From an uncultured Acidobacteriota bacterium (GTDB lineage Bacteria > Acidobacteriota > Vicinamibacteria > Vicinamibacterales > UBA2999), in contig CAWAYR010000022.1 in NCBI GenBank assembly GCA_963786365.1, forward strand, positions 453,435 through 517,434: a stretch of DNA of 64,000 bases. The letters are read 5' to 3'. The translations under genes and the position numbers were made by a program. Positions 1 to 64,000 of this stretch are shown here, one piece after another (within the stretch, counting starts at the first letter, position 1; each line of letters begins with the position of its first letter). Under the pieces are notes generated by a model. It searched no databases. It was given only the letters and a program-made list of their open reading frames with translations, and was not told where the DNA came from.

Positions 1-321
1 TCGACGCGCATCTGCGTCTCGAGGATGCCGGCGTTGTTGACCAGCGCCGACACGCGACCGAGCTCGACGTCGCAGGTGGCGAAGATCCGCATGACGTCGG
101 CGTCGACGCCGACATCGCCCTGGACCGCCAGGGCCGTGCCGCCGGCCGCGCGAATCGAGGCGACGACGGCATCGGCGGCGACGGCGTTGGCTCGATAGTT
201 CACGCACACGGCGTAGCCGCGCGACGCGGCCAGGCGGGCGGTGGCGGCGCCGATGCCGCGGCTTCCGCCGGTGACCAGGGCGACCCGCCCGGCGACGTTC
301 GCCGCGCTCCCGGCCGTCACG
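1..321 (-). CDS. SDR-family oxidoreductase, N-terminal part (gene runs off the window start)
   Basis: Reverse translation from about 321 gives VTAGSAANVAGRVALVTGGSRGIGAATARLAASRGYAV...LVNNAGIL, with the TGxxxGIG Rossmann and NNAG motifs. The GTG start overlaps the TGA of the upstream gene (GTGA). It is absent from the ORF track because it has no stop inside the window. Confidence 0.8.
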
Positions 322-2103
322 CCAGCTCGCGCCGGAGCGCCCTGACGGTCGCCCGTACTTTGTTCAGCTCGCGGACCAGGCCGACCTTGATGAACGGCTG
401 CAGCTCGGCGGGCGCGGCGCCGAGCGTCGCCGCCGCCTCGAGCCGGGGGACGGCGCCGAACTTCAGCGCCGGGTCGTGATCGAAGCGCTCGCCCTTGGCG
501 TAGTTGAGCGGCACCAGCAGTCGCGCGATGCGGCGGAGCACGCCGTTCAGGCGCCGACGCTGGACGGCCTCGCCCGACGCCGCCACGCTGGCCTCGGCCC
601 GGGCCCGCCACTCGGCGCAGGCGGTGCCGAGCGCGGTCAGGTCATCGAGGAGCGGCGCAAAGTCGATCGCCCCGGCGGCGGCCTGGTGATAGCGGGCGAC
701 GGCCGCTCGCACCTCGTCAATCGCCGCCGTGTAGTCGAACGGGTGCAGCGGCGCGTTCAGGATGCGCACGATCGTCGTGAGGTAGACACACAGGTCGCGG
801 CGCAGGATCTCGAGGTCGGCGACCGGCATCAGATCGTCGGGGGTGTGCCACGCGATGTTGCCGCCGCAGCCGCCGACCGCGTAGTAGCCGCGCCGCTGTG
901 CGCTCCTCGATCGGGATGTTCGACAGCAGCATGTAGAGGCCGGTGGGGCCGATCTGGTTGAACGAGTAGTCGCCGGCGCGCAGCGGCCGCACCCGTTCCG
1001 AGGACAGGCCGAGGGCGTCCTGGATCGACGTCCGGCACAGCGCGTCCGCCTCGGCCATCCACATCACTTCCTCGTAGGCGGTGGCGCCCGCGCATCCCGG
1101 CGAGTCGATGTCGAGCTGGGCGATGCAGTGCTCGTCGATCTCGTCGGCGAAGGTGTCGGCGTACCACGTCGATCCGGCGTAGCGGCCGGTCGAGTGGCCG
1201 GGCCACCAGGCGATGCGCACCGAGCGCTTCAGACGATCGCGCAGGCCCCACAGCACTCGCGCCAGCTCCAGCAAGGCGGCGTCGCCGGTGGCGTTGTCGC
1301 CGATGCCCTCGTACCAGGAGTCGTAGTGGCCGTGCACGAGCAGGAACTCGTCGGGATCCTCCTGGCCGCGGATCTCGACCACCGGCAACAGGCACCGCAT
1401 CCAGCCCTCGCGCAGCCAGGTCTTGATCGACGCGCGGACCGGGCCGCGCTGGACGTCGGCGATGAGCGCCTCGCCGTCGGGGTGGTTGATGCAGACCACG
1501 GGGACGGTCGGCTTGCGGCCGAGCGACTCGGCGGTGGGCGCGCCCCAGATCGAGGTGCAGATGCCCTCGTGCACGTTCTTCCCGGGGTGGATGAAGATCT
1601 CGCCGAGCGCGCCGCGGCGCTCGAACGCGCCGACCGCCGCCGGCATCGAGAAGCCCTCGGTGAGGACGATGCGGCCGCGGACCGGATCGTCGCCGCCACT
1701 GGCGCGCGCGGCGTCGGGCAGGTCGAAGAGGCTGGCGGTGCCGCCGGCGTACTTCGACGGCACATAGACGATCTCGCCGGCGACGGCGTCGTCGCCGGTC
1801 GCCCGCGCCATCGCCGGAGGGCGGGCGTGGAGCACGCGTGCGCCGGCCGCGCCGGCGATCGACAGCTCGGCGCGCACCGGGTTGCTGATGTAGAGCTCGG
1901 GCGTGTGCAGCGTCACCGGCACGCCCAGCGCCGCCAGGCGCTCGACGAGGTAGCGGCCGGCCGCATCCTCATCGGCGGTGCCCGACTCACGCACGAGGGT
2001 GACGAACCGCTCGAGCAGCGCCCGCGGCTCGTCGAGCCGAATGGCCCCGTGCGCGTCGCCCTCGAGCGACTCGTTCTTATAGACAGTAAAGGACTTGGAC
2101 ACG
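317..2103 (-). pseudogene. M28-family metallopeptidase with PA domain, one frame break near 890
   Basis: ORFs 717..2162 and 317..829 join into one protein. Motifs: 'LLVHGHYDSWYEGIGDNATG' and 'AWWPGHSTGRYAGSTWY' (M28 zinc-ligand regions). The frame is lost after 'NIPIEE' and resumes as 'GYYAVGGCGGNIAWHTPDDLMPVADL'. The likely GTG start ('VSKSFTVYK') is near 2103. Confidence 0.8.
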
Positions 2104-2111
2104 CCAGCCGC

Positions 2112-2175
2112 TCCAAGGGGCCAGGCCCCACTGGCAAGGTTCTTGCGCCGATCTCGCGCCAAAGGGGCCAGGCCC
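2112..2175. repeat. Two copies of the palindromic 13-mer GGGGCCAGGCCCC in the symporter/peptidase spacer
   Basis: 'ccaaggggccaggcccc' at 2112-2128 and 'ccaaaggggccaggcccc' at 2158-2175, about 46 nt apart, between the symporter stop and the peptidase start. Confidence 0.6.
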
Positions 2176-2177
2176 CG

Positions 2178-3614
2178 TCAGCGTTCGTCGAAGAATATCG
2201 CGAGGTTGCGGTCGGGCGTCGGCGGCGTCAGCCGGCTCACCACCACGAAGGCCAGCGCGCTCATCGCCACGCCGACCTCCACCGAGTCGATGCCATGCGC
2301 GGCGAAGCTGCGCTGCAGGGTGAAGGTCCAGACCAGACATGCGGCGAAGCCGACCGCCATCGCCGCGATCGCTCCCTCCTTGGTGCCGCGTCGCCAGTTG
2401 AGGCCGAGCACCACCGGCACGAAGAAGAAGCTGGCGATGAACTTGGCCTGTTCGATCACGATCGCCTGGACGTCGCCGAGCCGCAGGGTCGCCATCCAGA
2501 ACGGAATCACGCCGAGCACGACGATCGACAGCCGGTTGACCCACACCAGCCGGCGTTGCGACGCCGCCGGGTTGACCAGCCGCTTGTAGAGGTCGTGCGC
2601 GAACGCCCCGCCGGTGACCAGCAGGATCGAGTTGACCGTCGACATGATCGCCGACAGCATGGCGATGACGAACAGCGCGCCGAGGAGTGGCGACATCACC
2701 GTGGCCGCCATCACGCTCGAGGCCTGGTCGGGAAACGGCAGATACGGGTAGATGCCGCGGATGCCGATGCCGAGGATCATCACGCTCGATCCGATCAGCA
2801 CCTGCATGAGCATCGAGATCCCGATCGCATACCGCACCGTCGCGACGTCGCGCATCGAGTAGTAGCGCGTCATCTCGTAGGGCGCGGCGGTGATGCCGAA
2901 GCCGAAGGCCATGCCGAACGCCAGCAGCTCCTTCCACGTGAACCACCAGCCGGTGACGCGCGGCTCGATCGAGCCGACGTACTCGCCCAGCGCGGTCAAT
3001 CCGCCGGTGTGGGACAGCACCACCGGCACGGCGCAGACCAGCGCCAGCACCATGATCAGCGTCTGGATGAACTCGACGTACGAGCTCGCCCGCACCCCGC
3101 CGACGGCGGTGTAGAAGCCGGTGCTGGCCAGCAGTGCCGCCATCGCCGCCATCGGCGCCACGCCGAAGGCCGCCGAGGCGATCTCGCCGATCGCCTGGAA
3201 CTGCGCCGTCAGCAGGATCGAGTAGCACACGATGATGAGCGCGGCGGCGAGCGTTCGCGCGTGCTCGCTGGCGAAGCGGGTGCCGACGTAGTCGGCCACG
3301 GTGAGCGCACCGAAGCGGCGCAGCTTGGTCGCCACGAACATCGCCGAGAGCAGCCAGCCGGTCCAGACGCCGAACCAGATCCACGTCCAACTGACGCCGG
3401 TCAGGTAGTGGCGGCCGAGCGTCCCGACGAAGGTGCCGGCGCTGATCTGCGTAGCGGCCAGCACCGCGCCGCCGACCCACGGGCCGATGGTGCGACCGGC
3501 GGCCAGGAATTCCTCTTCGTTGGTGGCGCGCCGGTAGCCCCACACCGACATGCCGATGACGACGGCGAGATACGCCAGCGTCGCCACGAACAGCACCGAC
3601 TGGTCAGCGGTCAA
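2178..3614 (-). CDS. Sodium:solute symporter (SSS family)
   Basis: Intact 478-aa ORF, polytopic. N-terminus 'AYLAVVIGMSVWGYRRATNEEEFLAAGRTIGPWVGGAVLAATQISAGTFVG' is typical of SSF transporters. TTG start overlaps the upstream stop. Confidence 0.9.
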   Translation of the reverse strand: MTADQSVLFVATLAYLAVVIGMSVWGYRRATNEEEFLAAGRTIGPWVGGAVLAATQISAGTFVGTLGRHYLTGVSWTWIWFGVWTGWLLSAMFVATKLRRFGALTVADYVGTRFASEHARTLAAALIIVCYSILLTAQFQAIGEIASAAFGVAPMAAMAALLASTGFYTAVGGVRASSYVEFIQTLIMVLALVCAVPVVLSHTGGLTALGEYVGSIEPRVTGWWFTWKELLAFGMAFGFGITAAPYEMTRYYSMRDVATVRYAIGISMLMQVLIGSSVMILGIGIRGIYPYLPFPDQASSVMAATVMSPLLGALFVIAMLSAIMSTVNSILLVTGGAFAHDLYKRLVNPAASQRRLVWVNRLSIVVLGVIPFWMATLRLGDVQAIVIEQAKFIASFFFVPVVLGLNWRRGTKEGAIAAMAVGFAACLVWTFTLQRSFAAHGIDSVEVGVAMSALAFVVVSRLTPPTPDRNLAIFFDER

Positions 3615-3727
3615 CGACCGCCTCGCTCGCGGTCGCGCCGTGCCTCGCGCGCCGCCCAGAGGAAGTAGAGGACCAGCCAGGCGACGGCGGCCACGAAGAA
3701 CCCGTAGAAGCTCCAGCCGAAGCCCAC
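3611..3727 (-). CDS. Small single-TM protein coupled to the symporter (DUF3311-like accessory subunit?)
   Basis: The 38 codons 'VGFGWSFYGFFVAAVAWLVLYFLWAAREARRDRERGGR' form one hydrophobic helix plus a basic tail. Its GTG overlaps the TAG of the upstream gene, and its TGA overlaps the symporter start. Confidence 0.35.
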   Translation of the reverse strand: MGFGWSFYGFFVAAVAWLVLYFLWAAREARRDRERGGR

Positions 3728-4365
3728 TACCGCTCCGTCCTCGTCCGGCGCCAGAAGACCAGCGACGCCACCGCCAGCACGCCGATCGACACGGCGTCCA
3801 TGAGCCGGGCGAGGTTCCAGGGTGCGGTCACGCCTTCGGCGTCGTAGGGCAGCCGCACGAACGCCGGCAGATGGCCGAGGGTCGCCGTGCCGACGCCGTT
3901 CGCCCAGGCGAAAGCCGGCATGGTCCCCGACGGCTGCGCGCCGGCGGGCAGACTGGCCGTGATCCTGACCGACCGCGACCGTCCGTCGGCTGGCGTCGTC
4001 GGCAGCCAGAGCGGGCATCGGAAGGCGCCCGCGGCGGGCTGTGCCACCCGGTAGTGGAGCGTATAGGTCGGAGACGACGGCCGCACGACCAGCGCGCGCG
4101 TGCGGCCCACGTCGTGAGGCGGCTCGGCGCCCGGCGCCTCGAGCAGCGTGATCACGCTGCCTTCGAGCGTCGCCAGGCGGTGTTCGATCGCGGCCGCGCC
4201 GTCGACCGACAGGGTGAGCCGCACCTCGCAGGCCAGTGGCGACGTCATCGTCATCTCCGCGTGGGCCGTGCGGAGAACACCGGGAGCGGCCAGCACCGGC
4301 ACGCGGCCGAGCACGCCGACGACGCCGACGAGGATCGCGGCTCGAGCGGTGATACGCGGGATCAT
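3727..4365 (-). CDS. Hypothetical protein with N-terminal signal/anchor and C-terminal TM helix
   Basis: Probable start 'MIPRITARAAILVGVVGVLGRVPVLAAP'; ends 'AVSIGVLAVASLVFWRRTRTER'. No family recognised. Stop overlaps the next start. Confidence 0.5.
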   Translation of the reverse strand: MIPRITARAAILVGVVGVLGRVPVLAAPGVLRTAHAEMTMTSPLACEVRLTLSVDGAAAIEHRLATLEGSVITLLEAPGAEPPHDVGRTRALVVRPSSPTYTLHYRVAQPAAGAFRCPLWLPTTPADGRSRSVRITASLPAGAQPSGTMPAFAWANGVGTATLGHLPAFVRLPYDAEGVTAPWNLARLMDAVSIGVLAVASLVFWRRTRTER

Positions 4366-4447
4366 CGGCCAGCGGACTCTACCGCGCGTATGCACATGGT
4401 GCAAGGCATGCGGCGCGGCCGCCGCGCGATCCACCTGCCGACCGCGG

Positions 4448-4831
4448 TCAGGCCGGGCGGCGGATCGCCGTCGGATGGGTCGGCTGGTAGAGCCCGAGCT
4501 CGCCGCCGCTGGGCAACGTCACCGTGGTGCGGATGCCCCACCGCTCGGTGTGGACGTCAGAGGTCGAGGCGCCGCGCGACTCGAGGTCCTTGATCGTGGC
4601 CCGCAGTTCGTCGCACATCAGATAGAGCACGGCGCCCAGCATCTCGTGGCCGGCGTCGCGCTGGACGAAGCTCTGCGTCGCCGGATGTACCGCGATCTCC
4701 GCCGGGGGCAGGCCCAGGATCATCCAGCCGCCGCCGGCGTCGACGCCGGTCAGGCCGAGCACGTTCTGCAGGAACTGCCGATCCGCGTCCGCGTCGCGGC
4801 TGTAGAGCAGGAAGTGGGCGCCGTGAATCAT
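4448..4831 (-). CDS. VOC/glyoxalase-family protein
   Basis: 'MIHGAHFLLYSRDADADRQFLQNVLGL...GGWMILGLPPAEIAVHP...LYLMCDEL...LESRGAS' is a small beta-alpha-beta-beta-beta module typical of glyoxalase/bleomycin-resistance proteins. Confidence 0.7.
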   Translation of the reverse strand: MIHGAHFLLYSRDADADRQFLQNVLGLTGVDAGGGWMILGLPPAEIAVHPATQSFVQRDAGHEMLGAVLYLMCDELRATIKDLESRGASTSDVHTERWGIRTTVTLPSGGELGLYQPTHPTAIRRPA

Positions 4832-4898
4832 CGCTGGCCTCCGCAACTGCCGACCTGGGGACTTCGTCGAGGGCCGCAGTATAGCGAGACCGGCGGTG

Positions 4899-5244
4899 TC
4901 AGGCGGTTCGGTGGCGGTGCCGCTCCATGTCCCGTTTCATGCGGCTGAGCAGCGCCACGGCGCTGGTCGCGTAGGGCGAGATCCAGCGGTCGTGGATCTC
5001 CTTCACCGGCGTGGCGTTCAGATAGTTCCAGCGCACCCGCCCCTGGCGGTGCGAGATCACCAGCCCGGCGCGCTCGAGCACGCCGATGTGCTGCATCACG
5101 GTGCAGCGGTCCAGCGCCGTCGGCGAAGTGGTCGCACAGCGCGCCGGTCGTGCGCGGCGCGACCTTCAGCAGGTCGAGGATCTCGCGCCGGCGGGCGTCG
5201 GCCAGGGCCTTGAACAGCTGGTCGTCCCGGGCCGTGGTTGACAT
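4899..5244 (-). pseudogene. ArsR/SmtB-family HTH regulator, one frame break near 5120
   Basis: 'FKALADARRREILDLLKVAPRTTGALCDHF' (ORF 4828..5244) continues in ORF 4899..5099 as 'MQHIGVLERAGLVISHRQGRVRWNYLN'. Together these make the HTH and wing. Confidence 0.8.
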
Positions 5245-5293
5245 GTTATAAAATTATAACATAATCTCGTCGGCACGAAGGAGGGCAAGCGAC

Positions 5294-5735
5294 ATGGATC
5301 TGAAGTTCCAGGTGCAGTTGAAGATTCAGCGGCCGGTGGCCGAGGTGTTCGACGGCGTGGTCAACCCGGCGAAGCTGAGTGGTTACTTCGTGCAGAAATC
5401 GAGCGGGCCGCTGCGCGAGGGCACGACCGTGCAGTGGACGTTCGCCGAGGTGCCGGGCGACCACGACATCGTGGTCCGGCGGGTCGTGGCCAACGAGACG
5501 ATCGTCTTCGAGTGGGCGGCGGCCGAGGGCGGCTACAACACCACGGTGGAGATGACGTTCGTGCCGCTCGACGCGCAAGACCACGATGGTGCGGATCGGC
5601 GAGTCGGGCTGGCGCGACACGGCGGCCGGGCTGGCCGCCTCGTACGACAACTGCGGCGGCTGGATGCACATGGCCCTGTGCCTCAAGGCGTACCTCGAGC
5701 ACGGCATCAACCTGCGGGCCGGCGGCGCCCTCTGA
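5294..5735 (+). pseudogene. SRPBCC/AHSA1-family protein, one frame break near 5578
   Basis: 'MDLKFQVQLKIQRPVAEVFDGVVNPAKLSGYF...' followed, after a shift, by 'KTTMVRIGESGWRDTAAGLAASYDNCGGWMHMALCLKAYLEHG'. It sits divergent from ArsR, a common pairing. Confidence 0.75.
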
Positions 5736-5850
5736 CCGCCGTCTGCCGTCCGATCGACAATGTGCCGGGAGCCGACGTCGAGAACCGACAGTCGGCTCCG
5801 ACTACCCGGTAGACACGCCAATCGGGGCGTGACGTTCGAGAGGACCGACG

Positions 5851-6245
5851 ATGAAGTTCATGCTGATGATGCACGCTCCCAAGGCCGGCTGGAAGGACGC
5901 GGGCATCGGCACCTGGCCGCCGGCCGACATCCAGGCCCACATCGCGTTCATGATGCGCTTCCACGACGAGCTGAAGCAGTCGGGGGAACTGGTCGACGCG
6001 CAAGGGCTGGCCGGCCCGGAAGAGGCGCTGGTCGTGCGGGCGACGGCGGCCGGCGCCCCGGACGTCACCGACGGCCCCTTTGCCGAGGCCAAGGAGTTCC
6101 TGGCCGGCTTCTGGATCGTCGATGTCGAGACCAAGGCGCAGGCCTATGCCATCGCCGCCCGAGCCTCGGCGGCCCCCGGCAAGGGCGGGGTGCCGATGAA
6201 CATGCCGATCGAGGTGCGCCAGGTGATGAGCGCGCCGCCGCAGGA

Positions 6246-6249
<4 letters not shown>
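5851..6249 (+). CDS. YCII-related (DGPF-motif) protein
   Basis: Intact 132 aa with 'DVTDGPFAEAKEFLAGFWIVDV', the DGPF signature of the YCII superfamily. Confidence 0.8.
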
Positions 6250-7485
<1,236 letters not shown>

Positions 7486-7572
7486 TGCGCGTGTGGAAGG
7501 GCGAATCGGAGACGCACCGCCACCCACTACGACGTGGCGTTCGAGTCGCCGCCGTCGTCTCCCCCCGGCTCC

Positions 7573-9895
7573 CTACTTCTGGAGCAGGTAGTTCACCTTG
7601 ACCAACAGCTGCCGATCCATCTGCGGGAACAGGTCGGCCGGCAACCCGGTCTGCCGCAGGTCGTTGTAGACGACGTAGAGATCGCTGCCCGGACGGTGGA
7701 TCAGGTTGAAGCGGATGTTGTTCGAGACCTCGTTGGTGCTGGTGTTGTACTGGGTGAGGCTGCGGATGGTCATGCGCGGGCTGAACGTGAAGTCGACGCG
7801 CAACGTCGTCAGGTTGACCAGGAAGTTGCCCCACGGCATCTTGACGTCGTTGCGGCTGTACTGCAGCTCGGACGACAGCCGGCTGGTGGCGCGGGCACCG
7901 AAGGCATAGAGCCAGGCTGCGGCGGGTGCCGCCGTAGAAGTCGGTCGGCTGCCAGGTCACCCGCTGGTAGAGCCGTCGGCCGGGGCTCGTGTTGTAGGTG
8001 AACATCCACTCGTCCATGTTGTAGCTGCCGACCGGGATGCGCACGCCGGGCCGGATGTTGAACGGCGTGTCGAGCACGTCGAGCTGCTTCTGGTAGATCA
8101 CGTTGATGAACGAGTCGTCGCGCAGCGTCGTCCCGAGCATCAGGTGGTGCATGCGGTTGACCAGCCGATTCGTCTGGTCGGTGGTGTAGGTGAGCACGTA
8201 CATCGGCTCCATCACCTTGATCCGCCCCCGTTTGGGCCGCGGCGTCGGGCTGAAGTAGGCCTTGGTCGTGCGGATGCCGGTGCGCTGCACGAAGCCGGCC
8301 TCGGCGTTGAAGTTCTCCTGGACGTCGAGGTAGTTGAGCCACACGTTCCAGCTCGGATCGCGGTAGGCGACGCGCCCGTAGAAGGACATGTCCTGGCCTT
8401 CCCCGATCGGACGGCCGCCGACCCACGGCATCTCGGGGTTGGTCGCGGTCTTGGCCAGGAAGGAGTTGACCTGGAAGCTGTTGCCGAAGGTGAAGTTGCC
8501 GTCGACGCCCATCGTGCGGTTGTAGTGCGGGCTGCCGTCGACCGACTCCTTGTTGATGAAGAGCGCACCGACGCGTGAGCGCCGGAACACGTCGCGGCTG
8601 TAGCGGCTGACGAAGAAGTTGTCGCCGGGCCGGCCGAATGCGTCGTCGGTCTGCACGTCCATCACCGCGACGTTGTTGGGGCCGACCTTGCCGGTCAGCC
8701 GCGACCCGGCCAGGATCGGCACCGGCTGGCCGTTCTCGGACAAGCCGATGCGGCGGCTGAAGAAGAGGTCGGTCTGCACCGGCGTCGAGGTGAACGACGA
8801 GCCCGTGCCCACGGCGAATGCGTTCGAGTTCTCGAGGAAGAAGTCGCGCTTCTCGGGATAGAACAGCCCGAAGCGGGTCAGGTTGACCTGCTGCTCGTCG
8901 ACTTCGACCTGGGCGAAGTCGGTGTTCAGGGTGACGTCGAGATTGAGGCCGGCGGTGACGCCCCACCGGGCGTCGAGGCCGACGTCCTTGACCCACGACG
9001 TCGACTGGACCGCGGCCGAGAGCTCACGGTCGTGCACGCCGGTGACGAAGAACGGCTTCAACTTCAGATCCCAGCCGAGGCTCAGCCCCTGCAGGCCGCG
9101 CAGCTCCCCGGCCAGGCTGACGCGCGTCAGGCTGTAGGCGCGCGGGATCGGCGACCAGTAGTCGAGCTCGTTCTTGCGGCGGATGTGACGCAGGAAGTTG
9201 ATGCCCCAGGTCTGCTCGTCGCTGGAGCGGAAGCGCAGGGTGTTGGTGGGAATGGCCATTTCCGCCGTCCACCCGTCGCTGGTGATCTGCGCGGCCGAGT
9301 TCCACACGCCTTCCCAATTGCGGTTGACGTTCGAGGTGGTGCCGCGGCCGCCGCCCTCGCCTTCGTCGAAGATCTGCTGCTCGAGCTTGGCGCCGAGCGG
9401 CGTCGTGACGAACATGTAGCCGTTGCGCGAGTCCTTGAACGTGTCGAGGATGACCTGGAAGTTGTCCTCGTCGAACAGGCGGTCGGAATCGCGCCGCATC
9501 TCGGTGGCCACGACGTCGCCGTGATGGGCGTGCGCGCCGGCATCCGGCCCGGCCGTGTCGGCGGCGGCGGTCACGCCGCCGGACTGGTAGGCGTGGACGG
9601 CGATGTAGATGGTGCGGGCGTCGTAGACGATGCGCACTTCGGTGCGCTCGGTCGCGGGCTGGCCGAGGTTGGGCTCCTGCTGCGTGAAGCCGTCGACCGG
9701 GGTGGCCAGGGACCAGACGTCGTCATCGAGGGCGCCGTCGATTCGCGGGCCTTCGTCCACGCGCACGGCCTGCACGAACGGTCGCTCGCGGCTGGGTTGG
9801 GCGGCGGCTGGTGTCGCCACGGACAGGGCGACGAGGGCGGCGACGACGAGCAGCGACGAACGACGACAGGAACAGTCGGTCGGAGGCATGGTCAA
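7573..9895 (-). pseudogene. DUF5916 / CBM9-like outer-membrane protein (copy 1), frame break near 7910
   Basis: Signal peptide, then 'IDGALDDDVW', 'NFQVILDTFKDSRNGYMF', 'DFAQVEVDEQQVNLTRFGLFYPEKRDFFLE'. The C-terminus is recovered in ORF 7573..7839. Paralogue of 43796..46134. Confidence 0.75.
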
Positions 9896-10094
9896 TCAAC
9901 TAGTGTGCCAGCGGCCGAGCTTGGAGTCGCAACCGCTTGTAATTGTAAAGACCGGTCTAAGAACGACTTAGGCCGAACCAGGGGCTGGTGACCGCCAGCC
10001 CGGACCGGGGGTGCGGCGCCCGGCCACATCCGTCGTCGAGCTCCCCGCGTAGATCGGGCATTCGCGCCCGTTCCCTTGGGAGGAGACCCTGACG

Positions 10095-11607
10095 ATGACT
10101 CGAACCATTCCTGAAGACCGCCCTGGCCGCCGCCGTGGTGGCGGCCCCCCTGGCCGTGTTCACGGCCAATCACCGCGAGGCGCCGATCACGGCACTCGAC
10201 CGCGCCGCCGACATCACCGACTGGTACTCGTTCGTGAGCTACGACGATCCGACCAAGCTCACGATGGTGCTGTCGGTGGACCCCCTGCTCGAACCCGCCA
10301 ACGGCCCGAACTACTTCCCCTTCGATCCCGAGATCCTCTACGAGATGAAGGTCGACAACAACCACGACGCCGTCGAGGACGTCACCCTCCAGTTCCGCTT
10401 CCAGACCGAGCAGCGGAATCCCGGCGTGTTCACCGGCTTCGTCGGCGGCTTGCTGGGCATCCCGCCGATCACCGCGCTCGACGGTCCCGGGTCGGAGGGG
10501 CTGGGCTTCCGCCAGACCTACACCGTGACCGCGATCCGCGGCGACCAGCGCTTCGACCTGAGCGGCGGCCGCAAGCTCTACGCCGTGCCGACCAATGTCG
10601 GGCCCGCGCACCATGCCCAACTACCAGCGCGCTCTACGACCAGGGCATCTACAACCTGGGCAACGGCATCCGCGTCTTCGCCGGCACCACCGACGACCCG
10701 TTCTACATCGATCTGGGCGCCGCGTTCGACTCGCTCAACTTCCGGCCCGAAGCCGGCGGCGGCGTGCTGAGCCCGGCCAACGACGACAACAACACGGTCA
10801 ACGTCGCCCCCGACGACGTCTCCGGCTACAACGTGAACACCATCGCGATCGAGATCCCGATCGCCCTCCTGACCAGCGACCTCCGCCGCCCACACCAACA
10901 CCGAACCGGCGGCGGTGCTCGGCACCTACGGCACGACCTCGCGGCCGCAGATCACCGTGCGGCGCCGGCCGCGCGAGGGCAACGGCAACCTCGAGCCAGG
11001 GGCCGTTCCGCCAGGTGCAGCGCATGGGCAACCCGCTCATCAACGAGCTCATCATCGGCACCGGGTCGAAGGATCGCTTCAGCATGGACGACCCGACCAA
11101 CGACGCCAGTTCGTGGCCTTCTTCGCCCAGCCGCTGCTCGCCGACATCTTCAAGTCGATCGGCGTGCCGGTGCCGACCGGCCCGCGGCTCGACCTGGCGC
11201 CGCTGGTCCAGTACACCGGGCCGACCATCCCGGCCGGGACGCCCAAGGGCCCGGTGGCCGACCTGCTGCGCATCAACACCGGCATCCCGCCGACCCCGGC
11301 CGCCCAGCAGCAGCGGCTCGGCCTGCTCACGCTGCTCGACGGCAACAACGCCAACGACGATGCCGCCGGCTTCCCCAACGGCCGCCGGCCCGACGACGAC
11401 GTGACCGACATCGCCGCCCGCGCCGTGGCCGGCATCCTGGTCAACCCGACGACGTTCGGCACGCGCATCGGCGACGGCGTCAACGTCAACGACATGCCGA
11501 AGCGGGCCACGTTCCCCTACATCCCGCCGGCGCACGACGGCCGCAACAGCCGTCACGTCGACCCCAACGAACCCGGCTGCGCGGGCGTGTGCCCGCCCGG
11601 ACTGTAA
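10095..11607 (+). pseudogene. DUF4331-family exported protein, about five frame breaks
   Basis: 'ANHREAPITALDRAADITDWYSF', 'FAGTTDDPFYIDLGAAFD', 'QRMGNPLINELIIG', 'FPNGRRPDDDVTDI' are spread over three frames, with breaks at ~10100, 10615, 10895, 10990 and 11105. A GGGAGGAG SD precedes the ATG at 10095. Confidence 0.8.
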
Positions 11608-11632
11608 TCGGCTCTCCCCAGGAGACACGACG

Positions 11633-12824
11633 ATGAGCATCTGCAGACTCGTCCTCGTGGCGGCGGTGGTGGCGGGGAGCGCGACGGCGCTCTCCGCCCA
11701 GCCGCGACTGCCCGAATCCACGGCCGCCGCGACGATGGAATCGCCGGCCGAGCGCAAGATGGCGATCGCGAAGAAGAAGATCGACCGCGACCCCAAGGCG
11801 TACCACGGTTACAACGAGCTGGCGCTGGCCCTGACCCAGCGCGCCCGCGAAACCGCCGATCCGGTGTTCTACCAGCAGGCCGACGAAGCCGTGCGCACGT
11901 CGCTGACGCTCGCGCCCGATAACTTCGAAGCGCTCAAGGTGCGGACCTGGTCCCTGCTCGGCCAGCACCGCTTCGCCGAGGCGCTCGCCCTGGCGACCAC
12001 GCTCAACACGAAGGTGCCCGACGACCTGATGGTCTACGGCATGCTGACCGACGCCAACATCGAGCTCGGCAAGTACGACGACGCCGAGAAGTCGGCGCAG
12101 TGGATGCTCGACCTGCGGCCCGGCAACATCCCGGCCCTGACCCGCGCCGCCTACCTGCGCGAGTTGTTCGGCGACATCGAAGGGGCGCTCGAGTTGATGA
12201 CGGCGGCCTTCGGCCGCATGCCGTACCAGGAGAGCGAGGACCGGGCCTGGGTCCTCACCCAGATCGGCCACCTCGAGCTGGTGCGGCAACGCTCCGCCGA
12301 GGCCGAGCGGGCGCTCGAGCAGGCGCTGGACCTGTTCCCCGACTACCACTACGCGCTGGGCAGCCTGGCCGAGGTGCGGACGTCGCAGAAGCGGTACCGC
12401 GAGGCCGCCGACCTGCAACGGCGGCGCTACGCGTGTCGCGCCGCATCCCGAGAACCTCTACGAGCTGGCCGAGGCGCAGGCGAGAGCCGGCATGACCACC
12501 GAGGCGGCGCAGAGCTACGCGCAGTTCGAGGCCGGAGCCCGACGTGAAATGAGCAGCCAGGACAACGCCAACCGCGAGCTGATCAGTTACCTGGTCGGGG
12601 CGGGCAAGAGGCCAGCGGAAGGCCTGGCGCTGGCCCAGCAGGAGATCGCCCGCCGCCAGGATGTCTACACCCGCGAAGCCTATGCCTGGGCGCTGTTCAA
12701 GAACGGCAAGCGGGCCGAGGCGCGCAAGGAGATCGCCGCGGTGCTGGCCGTGGGCGTGCAGCATCCGCGGGTGCTGGAGCGGGCGGCGCTGATCCAGCGA
12801 CGGCCTATCGCGGCCACGCGCTAG
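11633..12824 (+). pseudogene. TPR-repeat protein with signal peptide, frame break near 12430
   Basis: ORFs 11633..12547 and 12492..12824 join. Repeated A/L/Y-rich 34-residue helical units are present. It lies immediately downstream of DUF4331. Confidence 0.7.
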
Positions 12825-12890
12825 AATCCAAGGGATACGGGTCGGTTCGTGCGCCTGGCTCGCAAGCGAACGACTCGGCTCGTCATTCCG

Positions 12891-13812
12891 ACGCCATGCG
12901 CCGGCAGTCCGGCAACCGGAACCACTCCGGCGTGAACCCTCTATCGTGGCGTCGGATCAAGTGCGCATAGTTCCGGAAATTGACAACGAAGTCGCCCTGG
13001 GACGACCGCGCCACCGTGAGCGGGTCCTCGGAAAATACGTCTCTAGAATCTGCGTAACCTGGTCTTTGCTTACTTCCAGTAGCTCGCTCCGCGAGGCGAT
13101 GAGCAGCCGGTCAGGGCGCGATGTGCAGCCTCGCCGAAGGTTGGGCCGACACGCGGTATAGAAGACCGGACCATCCAGCCGTACATCGGGTGGCGCGACA
13201 GCGTCAGGACCACACCGCGGTTCGGGATAGCCGCTGCCCGAGAGCGCCACAACCTCCTGAGCCCATCGACTCGAGAAATCGGATGTTTCCTGGCCAGAGC
13301 AGTCGGCCGTCGCCGGGCGTCGCCGGAAACCACCACAGCGACCCACCATGCTGCCCGCCGTCGAAGCCGACGAGCCAGCCCAGCGACGTTCGAACTACGA
13401 GGCGCCGTGCAGCCCTCGCGGCGGTCCGGGTTCGGCGCCTCGTGTCGTCGTCTAGTGGCGCAGGAGCAGTGGCATTGTACGGGGCGCGCCGCACTTCCGG
13501 GCGCCCGGGGTCGACGAGTGGCGGTGGTAACAACACGCCAGAGAGATCCAGCTGGTACGGCATCCGGTCACGGCGGACACGCTCGAAACGGCGTCTCGTG
13601 CGCACCACGGCATCATGGACGAACGTCAATTCCCATTGGGACGCACTCTGCGCATCGCAACCGGCTGGGTCGCGAATCGGAGGGCCGAACTCCCCGAGTG
13701 ACCACTCGGGAGTCAGCGGCACGGTGGCCCGACAGGCCGACACAGCGGCTGCGACGATCGCGAAGAACAGAAGGGCTGGCAGTTGCCGCAGACGTCACAC
13801 CGACGGCACTCA
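12891..13812 (-). pseudogene. Hypothetical lipoprotein gene, badly fragmented (at least 4 frame breaks), in a lower-GC spacer
   Basis: 'MSAVGV..' then 'RLRQLPALLFFAIVAAAVSAC' (lipobox VSAC), 'SLGWLVGFDGGQHGGSLWWFPATPGDGRLLWPGN', and a tail 'VFSEDPLTVARSSQGDFVVNFRNYAHLIRRHDRGFTPEWF' in a third frame. Reconstruction is uncertain. Confidence 0.3.
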
Positions 13813-13941
13813 TTGCACGCCCCTTTGTCACGATGTCGAGATTCTGCTACGCCGCGGCGGCACGACGCCACCGGCGATCAGCGACCCGAGCATGATAGGT
13901 TGAGGGATTGAAGTTCGACCCCGTTCTCAGGAGGTCGTCCC

Positions 13942-14805
<864 letters not shown>

Positions 14806-14816
14806 CCCGGAGTGCC

Positions 14817-15251
14817 GTGCCCGAGTACCCCGAGAAGCTGCAGACGCTGCTCGACGTCTTCGCCGGCGTGACCGACACGCACGAGCGGACGCAGCTGCTG
14901 CTCGACTACGCCAAGCGGTTCAAGGAGGTGCCGGCGGCGGTGGCGACGCGCCCGTTCGCCACGAACCACCTCGTGCCGCACTGCGAGTCGGAGGCCTACG
15001 TCTGGGTCGTCGCCAACGCCGACGGCACGCTGGCGCTGCACTTCGCGGTCGAGAACCCGTCGGGCATCTCGGCCAAGGCGCTCGCCGCCATCCTGCAGAA
15101 GACGCTCTCGGGGCTGCCGGCCGCCGACGTGGCCCGCGTCGACCCCGAGATCGTCGAGCGGTTGTTCCGCCAGAACATCTCCATGGGCAAGGGCATGGGC
15201 CTCATGTCGATGGTGGCGGCGGTGCAGGCGCTGGCCAGGCGCCTGGCCTGA
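14817..15251 (+). CDS. sufE: SufE-like cysteine desulfuration/sulfur-acceptor protein
   Basis: GTG start 9 nt after the rhodanese stop. 'LLLDYAKRFKEVP...NHLVPHCESEAYVWV...QNISMGKGMGLMSMV' carries the conserved Cys loop. Confidence 0.8.
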   Translation: MPEYPEKLQTLLDVFAGVTDTHERTQLLLDYAKRFKEVPAAVATRPFATNHLVPHCESEAYVWVVANADGTLALHFAVENPSGISAKALAAILQKTLSGLPAADVARVDPEIVERLFRQNISMGKGMGLMSMVAAVQALARRLA

Positions 15252-15264
15252 GCCGCGCCGGTCG

Positions 15265-17334
15265 CTAGTTCTTGAGGCCGAGCCGGGTCAACTGCCCGCA
15301 GTAGTTGCGCGTCATCTTGAACTGGAACATGCCGTCGTTGGTCGCCGGGGCGCCCACGCTCTGCGTCGCCGAGAGCTGCTGCTCGAGCGCGGAGGGATCC
15401 GAGGCCGACACTTCCTGGCCCATCGGATTGGTGTAGTAGGTGGTGCGGCCGCCGACGTGATTCTGCCAGTGGCCCGGCTGCGCGTAACTCTCGCGCTGGC
15501 AGCCGCGGAACCAGCTCCAGTCGGTGTTGTAGACCTTCGATGAAGCCATCCGCGGATCCCAGGCGTAGACCAGCTCGGAGGGGTTGTTCGGATTGCGGAC
15601 GGTGATCGGGTCGAATACCGCCGGCGTCGCGAACGACCGGTAGACCTCGCGGCCCTGGAACCTCACGACCTGGGTCGTGCCCCAGATCTCGTAGGCACTC
15701 GTCAGCGGACAGGGCGAGTTCAACTGCACCACGTCCTTGGTCGGCGTCTCGGCACGGGGATCGCAAACGTTGGCCGACCCGCCGGTGTCCATCATCAGCT
15801 GCGTGAACGCCTTGAGGCCGAACTCGGGATGGATCAGGCGAATCTCGGCCGAGTGGTGCTGCATCGCGAACCGCTTCGGCCCGCCGGTGCCCATGTGGAA
15901 CACCGAGCGCGAGTAGACGCGGTTGATCCGGCCTTCGTCGTTCTGGTCGCCGGGATTGGCGATGAACACCTTGAACCCTTCATGCGGCTCGTCGTGGCCG
16001 TTGGGCTCGTCAGGCATCGGGTGCCGCCGGCCGATGTAGCCGAACTTCGGCGGCACGGCCGAAATCTCGGCATTGCCCGACAGCGCCGGGTTGTCGCCGT
16101 GCTCGTGGGCGTAGATGCAGCCCGAGGGATCGACCTGCGGGTGCCAGGTGCGGTAGCGGTAGCCGTCGCCGCCATCGACGCTCCACGCGTCGTGCGTTGC
16201 GGCGCTGCAGTTGCCGAGGATCACCGGGTCGACGCTCCCGAAGATAGGGGGACCTGAAGGCGGCGGCGGCGGCGGCGGCGGTGGCGGCGGCGGTGGCGGC
16301 GGCGGCGGCGGCGGCGGAGTAGGAGGCGGCGGCGTCGCAGCGCCGGCCACGGTCACCGTGACGTGACGATAGCTCGTGACGTCGTCCGGGAAACGGCCGT
16401 CGGCCTGGTTGAAGGTGATGAGGTAAAGGGTCGTCGTCGTCGGTGTCACCGGCCACGAGCGCGTACTGGCCGGCACGCGGCCGACTCCTGGCTCAATCGT
16501 GATCGTCCTCGGGTCGGCACCGCCGCTGGTGGTCCAACGCAACGTCGCGGTCTGGCCGACGCCGATGCTCGACGGGTCCATCGTGGCGTTGGCGATGATC
16601 ACGGTGTTCGACGTCGGCGTCGGAGTGGGCGTCGGGGTCGGGTGGCGTCGGGGTCGGCGTTGGGGTCGGGATCGGCGTTGGGGCGGGGTCGGGGTCGGAC
16701 CGCCGCCGCCGACGTAGAGCACCGCTTCGCCCGACGGCGCGCTGGAGCCGCAGGCATTCTGGGCGCGGACACGGACGTAGTAAGTGCCCGCCGGCGCCGA
16801 CGCGAGCAGGCTCGGGGCACCCAGCGGCACCATTGCCAGGTTCGCGGCGCCTGGCGCCGACCCGGCCTCGAGCACGTAGCCGGTGGCCCCGGACGACGGC
16901 TGCCAGGCCAGGGCCACGGTGGTCCCGCTGACCTGCGTCACCAATCCGACGGGCACCGTCGGCGCCGTGACGCATCCAACGCGCACCGCGATCTCGTTCG
17001 ACGGCGCGCTCACGCCGGCGGCGTTCGCGGCTCGCACCCGCACCCAGTACAGACCGTTGCGCACGTTGGCAGCGACGACGCCGGGCGACTGCACGACGGA
17101 GACGACCAGATCGCTCGCACCCGGGGCGCTGCCGACCTCGATCTGGTAGAGGATCGGCGTGAGGGTACCGGCACCCGGCGACCATGCCAGGGTGACGGTC
17201 GAGCCCTGCACCGCGCTGGCGAGACCTGTGGGTGTGGGCGGTGCGCTCTGCGCCAACACGGCCGGCCCCACCACGGCAATTGCCACCGCGGCCAAGCTGC
17301 CCAGGGCGGCGCGGCGATAACGGTCAACGAACAT
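15265..17334 (-). CDS. Secreted FN3-repeat protein with PT and poly-Pro linkers, an Ig-like insert and an unrecognised ~330-aa His/Cys-rich C-terminal domain (paralogue A)
   Basis: Signal peptide 'MFVDRYRRAALGSLAAVAIAVVGPAVLAQS'. Two FN3-like units ('GLYWVRVRAANAAGVSAPSNE', 'GTYYVRVRAQNACGSSAPSGE'). C-domain 'IFGSVDPVILGNCSAATHDAW...YAHEHGDNP...FHMGTGGPKRF..HHSAEIRLIHP...NYCGQLTRLGLKN'. Confidence 0.8.
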   Translation of the reverse strand: MFVDRYRRAALGSLAAVAIAVVGPAVLAQSAPPTPTGLASAVQGSTVTLAWSPGAGTLTPILYQIEVGSAPGASDLVVSVVQSPGVVAANVRNGLYWVRVRAANAAGVSAPSNEIAVRVGCVTAPTVPVGLVTQVSGTTVALAWQPSSGATGYVLEAGSAPGAANLAMVPLGAPSLLASAPAGTYYVRVRAQNACGSSAPSGEAVLYVGGGGPTPTPPQRRSRPQRRPRRHPTPTPTPTPTSNTVIIANATMDPSSIGVGQTATLRWTTSGGADPRTITIEPGVGRVPASTRSWPVTPTTTTLYLITFNQADGRFPDDVTSYRHVTVTVAGAATPPPPTPPPPPPPPPPPPPPPPPPPPSGPPIFGSVDPVILGNCSAATHDAWSVDGGDGYRYRTWHPQVDPSGCIYAHEHGDNPALSGNAEISAVPPKFGYIGRRHPMPDEPNGHDEPHEGFKVFIANPGDQNDEGRINRVYSRSVFHMGTGGPKRFAMQHHSAEIRLIHPEFGLKAFTQLMMDTGGSANVCDPRAETPTKDVVQLNSPCPLTSAYEIWGTTQVVRFQGREVYRSFATPAVFDPITVRNPNNPSELVYAWDPRMASSKVYNTDWSWFRGCQRESYAQPGHWQNHVGGRTTYYTNPMGQEVSASDPSALEQQLSATQSVGAPATNDGMFQFKMTRNYCGQLTRLGLKN
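16259..16317. repeat. (GGC)n trinucleotide microsatellite encoding a run of over 20 prolines in paralogue A
   Basis: 'ggcggcggcggcggcggcggcggtggcggcggcggtggcggcggcggcggcggcggcgg'. It translates on the minus strand as PPPPPPPPPPPPPPPPPPPPP. Confidence 0.9.
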
Positions 17335-17599
17335 CAGCACACCCCCAACCGTGCGCTGCCGTGCAGAACACGTTGCAAAACTGGAAACCGGGCAGCGAAG
17401 GCACTCGCGCCCAGCGTGGTCACGCGCCGCGGCTGCAATTCACAGACCCCTCCTGGCGGTCACCCTGAACGCGACCAGGAGCGACATCCGACTCGACGGG
17501 TCAGGCACGAAAACTGTACGGACGCTGACAAACGTGCGTACCGTTTTTCAATTTCGTAATCGGGAACGATGGCGCGGGGGATCGGTCGACAAAGCGAAC

Positions 17600-17625
17600 A
17601 ACCCCGGGCACGTTCGCCCGGGGTT
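17600..17625 (-). terminator. Stem-loop downstream of paralogue B (candidate intrinsic terminator)
   Basis: Perfect 10-bp stem AACCCCGGGC / GCCCGGGGTT with a 6-nt loop, about 75 nt after the stop at 17700. The T-tract on the minus strand is weak ('gttcgctttgtc'). Confidence 0.45.
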
Positions 17626-17699
17626 GTGAAATCACGTGCAGAGTTGTGTGACGACCAGCGACGCGACGCAGACCTCGTTGGGTCAGCGCGGCGTCCGCC

Positions 17700-19346
17700 C
17701 TAGTTCTTGAGGCCGAGCCGGTTCAGCTGCCCGCAGTAGTTGCGCGTCATCTTGAACTGGAACATGCCGTCGTTGGTCGCCGGAGCGCCGACGCTCTGCG
17801 ACGCGGAGATCTGCTGCGCCAGGGCGTACTGATGCGTCTGCGCCACCTCGTTGCCCATCGGGTCGGTGTAGTAGGTGGTGCGGCCGCCGACGTTGTTCTG
17901 CCAGTAGCCGGGCTGCGCGTAGCTCTCGCGCTGGCAACCGCGGAACGAGCTCCAGTCGACGTTGTAGACCTTCGACGCCGCCATCCGCGGATCCCAGGCA
18001 TAGACCAGCTCGGCGGGGTTGTTCGGATTGCGGACGGTGATCGGGTCGAATACCGCCGGCGTCGCGAACGACCGGTAGACCTCGCGGCCCTGGAACCTCA
18101 CGACCTGGGTCGTGCCCCAGATCTCGTAGGCACTCGTCAGCGCGCAGGGCGAGTAGAGCTGGACGACGTCCTTGGTCGGCGCGTTGACGCGCGGATCGCA
18201 GACCGTTGCCGATCCGCCGGTGTCCATCATCAGCTGCGTGAACGCCTTGAGGCCGAAGTCGGGATGGATCAGGCGAATCTCGGCCGAGTGGTGCTGCATC
18301 GTGAACCGCTTCGGCCCGCCGGTGCCCATGTGGAACACCGAGCGCGAGTAGACGCGGTTGACCCGGCCCTCGTTGTTCTGATCGCCGGGATTGGCGATGA
18401 ACACCTTGAAGCCTTCATGCGGCTCGTCGTGGCCGTTGGGCTCGGCGGCATTCGGGTGACGCCGGCCGATGTAGCCGAACTTCGGCGGCACCGACTTGAT
18501 CTCGGCGTTGCCCGACAGCGCCGGGTTGTCGCCGTGCTCGTGGGCGTAGATGCAGCCCGAGGGATCGACCTGCGGGTGCCAGGTGCGGTAGCGGTAGCCG
18601 TCGCCGCCGTCGACGCTCCACGCATCGTGCGTCGCGCCGCTGCAGTTGCCGAGGATCACCGGGTCGACGCTGCCGAAGATATTGCCGGTCGGCGGAATCG
18701 GGCCGGCGGCGCCGACGGTGAGCAACCTTTCACTCGACGGCGCACTCGCACCGCAGGTGTTCGCGGCGCGCACCCGCACGAAGTAGGTGCCGTTTGGCAC
18801 CGTCGTCACCAGGCTGGTCGTGCCGATAGGGGCCTGGGCCAGGTCGGCCAGGCCCGACTGGGAACCGGCCTCGATGATGTAGCCCACTGCGCCAGCCGAC
18901 GCCTGCCACGCCAAGGTCACGGTGTTGCCGCTCACCTGCGTGACGAAGCCGGTGGGCGCGGCCGGCGGGCCGGAGCAGCCCACGGTGACCGAGACCTCAT
19001 TGGAGGGGTTGCTCACGCCCGCGCTGTTGGCGGCCCGGACCCTGATGAAGTAGCGCCCGTTGGCCGTGTTCGGAGCCACGACGCTCGTCGTCGACCAGGC
19101 CGCCTGCACCAGGTTGCTGGCGCCCGGGGTGCTGCCCACTTCCAGGACGTAGACGCTCGGGAGAGGCCCCGAGCCGGGTGACCAGGAGAGCGAGACCGTG
19201 GTGCCGCTCACATTGCCCGTGAGGTTGACTGGGGGCTGCGGCGCCGACTGCGCCACGAGCACCAACGGCATGGTCACGCACGCGATGAGAATGAGGATTG
19301 GAGCTACGGAGCCAAGGCGGGCACGGTGCAAAACTTCATGGAACAT
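17700..19346 (-). CDS. Secreted FN3-repeat protein with the same His/Cys-rich C-terminal domain (paralogue B)
   Basis: Intact ORF. Signal 'MFHEVLHRARLGSVAPILILIACVTMPLVLVAQS', two FN3-like units, and a C-domain about 90% identical to paralogue A. Confidence 0.8.
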   Translation of the reverse strand: MFHEVLHRARLGSVAPILILIACVTMPLVLVAQSAPQPPVNLTGNVSGTTVSLSWSPGSGPLPSVYVLEVGSTPGASNLVQAAWSTTSVVAPNTANGRYFIRVRAANSAGVSNPSNEVSVTVGCSGPPAAPTGFVTQVSGNTVTLAWQASAGAVGYIIEAGSQSGLADLAQAPIGTTSLVTTVPNGTYFVRVRAANTCGASAPSSERLLTVGAAGPIPPTGNIFGSVDPVILGNCSGATHDAWSVDGGDGYRYRTWHPQVDPSGCIYAHEHGDNPALSGNAEIKSVPPKFGYIGRRHPNAAEPNGHDEPHEGFKVFIANPGDQNNEGRVNRVYSRSVFHMGTGGPKRFTMQHHSAEIRLIHPDFGLKAFTQLMMDTGGSATVCDPRVNAPTKDVVQLYSPCALTSAYEIWGTTQVVRFQGREVYRSFATPAVFDPITVRNPNNPAELVYAWDPRMAASKVYNVDWSSFRGCQRESYAQPGYWQNNVGGRTTYYTDPMGNEVAQTHQYALAQQISASQSVGAPATNDGMFQFKMTRNYCGQLNRLGLKN

Positions 19347-19707
19347 CAACTAGACCCCCACCGCCGACTGCTCGAGGCAGACGGACGCGAGAACGACCTG
19401 ACGCTCGGGGAGACTCGCGCCGGGACCACGTGTTTCATATGTCGAGGCCGCCGGACTGCAATTACCAGGCCGGGGTTTTGAGGGCACTGCAGGCTGGATG
19501 AAAGTCAGTGCCAGTGGTGATTACACCGGGCACGAAATCTCTCGTTGGCCAGACATCACTTGTGAATGGCCGTGCAGCAGTGTGGAGCTGTGTAGAGAAA
19601 CCGCGCGACGTCGCGGCATTGTGGGCAGCGGCCGCGGGGCCGGGGTGTAGAAACTGCCGGGCGGTGTAGGGACGGGCTACACCTCGCAGCCCGCCCCTAC
19701 GGCACGT

Positions 19708-21352
19708 TCAGTTCTTGAGGCCGAGACGCGCGCGCTGCTGGCAGAACCCGCGCCGCATCTTGAACTGGATGAGGCCATCGGTCGTGGCCGGAGCGCCGAC
19801 GCTGTTGGACTGCGAGATCTCCTGTCGGAGCGCCTGCGGATCGCTCGCCGCCTTCGGTTGTCCCATGGCGTCGGTGTAGTACGCCGCCTGGCCGCCGCCG
19901 TTGAACCAGATAGCCCGGCTGCGCGTAGCTCTCGCGATCGCAGCCGCGGTTGCTCGACCAGTCGTCGCCGGGGAAGTTCTTGATGGCGCTGACCCGCGGG
20001 TCCCAGGCGTAGACGAGCTCGGTCGGGTTGGCCGGATTGAAGACCGTGATCGGGTCGAAGACCGCCGGCGTCGCAAACGCCCGGTAGACCTCGCGGCCGT
20101 TGGCCATCACCGACGCCGTCGTGCTCCAGATCTCATAGCCGCTGTTGAGCCGGCACGGCGAGTTCAACTGCATCACGTCCTTCACCGGGGCCGGCCGGCG
20201 CGGGTCGCAGACGGCTCCGACGCCGCCGGTGTTCATCATCAGCTGGGTGAACGCCTTCAGCCCGAACTCGGGGTGCACGAGGCGGATTTCGGCTGAGTGG
20301 TGCGGCATGTTGAAGCGCTTCGGACCGCCGGTGCCCATGTGGAACACCGAGCGGGAGAAGACCCGGTTGACCCGCCCCTCGTCGTTGGCGTCGCCGCGGT
20401 TGGCGATGAACACCTTGAAGCCCTCGTGGGCCTCCTCGTGGCCGTTGGGCTCGCCCGGCATCGGGTGGCGGCGGCCGATGTAACCGAATCGCACCGGCGA
20501 GGCGGCGATGGTCGGCTCCTGGACGAGCGCCGGGTTGTCGCCGTGCTCGTGGGCATAGACGCACCCGGACGGATCGGTCTGCGGATGCCAGGTGCGGTAA
20601 CGGTAGCCGTCGCCGCCGTCGACCACCCAGCGGTCATGCGTAGCGGCGCTGCAGGTCCCGAGGACGACCGGGTCGACGACGCCGAAGATCGAGCCGCTGC
20701 CCGCCGGCGTGGGCCCGGCGCTGACGGCGACCGTCACCTCGTTCGAGGGGGCGCTGCTGCCGCACTTGTTGGTGGCCCGCACCCGGGCGAAGTAGGTGCC
20801 CGCCGGCGCCGTGGTCGCCAGGCTGTTGGTCGTCACCGGCACCGAGCCGATGTTGGAGAGGCCCGGACCGGTGCCGGCGTCGAGCACGTAGCCGGTCGCG
20901 CCGCTCGACTTCTGCCAGCTGAGCGCGACGTTGGTCCCGCTCACGTGCGCCGTCAGCCCGGTGGGCGCCGGCGGCGCATTCCTGCAGCCGACCCGCACCG
21001 TCAGCTCGTTGGACGGTGCGCTGACGCCGCCGGCATTGCCGGCCCGCACGCGCACGTAGTAGGTGCCGTCGGGCACGTTGGTGGCCAGCGCGCTGGTCGT
21101 GCCCAGCCGCGTCACGACCAGGTCGGCCGCTCCGGCGCGGCTCCCGGCCTCGAGCTGATACAGCACTGCGCCGGGCGCGCTCCGCCAGGACAGGGTCACG
21201 TTCGAGCCGGCGACGGCGGCAGTGAGATTGATGGGGGCGAGGGGCGCCGCCGGGGCGGCGATCAGGCGCGACCAGCCGCCGACACAGACGGCGGCACCGA
21301 GAACGACCAACGCCACCGTGGGCGCCGTGCGGGACACGTAGGACACGAACAT
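19708..21352 (-). pseudogene. Secreted FN3-repeat / His-Cys-rich domain protein (paralogue C), frame break near 19910
   Basis: ATG at 21352 preceded by GGAGG. ORF 19697..21556 carries the FN3 units and most of the C-domain. The last ~65 aa ('WFNGGGQAAYYTDAMGQ...FKMRRGFCQQRARLGLKN') are in ORF 19708..20076. Confidence 0.75.
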
Positions 21353-21605
21353 CAGCGAACCTCCAACACCGGCAGGGGAACTCGGCAGGACCAAGGACGA
21401 AACGGATTTCAGGGGCTTCGCGAGCGGAGGGGCCGCGTGCCGTACCGAGCTGCGCCCGACGGCTGCAAGGCACGCGCCTCGAACGGGGGAACGTGTTCTC
21501 AGTGACTTACGGGCGCACGGCGCAGATCGTCGACACAAAATCGTGATCGCACCCACGAACTGCGACGTGATCCGTAATCGCGGTGCCGCCGGTATACTTC
21601 GCGCA

Positions 21606-22190
21606 ATGTTTACGCGTCTGAGCGCTTCTTACACGGCGACTGTAGTCATCGCAGTCACGGCAGCCGTTTCGGCACAAGCGCCACTGGCGCAGCTCACGGT
21701 GACCAGCCCCACGCTCGTCGCCGGCCAGCCGGTGCCGCGCCAGCACACCGCCGATGGAGAGAACATCTCGCCCGCGATCCAGTGGAGCGGCGCTCCGGCG
21801 ACGGCGAAGTCGTTCGCGCTCGTCTGCGATGATCCCGACGTGCCGATTCCCGGAGGCTTCGTCCATTGGGTGGTCTACAACATCCCGTCGACGGCGACCG
21901 GCGTGCCCGAGAATCTGCCAATCGATCCGTCAGCGCCGTTGCCGGCGTCGATCGCGGGCGCGGTGCAAGGGCTCTCTGGATTCAAGCGTCCGATCTATCG
22001 CGGGCCGGCGCCGCCCCCGGGCAAGCCGCATCACTATCACTTCACGGTCTACGCGCTCGACGTCACCGGCTTGCCCACCGGACTCACCAAAGCACAGCTC
22101 GTCGAAGCGATGCAGGGCCACATCGTCGGCCAGGGCGAGCTGGTCGCGATCTACGAGCGCAAGCCCCCGACTCCCCCGCTCGCATGGTGA
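21606..22190 (+). CDS. YbhB/YbcL-family PEBP-like protein with signal peptide
   Basis: 'CDDPDVPIPGGFVHWVVYNIP' and 'GPAPPPGKPHHYHFTVYALD' are PEBP signatures. Probable start 'MFTRLSASYTATVVIAV'. Confidence 0.8.
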   Translation: MFTRLSASYTATVVIAVTAAVSAQAPLAQLTVTSPTLVAGQPVPRQHTADGENISPAIQWSGAPATAKSFALVCDDPDVPIPGGFVHWVVYNIPSTATGVPENLPIDPSAPLPASIAGAVQGLSGFKRPIYRGPAPPPGKPHHYHFTVYALDVTGLPTGLTKAQLVEAMQGHIVGQGELVAIYERKPPTPPLAW

Positions 22191-22197
22191 GGACGCC

Positions 22198-22885
22198 ATG
22201 GCCGACGGTCCGCTGACCAGACGGGATCTGCTGAAGTTCGCCGGCGTCGTCGGCGCGGCCGCGGCGGCCGCGCCAGCTGGCGGCAGCCGCGCAGCCGCGC
22301 CGGGCCAGGCCCACTCGCGAGCCGCTTCGCGCCCTGACCGCCCACGAAGCCGACGTGCTCGATCGCATCGCCGAGCTGCTCATCCCGTCGGACGAGCACG
22401 GGCCCGGAGCCACCGAGGCGATGGCGGTGCGCTACATCGATCGCGCCCTGGCCGGCGCCCTCCAGGACCAGCGCGAGGCCTATCGCGTTGGCCTCACCGC
22501 GCTGGAGCGCTATGCGCGCGAGACGCGCGGTGCGCCGTTCCTCCAGCTCACGGAAACCCGGCAGATCTCGCTCCTCATCGACGTCGAGAGCGGCACCGCC
22601 ACCGGCGCCAACACCGGCTTCGCTGGCAGTTCCGCGCAGTTCTTCGCGCTGGTGCGCGGGCACGTCATGCAGGGCACGTTCGGCGATCCGCACTACGGCG
22701 GCAACGAGGGCTTCGTCGGCTGGGATCTGCTCGGCTTCCCCGGCGTGCGGACCGTGGTCACGCCGGCCGAACAGAAGCTGCTCTCACCGCCGACGCGGGT
22801 CCGGCGGTCGGCCTACGAGAATCCGATGTTCAACAAGGCCATCGTCGACATGAAGCCGGCCGGGAGCGACCGCGATGCCGACTAA
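22198..22885 (+). pseudogene. Gluconate 2-dehydrogenase subunit-3-family protein (Tat signal), frame break near 22315
   Basis: 'MADGPLTRRDLLKFAGVVGAAAAAAP' is a twin-arginine signal. It continues in ORF 22355..22885 as 'LDRIAELLIPSDEHGPGATEA...GTFGDPHYGGNEGFVGW'. Confidence 0.7.
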
Positions 22886-24579
22886 CCTGCCGGGCACCGA
22901 CGTCGTGGTCATCGGGCTCGGCGCCGCCGGCGGCGTGGCGGTGCTGCCGCTGGCCGACGCCGGCCTCGACGTGGTCGGCCTCGAAGCCGGCACCTGGCTC
23001 ACCAACAAGGACTTCGCCCCCGACGAGATCCGCAACAACGTGCGCGACTGGCCGATGGCGGTGCAGAAGTGCAATCACGAGGTGCCGACGCATCGCCTGA
23101 ACGCGCAGGCCCCGACCACTCGTCCGCCCGGACACGTCATGATGAACGGGGTCGGCGGCACGACCCTGCACTACTGGGCGCAGAGCTGGCGACTGGCGCA
23201 TTGGGACTTCAAGGTCGTCAGCGAGACGGCGCGGCGCTACGGACGATCGCGGGTGCCGTCGGGATCGACGATCGAAGACTGGCCGTTCGGCTACGAGGAG
23301 CTCGAGCCGTACTACGACCGCGTCGAACACGAGATCGGCGTCTCGGGCCAGGCCGGCAACATCCTCGGCACGATCGACCGGCGCGGCAACATCTTCGAAG
23401 CGCCGCGCAGCACGGCCCTACCCGATGCCGCCGCTGCGCAGCACCGGCTACCTCGATCGCATGACCGGAGCGGCGAAGGCCCTCGGCTGGCACCCGTTCC
23501 CAGGACCGGCTGCCATCAACTCCGAGCGCTACCAGGACCGCATGGCGTGCATGTACCACGGCTTCTGCAATCGCGGCGGCTGCCACGTCGACGCCAAGAA
23601 CGGCCCGAACGTGACGACGATTCCCCGGGCACAGAAGACCGGGAAGCTGAAAGTCGTGACCGAAGCGCACGTCACGAAGATCGAAACCAACGAGCAGGGC
23701 AAAGTGACGGGGGTCACCTACGTCACCGGGCGCGAGGAGTTCTTCCAGCCGGCGAAGGCCGTGCTGCTCTCGACCTACACCTACGAGAACACGCGGCTGC
23801 TGCTGCTCTCGACGTCGAAGGCGTTCCCGAGAGGCCTGTCGAACAACCACGGCCAGGTCGGCCGGCACTACTTCTCGCACGCCACCGGTGCGGCGGTCAC
23901 GGCGCTGTTCCCCTTCAACCTGAACAGCTGGTACGGCCTGCCGGCGCAGGGCGTGGCAGTGGACAACTGGGCCGACGACAACTTCGACCACTCGGGCCTC
24001 GACTTCATCGGCGGCGGCAATCTCTGGGTCTACTCGGACCGGCGGCCGATCGGCGCCGCCAACATGAACACCTTCGGCCGCGCCCCGTCGTGGGGCAAGC
24101 AGTGGAAGGCGTTCGTCAAGGAGAACGCCGACCGGGTGAACACCGCCTACCTCCAGAAGACGACGCTGCCGTACGAAGACAACTATCTCGACCTCGACCC
24201 GGTGGTGAAGGATCCGCTCGGGTTCCCGGTCTGCCGCATCACCGCCGACTTCAAGGACAACGAGCGGCGGATCGCCGACTTCGTCCAGGAGAAGATGGAG
24301 CTCTGGTATCGGGCCGCGGGCGCGATCGACATCGTGCGCGGCCCGCTCGGCACGATGGGGCTGAACACGCACGCCTACGGCGGCACGCGCATGGGCGACG
24401 ACGCCGAGACCAACGTGGTCAACCGCTTCGGGTTCTCGCACGAAGTGCCGAACCTGGGCGTGCTGGGGGCGTCGGTGATGGGCACCAGCGGCGCCCACAA
24501 CCCGACGCTCACGGTGCAGGCGCTGGCGTGGCGCAGCGCCGAGCACCTCGTCAAGGAGTGGAAGACGATCGCGGAGTGA
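22875..24579 (+). pseudogene. GMC-family FAD oxidoreductase, frame break near 23415
   Basis: 'DVVVIGLGAAGGVAVLPLADAGLDVVGLEAG' (GxGxxG motif), and the C-terminus 'HAYGGTRMGDDAETNVVNRFGFSHEVPNLGVLGASVMGTSGAHNPTLT' in ORF 23425..24579. The start overlaps the preceding gene by 11 nt. Confidence 0.8.
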
Positions 24580-24585
24580 TGACCG

Positions 24586-25951
24586 TCACGGCCTGGTGAA
24601 TCCGGCCCGCAACGCGACGCGATCGAGGGCCTTGCCGCGCAGGTAGACCGCCGCGATCCGCTGCGTGTTGGCGATGTCATCGAGCGGGTTGGCGTCGAGC
24701 ACGACGAAGTCGGCGCTCTTGCCCGCCGCCACGTTGCCCAGGTCGTCGAGCTTCAGCAGCCGGGCCGGCGCGCTCGTGGAGGCGACGATCACCTGCGCAG
24801 GACTCATGCCCGCGCCGGCCATGGTCGCCATTTCGTAGTGCTCGGCCCAGCCGTGCCACGCGTTGGGAATGCCGGTGTCGCCGCCCAGCACGATGGTCAC
24901 GCCGGCGGCGGTCAGCCGGGCCAGGCTTTGCGCCATCCGGTCGTAGGTGGCGCGGGAGGTGGCGACGGCCTTCGCATCGCGGGCCCGCAGCGCCGCACGG
25001 TAGGCGGTGACGACCTCCGCCGGCACGGTTTCTGACAGACGCGCCGCACTCGAATCCGGCAGGTCAGTCAGCGTCGCGCGATGCGATCCGCCGATGTTGG
25101 CGGCCAGGAAGACGTTCTTCGCCTTCATGCGGGCGATGAGGGCGTCGTCCATCACCGCGTCGCGCACCGGGTGCAGGAAGCCGTCGATGCCGGCGTCCAC
25201 GAGCTCGTGCGCGTCCTTCAGGTAGTAGACGTGCGCCAGGGCCTGCAGCCCGCGCGCGTGTGCCTCCTCGATGACCGGGCGATACAGGTCGGGCGTGAGC
25301 TTCTTCACCCGGCCGCCGCGGTCGTCCACCCAGATTTTCACCGCCGCCGCGCCTTGCGCCGCCAGGTCGCGCACGTGCTGCCGGCCCTGCTCGGCGGTGG
25401 TGATCGGGAACGAGGTGTTGGCAATCGCCGGGAAGCCGGGGCCGCCGTCGGGTGTGGCCAGGCCGCGCCCGGCGGTCAGCAGCCGCGCGGCGTCCGGCGG
25501 CGGCTCGTCGCGCACCGCAAACGACACCGGGCCGACGTCGGTGCCGGCGGTGAGCACCGCGGCCAGGCCGTAGTACGCGTAGCGCTGCAGGTGCTCGACG
25601 ATCGTGTCGCGGGTGTAGACCTGCGGCCCGAAGTCGCTGCCGTCGAGGAGCCCGACGTGGATGTGGGCGCTGACGATCGCCGGGATCACCGTCTTGCCAC
25701 TCAGGTCGACGCGCCGACCGCCGGCCGGGAGCGTCGACCTCGCCCGTGCCGCCGACCCGGGCGATCCGCTCGCCCTCGACCAGGAACGCCGTATCCCGGC
25801 GCGCGGCGCCGGTCTCGCCGTCGATGAGGGTGGCGCCTTCGAACAGCACGGCGCCGCTGCCAGCGACGGACGCCGAGGGCGGAGCCTCCGGTGCCGGCCC
25901 GGAACAGGCGGCAGCGAGCAGGCCGACGGCGAGGAGCAACGACTGGCGCAT
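24586..25951 (-). pseudogene. Amidohydrolase-family lipoprotein, frame break near 25735
   Basis: 'MRQSLLLAVGLLAAAC' (lipobox), 'VIPAIVSAHIHVG' (HxH metal site), 'GGDTGIPN', 'ADFVVLDANPLDDI'. Confidence 0.75.
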
Positions 25952-26042
25952 GTGGCGGGCCTCCCTGGGGCACCAACACTAACAGGCCCGGCGCCCGTCG
26001 ACGCCACACGATGGATTCGCCGCGATGCGCCCAGCCGCGACG

Positions 26043-26939
26043 TCACCGTGTGGCGGTGAACCCGCGCTTGCCGAGGGCGTCGGCGAGTGCGCGCAGGCTC
26101 TCGTCGCACGCCGCCGTGAGCACGCGCTTCTGATTCAGCGACAGCGCCAGCGATCGGACGTTGGTATTGCGGCGCGACAGCGCGACGATCTCGGCGTTGA
26201 CGACGATGAAGCGGTCGAGGGCGGCTGTGGCGCCGGCCAGCCGCGGTCGCGATGCCGCGTCGACCAGCGAGGCGAGCGTCCCCAGTGCGGTGCGGGCGGC
26301 GGCCTCTGCGGCGGCCATCTCGGTCTCCATCCGCGCCATGGCCGCGTCGTCGGCCGCAGCGATGTGTGGCGCTTGCCGCACCTGAATCTCGCGGACGCCC
26401 AACACGGCGGCGGCAACCAACGCCTGAACCCGCCAGCGATCGGCAGCCGGGTCGGCGGGCGCGACGGCCGCGAGCCCGTCCCGGAACGCCTCGGCCGCGT
26501 CGCGAGCGGCGCCGAAGGACAGCCGCTGCGCCTTCAGGTTGGTACCCTCCGCCGCCATTCGCAGGATGTCCCGATCGAGCGCGCGATACTCGGCGAACCG
26601 ACCGCGGAACTCCTCGAGCAGGCGCGCCTCGTCGGCGTAGCGGAGCGCGGCCAGCAGCGGCGCCAGGGCGTCGGCGTCTTGCTCGACCGCCTGCGACCGC
26701 TGCTCGGCCTCGCGCGCGAACGCCGTGGACGTGGTGTCGGAGTCGGCCATCACCGCCCGGTTCGCGGCGTCGGCGGCCTGGGAGAACTGCACGCGCAGCT
26801 GCGCCGCCAGCCGCCGCCCCTCCATCAGCCGCGCCAACGAGGTGTCGGCGCTACAGCCCACGACGGCGATGAGCACACCCGTGGCGATCAGCGTCCCGGT
26901 GGGCCTGGCGAGCGCCTGTGCCACTTGCCTGGACCTCAT
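26043..26939 (-). CDS. Four-helix-bundle (4HB_MCP-like) lipoprotein, last gene of the kdp cluster
   Basis: 'MRSRQVAQALARPTGTLIATGVLIAVVGCSAD', then about 270 aa of long Ala/Arg/Glu-rich helices ('TNLKAQRLSFGAARDAAEAF', 'ALSRRNTNVRSLALSLNQKR'). The start lies 3 nt after the stop of the KdpD-N gene. Confidence 0.55.
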   Translation of the reverse strand: MRSRQVAQALARPTGTLIATGVLIAVVGCSADTSLARLMEGRRLAAQLRVQFSQAADAANRAVMADSDTTSTAFAREAEQRSQAVEQDADALAPLLAALRYADEARLLEEFRGRFAEYRALDRDILRMAAEGTNLKAQRLSFGAARDAAEAFRDGLAAVAPADPAADRWRVQALVAAAVLGVREIQVRQAPHIAAADDAAMARMETEMAAAEAAARTALGTLASLVDAASRPRLAGATAALDRFIVVNAEIVALSRRNTNVRSLALSLNQKRVLTAACDESLRALADALGKRGFTATR

Positions 26940-26941
26940 GG

Positions 26942-28082
26942 TCACGCCTCGGCCAGCGGCACGACCTGCACCGCGGCATCGGGCACCGCGCTCAGGAAGC
27001 GGTCGAGTGTCGATCCGCGCCAGACGAGCTCCCAGCGTGAGCGCGCCGACTGCCCGAAGATCACGTGCGTCACGCCTTCGCGCTGGGCGAAGGCGATGAG
27101 GCCGTCGGCCGGGCGGGCGGCCCGGACCCGCACCACCGTCGCGCCCAGGCTCTCGGCCAGCCGGATGTTCTGCTGGAGCGCTTCGGCGTCCTGGCTCCGG
27201 ATCCGATCTGGCGTCTCGTGCGGGGTCTCGACGTAGACCGCGTACCACTTCGAGCCCAGGCGGCCGGCGATGCGGGCGCCGGTGCGGAGCACGCGCGGCG
27301 CCAGCGCGTTGGAGCTCATGCAGACCATCACCCGCTCGGGGATCAGCGCCGGCTCGAGACCCTCGCGGGCCCGGTAGGTGGCGGCCTTTTCGCCGACTTC
27401 GTCGGCGACGGCGCGCAGCGCCAGCTCCCGGAGCGTCGAGAGGTTGCCCTTGCGGAAGAAGTTGCCGAGCGCCTGCTCGACCTTCTCGGGCCGGTAAATC
27501 TTGCCTTCGCGCAGCCGGCTGCGCAGCTCCTCGACGGTCACGTCGACGTTGATGACCTCGTCGGCGCGATCGAGGAACGTATCGGGCACGGTCTCGCGGA
27601 CGCGAACGCCGGTGGCGCGGGCGACGGCGTCGTTCAGCGTCTCCAGGTGCTGGATGTTGACCGCCGTCATCACGTGGATACCGGCGGCGAGCAGTTCGAG
27701 CACGTCCTCGTAGCGCTTGGCGTTGCGGCTGCCCGGCGCGTTGGAGTGGGCCAGCTCGTCGACGACGCAGACCTGGGGCTTCCGGCGGATGATGCCGTCG
27801 ACGTCCATCTCGTCGATGGTCACGCCGCGGTAGGCCACGGCGCGTCGCGGCACGAGTCTCCAGGTCCTTGATCTGCGCCTCGGTGTCCTTGCGGCCGTAG
27901 GTCTCGACCATGCCGATGACCACATCGAGCCCGCGCGCCTTGAGCGCGTGGGCCTCCTGCAGCATCTCGTAGGTCTTGCCGACGCCCGGCGCCGCGCCGA
28001 TGTAGACGCGGAGCCGGGCCCGCTCCTGCTCCTTGATGCGCGCCAGCAGGGCGTCGGCCGTCGGGCGCTGCTCGGTGGTCAT
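26942..28082 (-). pseudogene. Stand-alone KdpD N-terminal sensor module (KdpD domain + USP domain, no TM or kinase part), frame break near 27860
   Basis: '[21 protein letters not shown]', 'VVDELAHSNAPGSRNAKRYEDVLELLAAGIHVMTAVNIQHLETLND', 'FFRKGNLSTLRELALR', 'WYAVYVETP'. It ends 'QVVPLAEA', exactly where full-length KdpD would enter the membrane. Confidence 0.85.
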
Positions 28083-28094
28083 GGCGGCACGTGA

Positions 28095-30142
28095 CTAGGC
28101 CAGGCCGACCGCCACGAGGACGAGGTCGATGGCCTTGATGCCGATAAACGGCAGCAGCACGCCGCCGACGCCGTAGATCAGCAGGTTGCGGCGGAGCACG
28201 GCGGCGGCCCCGAGCGGCTGGTAGGGGATGCCGCGCAGCGCCAGCGGGAATGAGCGCGATGATGATCACGGCGTTGAAGATCACCGCCGACAGGATCGCC
28301 GATTCCGGCGTCGCCAGCCGCATCACGTTGAGGACGCCGAGCTGCGGAAACGCCAGGATGAACATCGCCGGGATGATGGCGAAGTACTTGGCGACGTCGT
28401 TGGCGATCGAGAAGGTGGTCAGCGCGCCGCGGGTCATCAGCAGCTGCTTGCCAATCTCGACGATCTCGATGAGCTTGGTCGGGTTCGAGTCGAGGTCGAC
28501 CATGTTGCCGGCTTCCTTGGCCGCCGTCGTGCCGGTGTTCATCGCCACGCCGACGTCGGCCTGGGCCAGCGCCGGCGCGTCGTTGGTGCCGTCGCCGGTC
28601 ATCGCCACCAGCTTGCCCTCGCCCTGCTCGCGCTTGATGAGGCGCATCTTGTCCTCGGGCGTCGCCTGGGCCAGGAAGTCGTCGACGCCGGCCTCGTGGG
28701 CGATGGCGGCGGCGGTCATCGGATTGTCGCCGGTGATCATCACCGTGCGGATGCCCATCGCCCGCATCGCGGCGAAGCGCTGCCGCATGCCGCCTTTGAC
28801 GATGTCCTTCAGGTGGATGACGCCGAGGGCGCGGGTGCGCTCGGCGACGACCAGCGGCGTGCCGCCGGCCTGCTGGCGATCCGCTCGACGGTGGCCTGCA
28901 GGTCGGCCGGCACGGTGCCGCCGTTGCCGCGCACGTAGGCGGCGATGGCTTCGGCGGCGCCCTTGCGGATCTCCCGTCCGTCGAGGTTCACCCCCGACAT
29001 CCGCGTCTGCGCGGTGAAGGGGACGAAGGCCGTCGTCCTTGTCGGCGAGCTCGCGGCCGCGAATCTTGTACTTCTCCTTGGCCAGGACGACGATGGAGCG
29101 GCCCTCGGGCGTCTCGTCGGCCAGCGACGCCAGCTGGGCCGCGTCGGCGAGCTCGGCGTCGGTCACGCCGGCCGCCGGCAGGAACTCGGTGGCCTGGCGG
29201 TTGCCCAGCGTGATCGTGCCGGTCTTGTCGAGCAGCAGCGTGTTGACGTCGCCGGCCGCCTCCACCGCCCGGCCCGACATCGCCAGCACGTTGTGCTGCA
29301 CCAGGCGGTCCATGCCGGCGATGCCGATGGCCGAGATGAGCGCGCCGATCGTCGTCGGGATGAGACAGACGAGCAGCGCGATCAGCACGGGAATCGGAAT
29401 CTCGGTGCCGGCGTAGTGCGCAAACGGCGGCAGCGTGACCACGACGAGCAGGAAGATCAGCGTCAGCACCGCCAGCAGGATGTTCAGGGCGATCTCGTTG
29501 GGCGTCTTCTGACGCTCGGCGCCCTCGACCAGGGCGATCATCCGGTCGAGGAACGTGTGGCCGGGGTCGGAGGTGACGCGCACCACGATCCAGTCGGAGA
29601 TGACGCGCGTGCCGCCGGTGACCGCCGAGCGGTCGCCGCCGGATTCGCGGATGACCGGCGCCGATTCGCCGGTGATCGCCGACTCGTCCACCGAGGCGAC
29701 GCCCTCGATGATCTCGCCGTCGGCGGGGATGAACTCGCCGGCGACGACCCGGACCACGTCGTCCTTGCGCAGCGTCGCCGCCGGCACCGTGTTCGAGGCT
29801 GCCGTCGGCCCGGCGCCGATTGGCCACCGTCTCGGTGCGCGTCTTGCGCAGGGTGTCGGCCTGCGCCTTGCCGCGGCCCTCGGCCATCGCCTCGGCGAAG
29901 TTGGCGAAGAGCACCGTGAACCAGAGCCAGAACGCCACCTGGCCGGTGAAGAGCGGCTGCCCGGTGCCGGTCAGCAGCTCCTGCAGGAAGACCACGGTCG
30001 TCAGCAGGCTGCCGACCTCGACGATGAACATCACCGGGTTCTTGACCTGGACGCGCGGGTCCAGCTTCGTCACGGCGTCCACCGACGCCTGTCGGACGAT
30101 CGCGGGATCCCAGAGCGAGATGGTGCGGGCACGGTCGGACAT
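28095..30142 (-). pseudogene. kdpB: K+-transporting P-type ATPase subunit B, four frame breaks (~29795, ~29015, ~28870, ~28260)
   Basis: '[16 protein letters not shown]', '[16 protein letters not shown]', '[14 protein letters not shown]', '[23 protein letters not shown]'. The C-terminus '[15 protein letters not shown]' is recovered in another frame. Confidence 0.9.
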
Positions 30143-30153
30143 GGGTTCCTCGA

Positions 30154-30752
30154 CTAGTGGTCTGCCGCGGGCACGGCGGTGCCGAACGCGGCATCGAGCG
30201 CGAGATTCAGCTCGAGCACGTTGACGCGGGCCCGGCCCGAGCAGGCCCAGCGTCGGCGGCTCGGTGTGCGCCTGCGATGAGCTCGCGCACGCGGTCCAAC
30301 GCGACGCCGCGAGCCGCGGCGACCCGGCGGGCCTGCAGGTCGGCGGCGCGCCGGCGGGATGTGCGGGTCCAGGCCGGAGCCGCTCGCGGTGACCATCTCC
30401 GACGGCACCTGCGCCGGCCGCCACGCCTTCCTGCGTCGGTCGGCGGCGTCGAGCCGCTCCTGCACGGCCTTCAGGTGGTCGGGGTTCGACGGTCCGTAGT
30501 TGGTGCCGCCCGTCGACGCCGCGTTGTAGTCGACGCCCGACGGCCGCGGCTGGAAGTACTCGGCCCGGGTGAACTTCTGGGCGATGAGCCGCGAGCCGAC
30601 CACCGTGCCGTCGGCGGAGCGGATGAGGCTGCCTTCGGCCTGCGCCGGGAACGCCACCCGCCCGATCGCCCACACCACGCCGTGGTAGGCGCCGCCGCAG
30701 AGCGGCAGCGTGATCAGGGTGAACAACAGCGCCTGCCGGATCTCCTTGCCAT
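30154..30752 (-). pseudogene. kdpC: K+-transporting ATPase subunit C, about three frame breaks
   Basis: '[10 protein letters not shown]', '[20 protein letters not shown]', '[12 protein letters not shown]', '[12 protein letters not shown]'. The ATG at 30752 is out of frame with the body (break within the first codons). Further breaks lie at ~30375 and ~30245. Confidence 0.85.
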
Positions 30753-30786
30753 GTTCGATGTGCTTTCAACTCTGCTGACGGCCGCG

Positions 30787-32503
30787 TCAGCCAGCGAGCG
30801 CCAGGTGCTCGGCGATCGGCCCCAGCACCGCGACCGGCATGAACATCAGCAGGCCGAGGATGACGATCACGGCCCACAGCGTGACGCCGAACGTGGCGCT
30901 GTCGGCGCGCAGCGTGCCGGCCGTCTCGGGCGCCGCCGGCTTGGCCGCCAGCGACCCCGCCAGCGCCAGCGGCGCGATGATCGGGATGTAGCGCGAGAGC
31001 AGCATCACCAGCCCGGTCGCGATGTTCCAGAACGGGGTGTTGTCGCCCAGCCCCTCGAACCCCGAGCCGTTGTTGGCGGCCGACGAGGTGAACTCGTAGA
31101 GCATCTCGGAGAAGCCGTGCGGCCCCGGATTCTTCAGCCAGGCCAGCGCCGTGCCCGGATCGGCGGTGGTCGCCCAGACGTAGCAGGCGACGGACGTGCC
31201 GACCAGGATGGCCAGCGGGTGCCACAGCAGCGCCAGGCTGGCCAGCTTCATCTCGCGGGCCTCGACCTTCTTGCCGAGGAACTCCGGGGTGCGGCCGATC
31301 ATCATGCCGGCGATGAACACCGCGACGACGATGAAGATCAGCATGTTGATGAAGCCGACGCCGACGCCGCCGAAGATGTTGTTCAGCCACATGCCGATGA
31401 GCGGCACCAGGCCGCCGAGCGGCGTCAGCGAGTCGTGCATCGCGTTGACCGAGCCGTTCGACGTCACCGTGGTCGTCACCGCCCAGAGCGCCGACAGGCC
31501 GGCGCCGAGCCGGACCTCCTTGCCCTCCATCGAGCCCGTCGTCTGATCGACGCCCATGGCGGCGATGGCCGGGTTGCCGCCGAACTCCTGGCCGACGGCG
31601 AAGGCGACCAGCGGCAGGTAGAGGGCGAGCATGGTGGCGAAGACGACCACGGCCAGCCGGCGCCGATTCAGCATGTGGCCGAGCGTCCAGACCATCGCCA
31701 TCGGGATGATCGCTGATCGACCAGGTCTCGACGAAGTTGCTCAGCGGCGTCGGATTCTCGAAGGGATGCGCCGAGTTCGGGCCGAAGTAGCCGCCGCCGT
31801 TGGTGCCGAGCTGCTTGATGGCCACCTCCGGCGCCGCGACACCGCGGGCGATGAGCCTGCTCGCCGCCCTCGAGCGTCGTGGCGTGCGCCGCGCCTTCGA
31901 ACGTCATCGGCGTGCCCTGCCACAGGATCACGGTGGCCACGACCAGCGCGAGCGGCAGCAGCACGCGGACCGTCGCCCGCGTGCAGTCGACGTAGAAGTT
32001 GCCGAGCGTGGTCGAGCCGGTTGCCGCCCAGGCCGCGGATCGTGGCGATGCACGCCGCCATGCCGGTGGCCGCGGTGACGAACTGCAGGAAGGTGATCAC
32101 GAACATCTGCGAGAGGTACGACAGCCCGGTCTCGCCGCTGTAGTGCTGGAGGTTGGTGTTGGTCACGAAGCTGGAGATGGTGTTGAAGGCGAGCGTCGGC
32201 TCCATGCCGGGCGATGCCGTCGGGGTTCAGCGGCAGCACGCCTTGCAGCGAGACGATCGCGAACGTGACCAGCCACATCACCACGTTCGACACCAGCAGC
32301 GAGACGGCGTACTGCTTCCAGTCCTGCTGGTCGCCGGCGCCGACGCCGACGACGCGCAGGACCAGCCGCTCGATCGGCACGAACGCCGGATCGAGCAGCG
32401 TGCGCTCGCCGGTGAAGACCTTGCACATGTACTGGCCGACGGCCAGACTCGTCACGATGGTGAACGCCAGCGTGACGACGACGGCGGCGATCTCGGTGGC
32501 CAT
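30787..32503 (-). pseudogene. kdpA: K+-transporting ATPase subunit A, four frame breaks (~32210, ~32035, ~31860, ~31715)
   Basis: '[30 protein letters not shown]', '[25 protein letters not shown]', '[20 protein letters not shown]', '[26 protein letters not shown]', spread over ORFs 31928..32731, 31741..32205, 31668..31964, 28988..31825 and 30787..31701. Confidence 0.9.
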
Positions 32504-32513
32504 CGACCGCGCC

Positions 32514-32595
32514 TCAGAAATTCTCCGGCCGCAGCATCGCGTACACGCAGGTACACGAACGCGGCCACGCTCAACAGCAACGACAGCTCGGTCAT
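32514..32595 (-). pseudogene. kdpF: K+-transporting ATPase subunit F (small peptide), one extra base near 32545
   Basis: ATG at 32595 gives 'MTELSLLLSVAAFVYL'. After a 1-nt slip the frame reads 'VYAMLRPENF*', matching the conserved KdpF C-terminus (..YL.YAL.RPE.F). Confidence 0.7.
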
Positions 32596-32689
32596 GACGG
32601 CACCTGAGCGACCTCGGTCGCACAAGGACGACGAAGGCGAACATGGCGGCGAATGCCGCCACGCCGAGGACGATCATCCCGAGCAGCAT
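32592..32689 (-). CDS. Candidate second small hydrophobic peptide between the porin and kdpF
   Basis: ATG at 32689 lies 9 nt after the porin stop, with GAGG 8 nt upstream. 'MLLGMIVLGVAAFAAMFAFVVLV' forms one TM helix. The 3' end is undefined because the frame runs on into kdpA; a TGA overlapping the kdpF ATG exists in another frame. Confidence 0.25.
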
Positions 32690-32697
32690 CGCAACCT

Positions 32698-33867
32698 CTA
32701 CCAGGCGCCGGTCTTGTTGCCGAACCACCACACCATCCCGAGGAGGGCGGTGTTCTGGTGGTCGCGCGGCTCGCCGGGGCGCGGCCCGGTGAAGAACGCC
32801 TCGTTCGACCAGTCGCGCCGGAACTCGGCCCGGACCAGGAAGCCGTCGGCGAACTTGTATCGGCCGTGGCGGTGATCTCGTGGAGCACCTGGTCGATGCC
32901 GCCGAACAGCCCCTCGTCGTCGAGCCGCTCGTAGCGCAGGCGATCGCCGCCGGCTCGACAGCTGATAGCGGGCGTAGACGCCGTGCCCTGCAGCGCCAGG
33001 GCGTCGTCGGCCTTGTTGACCTCGTTGGTCACGTAGTTGACGTCGAGGCCGAAGCTGAGCGCGGGCGTCGGCGTAGGCGACGTAGCTGTCGAACACCCGG
33101 AAGAACCCGTCCGGGCCGGTCGGCTCGCCGCCGTCGGGCTGTTCCTGGCCGAAGTAGTAGTTCGTGGTCCAGGTGACGCTGCCGACGGGCTTGATAACGG
33201 CGGTGAAGTGGTTGCTCTTGAAGTCGTTGAAGTCCTCGGTCTGCTGGATGCCGTTGGTGAGCATGTACATCAGCGTCACTTCGTCACTGACCGGCAGCGA
33301 CAGCGCAGTCCCGAGTGGTAGAAGGGCAGGAAGTTGAAGAGATAGGCGCGGGAGAAGTGGTCGTTGTCCTTGGCGTAGTTGGTCTCGTAGCCGAGGTTCG
33401 AAGCGAACTTGCCGAAGTCGGCCTGGAGGCCGCGGCCGACCGGGAAGACGTAGGTGCCGTAGGCTTGCCAGACGTGGCGATACACGTCGGGGCGAGGCTC
33501 GTTGGCCGCGCCGCCTTGCACGGTTTCCGTGGCCTGGCCGAACTGCAGGTCGACGCGGGCCCCGAAGCGACGCGCCGCGTCGACGTCGGGCGCGCTCTCG
33601 ACGACGATGGCGGCCTGCTGGATGCCGAAGACGTTGGCCCGGGTGTCGTAGGCGCGCAGCAGGTTGACCCGGTCGTACGGCCGATTCCAGTTGTATTGGT
33701 AGAAGCCCTCGAACGCGACGCCGAACTTCACCTGGTCGAGCGGTCCGCCCGACGCGGCCGGCGGTGCGGGCTGCTGAGCCGGCGGCGGCGGCTCCTGTGC
33801 GGAGGGGCTGGGCTGCGGCCAATGCCGGCAGCCCCAGGAGCAGCAGCGCGGCGGCCGAGAAACGCAC
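32698..33867 (-). pseudogene. Outer-membrane beta-barrel porin (bbp2/OmpL-like) inside the kdp cluster, at least 5 frame breaks
   Basis: Signal 'VRFSAAALLLLGLPALAAAQ', Pro-rich stretch, 'KFGVAFEGFYQYNWNRPYD', 'ADFGKFASNLGYETNYAKDNDHFSRAYLFNFLPFYHSG', and C-terminal 'YKFADGFLVRAEFRRDWSNE...LLGMVWWFGNKTGAW' ending in an aromatic residue. Confidence 0.7.
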
Positions 33868-34150
33868 CAGGTGGCGCAGCCGGTAGGCGATGGCCTGCAG
33901 CCCGGTCCTGCGCTGGGCCTCGTGCGGCAGGGTGGCAACCAGCCACGCCCGGAATCCCAGCAGCGCTTCGATGGTCTCGTCGAGTTGGGCAATCTGCTCT
34001 TCGGGCGTGCCCGTGAACTGGCGCTGGGCCAGCACGAACGTCCCGCCGTGGTCGTGCACGTGCGCGGTCATGACATCGCTCCCTGCCATCCACGATAGGG
34101 AGCCCGGCCTGAGGACCGCCTCAGAAGTACCTCAAGAGTTGCTGAAACTG

Positions 34151-34210
34151 CGGGGCTCGGGACCGGGGATCCGGGATCCGGGCGGGACAGGCGGGACTCG
34201 GGAGTCCGGG
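34151..34210 (+). repeat. G-tract array (nine GGG/GGGG runs), member of the GGGGCTCGGG element family
   Basis: 'cggggctcgggaccggggatccgggatccgggcgggacaggcgggactcgggagtccggg', in the 126-nt spacer between the kdpE stop and the porin region. Confidence 0.8.
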
Positions 34211-34215
34211 CTGGC

Positions 34216-34926
34216 TCAGTTGTCCACTGCCGCCGAGTCGGTCACGAAGCGATAGCCGACCCACGGCTCGCTGACGAGATAGATCGGCGTGGCCGGATCG
34301 GGCTCGATCTTCTTGCGCAGCTGGCCGACCAGCGTCCACAGGTGCTCGGGCTGTTCGACGGCATTGGCGCCCCAGATCGCCTTGAGGATGGCGCGGTGCG
34401 TGAGCACCCGGTCGTGGTGGCGGGCCAGCAGCGACAGCAGCTCGAACTCCTTCGGCGTGAGCCGGATCTCGAGGCCGTCGCGGATCACGCGCCGCCGGTC
34501 GTAGTCGATGGACAGGCCGCCGGCCTCGAGCACGCCGCTCTCCACCGCCTCATCGGCCGCGGTGCGGCGCAGCGCGACACGGATTCGGGCCATGAGCTCT
34601 TCCGGGCCGAACGGCTTGGTGACGTAGTCGTCGGCGCCGACGTCGAGCGCCTGCACCTTGTCGGCCTCGTTGCCGCGCGCCGAGAGCACGATGATCGGCA
34701 CCTTCGAGGTCCGCCGCACGCGACGGCAGACCTCGGTGCCTTCGATGTCGGGCAGGCCGAGGTCGAGCACGATGAGATCGGGCGGATGATCGGCGGCCAG
34801 CCGCACCGCCTCGGCGCCGGTGCCGGTGACGGTCACATCGTAGCCGCGGGCGCGCAGGAGCTGTCCGACCGAGCGCTGCAGCGCCACCTCGTCGTCGACC
34901 AGCAGGATGCGAGGCGGCGGCGTCAT
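34216..34926 (-). CDS. kdpE: OmpR-family response regulator KdpE
   Basis: 'RILLVDDEVALQRS...DLIVLDLGLPDIEG', 'PIIVLSARGNEADKVQALDVGADDYVTKPF', and wHTH 'LTPKEFELLSLLARHHDRVLTHRAILKAIWG...VGYRF'. Adjacent to the kdpD kinase part. Confidence 0.85.
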   Translation of the reverse strand: MTPPPRILLVDDEVALQRSVGQLLRARGYDVTVTGTGAEAVRLAADHPPDLIVLDLGLPDIEGTEVCRRVRRTSKVPIIVLSARGNEADKVQALDVGADDYVTKPFGPEELMARIRVALRRTAADEAVESGVLEAGGLSIDYDRRRVIRDGLEIRLTPKEFELLSLLARHHDRVLTHRAILKAIWGANAVEQPEHLWTLVGQLRKKIEPDPATPIYLVSEPWVGYRFVTDSAAVDN

Positions 34927-36431
34927 GCGCGGCTCTCGGCGCTCGGCTCGCGGCACGACGATCGTGAACACGGCGCCGCCCTCCGGATGGTTCTCGGCCC
35001 ACACCCGGCCGCCCTCGGCGTCGAGCAGCCGGCGCGCGATCCACAATCCCGAGCCGGTGCCCGACAGCGCGCGTGCGCGCGGCGTCGCCGCGATAGAAAC
35101 GGTCGAAGAGGTGAGGCACGTCGGCGGGCGCGATCCCCGGGCCGCGGTCGCGGACGCTCAAGCGCAGCTCGAGGGCGTCCGACGCGCCCTGGATGTCGAT
35201 TGCGGATCCCTCCGGCGCGTACTGCGCGGCGTTCTCCAGCAGGTGCGCCAGGGCCGTCGCGGTCAGCCGCGGATCGACACCGGCCGGGACGTCGGGATCG
35301 ACGGCGACGCGCAGCCCATGGCGCCGTACGGCCCGGCCGACCTGGTCGCGCGCCGCGGCGACGACCTCGGAGGCATGGGTGGGCCGGCGCTGCGCGGCCA
35401 GGCCGCCGGCGTCGATGCGGGCCATCTCGAGGATGTTCTCGAACAGCCGCGTCAGCCGCTCGACCTCGGCCTGAATCAGGTCGCTCTGCTCGGTGCGTTC
35501 AGTGCCGGACAGCGCCGGCTCCTGCAGGTTGGACGCGGCCACGCGGATCGCGGTGAGCGGCGTGCGCAGGTCATGGCCGAGCGACGCCAGCAGCGCCGTC
35601 TTGAGCTGCTCGCTCTGGCGGGTCAGCTCGGCGGCCTTGCGCTCGTCGAGCAGCTCTGCCCGCTCGATGGCGATCGCCACGACGCCGGCCAGGGTATCGA
35701 GCGTGCCGGCTTCCACCGGCCGGCCGGCGGCGGCCAGGACGCCGATCGGCCGCGTGCCGACGCGCAGCGGCACCAGCCGTACCGGCGTGCCGGCAACGTC
35801 GCACGATGCGGTGCCCGGCATACGTGCGCGCGTAGGCGTCGAACTCGAGCGTCGTCTGCGCCGCGGCAAACGCCGAGGCGACCTCGTTGGCGGGCAGCGC
35901 CAGGGCCCGGCCGGCGTCGTACTGTGCCCACTCCCCGTCGCGCGGCACGGCGATGGCCACGTAGTCGAGGTCGAAGCGCCGGGCCACCGAGCGGGCCAGC
36001 GTGCCGATGGCGTCGCCGCCGTCGGAGATGCCGAGCACGTCGCGGCTCAGGTCGAAGAGCCGGGCCAGCTCGTCGCGACGGCCCAGCGCCTCCGCGGTAC
36101 GAGCGCGCGTCAGCGCCGACAGGCGGCTGGCCACCAGGCTCACGGCCAGGAACGCCAGCAGCGCCAGCCAGTTCTGCGGATCGGCGATGGTCAGCGTGCC
36201 GACCGGCGGCAGGAACGCGACGTTGAAGGCCAGCACCGCCGCGATCGACGTGGCGATGGCCACCCACTGGCGCGACGTGGCGGCGACGACGACCACCACG
36301 AGCAGCAGCATCGCCGCGGCGGTGGCGGCGTTGACGGCCGGAAGCCAGCGCGCGAACACGAACGACACGGCGGCCGTGGCGCTCAGGCCGGCAGCCAGGC
36401 GCGCCGCGTCCGAGGAGCCGCGTGTCATCAC
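34923..36431 (-). pseudogene. kdpD: KdpD C-terminal part: DUF4118-type TM domain + GAF-like domain + HisKA/HATPase kinase, 2-3 frame breaks (~35810, ~35085, possibly ~34935)
   Basis: TM block 'NAATAAAMLLLVVVVVAATSRQWVAIATSIAAVLAFNVAFLPPVGTLTIADPQNW'. H-box 'ALLASLGHDLRTPLTAI'. 'LLENAAQYAPEGS', 'RDRGPGIAP', 'GSGLWIARRLLDAEGGRVW'. There is no KdpD/USP N-domain; that part is encoded at 26942..28082. Confidence 0.85.
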
Positions 36432-36507
36432 CCGCGATCATAGCCGAGCGGTGCCGACCGCCCGGACGTGCGCGGCACGACAATCGTCGACGGCGAACCG
36501 CCGGCGT

Positions 36508-37011
36508 TCAGGGCTCGCAGGGCACGCGCGTCATCGCGTACTCGATGCGCGGCGCCTGGCTGCCGGCGCCGCCGTCGATCCACGCCGTGAGCGCCTCGAC
36601 GCCGGGCATGCGGTAGCCGACGCGCTTCGGGAAGTCGTGCTGCGGGTTCGCGAAGGTGATCGCCGAAGGCGATTGATCGGCCGGCGCCGCCGTGAATTCC
36701 GTCGGCGGCGCGCCGCCGGGCTGGGCGATGTAGACGAGGCGATCGCCGCGCACGACGATCCTCAGGAACTCGAAGGCGCTCACCGTCGCGCCTGTGACGG
36801 TGTGGGCCACGCCGAGCAGCGTGTCATTGTCGGCGACCGCCCAGCGCTCGGTGAACCGCTCGGCGCCGCGGTTCCCCGACCAGCAGCCGGCGATCCACCG
36901 CGGCAACTCCGCGGCGGCCGCCGCGCGGCCCGGCGTGACGCCCGGGAACACGAGCGCGGCGATGGTCACGACGAGCACGGTCGAGCGCCGGTGGGAACGG
37001 GTCATCGTCAC
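36508..37011 (-). CDS. DUF6265-like small exported protein
   Basis: Intact 167 aa with a signal peptide, 'WIAGCWSG', 'FEFLRIVVRGDRLVYIAQPGG', 'ITFANPQHDFPKRVGY'. Confidence 0.55.
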   Translation of the reverse strand: MTMTRSHRRSTVLVVTIAALVFPGVTPGRAAAAAELPRWIAGCWSGNRGAERFTERWAVADNDTLLGVAHTVTGATVSAFEFLRIVVRGDRLVYIAQPGGAPPTEFTAAPADQSPSAITFANPQHDFPKRVGYRMPGVEALTAWIDGGAGSQAPRIEYAMTRVPCEP

Positions 37012-37078
37012 GACGTCCTCCTCTCGACCCGCAGTGTGGTCCGCCGGCGCCCGCGGCGGCTTGGAAGAATGCGACGCG

Positions 37079-37900
37079 TCAGGTGCGGCGATCGACGAAG
37101 AAGCGCGTCAGCTCGGCCAGCCGGTGGTCGACGAAGCGGCGCGGCGCATCGCCGGCGAACGCTCGGAACTCGGCGATGAAGTGGGCCTGGTCGTAGTAGC
37201 CGTGGTCGAGGGCGACGGCGGCACCGCCGTCGGCCGGGTTGGCGTCGAGGGCGGCCAGCGCCCGCCGGAATCGCACCAAGCGGGCCAGCCGCTTCGGCGT
37301 GACCCCGACCGACAGCTGGAAGTGCCGCTCGAGCCACCGCGACGACGTGCCGGTGGCCCGGGTCAGCGCGTCCATCGTCACCGCGCCGCCGGCGGTGGTG
37401 ATGTACGTCACCGCGCGCAACAGCCTCGGGTCCACGGCTGCGGTCGAGGCATAGACCCGCGGCAGTTCGCTCGTGAGCGCCGCCACGGCCGCCGCCAGCG
37501 TCGCGGCGCTGCTGACGGCGTCGGCCAGCGAGCGGAGGAGCGGCGCCGTCAGCCGGTCCACGCTCACGATGCGATCGGCGAGGCTCGCCTGCGGGAACGG
37601 ACAGAGCGGCGACAGACCCGCCGGCGTGAATCGGACACCGACCGATTCGACGCGCCGGCCGGGCGCGAGCGCGACGCCGCCGGTCATCTGGCCGACCGCC
37701 AGGCGGCGCGGTTGGACGCGTGACGACGTCGCCGACCGCCGCTCGCGGAACGGATCGCCGCGATGCACGACCAGCTCGGGCCGGCCGTCGGGCAGGATCA
37801 GATCGAAGGAGGGGTGACGGGTCTCGCCGGTGAGCGTCCACAGGCACGCCACGCAGGCGGCGACGGCCGGGGGCGGTGGATGCTCCTCGTAGCGCATCAC
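37079..37900 (-). CDS. AraC-family transcriptional regulator
   Basis: Intact 273 aa. C-terminal HTH_18 region: 'TMDALTRATGTSSRWLERHFQLSVGVTPKRLARLVRFRRA...GYYDQAHFIAEFRAFAG'. Confidence 0.8.
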   Translation of the reverse strand: MMRYEEHPPPPAVAACVACLWTLTGETRHPSFDLILPDGRPELVVHRGDPFRERRSATSSRVQPRRLAVGQMTGGVALAPGRRVESVGVRFTPAGLSPLCPFPQASLADRIVSVDRLTAPLLRSLADAVSSAATLAAAVAALTSELPRVYASTAAVDPRLLRAVTYITTAGGAVTMDALTRATGTSSRWLERHFQLSVGVTPKRLARLVRFRRALAALDANPADGGAAVALDHGYYDQAHFIAEFRAFAGDAPRRFVDHRLAELTRFFVDRRT

Positions 37901-37904
37901 CGCG

Positions 37905-38568
37905 CTACCGCTTCGACGCCTCCTGGAACGAGATGTCCAGAATCGGGTAGCTCGGCCAGTCCTTGTAGTTGAAGTGCCACCACTCGTTGGGCTCGACGGT
38001 GAAGCCGTGGCGCTCCATCACCGCGCGCAGCAGATCGCGCTTGCCGCGCTCCTCGGGCTTGCCGCCGCGGTAGTCGGGGTACGGAACGCTTGGTCGGCTC
38101 GTCGTAGTCGCCCGGCATCTGCACGGCCTGGCCGTTGGCCAGGTCGTAGAGCGTCAGGTCCACGGCGCAGCCGCGGTTGTGCTTCGAGCCCGACTTCGGG
38201 TCGGCGACGAACTCCTGCATCGGCGAGCCGGCGGTCATGTCCCAGAACAGCTTGGTGATCGTCCACGGGCGGTAGCCGTCGTGAATCAGCAGGCCGTAGC
38301 CGGCCCTGGCCAGCTCCCGGTGTGCGGCGAGCAGGGCTTCGGCGGCCGGGCGCTGCAGGAACGCGCGCGCCTCGGGGTAGACGACCTTGCCGGTGAAGTT
38401 GTTGGTCGTCGCGTAGCGGATGTCGAGCTTGATCGTCGGATCGAGGGTCACGAGCTCGACCAGATCGGCGCGTTGCGTCGCCTTGGGGTCGCGCGGCGGC
38501 CGGTCCTGGGCAACCAACGCCGCCGAGGCGAGGAGCAGGGCGACGACGAACGCGGCAGCGCGGATCAT
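37905..38568 (-). pseudogene. Exported D-Ala-D-Ala dipeptidase (VanX/DdpX-like, M15D), frame break near 38085
   Basis: Signal 'MIRAAAFVVALLLASAALVAQ', 'IKLDIRYATTNNFTG', 'LLIHDGYRPW', 'SKHNRGCAVDLTL'. The tail 'EPNEWWHFNYKDW' is recovered after the shift. Confidence 0.8.
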
Positions 38569-38588
38569 GGCGAGCGATTCTATCAGCG

Positions 38589-39761
38589 CTACCTGGGGCC
38601 CGGATCGGCCGGCGCCGGGACGAACGGCGCGTCGTCGAGCATCCGGCGGTAGGCGATGGCGCCGTTGGGGGCCTTCTCGCGCCGGAACGGGAAATACGGC
38701 GAGAAGAGTGTGTCGAGTCCGTGTCGAGTCCACCACAACGGCTCGGCCGAATCGCCAGCCAGCGAGGTGACCATCTGGCGATCCGCGGTCAGCCGCAGGC
38801 TGCGGAACTTCTGGTCGTTGAAGTCGAAGATGCCGACCAGCCCTTGCTCGAGGCGCTCGCTGTAGAGCGACGCAATGGTGTAGCCGCGGAGTTTGGCCTC
38901 GATGTCGTGCACGTAGCGGACCGTCAGTGGGGACTCCTCGGCCACCAGGGCGACGAGTTCGTCCATCTTCGTCTCATCGGCCACCCGCTGGAGTTCCTCG
39001 CGAATCCTCAGCGGGGGCGTCGGACCCTTCGGGCGCTTTTGCAGCTTCATCAGCCGGAGGCGCAGCCGGATGATGTCGTCGATGCTCAAATGATCGCCGC
39101 CCGACGGCCCAGGGGGCTCGTGGATGATCGCGACGTACTTGCCTTTGTACTGGTCGGGTAGCGTGTCGCCGATCGGAAGTTCCCAGGTGTCGACGACGCC
39201 GGTCGTATCCTCGAGAACCTCCCAGAGCGTCGTGCCGTCTCCCGCACAGCCGTCGAAGTAGGTGTGGAATTGGGCTCCGGGTGACAGCGCCGGGTTCAGG
39301 GGATCCAGCATGTAGAGGAAGCTCACCACGCCGCTCGTCCGGTCGACGCCGCGTACGGTCACCCAGTGATCCTCCTCGTTGATGCTCAGGATGGCCGGGA
39401 CGCCGCGCTGCAGCGCCCGGCCGAGGTTCTCGAACAACTCGGCCGAGCTGCCGTAGGCGCCGACCTTCCAGTGGATGAGGCCCAACTTTTGGAGTCCGGG
39501 ATCCTTCTTGAAGATCTCGACCAACTCGTCAGGATGGCTGAACCAGCCGCCGTTGTCGTTCGGATAGCTCTCGCGCTGGCGCAGTTTGTCCTGCGTCGCG
39601 GGCACGGGCCGCGCTTGCTCGGCCGGCGTTGGCGCCTTGCCGACCGGCACGCCGTGCGTCACCGAGGAGATGATCGACTGCGCGCAGGCCCGGCCGCAGT
39701 CGAACCTCGCATTGTCCGAGGCGTGGCGAAACACCGCCAGAGTGGGTTCTGTGTTCGGCAT
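38589..39761 (-). CDS. Hypothetical protein: N-terminal papain-fold / peptidase-C39-like domain + ~230-aa unrecognised C-terminal domain
   Basis: Intact 390 aa. 'ARFDCGRACAQSIIS' (candidate Cys), 'PAILSINEEDHWVTVRGVD' (candidate His), 'FLYMLDPLNP' (candidate Asp), in the order and spacing of C39-type peptidases. No TM or ABC domain. GC visibly lower than the flanks. AGGAG SD present. Confidence 0.55.
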   Translation of the reverse strand: MPNTEPTLAVFRHASDNARFDCGRACAQSIISSVTHGVPVGKAPTPAEQARPVPATQDKLRQRESYPNDNGGWFSHPDELVEIFKKDPGLQKLGLIHWKVGAYGSSAELFENLGRALQRGVPAILSINEEDHWVTVRGVDRTSGVVSFLYMLDPLNPALSPGAQFHTYFDGCAGDGTTLWEVLEDTTGVVDTWELPIGDTLPDQYKGKYVAIIHEPPGPSGGDHLSIDDIIRLRLRLMKLQKRPKGPTPPLRIREELQRVADETKMDELVALVAEESPLTVRYVHDIEAKLRGYTIASLYSERLEQGLVGIFDFNDQKFRSLRLTADRQMVTSLAGDSAEPLWWTRHGLDTLFSPYFPFRREKAPNGAIAYRRMLDDAPFVPAPADPGPR

Positions 39762-39781
39762 GGGATGGCTCCTGGGGCGTT

Positions 39782-39803
39782 GGCGCCGGCCTGAGCCGGC
39801 GCC
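39782..39803 (-). promoter_or_regulatory. Intercistronic perfect hairpin between the small GG-tailed gene and the C39-like gene
   Basis: GGCGCCGGC-ctga-GCCGGCGCC: a 9-bp GC stem with a 4-nt loop, centred in the 57-nt spacer just upstream of the AGGAG SD of 38589..39761. Confidence 0.4.
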
Positions 39804-39818
39804 ACGCCCGGACGGCGA

Positions 39819-40297
39819 TCAGAAGGCGCACACCTTGCCGCCGCCGGCGCCGCCCGGCGGACAAATCTCCTGGATTACGCGGAGAGTGTCGAGGATCACC
39901 GCGAACGTCAGCGGCCCGAGCTGTGCCTGGTAAGCCAGCTTGCCGTGATCGAACGCCCGGTCGCAGACGAAGTTTCGCGTCGTCGGTTGGGTGTCCCAGT
40001 TCAAGGTCGCCAGGTGCGTGACGACGCTCTTCAACAGCAGGTCGGTGAAGATCGCGATGTCGCTGGGGGTCGCGAAGATCTGAGCGTCGACCCTGGGCTG
40101 GGCGTCCCGCGCGCGATCGACACGCCGGCGCCGAAGTGCACCAGGACCTGCGCGACGATGCCGGCGGCTGTCTTGAGGTTGTCCATTTCGACCTTGTGGG
40201 TCGCTTTCACCGCCGCGCACGGGTCCTTCTTCTTGACCGGGCGGTGCTTCAACAACGATTCGGCGATTGGTCGCTTGCGTGGGCGTGGTTTCGCCAT
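39819..40297 (-). pseudogene. Small (~158 aa) hypothetical protein with basic N-terminus and C-terminal 'PPGGAGGGKVCAF', frame break near 40115
   Basis: ORF 40031..40297 ('MAKPRPRKRPIAESLLKHRPVKKKDP...VLVHFGAGVSI') joins ORF 39819..40220 ('..DAQIFATPSDIAIFTDLLLKSVVTHLATLNW...LRVIQEICPPGGAGGGKVCAF'). The ATG lies 1 nt after the kinase TGA, and GGAGGA sits inside the kinase 3' end. Confidence 0.5.
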
Positions 40298-40298
40298 C

Positions 40299-42946
40299 TC
40301 ATCCTCCAGTGGGTAGGCAGCGGTTCAGGCCTTGTACGAAATCTTCGGCCGACGTCGGCCGGAATGCGCGCGGGCCGAGGAACTGAGCGAAGACGCGTCC
40401 GACCGCGGGCGGCAGAGCCGCGGCGGCGGCGGCCGCGCGATGCGGCTCGGCGAGCACGCGGGCTACGGTCGAAGCCACCGTCGCGCCACGAAACGGGTTG
40501 GCGCCGGTGCAGGCCTCGAGCAGGGTCACCGACAGGCTCCACAGGTCGTCGGATGGCACCGGCGGCGTGCCGTCGAGCACCTCGGGCGACATGTAGGCCG
40601 GCGTGCCCGGGATCGCCCGGTCCGTCGGTGAGCGACGCCAGGGACCAGGTTGAGTCGTTGCCACCATCGGTCGCGGTCAGCGACGTGCCGGGCGCGGCCA
40701 CCAGCCGGGCCAGCCCGAAATCGAGCAGCTTCGGCGTGTCGTCGGCCGAGAAGCCGATGTTGCTCGGCTTGATGTCGCGGTGCAGGAGGCCGCGGCTGTG
40801 CAGCGCGGCCAGTCCGCGGCCGAGCGCGACGCCGAGCGCCAGCGTCTCGTTCACCGGCATCGGCCCGCGCCGCAGGCGCTCGGACAACGAGCCGCGCTCG
40901 AGGAACTCCATCACCAGCATCGGCGATCCGCGCCACAGCTCGAGGCTGTGCAGCGTGGCCAGGTTCGGATGTACCGCCGCGGCCATGGCCCGGGCCTCGC
41001 GCCGCAGCCGCGCCATCATCACCGGGTCGGCGCCGGGCAGCGTCTTCACGGCCCGCGGCTGCTGCAGGCGCACGTCGAAGGCGCGATAGACCACGCCCAT
41101 GCCGCCGGCGCCGATCCGGCGCTCGAAGCGGAGGCGATCGGCGAGCATCAGCGGCGTCGCGGCGCGGCGCAGCTGGCCGCCACAGGCGCACCGGCTGGTG
41201 TCAGGTGCCACCACGACCCCGCAATCGATGCACTCGCGGGCCGGCGGGTCGAGCACGCTCTGCGCCCCGTGGTGGGCGGTGTGGCGCGCCAGCGTCAGGA
41301 TGCGGTCGATCGCGAACCCGCCCGAGGCGCCCACGGCGGCCAGCAACTCGCGATCCTGTTTGGAGTACGGCAGCTCGCTCACCTTCGGACCCAGGGCGAG
41401 GGCGCCGCGCAGCTCGCTGCGGGAGCCGCGCAGCGGGACCACGATCGCCGCGCCGGTGGCGCTCAGCCACGCCCGATCGAGCTCACCGAGCCGCGCCAGG
41501 ATCGACGGCTCGGCCCCGGCCACGTCGAGCGGCGCGTCGCTGCCTTCGACCAGCTGGGCCAGCGCCGACACGCCGCGCAGCGGGGCGACGTCGGCGTCGA
41601 TCGCGTGCAGGCAGTCGTCGGATCCGGCGATCGCCGTGACCACGCTCTCGGGATGCAGCGCGCGCTCGACGGCGGTCGCGAGCGTGTCGCGCACCTCTTC
41701 GATCGACTCGGCGTGACGCACGCCCTCGGCGACGTTGAGCAGCGTCTCGCGGGCGTCGACCTCCTGACGGAAGAACCGCCGGTCGAGCGCGCCGAGCAGC
41801 CGCCGGCGGCTCACCACGCCGATCGCGCCGGCGACGGTCAACGCGCTCAAGGTGAGTCCCGTCGGTCCCGAGGCGAGCTGCGACAACGGGCGGTCGCGGT
41901 TGAGCAGGACCAGGACCGCCAATACGGCGAACGGCGCGAAGGCCACGCCGCGGATGACGGCGCGGGCCAGCACGTACTGCAGCGCCTGGCGAAGCACGAG
42001 CCGGAGATCCAGCGTCCGCTGCACCAGGCCGGCGTAGGCGGCAGCGACGGGGACGGCGGTCAGGGCGGTGACGATCAGGGCGCCACGCAGTCGGGCAAAC
42101 GGCGGCGACGCGTCGCCGAAGCGCGCCCAGAACGTCTGCAGGATGACATTGGCCACGAGCGGCAGGAATCCCGACCGTCAGGCCGAGGGCGAGCCAATAG
42201 AAGCGGCGCCGGGCGTCGGGACCGCACTCGCGCAGCTTCAGCGGCATGAGGACCAGCAGCGGCGCCATGAGAAGGAATTGCGACGTGAAATACCAGTCGC
42301 TCTGCCGCGGTGCCTCGCGCTGCAGGGCGATCACCACGCTCGGGGCGGCCGGACCCAGCCACTTCGCCGTTGCGTCGACGACGACCAGCAGCGCTCCGAG
42401 GGCGAACGCCGCCGTCGTGCCGGTGAAGAAGATCGCCGCCAGGCGGGGACGGGTCGACGAGCGCGGGAACAGGCTCGCGAAGAACCAGGCCATCGCCGCC
42501 TGGAAGGCGTCGGTGCGCAGGTGAAGCCCGAGCCAGGTGACGACGGTGGGCGCGGTGCTCGCCCGGACGAACGGCGTGAGCAGCGTGGTGCCGGAATCGA
42601 GGATGAACAGCCCCAGCGCCCAGGCCCGGCGGTCGTGCCGGCCGAAGCGCAGCAGCATCAGGGCCAGGCCGGCGAACGCCGAGGCCTGCAGCAGCTGCGC
42701 CCAGACCGGGATGATGCGGTTCGGGTTGGCCGCCCACGGCTCGGTGACGAGCGCCACGACGAAGATGGCGAACCGCACCAGGATCGGAACCGCCAGCAGC
42801 GAGAGCGGCCACGACGGGAACTCGAGCGGCGCCGGATGCGCGACGGACACCGGCCGTGACGGCGTCGCCGAAGGCCGAACCGGGGTCGAGGTCGAGGCCA
42901 TGGCCGGGCGCGCTCCGACGGTCGTTCCTCGCAGCGCCAGCAGCAT
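40299..42946 (-). pseudogene. Membrane sensor Ser/Thr protein kinase (polytopic N-domain + GAF-like region + Zn-ribbon + Hanks kinase), frame breaks ~42165 and ~40640
   Basis: About 8 hydrophobic helices in ORFs 41483..43162 and 40249..42156. 'CIDCGVVVAPDTSRCACG'. Kinase motifs 'IGAGGMGVVYRA', 'AVK', 'LLHRDIKPSNIGF', 'LLDFGLA', and 'GTPAYMSPE' (in ORF 40299..40667). Confidence 0.8.
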
Positions 42947-43043
42947 ATCCAATTGGACGGCGGGAATCGCGGCCGGCGCCGCGCCGCCGCCAGAATCTAG
43001 GAGATCCCCAGAATCAGCCCAGAAGCCGCCGGTTCGCCGCGGA

Positions 43044-43694
43044 TCAGAGGGTGATCGTGGTGGGGCTGTCGCGGCTGTCGACGACGAACTGCGCACGCAC
43101 GCTGCCGAAGACCAACTCGTCGCCGTCGTGGAGGACGGTCCGGGCCGACAGGCGGTCGCCACGCAGGGTCGTGCCGTTCTTGCTGTCGAGGTCTTCGACC
43201 GTCGCCGCGCTGCCGTCGACCGCGATCCTGGCGTGCACGCGCGAGACGCTGGCGTCGTTCAGGCAGACGTCGCACTCGGCGTCGCGGCCGACCGAGTTGA
43301 CGCCCGGGCCGAGCACGATGGTGCGGCTGCCGATCCGCAGCAGCGCCAGCGGTCCGTCGGCCGATACCAGATCGCCGCTGGAGCGCGTCTCGCGGACGTC
43401 GGATACGAAGCTGTAGCCGACGCCGTGATGCGTCTTGATCGAGCTGGCGGCCGCCCCGACGTCGCCGAGAGCCCCGCGCACCTCGCCGATGAGCACCGGC
43501 AGGTTGGCTTCGACGACGAACGCGTCGGGCCACAGTTGGCTCATCAGCTGGGCCTTGGTGAGCACGCTGGGACGCGCGTCGATCAGCAGCCGGAGCAGCT
43601 CGAAGGACTTCGGCGACAGGTGCACCGCCTCCCCGTCGCGCACGAGCTCGCGGCTCGCGGTGTCAAGACGGCAGCGCCCGAAGGCGTAGCGCAT
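43044..43694 (-). CDS. Winged-helix (OmpR/EmbR-type DNA-binding) + FHA-domain regulator
   Basis: 'MRYAFGRCRLDTASRELVRDGEAVHLSPKSFELLRLLI...QLWPDAFV...HHGVGYSF', then FHA 'VGRDAECDVCLNDASVSRVHARI..VEDLDSKNGTTLRG...LHDGDELVFG'. An alternative upstream start is at 43760. Confidence 0.8.
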   Translation of the reverse strand: MRYAFGRCRLDTASRELVRDGEAVHLSPKSFELLRLLIDARPSVLTKAQLMSQLWPDAFVVEANLPVLIGEVRGALGDVGAAASSIKTHHGVGYSFVSDVRETRSSGDLVSADGPLALLRIGSRTIVLGPGVNSVGRDAECDVCLNDASVSRVHARIAVDGSAATVEDLDSKNGTTLRGDRLSARTVLHDGDELVFGSVRAQFVVDSRDSPTTITL

Positions 43695-43795
43695 GAGCCG
43701 CGATTCTACAAGAGAAACCCTGGCAAAATCCTGGAACTGCCCGACGACGGGCCGGGCCACGTCTCGGGCTGGCCAGCCAGCGCCGTGCGCCGGCG

Positions 43796-46134
43796 CTACA
43801 AGCGGAAGAAGCGGGTGACCTTGACCACGAACGCGCGGTTCTTGAGGCCGGGATAGCCGCGGCTGGTCGTATCGCGCTCATCGGTGTAGACGACGAAGAA
43901 CTCGCTGCCGAGCTTGTACTCCCACCGGTAGCGGACGTTGGTGCTGAAGCTGCGGTCGATCGAGCTGTATTGCACCAGCGCGCTGGCGAACATCCGCGGC
44001 GAGAACGCGTAGTCGGTCCGGGTGCGCAGCAGCGTGGTCGTGAAGTTGCCCGCGGGGAGCTCGACGCGGGTGTATTGCACGGTCGGCTCGAACGAGAACT
44101 GCTTCAACACCGAGACGCGGGCCGCGGTGTAGCTCAGCGACCGGATGGTGCCGTCCCAGAACTCGCCGACTTGCGCACTGATGGCGCCGGCGACGCGGCG
44201 CTGCGCGCCCAGGCTGTAGGTCAACTGGATGTCATCGAACCAGTAGCTGCCGGTCGGGATGATCACCCCGGGGGCGACCTGGAACGGCTGCAGGAGCAGC
44301 TCGTAGTCGCGCGTCACGTCGACGTTGAAGGCGTCGCTGTTCTCGAGCTCGACGTTGAACTTCCCGACCCCGACCCGTGTCTCGAGCGCCCCGGCGCCGT
44401 TGGTCAGGTGCTCGAAGTCGGCCTGCCACGTCAGCTTGCGCACGCCCTTCAGGTTCTTCGGCCGCGGGCTGAACCGCAGCGACGCGAACCCGCGCCGGAA
44501 GTCGTCGCGCTGGAGGAACCCGACCTCGGGGCTGAAATCGTCACCGACGTCGAGGTACTCGAAGCGCGCGCCGTAGCGGTCGGCGAAGTAGTCGAACCGG
44601 CCCTGGAAGCTGTCGTCGTCGCCGTCGAGCCCGTCGGTGTGGGTGCGCGCCCAGTAGCCGCCGATGGTCAGGTTCTCGTAGAAGCCGAGCGCCGCGTCGA
44701 CGCCGTAGGCCTGGTTCGACCCGGCCGAGACGTTGGATTCCGAGCGCCCGGTGAACATCGCGCCGATGGTGCTCTTCTTCAAGATGTCGCGCTTCACCCG
44801 CATCACGGTGAAGTTGGTCGACGGCGTCAGCGTCGCCGGCTCGTCGTCGGCCTGGATGTTCAGCACGCCGATGCCGAACTTGCCGACCTTGCCGGTGACG
44901 CGCCCGCCCACCTGGATCGGCACCTCGCGGCCGCGGTTCAACCCGATGCGGCGGCTGTAGAACAGGAACGGCGTCGCCGAGGGCGCGTTCAACGCCGCTG
45001 CCCAGGCCGCCGCCGCCGCCCCCGCCGGCGCCGGTGGCGCCGCCACGCGCGAAGTCGAAGATGCCGCGGCCCTCGAGGAAGAAGTCGCGCTTCTCGGGGA
45101 AGAACAGGTTGAAGCGCGTCAGGTTGACCTGCTGCTCGTCGACTTCCACCTGCGCGAAGTCGGTGTTGTAGGTGAAGTCGGCGACCAGGTTGGCGGTGAT
45201 GCCGTACTTCACGTCGAGACCGAGCTCGCCGTCGAGGTCGTTCGTTACCGGCGGGATCCGCACCTCATCGGTGGACGATCGGCCCAGCGCATACGGCTTG
45301 ATCTCGAAGGTGCGGCCCGCCGCCGGGACGTCGATGCCGGTGGCGCTGCCATAGAGCGAGACGCGGTTGAGGCCCAGTGGTCCGCCCATCGACGCCGGCA
45401 GTGCGGTGAGGTACGACCACTCGTTCTTGCGCCGGACCGAGCGGCGGACCTGGAAGCCCCAGGTCTGGTTGGCGCCGCCGTCGAAGCGCAGCGACTTGAA
45501 CGGGATGATCATCTCCATCGTCCAGCCGCCTTCGAAGCGGCCGGTGCGGACGTTCCACACCGGATTCCAGTCGCTGTTGGGCTGGCCCTCGTCGATGATC
45601 GAGTAGTCGGAGAACGCGCCGAGCGGGCTGGCGTAGAACATGAACCCGCTGCGCCGGTCGTAGAAGGTGTCGAACCCGACGCCGATGTGGTCGTTCTGCC
45701 TGAGCGGCGCGCTGTCGCGGCGGTACTCGTTGGCGATCCACTCGTCGGGCGGCGCCGAATCGTAGACCCGGGCGCCGACGTAGATGTTCCGGTCGTCGAA
45801 CATCAGCCACAGGTCGGTGCGCTCGGAGGCGGGCTGCCCGGTGGCCGGCACGGTCTGGATCAGGCCGCCGAACGGCGGGTTCTCGGTGTAGACCGCTTCG
45901 TCGAGCGAACCGTCGACGTCGAGCGGCGCCGACAGCCGGATCGCGCGCACGGTCGCCTGGCCGCTGTCGTCGCGCGAGATGGTGGCCGGCGCCACCGGCG
46001 CCGGCGGCCCGTCGATCTCGGCGATGCCGGCTGGTCGTCGGGCTGCCGCTGGTCGATTCCTGCGCCGCGGCCCGCGAGACGCCGCCGTCGCAGAGCACGG
46101 CCAGCGCGATCGCGGCGCGACCGGGAATCAGCAT
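43796..46134 (-). pseudogene. DUF5916 / CBM9-like outer-membrane protein (copy 2), frame breaks ~46020 and ~45010
   Basis: Signal 'MLIPGRAAIALAVLC..', 'LDVDGSLDEAVY', 'DFAQVEVDEQQVNLTRFNLFFPEKRDFFLE', C-terminus 'VVKVTRFFRL'. It shares blocks with 7573..9895. Confidence 0.75.
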
Positions 46135-46197
46135 GGGAAAGACGAGCTTAGCGAACGAGCGGCGCGTCCCACGTCACCAGATGTCACCGCGAACGAT

Positions 46198-46326
46198 CGG
46201 GGCTCGGGGCTCGGGATCCGGGCCTGGCGGGAGATGCACGGCGCGTCGTTGCGCCTTGGTGACGCGTGACGCGTGCGACACGCGTTACAAGTGCCCGGTC
46301 CCGGGCCCCGAGACCCCGAGCCCCGA
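46198..46326. repeat. Inverted pair of GGGGCTCGGGG G-tract elements flanking a structured core with three ACGCGT palindromes
   Basis: 'cggggctcggggctcgggatccgggcc' (46198-46224) pairs with 'ggtcccgggccccgagaccccgagccccg' (46298-46326), giving about 18 bp plus a bulge. The core contains 'gtgacgcgtgacgcgtgcgacacgcgt'. Confidence 0.75.
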
Positions 46327-46332
46327 CACGTG

Positions 46333-47137
46333 TCAGAAGTGCCAGCCGCCCAGGTCGGTGGGAAACAGGAACTCGAGCACGTTGCCGGCGCGATCGGCCC
46401 ACGCCGCTTCGCTGTGGGTGGCGCCGGCCGGCTCGGTGTAGCGGAGGTCGTGATGATCCCGCCACCCGGCGGCGACCAGCGCCTCGCGCAGCCGACGCGC
46501 GTCGGCGACCGCGATCCGGCCCTCGCCGCCGCCGACGTCGAGCCAGACGCGGGTGTCGGGCCTGGGCCGCGCTTTGGCCACGTAGCGCAGAATCGCGCGC
46601 CGTCCCCACCACACCGACGGCGACAGCACCGCGAGCTTCCCGAACACGTCGGCATGCCGTAGCCCGAGGAACAGCGCCGACAGCCCGCCGAGCGACGATC
46701 CGCCGAGCCCGGTGTGCTGGCGATCGCCCAGGGTCCGGTAGCGGGCGTCGACGAACGGCTTCAGCTCTTCGGTGAGCAGGCGTCCGTAGGCCTTGCCCAG
46801 TCCGCCGCCCAGCCGCGGATCCCGGGTCGGCGTGTACTCCTCGACGCGGCCGATGCCGGTATGGTTGACGCCGACGATGATCAGGGGCTGCACGCGGCCC
46901 TCGGCGATCAGCATGTCGGCCATCTCGCCCAGACGCCAATATTGTCCGCGCACGTACGAGGTGCTCGGGATCGAACAGGTTCTGGCCGTCGTGCATGTAG
47001 AGCACCGGATAGCGGCGGTGCCGATCGTCGTCGTAGCCAGGGGGCAGATAGACGACGAGGTCGCGGGCCCGGTCGAGGAACCGGGACTGGAAGCCCGAGT
47101 GGCGTTCGAGGCGCGGCGCGGACACGGAGACGGACAT
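46333..47137 (-). pseudogene. Esterase-family alpha/beta hydrolase (PF00756-like), frame break near 46975
   Basis: 'VVYLPPGYDDDRHRRYPVLYMHDGQNLFDP' (ORF 46184..47242) joins 'LIIVGVNHTG...RQHTGLGGSSLGGLSALFLG..LSPSVWW' (tail of ORF 46333..47925). GxSxGG nucleophile elbow present. Confidence 0.75.
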
Positions 47138-47280
47138 CGGCGAGGCGGGCGCCGCCCACCAGCAGGCGCGACGGTCCCGGCTAGTATAGATGCCAGTGGC
47201 ACGGCGTGCCTCGGGGCCTGTCGCCGCACAGGTTCGTGCCACACGCGCGATCTGCCAGCGTCAGGACCGGACTCCTGCCG

Positions 47281-47994
47281 ATGACGCGCGACTATCACCG
47301 CTGGTATTCCCGGTCGCTCGACCGCGAGATGGAACTGCTCGTCTTCGGTCACGGCGGCCCGCCGGTCATGGTCTTCCCGAGCTCGATGGGCGCGTTCTTC
47401 GAGTACGAGGACCGCGGCATGGTCGGCGCGCTGCAGCACAAGCTCGACAACGGCTGGCTGCAGCTCTACTGCGTGGCGTCGGTCGACAGCGAGAGCTGGT
47501 ACGGCAGGCGGATGCACCCGCGGCAGCGCCTCGAGCGTCACCTGCAGTACCAGTCCTACCTCCTGGGCGACGTCGTGCCGCTGATCCGCCAGCGCAATCC
47601 CTTTCCCGGCATCGGCGTGACCGGCTGCAGCTTCGGCGCCTACCACGCCATGGCGGTGGCGTTGCGCCATCCCTATGTGTTCACCTCGTGCGTGACGATC
47701 AGCGGGGCGTTCGACATCAGCCAGTTCCTCGACGGCTGGAGCGACCAGGACGCCTACCTGCTCAACCCGCTGGCGTTCCTGCCCCCGCTGTCCGACGCCT
47801 ATTACCTGAACCAGTACCGCCGCAACAAGTTCGTCCTCGCCACCGGCGAGTGGGACATCTGCCGGGCGGCCAACGAGGAGTTCTCGCGGCTGCTCGGCGC
47901 CAAGGGCATCCCGCACTCCCTGCACGTCTGGGGCTACGGCTCACTGCACGACTGGCCGTACTGGCGGCCGATGGCCAGCGCCTACCTGCCGTAG
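47281..47994 (+). CDS. Esterase-family alpha/beta hydrolase, divergent from the previous one
   Basis: 'MTRDYHRWYSRSLDREMELLVFGHGGPPVMVFPSS', 'GVTGCSFGAYHAMAVALRHP', 'HDWPYWRPM'. Intact. Confidence 0.7.
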   Translation: MTRDYHRWYSRSLDREMELLVFGHGGPPVMVFPSSMGAFFEYEDRGMVGALQHKLDNGWLQLYCVASVDSESWYGRRMHPRQRLERHLQYQSYLLGDVVPLIRQRNPFPGIGVTGCSFGAYHAMAVALRHPYVFTSCVTISGAFDISQFLDGWSDQDAYLLNPLAFLPPLSDAYYLNQYRRNKFVLATGEWDICRAANEEFSRLLGAKGIPHSLHVWGYGSLHDWPYWRPMASAYLP

Positions 47995-48017
47995 CCGGCG
48001 CGGAGGGAACGCGCCGG
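47995..48017. terminator. Hairpin between convergent genes (candidate bidirectional terminator)
   Basis: CCGGCGCG-gagggaa-CGCGCCGG: a perfect 8-bp stem immediately after the esterase stop, about 25 nt from the stop of the convergent S74 gene. No clear U-tract. Confidence 0.4.
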
Positions 48018-48040
48018 AGTCCCGGTCCCCAACCGCGCGG

Positions 48041-48522
48041 TCACCGCTGGTCGCGAGTCGTCGTCTCGAGCGCCGACACGCGCGCCCGAAGCGCGTCGTT
48101 CTCGGCCTTCAGTTGCTTGATGGCATTCAGCATCGCCCAAAGAATCGGATCGCTGTTGACCTGCATGTAGCCGCTCGCCGTGTCGGACACGGCTTCGGGA
48201 ATCACCTCGCGCACGGCCTGGGCCACGAAACCGACGTGTTCGCCGCCGCGGCGATGCCGAGGGGGTTGTCAACGGTGTACTCGTAGCGCACGGGCTGAAG
48301 CGCCAGCACCGCCTCGAGCCCGCGTGCATAGCCGCCGAAGACGTGCTTCAGCCGCGCGTCCGAGAACACGGCCCAGGTGCCGCCGCCGGGCTTCGAGGCG
48401 TTGCCGTTGACGGTCAGCTGCTGGTCAGGGCTCGTCGTGCCGATCCCGACCAGCCCCGCGCCGTCGATGGCGATCGCGTTGAAGAGCGACGTCGTGTTGT
48501 TGCGCGTGATGCCGAGCGTCAT
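48041..48522 (-). pseudogene. Short stand-alone tail-fibre-like protein with peptidase-S74 intramolecular-chaperone domain, frame break near 48235
   Basis: 'GIGTTSPDQQLTVNGNA..GTWAVFSDARLKHV...LQPVRYEY' (tail of ORF 48202..49455) plus 'FVAQAVREVIPEAVSD..GYMQVNSDPILWAMLNAIKQLKAENDALRARVSALE' (ORF 48041..48226). The SDxRxK autocleavage motif and coiled-coil tail are both present. Confidence 0.65.
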
Positions 48523-48645
48523 CGTCGTGCCACGCGCGCTGTTGCTCCAGCCTGAGTGCCGCTGCGGCCGCGACCTCGCGGGGGCCGGCCCGCGATCCGG
48601 CCGGCCCCGGGCTGGACTAAGCTGATGGTCGCGGAGACCACGCGT

Positions 48646-49581
48646 ATGGCGACCATCGGCGTCCTGTTCGGCATGGAGAACGTCTTCCCCGGCGCGCTGG
48701 TGCAGCGCATCAACGAGCTGGGCGCTCCCGGGGTGGTCGCGGAGTTCGTGCAGATCGGCGGCGTGCCGATGAACGCGCCCTGCAAGTACCAGGTGATCGT
48801 CGACCGCATCTCGCACGACATCCCGTTCTATCGCGCCTATCTCAAGCAGGCGGCGCTGGCCGGCAGCTACGTCGTCAGCAACCCGTTCTGGGCGAGCGCC
48901 GACGACAAGTTCTTCAACTACGCGCTCGCCGCCCGGGTCGGCGTGGCGGTGCCGCCGACCGTGGTGCTGCCCCACAAGGAGCATCCGCCGGGGACCACCG
49001 ACAAGTCGATGCGCAACCTCCAGTACCCGCTCAACTGGGACGAGGTGTTCGACTACGTCGGCTTCCCCGCGTTCCTCAAGCCGTTCGACGGCGGCGGCTG
49101 GCGCGACGTCTTCCAGGTCAAGACGCGCGAGGAGTTCTTCCAGGCCTACGACCAGACGCGCACGCTGTGCATGACCTTGCAGCGGGCGGTGAAGTTCACC
49201 GAGTACTTCCGCTGCTACGTCGTCGGCCAGGAAGACGTGCACGTCATGCCCTACGACCCGCGGGCGCCGTTCCACGAGCGCTACGTCAAGCACCCGCCGG
49301 CCTACCCGAAGGCGCTCATCGAGCGCGTGACGAAGGACTCGCTGACGCTGTGCCGCGCCCTCGGCTACGACCTGAACACCGTCGAGTTCGCGGTCGAGGA
49401 CGGCGTGCCCTACGCCATCGACTTCATGAACCCGGCTCCCGACGCCGATCCGCATTCGGTCGGCGCCGAGAACTTCGCCTGGATCGTCGAGGCGGTGGCC
49501 AAGCTCGCCGTCAAGAAGGCGCAGGAGCCGGCGACGCCGCTCGACCTGCGCTGGGCGCCGATGCTCAAGGGCCGTCGATGA
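48646..49581 (+). CDS. ATP-grasp-fold ligase (RimK/GshB-like)
   Basis: 'MATIGVLFG..', 'FPAFLKPFDGGGWRDVFQV', 'YFRCYVVGQEDVHVMPYDP', 'LNTVEFAVEDGVPYAIDFMNPAPD'. Intact. The stop overlaps the next ATG (ATGA). Confidence 0.7.
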   Translation: MATIGVLFGMENVFPGALVQRINELGAPGVVAEFVQIGGVPMNAPCKYQVIVDRISHDIPFYRAYLKQAALAGSYVVSNPFWASADDKFFNYALAARVGVAVPPTVVLPHKEHPPGTTDKSMRNLQYPLNWDEVFDYVGFPAFLKPFDGGGWRDVFQVKTREEFFQAYDQTRTLCMTLQRAVKFTEYFRCYVVGQEDVHVMPYDPRAPFHERYVKHPPAYPKALIERVTKDSLTLCRALGYDLNTVEFAVEDGVPYAIDFMNPAPDADPHSVGAENFAWIVEAVAKLAVKKAQEPATPLDLRWAPMLKGRR

Positions 49582-50684
49582 AAGCTCCGTCGTTCAGCAT
49601 CGGCATCGAGGAGGAATACCAGACCATCGACCCCGAGACGTTCGACCTGCGTTCGCACATCCAGACCGAGCTGATGGCGCAGGGCCAGCGGGTGCTGAAC
49701 GAGAAGGTCAAGTCGGAGATGCACCAGGCGGTGATCGAGGTCGGCACCGGCGTGTGCCGCGACATCGTCGAGGCGCGCGCCGACATGGTCAACCTGCGGC
49801 GGCAGATGTTGACGCTGGCCGGGCAGAACGGCCTGCTGCTCGTCGCCGGCGCCACCCATCCCTTCGCCGACTGGCGGGTGCAGGACATCTCGCCCGACGA
49901 GCGCTACCTGCAGGTGGTCGAGGACATGCAGCTGGTGGCCCGCGCCAACCTCATCTTCGGCCTGCACGTGCACGTCGGCATCGAGGATCGCGAAACCGCC
50001 ATCCAGCTGATGAACCAGGTGCGCTACTTCCTGCCGCACCTGCTGGCGCTGTCGGCCAACTCGCCCTTCTGGCTGGGCATGAACACCGGGCTCAAGTCGT
50101 ACCGCTGCAAGGTGTTCGACAAGTTCCCGCGCACCAACATCCCCGACACGTTCGCCAGCTGGGCCGACTACGAGAGCTTCGTCAACCTGCTGATCCGCAC
50201 CAACTGCATCGACAACGCCAAGAAGATCTGGTGGGACGTGCGGCCGCACCCGTTCTACCCGACGCTCGAGGTGCGGATCTGCGACCTGCCGATGCGCGTC
50301 GACGAGACGCTGGCGATCGCCGCGCTGATCCAGGCCACCATCTACAAGCTGTGGCAGCTGCACGCCCGCAACCAGCAGTGGCGGCCGTTCAGCCGCGCGC
50401 TGATCATGGAGAACAAGTGGCGGGCCTCGCGCTACGGCATCGACGGCGCGCTGATCGACTTCGGACGTGAAGTGGAGCTGCCGGAGCGGGAGCTGCTCGA
50501 GGAGTACCTGACGCTGGTCGACGACGTGCTCGACGATCTGGGCAGCCGCAGCGAGGTCGAGCACATCCGCTGGATCATGGAGCACGGCACCGGGGCCGAC
50601 CGCCAGCTGGCCGAGTTCGCGCGCACCGGCGATCTCCGCCAGGTCGTGGAGTTCATGGTGCGGGAGACGCAGGCGGGGCTGTGA
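49578..50684 (+). CDS. Carboxylate-amine ligase (GCS2 / YbdK family)
   Basis: 'FSIGIEEEYQTIDPET', 'HQAVIEVGTGVC', 'GLHVHVGIEDRETAI', 'LLALSANSPFWLGMNTGLKSYRCKVF', 'WWDVRPHPFYPTLEVRICD'. Intact. Confidence 0.85.
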   Translation: MKAPSFSIGIEEEYQTIDPETFDLRSHIQTELMAQGQRVLNEKVKSEMHQAVIEVGTGVCRDIVEARADMVNLRRQMLTLAGQNGLLLVAGATHPFADWRVQDISPDERYLQVVEDMQLVARANLIFGLHVHVGIEDRETAIQLMNQVRYFLPHLLALSANSPFWLGMNTGLKSYRCKVFDKFPRTNIPDTFASWADYESFVNLLIRTNCIDNAKKIWWDVRPHPFYPTLEVRICDLPMRVDETLAIAALIQATIYKLWQLHARNQQWRPFSRALIMENKWRASRYGIDGALIDFGREVELPERELLEEYLTLVDDVLDDLGSRSEVEHIRWIMEHGTGADRQLAEFARTGDLRQVVEFMVRETQAGL

Positions 50685-52709
50685 CCGCGAATCGGGTGTC
50701 GAACCATCCGCACTTCCTCGGCGGCGGCGGCGAGATGGGGGCGCGGATCCGCGGCTTCGATTGGACGGCGTCCACGCTCGGTGACCCGGCCGGCTGGCCG
50801 GCGGCGCTGCGGACCGCGGTCCGCATCCTCCTGACCACCAACCACCCGGTGTTCCTGTTCTGGGGGCCCGACCTCATCTGCTTCTACAACGACGCCTACA
50901 GCCGGTCGCTCGGCGCCGAGAAGCATCCGTCGATGCTCGGTGCCCGCGGCCGCGTCGCCTGGGACGAGATCTGGCCGATCATCGGGCCGCAGATCGAACA
51001 GGTGATGGGCGGGGGCGGGGCCACGTGGCACGAAAATCACCTGGTGCCGATCACCCGTCACGGCCGGCTGGAGCAGGTCTACTGGACCTACAGCTACGGT
51101 CCGATCGACGACGAGACCGCGCCGGGCGGCGTCGGCGGCGTCCTGGTGCTGTGCACCGAGACGACGGCGCAGGTGCTGGCCGCGGAGCGCATGCGGGCCG
51201 CCGACGCCCGGTGGCGGGCGTTGTTCGAGCAGGCGCCGGGCTTCATGTGCATCCTGCAGGGGCCCGAACACCGTTACGAATATGCCAACGCGCGCTACAT
51301 GAGCCTGGTCGGACACCGGCCGATCGTCGGCAAGACGATCCTGGACGCACTGCCGGAGCTCGAAGGCCAGGGCACCATCGAGCTGCTCGATCGGGTGTTC
51401 CGGACCGGCGAGGTCTACACGGCCGAGGCGGCGCCGGTTCACCTCCCAGGTGCCAGCGGCGGCAGAGAGCTGTTCTACCTCGACTTCGTCTATCAACCGA
51501 TTCGTGATGACGGCGGTAGCCGTCACCGGCATCTTCGTCGAGGGATCGGACGTCACCGAACGCAAGCTGGCCGAGCTCGGCCAGCGCGACGCCGACCGGC
51601 GCAAGGACGAATTCCTGGCGACCTTGTCGCACGAGCTCCGCAACCCGCTGGCGCCGCTCAGGAACGCGGCGACGATCCTGCGATCGACGGCCGCGAATCC
51701 TGAGACGCGCGATTGGGCCACCCAGGTCATCGATCGACAAGTGAGCACGATGGCGCGGCTGCTCGACGACCTGCTCGACGTCACCCGCGTCAGTCGCGGC
51801 ACGCTGGTCCTCGCCCGGCGACGGTTGGCGCTGTCGTCGGTGTTCGATGCGGCGATCGAGGTGGCGACGCCGGCCATCGAGGCTCGCCGGCATCAGCTGC
51901 AGGTGACGCTGCCAGACGCGCCGATCGAGATCGACGGCGACGCCGTACGGCTGTCACAGGTGCTCTCGAACCTGCTGAACAACGCCGCGAAGTACACCGA
52001 CGCCGGCGGCACCATCGAACTCTCGGCGCGGCGGATCGACCAGACCGTTCGCATTGCCGTCAAGGACAGCGGCATCGGACTGGCTCCCGAGTCGCTGGCC
52101 GGGGTGTTCGACATGTTCTCGCAAGTGCAATCCGCGCTCGACCGGTCCGAAGGCGGTCTCGGGATCGGCTTGACGTTGGTCCGGGCCCTGGTCGAGTTGC
52201 ACGGCGGACGCGTCGACGTCGAGAGCAAGGGCCTGGGCCAGGGCAGCACCTTTTCGGTCGTGCTGCCGCTGGCGGTCGGGACCGCCGAGGCGTCTGGCGC
52301 CGCCGCCGGCGGCGCCGCCGCCGACGAGGCGATTGTCGGCCGACGCCGGGTGCTCATCGCCGACGACAACGTCGACGCCGCCGAAAGCCTGGCCGAGTTG
52401 GTGCAGCTTGCGGGTCACGACGTGCGCGTCGTGCACGACGGCACGTTCGCCGTCGACATGGCGCGGGAGTTCCGGCCCCACGTGGCGTTCCTCGACCTCG
52501 GCATGCCGGGTTGCAACGGCTACGAGGTGGCGCGGAGAATCCGGCTGGAACCGTGGAGCCGCGGCGTGCGCCTCGTGGCCGTGACCGGGTGGGGCCGTGA
52601 AGACGACAGGAGCCGCTCGCGGGACGCCGGATTCGACAGTCATCTGACCAAGCCGGTCAACCCGTCGGCGGTCGAGGCGGCGCTCAGTGCCGCGGAGGTC
52701 CTGTCGTGA
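50681..52709 (+). pseudogene. Hybrid sensor kinase (PAS x2 + HisKA + HATPase + receiver), frame break near 51515
   Basis: GTG overlaps the ligase TGA. PAS-like 'FEQAPGFMCILQGPEHRYEYANARY'. H-box 'FLATLSHELRNPLAPL'. 'NLLNNAAKYT', 'DSGIGL', 'GGLGIGLTLV'. Receiver 'RVLIADDNVDAAESL...FLDLGMPGCNGYEV...TKPV'. Confidence 0.85.
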
Positions 52710-53536
52710 ACGAGTGCATGTGGCGGCGAAGGCGTCTCGGAGCGGCAACGGTGATGGCCGTCCTGGTGATGGCTCTGGCTTCTGCCGCCCAGACCGCGCG
52801 CACCGGCGGCGCAGCAGAAGCCGTTCGAGCCGCAGGTCGGGCAGGGTGGCAAGGACGTGGTCTGGGTGCCGACGCCTCAGGCCCTGGTCGAGAAGATGCT
52901 CGACATGGCGCAGGTCACCGCCGACGACGTCGTGATGGACCTCGGCTCGGGCGACGGGCGCAACATCATCGCCGCCGCCAGGCGCGGCGCCGCGCGCCAT
53001 CGGCGTCGAGTACAACCCCGACATGGTGGCGCTGTCGAATCGTCTGGCGCAGGACGCCGGCGTGGCCGGCAAGGCCACCTTCATCGAGGGCGACATGTTC
53101 ACGGCCGACATCTCCAAGGCGACGGTCATGGCGCTGTTCCTGCTGCCCAACAACCTCGAGCGGCTGCGCGACACGTTCATGAATCTCCGGCCCGGCACCC
53201 GGATGGTGCTCAACACGTTCGGCATTCCCGACTGGGACGCCGACGCCCGGGAGACGATCGCCGGCGACTGCGTGAGCTGGTGCACGTCGCTGCTCTACTA
53301 CGTGCCGGCGCGAGTCGCCGGCACCTGGGCTTCGACCATCGGCACGCTGCAGCTCACCCAGTCGTATCAAGTGGTGATGGGCACGCGTCGCCGACCAGGG
53401 CGGGACGGCCAACGTGAGCGGCCGGCTGCGCGGCACATCGCTGACCCTCGACGCCGGGGGTCAGACCCTCACCGGCACGGTGACCGCCGACCGCATCGAC
53501 GGCCAGGGCTGGTCGGCGACGCGGGTCGCGCCGTAG
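52706..53536 (+). pseudogene. Class I SAM-dependent methyltransferase with N-terminal signal/anchor, three frame breaks (~52800, ~52995, ~53390)
   Basis: GTG overlaps the kinase TGA. 'RRRRLGAATVMAVLVMALASAAQ', then 'VVMDLGSGDGRNIIAAARRGA' (motif I), 'IGVEYNPDMV', 'FIEGDMF', 'VMALFLLP'. Confidence 0.7.
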
Positions 53537-53551
53537 CGGCGAGCCGCGACG

Positions 53552-55056
53552 TCACGGGTCGGCCACCAGCATCCGGATCGTGCCGTCCTGGCGCGAGGTC
53601 ACGAACAGCTCGCCGTCGCGGCTCTGTCCGAGGTGCAGGTCGGCGCGGGCCATCGTCGCCCGCCGTGTCCGCTCGACCAGCTCGCGCAGCGAGACGTACT
53701 CCCGCTGGCCGCCGGCGCTCAGCACATAGAGCTGGATCTCTTCGACCGGCGCCACGGTCTGCGGCACGCCGTCGTCGGCGCGCTTCATCGCGGCCAGGTC
53801 GGCGGCGAACAGGCGGCCGCGCACGATGTCGCCGAAGACGAACTTGCCGGCCAGCGCGCCGATGCGGCCGTGATAGGCGAAGCCGCCGCTGACGGCCTGG
53901 CCGTCGCCGTGGTCGTAGATCGCCACCGGGTAGGTGAAGCCGTCCTTGACCCGGCCGTCGCGCACATCGGGTGGCAGCTCGAACAGCTGGTCGAGGGCGC
54001 CGCCGGGGCGGCGTGATCCCGTTCTCGAAATAGCCCTCGCGCTTCATCCAGCCGTAGTTGCCGCCGTTCCTGACGATGTTGACCTCTTCGACGTGGTTCA
54101 TCCCGATGTCGAGCGCGAACATGGTGCCGTCGGTGTCCCACGACAGCCGGTGGGCGTTGCGGAAGCCGTAGGCGTAGATCTCGCCCAGCGTCTTGGGATC
54201 GCCATCGGCGGCGAACACGTTGGCCGGCGGAATGGTGTAGTCGCCGAGGCCCTTCTGGCCGCCGGAGACGGTGGGCGATCGCGGGTCGACGCGCAGGATG
54301 GCGGTGATCACCGAGTCGAGGCGCTGCGACTGCGCGGGGTTGTTGGCGTGCGGGCCGCCGCCGTTGCTGAACCCGAGGTCGCTGCCGCTGGTGTAGAGCA
54401 GGCCGTAGTCGGGCGAACCGGGGCGGGCCGTCGGGTTGAACTCGACCGCGCCCATCGGATGGGTCAGGTTCTGGACGATGTGGGCGACCCGCAACAGCTC
54501 GCGTCTGGTGCCGTCGAAGCGGTTCGCCGACGGACTCTTGGCCCGCCATTCGGTGAACACGTTGTGATACGTGACGTCGGCCGGCGTGAAGCCGGGAGGA
54601 ATGAAGTCGGGCGCCTTCGGGTTGCCCGCCGCCCGCTCGCCGTGCACGGTGTAGAAGAGCCCGTTGGCGGCGAACTCGGGATGGAACGCGAAGGCGATGA
54701 ACCCGCTCTCGAGCCGGTTGTAGACCGCATGGGGGAACACCGCCCCGACGTCGGCGTACACGCGTCGGCGTGGCGCCGTCGAGCCGGTAGAGGAACCCGC
54801 GCGAGTCGTTGACGAACCGGCGCCCGTCGGGCAGGTCGCGCACGTAGCTGACCCGGGCCCAGCCGGCCGGATTGGTGTCCTGGTCAGGCGGCCGCAGCCC
54901 GCGGGTGTCGGGCAGACGGGCGAGGTCGGCGATCCGCACCGTCAGGCCAAGCTTCTCGACCGGCGCGACGCGTGGCGCCGCCAGCTGGGCTCCGACCACG
55001 CCGGCGGCGGCCACCGTCGCCACGGCGACGGCGATCGACAGCGCCCGCGACCGCAT
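53552..55056 (-). pseudogene. PQQ-dependent sugar (glucose/sorbosone) dehydrogenase-like beta-propeller, frame breaks ~54770 and ~53990
   Basis: Signal 'MRSRALSIAVAVATVAAAGVVG', 'GFIAFAFHPEFAANGLFY', 'EIYAYGFRNAHRLSWD', 'VEEVNIVRNGGNYGWM', 'SGGFAYHG'. The ATG overlaps the stop of the DUF1501 gene. Confidence 0.7.
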
Positions 55057-56534
55057 CACGTGTTCACGATCTGCGGGATCAGCGTGCCGTAGACGTCGGT
55101 CAGCCGCATGTCGCGCCCGTTGGAGCGATAGGTCAGCTTCTTGTGGTCCAGTCCGAGCAGGTGCAGCATCGTCGCGTGCAGGTCGTGGTACGAGATCGGC
55201 TGCTCCAGCGCCTTGTAGCCGAAGTCGTCGCTGGCCCCGATCACCTGCCCGCCCTTGACGCCGGCGCCGGCCATCAGCACCGTCTGCGTGCCCGGGTTGT
55301 GGTCGCGCCCGACGCCGCGCTGCGAGATCGGCATGCGCCCGAACTCGGAGTGCATGATGACGAGCGTCGAGTCGAGCAGCCCGCGGGCGCGCAGGTCCTG
55401 CAGCAGCCCGGCCATCGGCTTGTCGGTTTCGGCGGCGTGCTGGGTGTGGTTGGCCTTGACGTCGCCGTGCGCGTCCCAGGTGTCGACGTTCTGGTTGCCG
55501 ACGCCGCCCGAGAACACCTGCACGAAGCGCACGCCGCGCTCGACCAGCCGCCGCGCCATCAGGCACTGCCGGCCGAACGGCTCGGTCACCTTGTCGTCGA
55601 GGCCGTAGAGCGCCTTGGTGGCGTCGGATTCGCTCGACACGTCCACCGCATCGGGCGCGCAGCCCTGCATGCGGTAGGCCAGCTCGTACGACGAGATGCG
55701 CGCCGCCAGCTCGCTGTTGCCGGGGAACTTCTGCATGTCGAGCTCGTTCAGCCTGGCCAGCGCGTCGAGCCGGGCCCGCTGATCGTCCGGGGTCACGCTG
55801 GCCGGCGGCTTCAGGTCGACGATCGGATCGCCGGTGGCGCGGAACAGCGTGCCCTGGTAGGCCGCCGGCATGTAGCCGGCGCTCCAGTCGTTCGGTCCGC
55901 CCAGCGGGCCGCCGCGGGCATCGGTCATCACCACGTAGGCCGGCAGGCTCGACGACTCCGAGCCCAGCCCGTAGGTCACCCACGAGCCGACGCTGGGGAA
56001 CCCGAGGTTGATCTGCCCGGTCTGCATCTCGTAGGTGCCCTGCACGTGGTCGTTCGACCGCCCGTAGACCGAGCGCAGGAAGGCGATCTCGTCGACGTGC
56101 TGGCTGAGGTGCGGGAAGATCTCCGACACCTCGATGCCGCTCTGCCCGTACTTCTTGAAGCTGAACGGGCTCGGCATCAGCGGCCCCGGCGAGCCCTGCC
56201 GCACGATGACGTCGCCCTTCACCTTGTCGTCGATCGGCTGGCCGGCGTACTTGGCGAGCGCCGGCTTGGGGTCGAAGGTGTCCATCTGGCTCCAGCCGCC
56301 GCCCATGAAGAGCGAGATCACGGCGGTGGCGCGCGGCCGGAAGTGCGGCGCCTTCGGCGCGTAGGGATTCACGCCGGTGGCCGGCGCGGCGCAGCCGTCG
56401 GGCGGCGCGGCGGCCGCCGACAGCACGCCGTCGCGATCGAGCAGCCAGGCCAGCGCCAGGCCGCTCATCCCGCCGCCCGACTGGAACAGGAAGTCGCGGC
56501 GATCCCAGAAGTACCGGTTGCAGCGATGCGACAC
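55056..56534 (-). CDS. DUF1501-family (sulfatase-fold) protein with Tat-type signal
   Basis: Intact 492 aa. 'WDRRDFLFQSGGGMSGLALAWLL', 'VISLFMGGGWSQMDTFDPKP', 'VIMHSEFGRMP...GRDHNPG'. Confidence 0.85.
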   Translation of the reverse strand: MSHRCNRYFWDRRDFLFQSGGGMSGLALAWLLDRDGVLSAAAAPPDGCAAPATGVNPYAPKAPHFRPRATAVISLFMGGGWSQMDTFDPKPALAKYAGQPIDDKVKGDVIVRQGSPGPLMPSPFSFKKYGQSGIEVSEIFPHLSQHVDEIAFLRSVYGRSNDHVQGTYEMQTGQINLGFPSVGSWVTYGLGSESSSLPAYVVMTDARGGPLGGPNDWSAGYMPAAYQGTLFRATGDPIVDLKPPASVTPDDQRARLDALARLNELDMQKFPGNSELAARISSYELAYRMQGCAPDAVDVSSESDATKALYGLDDKVTEPFGRQCLMARRLVERGVRFVQVFSGGVGNQNVDTWDAHGDVKANHTQHAAETDKPMAGLLQDLRARGLLDSTLVIMHSEFGRMPISQRGVGRDHNPGTQTVLMAGAGVKGGQVIGASDDFGYKALEQPISYHDLHATMLHLLGLDHKKLTYRSNGRDMRLTDVYGTLIPQIVNT

Positions 56535-56537
56535 GGC

Positions 56538-59172
56538 TCACCTCATGTAGACGAACTCGTCGAGGTTGAGAAGGACGTGGGTGAACGCCGCCAGCGACTG
56601 GGCGCGGACCAGGTCGAGGGCGACGTCGAGCTCCGCCGGCGCCGGCGGACGCGCCAGCGCGATGCGGTACGCCAGGTCGACCTGCGCCGCCGGCGTCGCC
56701 CGCCTCGCGTCGACGCGATCGGCCAGCCGCTCCGCCTGCGCCAGCACGAACGGGTTGTTGAGCAGCGTCAGCGCCTGCGTCGGCACGGTGGAGACGTTGC
56801 GGGCGCCGGCGACCACGTTCATGTCGGGGTGGTCGAAGGTGTCGAACATCGGGTACGGCAGTGAGCGGCGGCGATAGACGTAGACGCCGCGCCGCCACGC
56901 CTCCGGGCCCGTCGGGCGTGTTCACCCACTTGCCGCGGTACTGGCCGGTGAGGATGTCCTTGGGAATGAACGGGAAGATCGGCTCGCCGCCCACCGCCAG
57001 GTTGATGTTGCCGCCGACGGTCAGCATGCTGTCGCGCACGATCTCGGCGTCGAGGCGCTGCGGGCGGAAGCGCCAGAGGTAGCGGTTCTCCGGATCCGTG
57101 TCCGCGGCGGCGGCGTCGGCGCCGTCGGCGGCCATCTGATAGGCCTGCGACGTCATCATCAGCCGGTTCGCCTGCTTGAGGCTCCAGCCGTTGCGCATGA
57201 ACTCGACCGCCAGCCAGTCGAGCAGCTCCGGATGCGTGGGCGCTTCGCCCATCTTGCCGAAGTTCTCGAGCGTGGAGACGATGCCGCGGCCGAAGTGCTT
57301 CTGCCAGAGCCGATTGACGATGACCCGGGCGGTGAGCGGGTTGTCGGGCGAGGCGATCCAGCGCGCCAGGGCGAGGCGCCGGCCCGAGGTCCGCCCGTCG
57401 GGCCGCGGGATCTCGGTGGGCGGATTGCCGCGGGTGATCACCTGCACGAACCCCGGCTGCATCTGCGGGCCGCGGCTCTCGACGTCGCCGCGGATCAGGA
57501 AATACGACGGCGGCGTCTCGTAGCGTCCGGGACCCTTGTGCAGGTAGCTGCCGGGGAACGGCGGCGGAATCCGGCACTTCGGACAGCTCACGACCTCGTC
57601 GCCCTCGCCGAGCGGCGAGAAGCGATGATCGCCGTCGGTGGCGATGTCGGCCATCGGCAGCGGCGGCGGGCGCTCCTTCTCCACGGCGGCGACCTGCGCG
57701 ATCGAGCTCTTGACGGGCCGCGAGCTCGGCCGGCGACATCGCCGCCTCGAGGTCCTTGGGCGCCACGTTCACCGCTTCGAATACCTGGATCGCCAGCAGC
57801 TTCTCGCCCGGGGTCCGCGCGCTCTCCGGCTTGGCGGCGGCCTGGTAGATGGCGTCGGAGAAGCGCGTCTTGATCAGCGCCAGCTCGAGACGGTCGCGGT
57901 GCGGCTTCTCGATGGCGGCGATCTTCGCCTTGAGGCCGTCGCGCCTGGCATCGAGGGCCTCGTTGGTGGCCAGGTACGCGGCGGCCTGCGCCGGCGGCGC
58001 CAGCGGCACGCTGGTCTCGACGTAGCCGAAGATCGACGCCTGCAGCGCGTAGTAGTCCTTCTGCCGGATCGGATCGAACTTGTGGTCGTGGCAGCGCGCG
58101 CAGCCGATCGTCAGCCCCAGCGTGCCCTTGCCGATCACGCCGATGACGTCGTCGAGGTAGTCGAAACGCCGCTCGGGGTTGTCCTTCTCGCGGAACAGCA
58201 CCCGCGGGCCGGCGCGCAGGAAGCCGGTGGCGATCTGGCTGGCGTCGGTCTTGCCGTCCATCTCGTCGCCGGCGATCTGCTCGACGAGGAACCGGTCGTA
58301 GGGCATGTCGGCGTTGAACGACTGGATCACGTAGTCGCGATAGCGCCAGGCGTTGGGGCGGTGGACGTCGTACTCGAAGCCGCCGGAGTCGGCGTAGCGG
58401 GCGACGTCGAGCCAGTGCCGGCCCTAGCGTTCGCCGTAGTGCGGCGAGGCCAGCAGCGTGTCGATCAGCCGCTCCCAGGCGTCGGGCCGGTCGTCGGCGA
58501 CGAAGCGCTCGACCTCGTCGGGCGACGGCGGCAGGCCGACCAGGTCGAGATAGGCGCGGCGCACCAGCGTGCGGCGGTCGGCGCGGGGCGCGGCGACCAG
58601 CCCGCGCGACGCCCGCGCCTGCTCGAGGAAGCGATCGATGGGATGGTCGAGGCCGGCATGGCTCACGGCCGGCAGCGGCGCCTGCACCGGCGGCTTGAAG
58701 GCCCAGTAGGCGCGTTCCTCGTCGGTGATCGGCCGCTCCTCGATGGCGGCGATCGCACGGCGCCGCCGTGGTCGACATCACCGCCGCCGCGTCCCAGCGA
58801 GCGCCTTCGTCGATCCAGCGCTTCAGTGTGCCGATCTCGGCGGCGCTCAGCGCCTCGCCGCGCATCGGCATGGCTGGCGCCTCGAGCCCGGCCACGTGGC
58901 GGTAAATCCGGCTCTGCTCGGCGTTGCCGGGCACCAGCGACGGCCCGTGCGCACCGCCCTCGAGGGCCGATTCGCGGGTGCGCAGATCGAGCTTCGACAG
59001 CTTCAGCTTCTCGCCGTGACAGCCGAGGCACTTGGCCTCGAGCATCGGCTTGACCTCGCCGGCGAAGTCGACGGGACGCGGCGCGGGCGGCACGGCGCCT
59101 GGGCCGCGGGCGGGCTCGCCGCCAGTGGGGCGAGGCGAGGACGAAGAGGCACGAGGCGAGTGAACGGGGCAT
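56538..59172 (-). pseudogene. PSCyt1 (planctomycete cytochrome c) + DUF1549 + DUF1553 protein, five frame breaks and one in-frame TAG
   Basis: 'FAGEVKPMLEAKCLGCHG' (CxxCH), 'IDRFLEQARASRGL', 'LLASPHYGER[TAG]GRHWLDVARYADS', 'CARCHDHKFDPIRQKDYY', 'NRLWQKHFGRGIV', 'MFDTFDHPDMN..'. Pieces lie in ORFs 58663..59184, 57588..59093, 58424..58687, 56819..58330, 53785..57684 and 56538..56849. Confidence 0.85.
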
Positions 59173-59284
59173 CGACCTTCCCACGTCTCCTTCCGCCGTC
59201 GCGGCGGCCCGGGCCGGCGCCTCGGGCCACCCGCCGATCAGGGCACTCTACCGCAAGCGCCGCCGGCTGTGCCCCTCACCCGCC

Positions 59285-60443
59285 CTATCCTCGCGCCCGG
59301 GCGTGCCAGGCCTTCAGCACCGCCGCTTCCTGGTCGGCCGTCGCCCCGGCCTTCAGCCGCTGCTCGGCGGCCGGCCGGCCGTGATGGAACGCGAGCGTGG
59401 CCGCGGCCGTGTCGGCCAACGTGCGGAAGGTCAGCCCCGCGGCCACCTCGCGCGAGAGGTCGAAGCGCGCGAAGCCTTCGAAGCCGGGGGTCGGCGGACG
59501 CCACACCGGCATCTCCGCATACGGCCGTATCTTGTGCTGCTCGAGGAACTCCCGGGGCACCCACGTCCAGGTGAGCGGCGCGGTCGTCACCGCGGCGATG
59601 CCGTAGAGGAACTCGGCCATCGACCGGCCGTGCTGCGGCCCCAGCGCCATGAAGGTGCCATAGGTGCGGTTCTCGCACAGCCGCACCGCCCATTCGCACA
59701 GGTCGCGGACGTCGATCACCTGCACGCGATCGGCATCCGGGTCGCCGGGCGCCAGGATCTCGCCGCCGCGCTCGATCCGCACCGGCCAGTAGGTGAAGCG
59801 ATCGGTGTCGTCGCCGGGGCCGACGATGAGCCCGGGCCGGACGACGGTCGTTCGCGGACCGAACGCCACGGTGGCTTCGGCCTCGGCCAGCGCCTTGGAG
59901 AGCCCGTAGGGATACGGCTTGCCGCGGGTCCAGTTCGGCGTGTTCTCGAGGGTCAGCAGCGGCGCGTTCACCGTCGCCGGCACCTGGCTCAGGTCGGCGA
60001 AGACCGAACGCGTCGAGATGAACAGGTACTGGTCGGCGGCGTCCTTCAAGCAGCGTCGCCGAGTCGCGGACCCAGTCGGGTGCGTCGGCGCGCGACGCGG
60101 AGTTGTCGATCACCGCGTCCCAGCGCCGCCCCTTCAGCGCATCGAGCTGGCGGGCGGCGCGGTCGCCGGTGAGCTCTTCCACGCCCTTGAACAGGCCGGG
60201 CGCGCTGCGGCCGCGGTTGAAGATCGTCACTTCGTGACCACGCTCGACCGCGTAGCGCACCTGCCACGGGCCGATGAATCCGGTGCCGCCGAGGATCAGC
60301 AGCTTGATCCGGCGCCGCGGCGACGAGGACGCTGCCTGGGTCAGCACCGGCCGTGGCGCGGCGTCGGCGCCGGCCCGCCGGCCCCAGCCGACGACGAGGC
60401 CGGCCGCGACGGGCAGCTGCAGGAAATCACGGCGTGACGGCAT
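59285..60443 (-). pseudogene. NAD(P)-dependent epimerase/dehydratase-family protein with Tat signal, frame break near 60055
   Basis: 'MPSRRDFLQLPVAAGL', 'KLLILGGTGFIGPWQVRYAVERGHEVTIFNRG', then ORF 59285..60049 with 'YPYGLSKALAE' (YxxxK). Confidence 0.75.
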
Positions 60444-60480
60444 GGCTGGGCTCCTGTCTGGTGAATAATGCCTTAAGAAC

Positions 60481-60505
60481 GGCTCGGGGCTCGGGGCCCG
60501 GGGCA
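60481..60505 (+). repeat. GGGGCTCGGGG G-tract element copy in a divergent promoter spacer
   Basis: 'ggctcggggctcggggcccggggc', between the epimerase start (60443, minus strand) and the aminopeptidase start (60543, plus strand). Confidence 0.75.
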
Positions 60506-60542
60506 AAGATCAGACGCTTCGGCCCGACCAGATGGACGTGCG

Positions 60543-61553
60543 GTGACGACGACATTCGATCCAGAGCTGACGCCAGGGGCGCGCAACGCCATCCGCGTCT
60601 GTCTGAACGTGCAGCCGCACGAGCGGGTCACGGTGGTGGCCGACCGTGCCTGCGAAGAGATCGCCGCCAGCCTGGTGCGCGAGATCGAAGCGGTCGGCGC
60701 GCCGTATCACGCGTTCGTGCTCGAGGACGAGGCGCCGCGGCCGCTCGTCGACTTCCCCGCCGCCGTCGCCGCCGACATGGAGCAGAGCCAGGTGTCGGTC
60801 TTCGCCGTGCAGGTGCAGCCCAACGAGCTGCAGTCGCGGATGCAGATGACCGGCATCGTCAACCGACGGCGCATGCGTCACGCGCACATGGTCAACATCA
60901 CGCCGCAGATCATGTGCGAGGGCATGCGGGCCGACTATCAGCGGGTCGATCGGCTCAGCCAGAAGGTGGTCGAGATGGTGCGCGAGGCCCGCCAGGTGCG
61001 CGCCACCACGCCGGCCGGGAGCGACTTCACCGCGACGCTCAACCACGACTACAAGTGGCTGAAGACGAGCGGCCTCATCAGCCCCGACAAATGGGGCAAC
61101 CTGCCCGGCGGCGAGATCTTCACCACCCCGGGCGAGGTCAACGGCACGGTGGTCGTCGACGGCGTCGTCGGCGACTTCCTGTGCGCGCGCTTCGGCATGC
61201 TCACCGACACGCCGCTGACCCTCGAGATCAAGGCCAACCGGCTGGTCTCGGCCGACAGCGCCAACCAGGAGCTCGAAGACGCCTTCTGGGCCTACACGCA
61301 CACCGACGAGAACTCCGACCGCGTCGGCGAGTTCGCCATCGGCACCAACATCGAGCTCACCCGCCTCATCGGCAACATCCTGCAGGACGAGAAGTTCCCG
61401 GGCATCCACATCGCTTTCGGCAACCCCTACGGCGTGCACACCGGCGCCGACTGGCACTCGAGCACGCACATCGACGTCGTCGGCACCGAGTTCGACATCT
61501 GGGTCGACGACACCCAGCTGATGCAGCGCGGGACCTTCCTGGTCTCGGCCTAG
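60543..61553 (+). CDS. M29-like (aminopeptidase T/S family) metallo-aminopeptidase
   Basis: Intact 336 aa. 'GNLPGGEIFTTPGEVNGTVVVDG', 'VGEFAIGTN', 'ILQDEKFPGIHIAFGNPY', 'HIDVV'. Confidence 0.65.
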   Translation: MTTTFDPELTPGARNAIRVCLNVQPHERVTVVADRACEEIAASLVREIEAVGAPYHAFVLEDEAPRPLVDFPAAVAADMEQSQVSVFAVQVQPNELQSRMQMTGIVNRRRMRHAHMVNITPQIMCEGMRADYQRVDRLSQKVVEMVREARQVRATTPAGSDFTATLNHDYKWLKTSGLISPDKWGNLPGGEIFTTPGEVNGTVVVDGVVGDFLCARFGMLTDTPLTLEIKANRLVSADSANQELEDAFWAYTHTDENSDRVGEFAIGTNIELTRLIGNILQDEKFPGIHIAFGNPYGVHTGADWHSSTHIDVVGTEFDIWVDDTQLMQRGTFLVSA

Positions 61554-61569
61554 GCGTGAGCCGCACATC

Positions 61570-62763
61570 ATGGTGCCGGCGCTGCGCGAGCGCTTCAACC
61601 GCGACTGGACGCCGGCGCATCACGTCCGGCTGCAGCAGCGGCTGAGCGACCGCACCGGCCTGCCGCTGCCCTTCCCGGTGAGCGAGACGCCGTGCTTCTT
61701 CCCCGAGGCGCTGCTCGACGAGCTGGCGGCGACGGCGGCGACGCTGGTCACGGGCTTCCTCGCCGACGACGACGCCGCGCGCCGCGGCCGAAGCGCTGAT
61801 TCCCGCGCGCTACCTCGGACCCGGACAGGAAGCCCGGCCGACCTGCGTCCAGGTCGACTTCGGCCTGGTGCGCCGGCCCGACGGCGGCTACACGCCCGAA
61901 GCTGGTCGAGCTCCAGGCCTTCCCGTCGCTCTACGCCTTCCAGCACGTGCTGGCCGAAACCCATCGCGCGGTCTACGACCTGCCGGCGTCGCTCACCGCG
62001 CACATGGGCGGCCTCGACCCGGCCGCCTACCTGGCGCTGGTGCGCGAGGTGCTGGTCGGCGGGCACGACCCGGCGGAAGTCGTGCTGATGGAGATCGCGC
62101 CCGAGCGCCAGAAGACGCAGCCCGACTTCGTGCTCACCGAGCAGCTCTGGGGCATCACGACCGTCGATCCGAAGGACGTCGCCGTGCGCGGCCGCACGCT
62201 GGTCCGCCACGCCGGCGGGCGCGAGGTGCCGATCCGCCGCATCTTCAACCGCGTCATTCCCGACGAGCTCGAGCGCACCGGCCATCCGATGCCGTTCGAC
62301 TACCGCGACGACCTGGCGGTGGAGTGGATCGGCCATCCGGCCTGGTACTTCCGGCTCAGCAAGTCGGCGATTCCGTGGCTGCGCCATCCGTCGGTGCCGC
62401 GCACCTGGCGGCTCGACACGATCGACGCGCTCCCCGCCGATCCGGCGACCCTGGTGCTGAAGCCGCTGTTCTCCTTCGCCGGCGGCGGCATCCGGTTCGC
62501 GCCGACCGAGGCCGACCTCGCCGCGATCCCTGTCGCCGACCGCGCCCTCTACCTGCTGCAGGAACGGATCGCGTTCTCGCCGGTGATCGAGACGCCGCAC
62601 GGCGCCACCCAGGCCGAGATTCGCGTCATGTGCCTGTGGACCGACCGCCTGCGGCCGGTGTTGCCGCTCATCCGCATGGGCCGCGGCACGATGATGGGCG
62701 TGGCCCACAACCAGGGACTGGCCTGGGTCGGCGCGTCGGCCGGATTCGCGGGTGCGGCCGTGA
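61570..62763 (+). pseudogene. Conserved hypothetical, possibly ATP-grasp-like; frame breaks ~61790 and ~61897; 3' boundary uncertain
   Basis: Starts in ORF 61570..62088, then continues in two other frames: 'VQVDFGLVRRPDGGYTP', 'KLVELQAFPSLYAFQHVL', 'LVLKPLFSFAGGGIRF', 'EIRVMCLW'. A TGA at 62761 overlaps a GTG at 62760, but the two are not in the same frame as read. Confidence 0.4.
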
Positions 62764-64000
62764 CGCCGCTGCGCCGCTGCGGCGTGGCGGTGGCCACCGT
62801 CACCCTCGCCGCCGTCGTCGGCGAAGTGCTGGAGCGAGCGCTCCACATCGGCCGCCTGCCGTACGCGCTGTTCCTGCCGGCGGTGCTGGCGACGACGGTC
62901 GTGGCCGGCAAGTGGCCGGCCATCCTGGCCACCGCTCTGGGCGCGGTCGCTGGCGAGATCGCCGTCGTGCACTCCCATGTGCCGTCGCCGGGTCTCACCG
63001 CCGAACTCACCGGCCTGGTGCTCTACAGCATCGTCGGCCTCGGGCTGGCCGTGATCGCCGGCCGGCTGGCGCGCGCCCGCAGCGAGGCCGACGCCGCCGC
63101 GGCCGAGGCGACGCGCCGAGCCGACGAGCTGGTGGCGGCGCGCGAGTCGGTCGATCGGCTGGCCCGCGACGCGCAACGCCGGGCCCGCGACTTCTCGACG
63201 CTCTTCGAGGAGGCGCCAATCGGCATCGGCATCGCCGAGGACGTCGACTGCCGGCGCATCGTCCCGAACCGCGCCTTCGCCGAGATGCTCGGCGTCCCTC
63301 CTGGTCAGAACATCTCGCAGACCGCGGCGTTGTCGGAGCGGCTTCCGCTGCGGATCACCGCGCCCGATGGCACGCCCATTCCCGACGAGGAACTGGCGCT
63401 GCAGCGCGCCGCCCGCACCGGGCTGCCGGTGCGCGCGGTCGACGTCGACGTCATTCGCCCTGACGGCGCCCGCATCTCGCTGCTCGAGTTCGCCGCGCCG
63501 CTGCTCGACAACGACGGCAAGCCGCGCGGGGCGATCGGCGCGTTCCTCGACGTCAGCAGCCGGCGGCGGGCGTCGGAGGAGCAGCGCTTCCTGGCCGAGG
63601 CGACGCGGCTGCTGAACGACTCGCTCGACTACCAGGACACGCTCGCGAAGCTGGTGCGACTGGCGGTGCCACAGCAGGCCGACTACTCGCTGCTCGACGT
63701 GCTCGACGATCACGGCGAGGTCGTGCGCGTCGGGCTGACGCATCGCGACCCGGTCAAGGAGGCGGCCCTCACCCAGACACTGGTGATGACCCCGGCCGGT
63801 CAGGGTATCCGCGGACTGCGCGGCCTGCTGAACCTGGTGAAGGCCGGCCGACCGGTGCTGTGGGCCGACGTCACGCGCGAGAGCCTCGAGCGGCAGGGGT
63901 TGCGCGAGGATCAGATCGAGTTCGTCCTCTCGGTGGAGCGTGAGCTCGTGCGCGATGGTGCCGCTCGTGCTCCGCGACCGGGTCATCGGGGCGTTCGCGT
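62760..64000 (+). CDS. Membrane PAS-GAF sensor protein, N-terminal part (runs off the window end); may be fused to the preceding ORF
   Basis: The open frame has no stop before 64000, so it is absent from the ORF track. TM block 'VATVTLAAVVGEVLERAL..LFLPAVLATTVVAGKWPAILATALGAVAG', coiled coil, PAS 'LFEEAPIGIGIAEDVDCRRIVPN', GAF start 'LAEATRLLNDSLDYQDTLAKLVRLAV'. A slip near 63945 restores 'SCAMVPLVLRDRVIGAF'. Confidence 0.6.
   Translation, partial: MTPLRRCGVAVATVTLAAVVGEVLERALHIGRLPYALFLPAVLATTVVAGKWPAILATALGAVAGEIAVVHSHVPSPGLTAELTGLVLYSIVGLGLAVIAGRLARARSEADAAAAEATRRADELVAARESVDRLARDAQRRARDFSTLFEEAPIGIGIAEDVDCRRIVPNRAFAEMLGVPPGQNISQTAALSERLPLRITAPDGTPIPDEELALQRAARTGLPVRAVDVDVIRPDGARISLLEFAAPLLDNDGKPRGAIGAFLDVSSRRRASEEQRFLAEATRLLNDSLDYQDTLAKLVRLAVPQQADYSLLDVLDDHGEVVRVGLTHRDPVKEAALTQTLVMTPAGQGIRGLRGLLNLVKAGRPVLWADVTRESLERQGLREDQIEFVLSVERELVRDGAARAPRPGHRGVR

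Follow-up and report, generated by a model that had tools for sequence, protein, structure and literature searches.

Three neighbouring genes in a contig of an uncultured Acidobacteriota bacterium of the Vicinamibacterales (CAWAYR010000022.1) encode proteins that share a His- and Cys-rich C-terminal domain, and the locus raises the question of whether this C-domain belongs to a known family and what it might do. The 64,000-nucleotide stretch that was analysed is called the window, and all coordinates refer to it. An earlier note, made from the letters alone, described a lineage-expanded secreted enzyme or binding family with a domain that it could assign to no family.

Three tandem genes and a frameshift

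The three open reading frames, paralogues A, B and C, lie next to one another on the minus strand, as do all the features described here, at the positions that the note had given. Paralogue A (15265–17334) encodes 689 residues from the ATG at 17334, within a reading frame (15265–17340) that opens with a GTG at 17340. Its predicted signal peptide (17248–17334), read from the sequence as MFVDRYRRAALGSLAAVAIAVVGPAVLAQ with cleavage before SAPP, is followed by two FN3 modules (16711–17247, with a further match to PKD at E 1.3e-4), an insert specific to A (16246–16710) and a C-domain of 326 residues (15268–16245) that ends in LGLKN. The insert contains the PT linker, Ig-like module (about 90 residues) and poly-Pro linker that had been reported. 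In the PT linker, the stretch PQRRSRPQRRPRRH is apparently out of frame, and the other frame gives APTPIPTPTPTPTP.

Paralogue B (17700–19346, 548 residues from the ATG at 19346, in the open reading frame 17700–19349) has a signal peptide at 19248–19346, two FN3 modules at 18681–19247 and a C-domain, also of 326 residues, at 17703–18680. Paralogue C (19708–21352, with its ATG at 21352) encodes 547 residues after frame repair: a signal peptide, two FN3 modules at about 20690–21256 and a C-domain at 19711–20689. It is the orthologue of a 571-residue copy in L001. Pfam fn3 (PF00041) matches two stretches in each protein, at 40.0 and 40.1 bits in B and C (E 4.8e-10 and 4.2e-10) and 26.3 bits in A (E 8.8e-6), above the gathering cut-off of 25 bits for this beta-sandwich unit of about 85 residues; the matches concern the N-terminal modules only and not the C-domain, and the two FN3-like units claimed for each gene are thus recovered. 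The signal peptides of all three proteins are predictions read by eye, from an N-terminus that begins with MF and in which a basic n-region precedes a hydrophobic h-region, with a cleavage-like site between AQ and SAP in A and B.

A ribosome-binding-site-like GGGGGT or GGAGGT lies 5–8 nt upstream of each start. The region between B and A (17341–17699) contains a GC-rich hairpin past the B stop codon (17600–17625) and a GGGGGT before the ATG of A, which suggests from the sequence that the two genes are separate transcription units; a terminator scan did not flag this hairpin. The region between C and B (19350–19707) likewise contains a hairpin just past the C stop codon (19669–19696) and a GGGGGT before the ATG of B. 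The three are real genes rather than chance reading frames, given that homologues are found down to E 1e-200 and that dN/dS in the C-domain is 0.31–0.41, indicating purifying selection. Paralogues A and B are 90% identical in the C-domain and 58% in their N-terminal parts.

The note had all three proteins ending in LGLKN. This is true of A and B, but in C as the sequence stands the tail is found in a separate open reading frame (19708–20076) and joins the protein only after frame repair, a break that the note had crossed without remark. A 1-nt insertion at 19908–19910, between YAQPGY and WFNGGG (TAT-C-TGG, about 19909), shifts the frame, and tblastn places a switch from frame -1 to -2 at 19910/19908. 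Genes near paralogue C also carry indels, and therefore the frameshift may be an assembly error.

A widespread family without a known relative

All family searches started from the 326-residue C-domain of B, which was also modelled. One homologue search gave 371 matches (best E 1e-200), and another gave 811 clusters at 50% identity. A second branch, of 1170 further matches, is joined to the family by hhalign with a probability of 99.8% (E 1.7e-29 over 296 columns). The family extends over many bacterial phyla, including epibiotic Patescibacteria and one Bdellovibrionales MAG, and to the archaeal Caldarchaeales. Lineage expansion therefore describes only the tandem copies, which are confined to Vicinamibacterales-like Acidobacteriota, and not the family itself; the Vicinamibacterales, which are abundant in soil, have three to five copies per genome. 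An export signal or N-terminal membrane anchor is present in all 12 of the diverse members whose N-termini were read, and the archaeal representative combines such a signal or anchor with a Thr-rich stalk.

The domain is strictly C-terminal and occurs exactly once per protein. The last residue is Asn in 347 of 381 proteins, the exceptions being fragments or six proteins that end in HAPG; among complete members the share with a terminal Asn is about 98%. Across 111 sequences, down to 28% identity, 12 columns are strictly invariant and 24 more are at least 90% conserved. Numbered by position within the C-domain, the residues that are invariant or nearly so to about 30% identity are H18, D19, W34, H35, H47-E48-H49, E86, H88, K92, H117, R125, H131-S132, Y185-E186, W188, D212, R251-E252, Y254 and Q289. 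The sequence blocks that the note quoted from the domain are all present. Its count of about ten conserved His holds among the three paralogues, and family-wide it falls to seven (H18, H35, H47, H49, H88, H117 and H131). Its six conserved Cys were correctly identified and make up three conserved pairs. Co-loss across the family supports the pairs C13-C43 and C249-C316, and this pattern supports the formation of disulfides by the conserved Cys. As the note had also recognized, HEHGD is not a HEXXH motif; it is an HxH motif, H47-E-H49-G-D.

No match to the C-domain was found at E<=1 in Pfam-A 2025 or NCBIfam 20.0, either for A, B and C or for 90 diverse members, and distant members from cultured organisms, such as those of Actinoplanes, Nostoc and Solirubrobacter, likewise lack a Pfam or NCBIfam match on this domain. 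Searches of the PDB gave no match by sequence (phmmer, best E 0.25) and none by profile. The AlphaFold model of the B C-domain (pLDDT 97.2, pTM 0.93) predicts a mostly beta fold with four short helices. Foldseek comparison of two models with the PDB gave no match (best E 0.34 and 0.26, TM<=0.15), and the model has no match in BFVD. No paper mentioning the C-domain motifs was found in the literature. The confident match to a characterized family that would have removed the novelty was sought and not found: the C-domain belongs to an uncharacterized family that is absent from curated libraries and has a confidently predicted fold without a match among solved structures.

Several specific assignments were rejected. 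The domain is not a zincin metallopeptidase, given that it has HxH instead of HEXXH, that the model places this motif in a loop and not in a helix, and that no peptidase profile matches. It is not an LPMO of AA9/10/11/13-17, as the domain, placed after FN3 or CBM modules and always C-terminal, has no N-terminal His from which to build a histidine brace, and neither the LPMO_10 profile nor any LPMO fold matches. Cu/Zn superoxide dismutase is a Greek-key barrel with an H-x-H-x2-G-D-N signature; hhalign of the family profile to a manually entered human SOD1 sequence gave a probability of 0.7%, and there is no fold match. The amidohydrolase superfamily was rejected by fold, as the model is beta-rich and not a (beta/alpha)8 barrel, and no Amidohydro profile matches. 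A polymorphic toxin was rejected by architecture, the C-domain being the conserved part of A and B, and by the absence of a recurrent downstream gene, as for immunity, across the neighbourhoods examined.

Candidate functions of the C-domain

The evidence on function comes from fusion partners, gene neighbourhoods and conserved residues. Among the 90 diverse members, the C-domain is fused to CBM96 (three times), CBM6, CBM35, CBM60, PA14, GLEYA, BACON, NPCBM_assoc, dockerin, SLH and GHL15. CBM2 is found at the N-terminus of the Glycomyces, Plantactinospora and Phytohabitans members, and the Nostoc member is fused to DUF4082 and CBM6. The module CBM96 is specific for alginate (PMC9971899). A minority of multidomain members, about 15%, carry a CBM fusion, and most members, the three window proteins among them, have FN3- or Ig-type modules only, or none. 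Cyanobacterial members lie within GT4/GT2 clusters on the same strand, a stand-alone Vicinamibacterales paralogue adjoins GT2, HEAT and GGDEF genes, and one member is near a G8/CEMIP beta-helix protein. The majority of neighbourhoods are uninformative as to function, and the window array is outside any exopolysaccharide or glycosyltransferase cluster. Between the two options that the note left standing, the fusion partners and gene contexts favour an enzyme acting on glycans over a binding protein.

We put at about even the chance that the C-domain is the catalytic module of a new family of metal-dependent, glycan-active extracellular enzymes. Because no known GH, PL, CE or AA family has a similar fold, the term carbohydrate-active rests on association. 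Each gene would then encode a Sec-exported modular protein, with a signal peptide, two FN3 spacers and a disulfide-stabilized metalloenzyme domain of 326 residues acting on a polysaccharide, perhaps an exopolysaccharide or a cell-wall or plant-type glycan. From sequence and secondary structure, the seven His with Glu/Asp residues, and possibly K92, could form a single, possibly binuclear, metal centre; it would lie along the edge of the central sheet, on which K92, H117 and H131 would end consecutive strands. Trp, Tyr, Arg and Gln residues may hold the glycan, and the conserved terminal Asn may fold back into the domain. The two FN3 modules would keep the catalytic domain off the cell or against its substrate. 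The tandem copies probably arose by duplication, and in A and B the catalytic parts could have been homogenized later by gene conversion or stem from a partial duplication that was more recent.

A redox metalloenzyme, such as a copper-dependent one, would oxidize polysaccharides, other extracellular polymers or small molecules as an auxiliary activity, in the manner of an LPMO or oxidase, and would be neither a hydrolase nor a lyase. This is an unlikely reading that partly overlaps with the preferred one, as such an enzyme would again depend on a metal and might act on glycans. It draws on the seven invariant His, a count above that of typical glycoside hydrolases or lyases, with invariant Tyr, Lys and Cys; on the CBM2, FN3 and dockerin partners, which are also typical of bacterial LPMOs; on a YceI-like neighbour in Plantactinospora; and on the position of the window array beside a periplasmic GMC oxidoreductase/gluconate-2-DH subunit pair in two genomes. 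However, that synteny is seen only in one closely related lineage and therefore may be inherited gene order, the domain is never N-terminal and so lacks the histidine brace, the alignment to SOD1 gave the low probability above, and neither Pfam nor Foldseek reveals likeness to LPMOs, cupredoxins, tyrosinases, SOD, PHM or LOX.

A beta-rich fold, partners such as FN3, Ig, PKD and SLH, the lack of a catalytic motif recognizable in Pfam or NCBIfam and of another catalytic domain in most members would also suit a non-catalytic adhesin, lectin-like or surface-anchoring, displayed on FN3 stalks. We consider this quite improbable, given that the 12 invariant and about 24 nearly invariant residues are mostly polar or ionizable, which is atypical of lectins and CBMs, and that the domain occurs once, always C-terminally, and is appended to bona fide CBM2/6/35/60/96, which normally deliver a catalytic module. 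The strict C-terminal position also recalls polymorphic toxin domains, and the members in epibiotic Patescibacteria and Bdellovibrionales, with a degraded copy downstream of an RHS gene on a Miltoncostaea plasmid, might point to a lytic enzyme against other cells, be it a peptidoglycan or cell-envelope hydrolase, a peptidase or a toxin domain. Very little probability is given to this, as polymorphic toxins vary at the C-terminus, whereas here the C-domain is the most conserved part and the N-terminal part varies; the neighbourhoods examined show no conserved small immunity gene downstream; HEHGD is not HEXXH; no peptidase or nuclease profile matches; and the modules fused to the domain bind glycans of plant or algal type.

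The discovery of a new catalytic family for polysaccharide turnover is a rare event that has had wide consequences; LPMOs changed the view of how biomass is degraded. The present family has thousands of members, no name in any curated library and, as far as checked, an extracellular location, and it may account for some of the secreted proteins that lack annotation in the Vicinamibacterales, which are abundant soil Acidobacteria. As a glycan-active enzyme family, it would tentatively represent a new class of extracellular metalloenzymes that cleave or modify polysaccharides, with a fold absent from the PDB, a multi-His and possibly binuclear centre and a free C-terminal Asn in the active-site architecture, used by organisms as different as soil Acidobacteria, actinomycetes, Patescibacteria and hot-spring archaea; we regard this wider proposal as possible but doubtful. 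Should the domain prove to be a binding module or to act on a non-glycan substrate, it would still define a new fold family.

Comparison with known systems

The proteins are most readily compared with the modular secreted CAZymes of actinomycetes and cellulolytic bacteria, including AA10 LPMO-CBM2 proteins. Both have an export signal and FN3 spacers, and in relatives of the window proteins CBM2, CBM6, CBM35, CBM60, CBM96, dockerin or PA14 modules are followed by PT- or Pro-rich linkers and one large conserved module. Unlike in those CAZymes, the large module has no GH, PL, CE or AA profile or fold match, is always C-terminal, ends in Asn and has no N-terminal histidine brace.

In binuclear amidohydrolases such as urease, phosphotriesterase and dihydroorotase, the metal ligands, at the C-terminal end of the barrel, are HxH, a carboxylated Lys, two His and an Asp. 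The linear order in the C-domain, H47-x-H49, K92, H117, H131 and D212, is the same and could point to a comparable two-metal site. However, amidohydrolases are (beta/alpha)8 barrels, whereas the C-domain is predicted to be mostly beta, and the likeness would be at most convergent.

Enzymes of the BcsZ, AlgL, PslG and PelA types process glycans and are encoded in exopolysaccharide gene clusters. Although the family is related to none of these in sequence or fold, its members resemble them in being exported, some are encoded in or beside glycosyltransferase or c-di-GMP-linked clusters, and one is fused to a GHL15 domain.

Array genes A, B and C

The three tandem paralogues A, B and C are read from the window as head-to-tail open reading frames, all on the minus strand. 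Gene A occupies 15265..17340, with its most likely ATG at 17334 (689 aa), and gene B occupies 17700..19349, with its ATG at 19346 (548 aa). Gene C begins at the ATG at 21352, and its conserved tail lies in an overlapping ORF at 19708..20076. An RBS-like GGGGGT or GGAGGT precedes each start codon, about 350 nt of non-coding DNA separates neighbouring genes, and a GC-rich hairpin follows the stop of each upstream gene, so that the three look like separate transcription units. A scan of the array locus for promoters and terminators gave background level only. Each N-terminus reads MF.., then a basic segment and after it a hydrophobic one, with a cleavage-like site between AQ and SAP in A and B; these signal peptides were called by eye from the sequence.

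The earlier note had described three same-strand genes with MF.. starts, each encoding two FN3 units and then the His/Cys-rich C-terminal domain (C-domain), and this is confirmed by the ORFs and by Pfam, which finds two FN3 stretches per protein. The C-domain is 326 aa long, starting with IFG.VDPV.LG.CS and ending with LGLKN (in C, after frame repair), and contains every one of the sequence blocks quoted in that note. The extras ascribed to A are found in the sequence at 16246-16710 on the minus strand; they are the PT linker, the poly-Pro run and an Ig-like insert that spans about 90 aa.

The claim that all three genes end in LGLKN holds for A and B but not for C as given, which carries a 1-nt insertion at about 19909 (..TAT-C-TGG.., window 19908-19910) that the earlier reading had passed over. 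The frame of C shifts past YAQPGY, and the tail (..WFNGGGQAAYYTDAMG...RLGLKN, then a stop) is encoded in the overlapping ORF. When the intact orthologue of C from a related MAG is aligned by tblastn, the frame changes from -1 to -2 exactly at the extra base. Downstream of the array, the GMC oxidoreductase gene (22875-24599) is also split, from frame +3 to frame +1 with the switch at about 23410-23423, and its orthologue at the L001 locus of the related MAG is intact at 568 aa. The PT linker of A (about 16640-16690) includes 14 residues, PQRRSRPQRRPRRH, for which a different frame gives APTPIPTPTPTPTP; this may reflect either two compensating indels or natural linker drift. The split oxidoreductase gene and this out-of-frame stretch suggest that the frameshift in C comes from an indel-prone assembly rather than marking a real pseudogene. 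The dN/dS of the C-domain is 0.31-0.41 overall and 0.41-0.65 past the frameshift in C, values consistent with a gene that is functional or was damaged very recently.

The array has the same neighbourhood in the window and in the related Acidobacteriota MAG (84% identity), where the order is DUF5916, DUF4331, TPR, rhodanese, SufE, array, PEBP, gluconate-2-DH subunit 3, GMC oxidoreductase and Kdp. In the window, the array is flanked on one side by the DUF5916, DUF4331, TPR, rhodanese and SufE-like genes, at 7451-12547 and 13942-15251, and on the other by the PEBP, gluconate-2-DH subunit 3, GMC oxidoreductase, amidohydrolase and KdpD genes; all but the amidohydrolase keep this order at L001. The related MAG has four tandem copies, compared with three in the window, plus a fifth stand-alone copy elsewhere, and other Vicinamibacterales MAGs have two or three tandem copies and a stand-alone one. 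The C-domains of A and B (15268-16245 and 17703-18680) are 90% identical in amino acid sequence with a dS of only 0.19, whereas their FN3 parts are 58% identical with a dS of 0.86; this difference indicates probable gene conversion or a later partial duplication. Against C, A and B show a dS of 0.57-0.64 in the C-domain, which rises to 0.70-0.97 in the FN3 parts.

Family distribution and searches for known relatives

With the C-domain of B as query, 371 proteins were found at E<=0.001 in a collection of 5.8 billion proteins. Most of the top 120 matches are 58-90% identical to the query, and none of these 120 has a Pfam domain over the C-domain region; names among the matches are either 'hypothetical' or taken from the FN3/Ig parts. 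When 1.84 billion cluster representatives were searched with a profile, 811 clusters at 50% identity were returned, 479 of them at E<=1e-10. Some cultured bacteria carry remoter copies, namely Nostoc, Anabaena, Actinoplanes, Glycomyces, Streptomyces, Plantactinospora, Phytohabitans and Solirubrobacter. The Actinoplanes member, used in turn as query, retrieved 1170 proteins that form a second branch, in which all those with a name are 'hypothetical', and the two branches were joined by profile-profile comparison (99.8% probability, E 1.7e-29, 296 columns).

According to a genome scan, the family occurs in Acidobacteriota (Vicinamibacterales and others), in Patescibacteria (Saccharibacteria, Woesebacteria), Binatia, Anaerolineales/Chloroflexota, gammaproteobacterial MAGs, Myxococcaceae and one Bdellovibrionales MAG, and in about 18 archaeal genomes of Caldarchaeales/Thermoproteota. 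Two loci (L004 and L011, from CAYUAX01) labelled 'uncultured Bifidobacteriaceae' carry Vicinamibacterales-type copies in a tandem array at 83% identity, so the label looks wrong or the bin contaminated. A tblastn search of plasmids gave one degraded and uninformative copy, from a megaplasmid of Miltoncostaea oceani (L088 7776-8948). This copy of the domain is truncated, frameshifted and unannotated in the record, and an RHS toxin gene with its small downstream ORF sits immediately upstream of it.

The view of the earlier note that the C-domain fits no known family was borne out. Pfam-A and NCBIfam gave no C-domain match at E<=1 in A, B and C. In ten long relatives and in members from cultured organisms the same databases matched partner modules and never the C-domain, as they did when 90 diverse members were scanned singly (E<=0.001 and E<=1). 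Sequence and profile searches of the PDB with the domain returned nothing, and nothing relevant was found in the literature searched for the domain motifs, for Vicinamibacterales with FN3 or for DUF4082 with CBM6.

Predicted fold and conserved residues

AlphaFold2 modelled the C-domain of B with a pLDDT of 85.7 from a 33-sequence alignment, and with a pLDDT of 97.2 and a pTM of 0.93 from 111 diverse sequences, all five models of the latter reaching at least 96.8. The predicted fold is mostly beta, with long strands over residues 91-217 and four short helices; the first 90 residues are loop-rich yet highly conserved. Foldseek found no significant match in the PDB for either model (best E 0.34 and 0.26, TM<=0.15) or in BFVD for the one model compared. 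Several candidates were also rejected individually: Cu/Zn SOD, an idea raised by an HxHxxGDN-like string, by hhalign (0.7%); an HEXXH zincin by motif and secondary structure; an LPMO because the domain is never N-terminal; and membership of the amidohydrolases on fold.

Conservation was computed, and independently recomputed, over 111 sequences down to 28% identity, with residue 1 corresponding to I223 of B counted from the ATG at 19346. Twelve positions are strictly invariant (H18, H35, H47, H49, G50, K92, H117, R125, H131, Y185, E186 and W188). Those conserved in at least 90% include, among others, C13, D19, W34, C43, E48, E86, H88, S132, C161, C179, D212, R251, E252, Y254 and Q289, together with N326, which closes the domain. 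The earlier estimate of about ten conserved His does not hold across the family, in which seven are kept, the other five of B being lineage-specific. Its six conserved Cys, taken as three disulfides, fared better: 200 of 229 full-length domains contain all six. C13 is lost jointly with C43, as is C249 with C316, which fits C13-C43 and C249-C316 as putative disulfide pairs.

The domain is always C-terminal, and Asn is the last residue in 347 of 381 family proteins. Of the 34 others, 27 are fragmentary or carry a frameshift, and one more has poor coverage; the remaining six, from the distant branch, end in ..GVHAPG in place of ..GVHAPN and are the sole complete members seen without a terminal Asn. 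Most bacteria have the tail LGLKN, Caldarchaeales have GAPGGN, and actinomycetes, cyanobacteria and Chloroflexi have [HR][AS]PN, such that Asn is kept in each. The tail is confidently placed in the 111-sequence model (block pLDDT 97). A signal peptide or N-terminal anchor is present in all 12 diverse members whose N-termini were read, and the archaeal representative has a Thr-rich stalk.

Candidate function and comparison with known systems

Among the 90 diverse multidomain members, the domain is fused to CBM96 (3), CBM6 (2-3), CBM35 (3), CBM60, PA14, GLEYA, BACON, NPCBM_assoc, dockerin (1-2), SLH (2), GHL15 (1) and FN3/PKD/Big/Ig modules; none of the partners is a peptidase, nuclease or lipase. 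CBM96 is an alginate-specific module (PMC9971899). The Nostoc member carries DUF4082 and CBM6, and an N-terminal CBM2 is found in three of the five actinomycete members scanned (Glycomyces, Plantactinospora and Phytohabitans). Across 12 gene neighbourhoods, most of them uninformative, no partner is universally conserved, and recurrent features are limited to glycosyltransferase clusters in cyanobacteria and a few neighbours related to glycans. In two cyanobacterial genomes of the distant branch (L092 8001-9353 and L093 8001-9272), the member gene belongs to a conserved cluster, in which it directly follows four or five GT4 genes and one GT2 gene on the same strand and precedes DUF218 and hexapeptide-transferase genes. 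A stand-alone Vicinamibacterales paralogue that is absent from the window (L079 8001-9128; also L014, L015 and L016; 375 aa, 66% identity, without FN3) is oriented divergently from an operon of GGDEF response regulator, HEAT and GT2 genes. One member lies near a G8/CEMIP beta-helix protein and another past two GH57 genes. Together, the CBM, dockerin and GHL15 partners and the glycosyltransferase and glycan-related neighbours point to a glycan as the probable substrate, although this functional reading is built on the minority of members that are fused or clustered.

The domain proteins carry export signals or anchors and are probably disulfide-bearing; their predicted compact, beta-rich domain is densely set with ionisable and aromatic residues that do not vary. 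We put the chance that the C-domain is a metal-dependent glycan-active enzyme at about even. The His/Glu/Asp/Lys set would form the metal centre, and the invariant Trp/Tyr/Arg/Gln would bind the sugar chain. In the predicted model, K92, H117 and H131 are likely spatial neighbours because each of three successive strands (91-96, 111-117 and 130-139) has one of them at its end. Since a free Asn is obligatory at the C-terminus, the chain end may be buried in, or part of, the functional site. The same residues might instead serve a redox enzyme of another kind, which we regard as unlikely. That the domain is a non-catalytic binding module is slightly less likely still. A lytic enzyme or toxin is improbable.

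For the preferred reading, a glycan-active metalloenzyme, the binuclear amidohydrolases offer a parallel. Their ligands follow the order HxH..K..H..H..D, in which conserved residues of the domain also run, but their fold is excluded here and the likeness is kept as a mechanistic analogy alone. Because Pfam, NCBIfam, PDB sequence, profile and fold comparisons, the zincin motif, the N-terminal His of LPMOs and SOD all gave negative results, the C-domain cannot be filed under any known family; as modelled, and with its fold compared with the PDB and BFVD, it is new both as a protein family and as a fold. Although its core is thus placed outside every family tried, the architecture works in the manner of modular CAZymes, and the biological design, a secreted modular enzyme in tandem paralogues, is familiar.

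Follow-up and report, generated by a model that had tools for sequence, protein, structure and literature searches.

A putative four-gene signalling cassette linking a kinase/FHA pair to a C39-like peptidase and a Gly-tailed small protein in uncultured soil Acidobacteriota

The locus and its relatives

The window, a stretch of 64,000 nucleotides from an uncultured Acidobacteriota genome, contains four same-direction genes on the minus strand, namely, those for a wHTH-FHA regulator, a kinase, a 159-aa small protein and a 390-aa protein. The initial annotation had assigned this order and these domains from the letters alone, and both are upheld by Pfam matches and by intact orthologues. The features discussed below are:

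43703..43736, minus strand: putative promoter/operator of the regulator gene (repeats and a -10-like box, from which its function is proposed)
43044..43694, minus strand: wHTH-FHA regulator gene, 216 aa, OmpR/PhoB-type winged helix plus FHA (Trans_reg_C, E = 3.4e-16; FHA, E = 2.2e-19)
42994..43024, minus strand: putative operator/promoter of the kinase-small-peptidase unit (repeats and a -10-like box, read in the same way)
40299..42946, minus strand: sensor Ser/Thr (Hanks) kinase gene, starting at ATG 42946 or, by homology, at ATG 42901
39819..40297, minus strand: small partner protein gene, 159 aa once one deleted G at ~40084/40085 is restored
39822..39863, minus strand: signature tail of the small protein, CPPGGAGGGKVCAF, with GGG at 39837-39845; putative peptidase recognition and cleavage site
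39775..39812, minus strand: GC-rich stem-loop in the spacer that separates the small gene from the peptidase gene (MFE -38.2 kcal/mol, z -4.24)
38589..39761, minus strand: two-domain cysteine peptidase gene, 390 aa, assigned from conservation, a structure model with Foldseek, and PF13529

The ATG of the small gene lies 1 nt past the kinase TGA, with GGAGGA within the kinase 3' end, just as had been described. An M15 (VanX-like) dipeptidase with a signal peptide, also noticed earlier, indeed starts 20 nt beyond the stop of the 390-aa protein; it is no member of the module.

Frame disruptions are common here. The kinase shows two apparent frameshifts (near 42167-42171 and 40606-40613), the small gene a 1-nt deletion (its deposited annotation has just a truncated 88-aa product, P0033), and the M15 dipeptidase gene is frameshifted as well. 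The correction called for in the initial annotation is needed for the small gene but not for the 390-aa peptidase gene, which is intact and without frameshift. Frame switches occur at ~10 per 17 kb, spread over ~8 unrelated genes, and are equally dense in neighbouring genes of housekeeping type (kdpA and those for a sensor kinase and an esterase); being so common in unrelated genes, they are assembly indel noise and not decay of the cassette, the orthologues of which are intact in other MAGs. The lower GC that had been remarked upon is real (0.662 for the small gene and peptidase, within the lowest 5% of 1-kb windows), but it is compositional and no part of the module's story: as GC3 in these genes is 0.87 and all relatives show an equal offset from the kinase, we rejected it as a mark of recent transfer.

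The small gene, complete with its tail, is found directly upstream of the peptidase gene in all 19 non-redundant cassette loci, and the kinase gene directly upstream of the small gene in 18 of the 18 loci with enough sequence, the two usually being translationally coupled. The regulator is linked in 13 loci, on the 5' side in 8 and on the 3' side in 5. Among close relatives, the cassette keeps a stable chromosomal context, whereas its surroundings change from one distant relative to another (L005, L006, L010, L015-18, L020, L102 and L103 among them); an IS110 element adjoins it in L009, and an integrase and a HigB-like gene lie near it in L102. The notion of a self-contained module accordingly holds for the contiguous kinase, small and peptidase genes in 19 loci with changing flanks, and extends to the regulator in those 13. 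This recurrence marks the four genes as a conserved cassette, with a putative role in signalling, that uncultured Acidobacteriota from soil (Vicinamibacterales and their relatives) carry and that appears to be undescribed so far.

The peptidase and the small protein

The 390-aa protein contains the motifs FDCGRACAQSI, DHWVTVRG and MLDPLNP, which place the candidate catalytic residues at Cys22 (39696-39698), His132 (39366-39368) and Asp153 (39303-39305). Across 103 full-length superfamily members, the cysteine is present in 99/99, the histidine in 103/103 and Asp or Asn at position 153 in 101/103; the oxyanion position is Gln in 79 of the 103 and Ser in the window's clade (19/103). The model (pLDDT 78.8, pTM 0.81) comprises an N-terminal clan-CA domain (~1-215), a basic, Pro-rich linker and a C-terminal alpha+beta domain (~245-390) with no placed fold family; His13, His166, Asp170 and Cys172, also invariant, fall in a poorly modelled loop. 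The top Foldseek matches are UfSP (5ejj, probability 1.0) and UfSP2 (3oqc, 0.98), along with IdeS and papains, with weak E-values (5e-3 and above) and, as the alignments span a single domain, low TM-scores. Pfam gives no match for the peptidase of the window itself; 9 of 22 members match PF13529 (Peptidase_C39_2) weakly, with P0124 (28.0 bits) and P0152 (25.8 bits) above the cutoff of 24, and around the Q-D..C-G-x-A-C motif there is weak similarity to Alr0975 and LahT150. Both the sequences and the model argue for a papain-fold, C39-like cysteine peptidase of clan CA with a conserved Cys/His/Asp(Asn) triad, in agreement with the initial annotation. The largest related clade, clade 11, with at least 217 metagenome loci, is stand-alone, a small partner or kinase being nearby in only 1 of 63, so that this type of enzyme has no intrinsic need for the small partner.

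The small protein, a product of roughly 150-160 aa across the cassettes, has no match in Pfam, NCBIfam or PADLOC, and a structure search yielded no structural neighbour. Its closest intact orthologue, P0024 (91% identical), was modelled with AlphaFold2 as a compact four-helix bundle (pLDDT 89.8; helices 28-66, 78-94, 105-125 and 132-145), the body residues of which are conserved within the window's clade. The polybasic N-terminus that had been pointed out is present (net +9 over the first 30 residues of P0024) and suggests membrane or nucleic-acid binding. At the other end, the Gly-rich, Cys-containing tail is, from the alignments, the most conserved feature of the family: all 58 members with a complete C-terminus have the motif C-x4-8-G-G-[GA]-x-[VIAF]-C-x1-10-end, never more than 13 residues from the end of the protein. 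The tail also occurs in L015-L018, L075 and L103; in L102 (clade 7) the C...GGG is kept and the second Cys is absent. Across divergent partners the tail takes the form C-x4-9-G-[G/A]-[G/A]-x-Φ-(C), being kept where the rest escapes BLAST recognition, and the small proteins beside distant peptidase clades are nonetheless homologous over the whole bundle (hhalign probabilities 92% and 96%). The stretch after GGG is variable, 4-13 residues in total, mostly ending in CDF; its first residue is Pro in 13 of the 58 members (22%). Neither the small protein nor the peptidase has a transmembrane segment or a signal peptide, and both are predicted to be cytoplasmic. The initial annotation had named three observations that would weigh against it, namely, a 390-aa family without conserved Cys and His or belonging to a non-peptidase family, an unconserved GG tail, and loss of synteny; all three were looked for in homologues, and none was found.

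Kinase, regulator and upstream elements

In the kinase, an N-terminal polytopic membrane domain is followed by a GAF-like region, a zinc ribbon (CxxC..CxC) and, at the C-terminus, the Hanks kinase domain. Two of its ORF fragments match Pkinase, the GAF_2 match is weak, and a three-frame tblastn match connects it to the 864-aa kinase of L002; ~7-9 TM helices and the CxxC..CxC ribbon are evident from hydropathy and sequence in an intact orthologue. The kinase has the HRD and DFG motifs and the lysine of VAIK; no phospho-acceptor site was found. The regulator matches its L002 orthologue over the full length (81%).

Direct repeats precede both genes, a new observation of this analysis. Upstream of the regulator gene, 7-bp repeats, TTCCAGG (43730-43736) and TGCCAGG (43719-43725), are separated by a 4-bp spacer and followed by a -10-like TAGAAT (43703-43708) only 8 nt ahead of the ATG, so placed that the mRNA may be leaderless; this block is kept in L001, L002, L010 and L013. 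Upstream of the kinase gene, three repeats recur with an 11-bp period, TTCTGGG (43018-43024), TTCTGGG (43007-43013) and TCCTAGA (42996-43002), the last overlapping a -10-like TAGATT (42994-42999). This region contains a perfect match to TTCYRGG-N4-TTCYRGG and is kept, on the coding strand only, in L001, L002, L005, L006, L011 and L013. In L015, L016 and L018 the kinase gene is preceded by related TCTGGGATT repeats, and in L007 by one related copy. Three of the four best matches to the pattern in the 64-kb window fall in the two upstream regions of the cassette. The TTCYRGG repeats resemble the pho-box, and the architecture makes the regulator their candidate ligand, with its own gene putatively autoregulated.

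The perfect 9-bp GC stem seen at the outset (39782-39790 / 39795-39803) proved to be the core of a longer hairpin (z = -4.2 against shuffles), which sits in the 57-nt spacer between the small and peptidase genes with no T-tract after it. Spacer hairpins of differing sequence are found in L001, L002, L005, L006, L010, L011, L013 and L017; where the two genes abut, there is none. We infer that the hairpin sets the ratio of small-protein to peptidase expression.

Trimming of the tail and competing interpretations

The best, if still tentative, reading of the cassette is that the small protein has its C-terminus trimmed at GGG in the cytoplasm, under the control of the kinase and the FHA regulator. 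The peptidase would be a dedicated processing enzyme that cuts the small protein within or just past the Gly triplet, removing the last 4-13 residues, and this trimming would switch the state of the helical protein. The kinase would sense a membrane or envelope cue, autophosphorylate, and then recruit or activate the regulator via pThr-FHA binding; the regulator, in turn, would bind the pho-box-like TTCYRGG direct repeats before its own gene and the kinase operon, resulting in positive autoregulation, and the hairpin past the small gene would keep substrate in excess over enzyme.

In favor of trimming, we counted the linkage, the co-divergence of the small protein, the conservation of the triad, the peptidase family and fold, and the tail motif, as well as the recurring hairpin, the absence of TM segments and signal peptides, and repeats nearly unique to the two upstream regions; against it, the missing Pfam match of the window peptidase, the Ser in place of the oxyanion Gln, the weak Foldseek scores and the stand-alone clade 11. 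Furthermore, Pro after GGG disfavors cleavage exactly past the third Gly, and an invariant Cys is unexpected in a piece that would simply be thrown away as a pro-peptide.

The same proline, together with the two cysteines that flank the Gly loop in nearly all members, fits a possible but on balance unlikely alternative, in which the small protein is a non-substrate partner of the peptidase, that is, a pseudo-substrate inhibitor, an adaptor, or a redox- or metal-sensing subunit. The Cys...GGG...Cys loop would then gate the peptidase, either by docking at or close to its active site or by forming a disulfide or metal site, and the true target of the peptidase would be another protein (for instance the kinase, the regulator or an unlinked one). 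The confidently folded bundle with a body conserved within clades, the clade 11 enzymes that work without a small partner, and the invariant His13, His166, Asp170 and Cys172 of the peptidase, compatible with a metal or regulatory site, are all in line with such a role, and there is a precedent in staphostatins, which are encoded alongside the staphopains and inhibit them by binding in the orientation of a substrate, with Gly at P1. However, clade-7 partners lack the His residues of the bundle (HFGAG, HG) and L102 lacks the second Cys, so that not all members share a fixed 2His/2Cys metal site; the motif always lies at the extreme C-terminus, as in protease-trimmed precursors, and a hairpin that favors the upstream product would suit a substrate no less than an inhibitor.

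Both trimming and a non-substrate partnership fit better than the secreted RiPP or pheromone originally envisaged, which we consider improbable. Under that scheme, a C39-like peptidase would free a Cys-containing 4-6-residue peptide (xΦCxF) from a long leader to act as a signal, with the membrane kinase perhaps as its sensor, in an Agr-like logic. The short Cys-containing piece after GG(G), mostly ending in CDF, the adjoining C39-like peptidase, a gene set formally parallel to agrBDCA, where a polytopic sensor kinase and a DNA-binding regulator share one cassette, and a hairpin after the 'precursor' gene, as in many lanA-type operons, are consistent with it. Yet the would-be leader is a folded 130-residue bundle (pLDDT 90) with no NHLP/Nif11, double-glycine, bacteriocin-leader or other RiPP-precursor match; none of the 19 loci, with their varying flanks, has a signal peptide, an ABC/PCAT exporter or a modification enzyme; the released piece would range from 4 to 13 residues and lack Cys in L102; and both proteins are predicted to be cytoplasmic. 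The folded body, the lack of exporter and signal peptide, and the variable stretch after GGG are what make this scheme unlikely.

The other original suggestion, exposure of a C-terminal Gly-Gly, survives insofar as cytoplasmic trimming does; its extension to a ubiquitin-like, Pup-like or sulfur-carrier system, in which the Gly-Gly is then activated and transferred, is very doubtful. The precursors of Ub, SUMO and Ufm1, as well as QbsE (GG-CF), do end in GG and a short removable extension like that of the small protein, and UfSP1/2 are the nearest structural neighbours of the peptidase, but the fold of the small protein is that of a four-helix bundle rather than a beta-grasp, and at no locus do the cassette or its vicinity include a conserved E1/ThiF/MoeB, E2, JAB or PafA/Dop-like gene. 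Equally hard to credit is the idea that the genes are decaying into pseudogenes, or that they form an island for anti-phage defence or toxin immunity, as the frameshifts in three of the four genes' neighbours or the genes themselves, the PADLOC PD-T4-6 and MADS matches of the kinase and the mobile genes at L009 and L102 are set against frameshifts just as dense in housekeeping-type neighbours, intact orthologues, PADLOC matches that are generic to kinase domains and do not extend to the peptidase, small protein or regulator, and a stable context among close relatives.

Trimming of the small protein at its Gly triplet, with the trimmed protein rather than a released peptide favoured as the functional product, would have counterparts among known enzymes. 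C39 and C78 peptidases cut after small Gly residues; the proposed reaction resembles both the cleavage after Gly-Gly by C39 peptidases and the action of UfSP, which takes off a short C-terminal extension, on pro-Ufm1.

The cassette and its surroundings

Within the window, whose GC content is 70%, four co-directional genes lie on the minus strand between 38589 and 43760, encoding a wHTH-FHA regulator, a membrane Hanks kinase, a small protein, and a 390-aa peptidase; every sequence feature recorded here in the initial annotation is present.

The cassette and neighboring features (window coordinates)
43044..43694, minus strand: wHTH-FHA regulator gene (Trans_reg_C, E 3e-16; FHA, E 2e-19)
Between the regulator and small genes, minus strand: Hanks kinase gene, split over three reading frames in the window
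ATG at 40297, minus strand: small gene, 159 aa once one missing G at ~40084/40085 is restored
38589..39761, minus strand: peptidase gene, intact, 390 aa
39222-39266 and 39714-39725: extra conserved peptidase residues (166-172 and 13-16, respectively)
37908-38568, minus strand: M15/VanX-like D-Ala-D-Ala dipeptidase gene with signal peptide, starting 20 nt beyond the peptidase gene
30790-36400, minus strand: complete kdp potassium-uptake locus (including kdpF/A/C, a BBP2 porin, a KdpE-like response regulator, and a KdpD-like histidine kinase), collinear with L002, the intact orthologous locus
43796-46016 and 7579-9775: two DUF5916 (CBM9-associated) paralogues, ~36% identity
31703-31710, 35045-35064, 35791-35799, 38077-38081, 45045-44980, and 46967-46968: example frameshift sites

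The ATG of the small gene lies one nucleotide past the kinase TGA, with GGAGGA inside the last kinase codons, and a 57-nt spacer containing a GC hairpin (MFE -38.2 kcal/mol, z = -4.2) separates the small gene from the peptidase gene. A tblastn comparison of the proteins of L002 with the window reveals ~10 frame switches in 17 kb, which fall in the genes for an esterase, a DUF5916 protein, the kinase (two), the small protein, the M15 dipeptidase, the KdpD-like sensor kinase (two), the BBP2 porin, and KdpA. Across 30790-47137, at least eight unrelated genes carry apparent frameshifts, roughly one per 1.7 kb, and ORF-based reading of this region requires frame correction; a frameshift density of this order is typical of unpolished long-read assemblies. 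Because the frame switches are spread over unrelated genes, several of the related loci come from long-read “MFD” (Microflora Danica) MAGs, and the public annotation of the source genome includes the small gene only as a truncated 88-aa product (P0033), the frameshifts are, judging from these comparisons, assembly noise, and we treat the cassette genes as functional. Pseudogenization was rejected given the equal frameshift density in neighboring, unrelated genes. The GC dip noted in the initial annotation was rejected as a sign of horizontal transfer, because GC3 is normal and all relatives show the same offset.

In all 19 non-redundant cassette loci (the window, L001, L002, L005, L006, L007, L010, L011, L013, L015-L021, L075, L102, and L103), a gene encoding a protein with a C-terminal Cys/Gly-Gly-Gly tail is located directly upstream of the peptidase gene, and in all 18 loci with enough sequence, the kinase gene directly precedes the small gene, the gap between these two genes being -50 to +11 nt in most loci. 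The regulator gene precedes the kinase gene (5') in eight loci and follows the peptidase gene (3') in five, overlapping the peptidase stop in L015; within the available flanks of L007-9, L075, and L102, there is no regulator. The permuted position of the regulator, with the linkage retained, is strong evidence for functional coupling. The flanks differ among distant relatives and include genes for a GMC oxidoreductase, VWA proteins, and inositol-phosphate synthase, as well as mobile elements; one of the DUF5916 paralogues is directly upstream of the cassette in the window and its relatives L001-L005. The M15 dipeptidase gene appears only in close relatives that are collinear across the whole region, and because its neighborhood is conserved only in such genomes, we place it outside the module, so that the VanX-like dipeptidase noted beside the cassette in the initial annotation drops out. 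Downstream of this gene are those for an AraC-family regulator (DUF6597+HTH_18) and a DUF6265 protein, again kept only in closely related genomes. An IS110 transposase adjoins the cassette in L009 (21-1463), and in L102 (3466-6881), an integrase fragment and a HigB/Gp49-like gene with an HTH gene lie beside it; these mobile and addiction elements hint at occasional horizontal movement of the cassette.

The 390-aa protein is rare: a word-indexed search returned 23 relatives, all without names, from Vicinamibacterales/Acidobacteriota MAGs and soil metagenomes, and an exhaustive profile search recovered 174 at E <= 1e-3 among 1.84 billion cluster representatives. All eight matches in species-representative genomes are MAGs. 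Clade 11, the largest distant subgroup of the peptidase superfamily (JGI metagenomes, at least 217 loci), is stand-alone: of the 63 loci with upstream sequence, one, L075, which came from the clade-11 scan, has the kinase and small genes beside the peptidase gene, and the kinase, small partner, and FHA genes are absent from the other 62. Clustering of ORFs at 80 metagenome loci of this clade yielded no conserved neighbor, and the recurrent ORF clusters were rejected as alternative-frame ORFs of the peptidase gene itself. The clade-11 proteins (L022-L101, JGI soil/sediment metagenomes) are ~400-425 aa long and carry the pattern YHQQD..CGxAxAQM...SPxxPF...RIDG.

The peptidase and its Gly-tailed partner

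Taken together, the alignments and an AlphaFold2 model indicate that the 390-aa protein is a predicted cytoplasmic, two-domain clan-CA cysteine peptidase of a new family. In the close family (22 sequences, identity down to 32%), Cys22, His132, and Asp153 are invariant, as are many positions in both halves of the protein, and in the superfamily alignment of 103 full-length members, Cys22 is present in 99 of 99, His132 in 103 of 103, and Asp/Asn153 in 101 of 103, which is the nucleophile Cys, His, Asp/Asn order of clan CA conserved across homologues. The oxyanion position, ~6 residues before the Cys, is Gln in 79 of the 103 and Ser in 19; the latter constitute the window's clade and also share a one-residue insertion. 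In the model (pLDDT 78.8, pTM 0.81), Cys22 is at the start of a predicted helix (22-36), and His132 and Asp153 are on adjacent strands. Structure comparison with Foldseek recognizes a papain-like fold in the N-terminal domain, to which the alignments are restricted, the top PDB matches being UfSP, UfSP2, and IdeS, followed by plant and animal papains, with probabilities of 0.5-1.0 and E-values of only 5e-3 to 0.1.

The label “C39-like” in the initial annotation is fair at the superfamily level but not as strict family membership: the window protein has no Pfam match at E <= 0.1 and falls short of the PF13529/PF03412 gathering thresholds, 9 of the 22 close relatives produce sub-threshold PF13529 matches (best E 2e-4), and only two distant relatives exceed the 24-bit PF13529 cutoff across the whole profile (P0124, 28.0 bits; P0152, 25.8 bits). 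Going by these profile matches, the membership of the window protein in Peptidase_C39_2 is transitive, at the level of the superfamily. One family member matches PF07910 at E 0.058, and the sequence profiles A1 and A4 gave only marginal matches to solved structures (Alr0975, E 0.06; LahT150, E 1.2). Outside the triad, His13, Asp16, Trp73, Pro77, Trp133, His166, Asp170, and Cys172 are nearly invariant in the superfamily, and the H...D-x-C motif lies in the sole poorly modeled loop (residues 156-175, pLDDT <50); speculatively, the extra His, Asp, and Cys residues might belong to a metal site or to some second site of function. The C-terminal half consists of helices at 227-275 and a beta-meander, with conserved SPYFPF and R..D motifs, and has no credible structural or sequence neighbor in Foldseek and sequence profile searches. 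Its matches to the DNA polymerase thumb and SpoVT, obtained with sequence profiles against solved structures, were rejected as noise, and a hotdog fold (Foldseek probability <0.1) was likewise discarded, leaving the domain without a fold assignment.

Iterated searching brought the small-protein family to 59 members, and the small protein has no match in Pfam, NCBIfam, or PADLOC. The AlphaFold2 model is a four-helix bundle (pLDDT 89.8), with a disordered polybasic segment ahead of it (the net charge of the first 30 residues is mostly +4 to +14) and a 14-residue tail after it; Foldseek found nothing below E = 1, only generic helical bundles. The sole universally conserved feature of the partner is the C-terminal Cys...Gly-Gly-Gly tail: all 58 C-terminally complete members have the ending C-x4-8-G-G-[G/A]-x-[V/I/A/F]-C-x1-10, in which the residue after the Gly triplet varies (Pro in 13 of 58), DF is the commonest ending after the second Cys, and the Gly motif is 6-16 residues from the C-terminus of a folded protein of 140-210 aa. 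In the partners that go with distant peptidase clades, homology extends along the entire bundle (hhalign probabilities 92% and 96%), and the HFGAG and HG histidines are lost; the L102 partner has lost the second Cys too, yet keeps C-x8-GGG near its C-terminus. Because the tail is kept even in distant partners devoid of these histidines, the pattern of conservation marks it as the functional core of the family. A fixed, universal 2His/2Cys metal site was rejected, given the loss of His in clade-7 partners and of the second Cys in L102. Also rejected was the Gly-Gly at the kinase C-terminus as a second substrate; it appears solely in cases in which the final codons overlap with an embedded SD of the form GGAGG(A/T) or GGGGGA.

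The kinase, the regulator, and a putative operator

Intact orthologues of the kinase are 860-880 aa long, with ~7-9 predicted TM helices in residues 30-340 followed by a GAF-like region, a CxxC..CxC ribbon, and a C-terminal kinase domain. Two fragments in the window match Pkinase (E 7.7e-25 and 5.4e-09), and AVKTL, HRDIKPSN, and DFGLA are present, that is, the catalytic Lys, HRD, and DFG motifs of a Hanks-type kinase. The regulator combines an OmpR/PhoB-type winged helix with FHA in an architecture shorter than the EmbR-like one, to which it does not conform; a Pfam domain search detected no BTAD. In PADLOC and NCBIfam, the cassette has only generic kinase, FHA, and wHTH matches, and no annotation or family model there covers it or its two new protein families.

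When the sequences preceding the regulator and kinase genes are aligned, 7-bp direct repeats, TTCYRGG, become visible, with 4-bp spacers and an 11-bp period, and then a -10-like TAGAWT. Three of the four best TTCYRGG-N4-TTCYRGG matches in the 64-kb window are in the two cassette upstream regions, at a looseness at which ~2.4 matches are expected by chance, and in seven related loci, the motif is on the coding strand at equal positions and almost nowhere else. In permuted loci, related TCTGGGATT repeats precede the kinase gene, and L007 has one related copy. The geometry of the repeats is that of a pho box, and we infer that the winged-helix regulator autoregulates the cassette via this putative operator. 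In the regulator gene, only 8 nt lie between the end of TAGAAT and the ATG (window 43703-43694), which suggests that the mRNA is leaderless or nearly so. The two candidate kinase starts, ATG 42946 and ATG 42901, are 15 codons apart, and the codons between them may be coding or regulatory; a palindromic block, TCCAATTGGATATG (window 42944-42960), overlaps the upstream start, with its nucleotide sequence retained in five of the six loci aligned. Between the small and peptidase genes, GC-rich hairpins of unrelated sequence recur wherever there is a spacer, which is consistent with attenuated read-through that would yield more small protein than enzyme. A scan of this 70% GC sequence for promoter and terminator consensus motifs gave nothing useful.

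Possible functions and comparison with known systems

It is plausible, and we propose tentatively, that the peptidase trims the tail of its partner at the Gly triplet, with a specificity both UfSP-like and double-glycine-like, as one step of a response controlled by the kinase and the FHA regulator. This appears to be the most economical reading because an intact-looking clan-CA peptidase is combined with a co-diverging Gly-tailed partner, the linkage to the kinase is obligatory and usually extends to the FHA regulator, the proteins are predicted to be cytoplasmic, and there are no export or modification genes. What points to the partner as a putative substrate is genetic linkage, co-divergence, and motif conservation. 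Less probably, though as a serious rival reading, the small protein might instead be a partner that is not cleaved, namely, a pseudo-substrate inhibitor or adaptor, or else a loop with a redox or metal function, a role favored by its folded body, the cysteines flanking the Gly loop, the Pro after GGG in a fifth of the members, and the existence of a stand-alone peptidase clade.

The initial annotation favored a RiPP or pheromone precursor released by the peptidase, which now seems unlikely: unlike in PCAT/C39 systems, no ABC transporter is conserved beside the cassette in any of the 19 loci, the small protein has no leader-family match that would indicate a double-glycine leader, neither it nor a 53-member alignment matches NHLP/Nif11 in NCBIfam or Pfam, modification enzymes (cyclodehydratase, rSAM, LanM, and similar) are missing at every locus, and the length of the core is not conserved. 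Judged by its sequence and predicted fold, the small protein is not a precursor of the leader-peptide type. Quite unlikely as well, the cassette could encode a new post-translational switch of the cytoplasm, in which the clan-CA enzyme forms a Gly-acyl thioester on GGG that, instead of simply being hydrolyzed, is resolved by the conserved upstream Cys to a C-terminal thiolactone macrocycle, an Agr-like chemistry performed here on a folded protein, or is passed to another nucleophile, with Ser/Thr phosphorylation as the gate and the FHA regulator as the readout; if true, this would be a bacterial protein-modification pathway without E1/E2 and without a described homologue. A Ubl-like conjugation system is very improbable given the fold (a four-helix bundle, pLDDT 90) and the lack of the activating or ligating genes of Ub, Ufm1, Pup, or ThiS-type systems (E1, E2, PafA, ThiF) in the cassette, and a pseudogene or defence island, being unsupported, is scarcely credible.

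The cassette is real and conserved, and its range is limited to uncultured soil Acidobacteriota; what it does, chemically and biologically, we infer. Few soil bacteria are as abundant, or as hard to work with, as Acidobacteriota, and, to our knowledge, almost nothing is known of their signaling. A full-text literature search for combinations of C39-like peptidases, FHA proteins, and kinases returned no relevant paper. Two new protein families and a candidate operator motif emerge from the cassette, in which an FHA transcription factor links eukaryote-like Ser/Thr phosphorylation with a dedicated cysteine peptidase and what appears to be a substrate reserved for it. Should the peptidase indeed trim its helical, Gly-tailed partner, bacteria would possess, within a kinase pathway, a counterpart to the processing of Ubl precursors or pro-proteins.

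With PF13529/C39 domains (ComA/PCAT1/LahT150), the peptidase shares the papain-like clan-CA fold, the Q-x5-C-G-x-A-C, H-[WFY]-V-V, and D-P motifs, a weak match to LahT150 around the Cys motif in profile comparison, and the presumed Gly-Gly specificity. However, it has no fused or adjacent ABC transporter, an additional conserved domain of ~150 aa, the extra invariant H...D-x-C motif, and, in the window's clade, Ser in place of the oxyanion Gln, and whereas in C39 substrates the Gly motif ends an N-terminal amphipathic leader, here it is at the extreme C-terminus of a folded protein. The best structural matches of the peptidase (5ejj, 3oqc, and 2z84) are to UfSP1/UfSP2 (family C78, Ufm1-specific), cysteine proteases of the cytoplasm that cut behind a Gly and so take a very short extension off the C-terminus of a small protein dedicated to them. 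The cassette partner, by contrast, is a four-helix bundle and not a Ubl of the beta-grasp fold, E1/E2/E3 are absent, the similarity in sequence is negligible, and the catalytic residues of the peptidase follow the papain-like order C-H-D. PknH-EmbR similarly couples a membrane Ser/Thr kinase genetically to an OmpR/PhoB-type wHTH and FHA regulator, but the cassette regulator lacks the BTAD, the kinase is inverted, with the membrane sensor N-terminal, the kinase domain C-terminal, and GAF-like and Zn-ribbon inserts, and the pair is obligatorily linked to the peptidase and its partner. The four-gene plan resembles that of Agr (AgrB-AgrD-AgrC-AgrA), with its cysteine endopeptidase, small Cys precursor processed C-terminally, polytopic sensor kinase, and regulator binding direct repeats in its own promoters; yet no cassette component has detectable homology to Agr, the peptidase is soluble, the kinase is of the Hanks type and not a histidine kinase, the small protein is folded and 150 aa long, and there is no sign of export or thiolactone formation. 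The staphopain-staphostatin pairs, too, consist of a papain-fold protease co-transcribed with a small dedicated cytoplasmic binder that has a conserved Gly at P1, but staphostatins are beta-barrels encoded downstream of a secreted protease, whereas both cassette proteins are predicted to be cytoplasmic and the partner is helical and encoded upstream. The components are of known kinds, on one side a Hanks kinase and its FHA regulator, on the other a clan-CA peptidase and the Gly-tailed protein beside it, and what is new is their combination and the fold of the partner.
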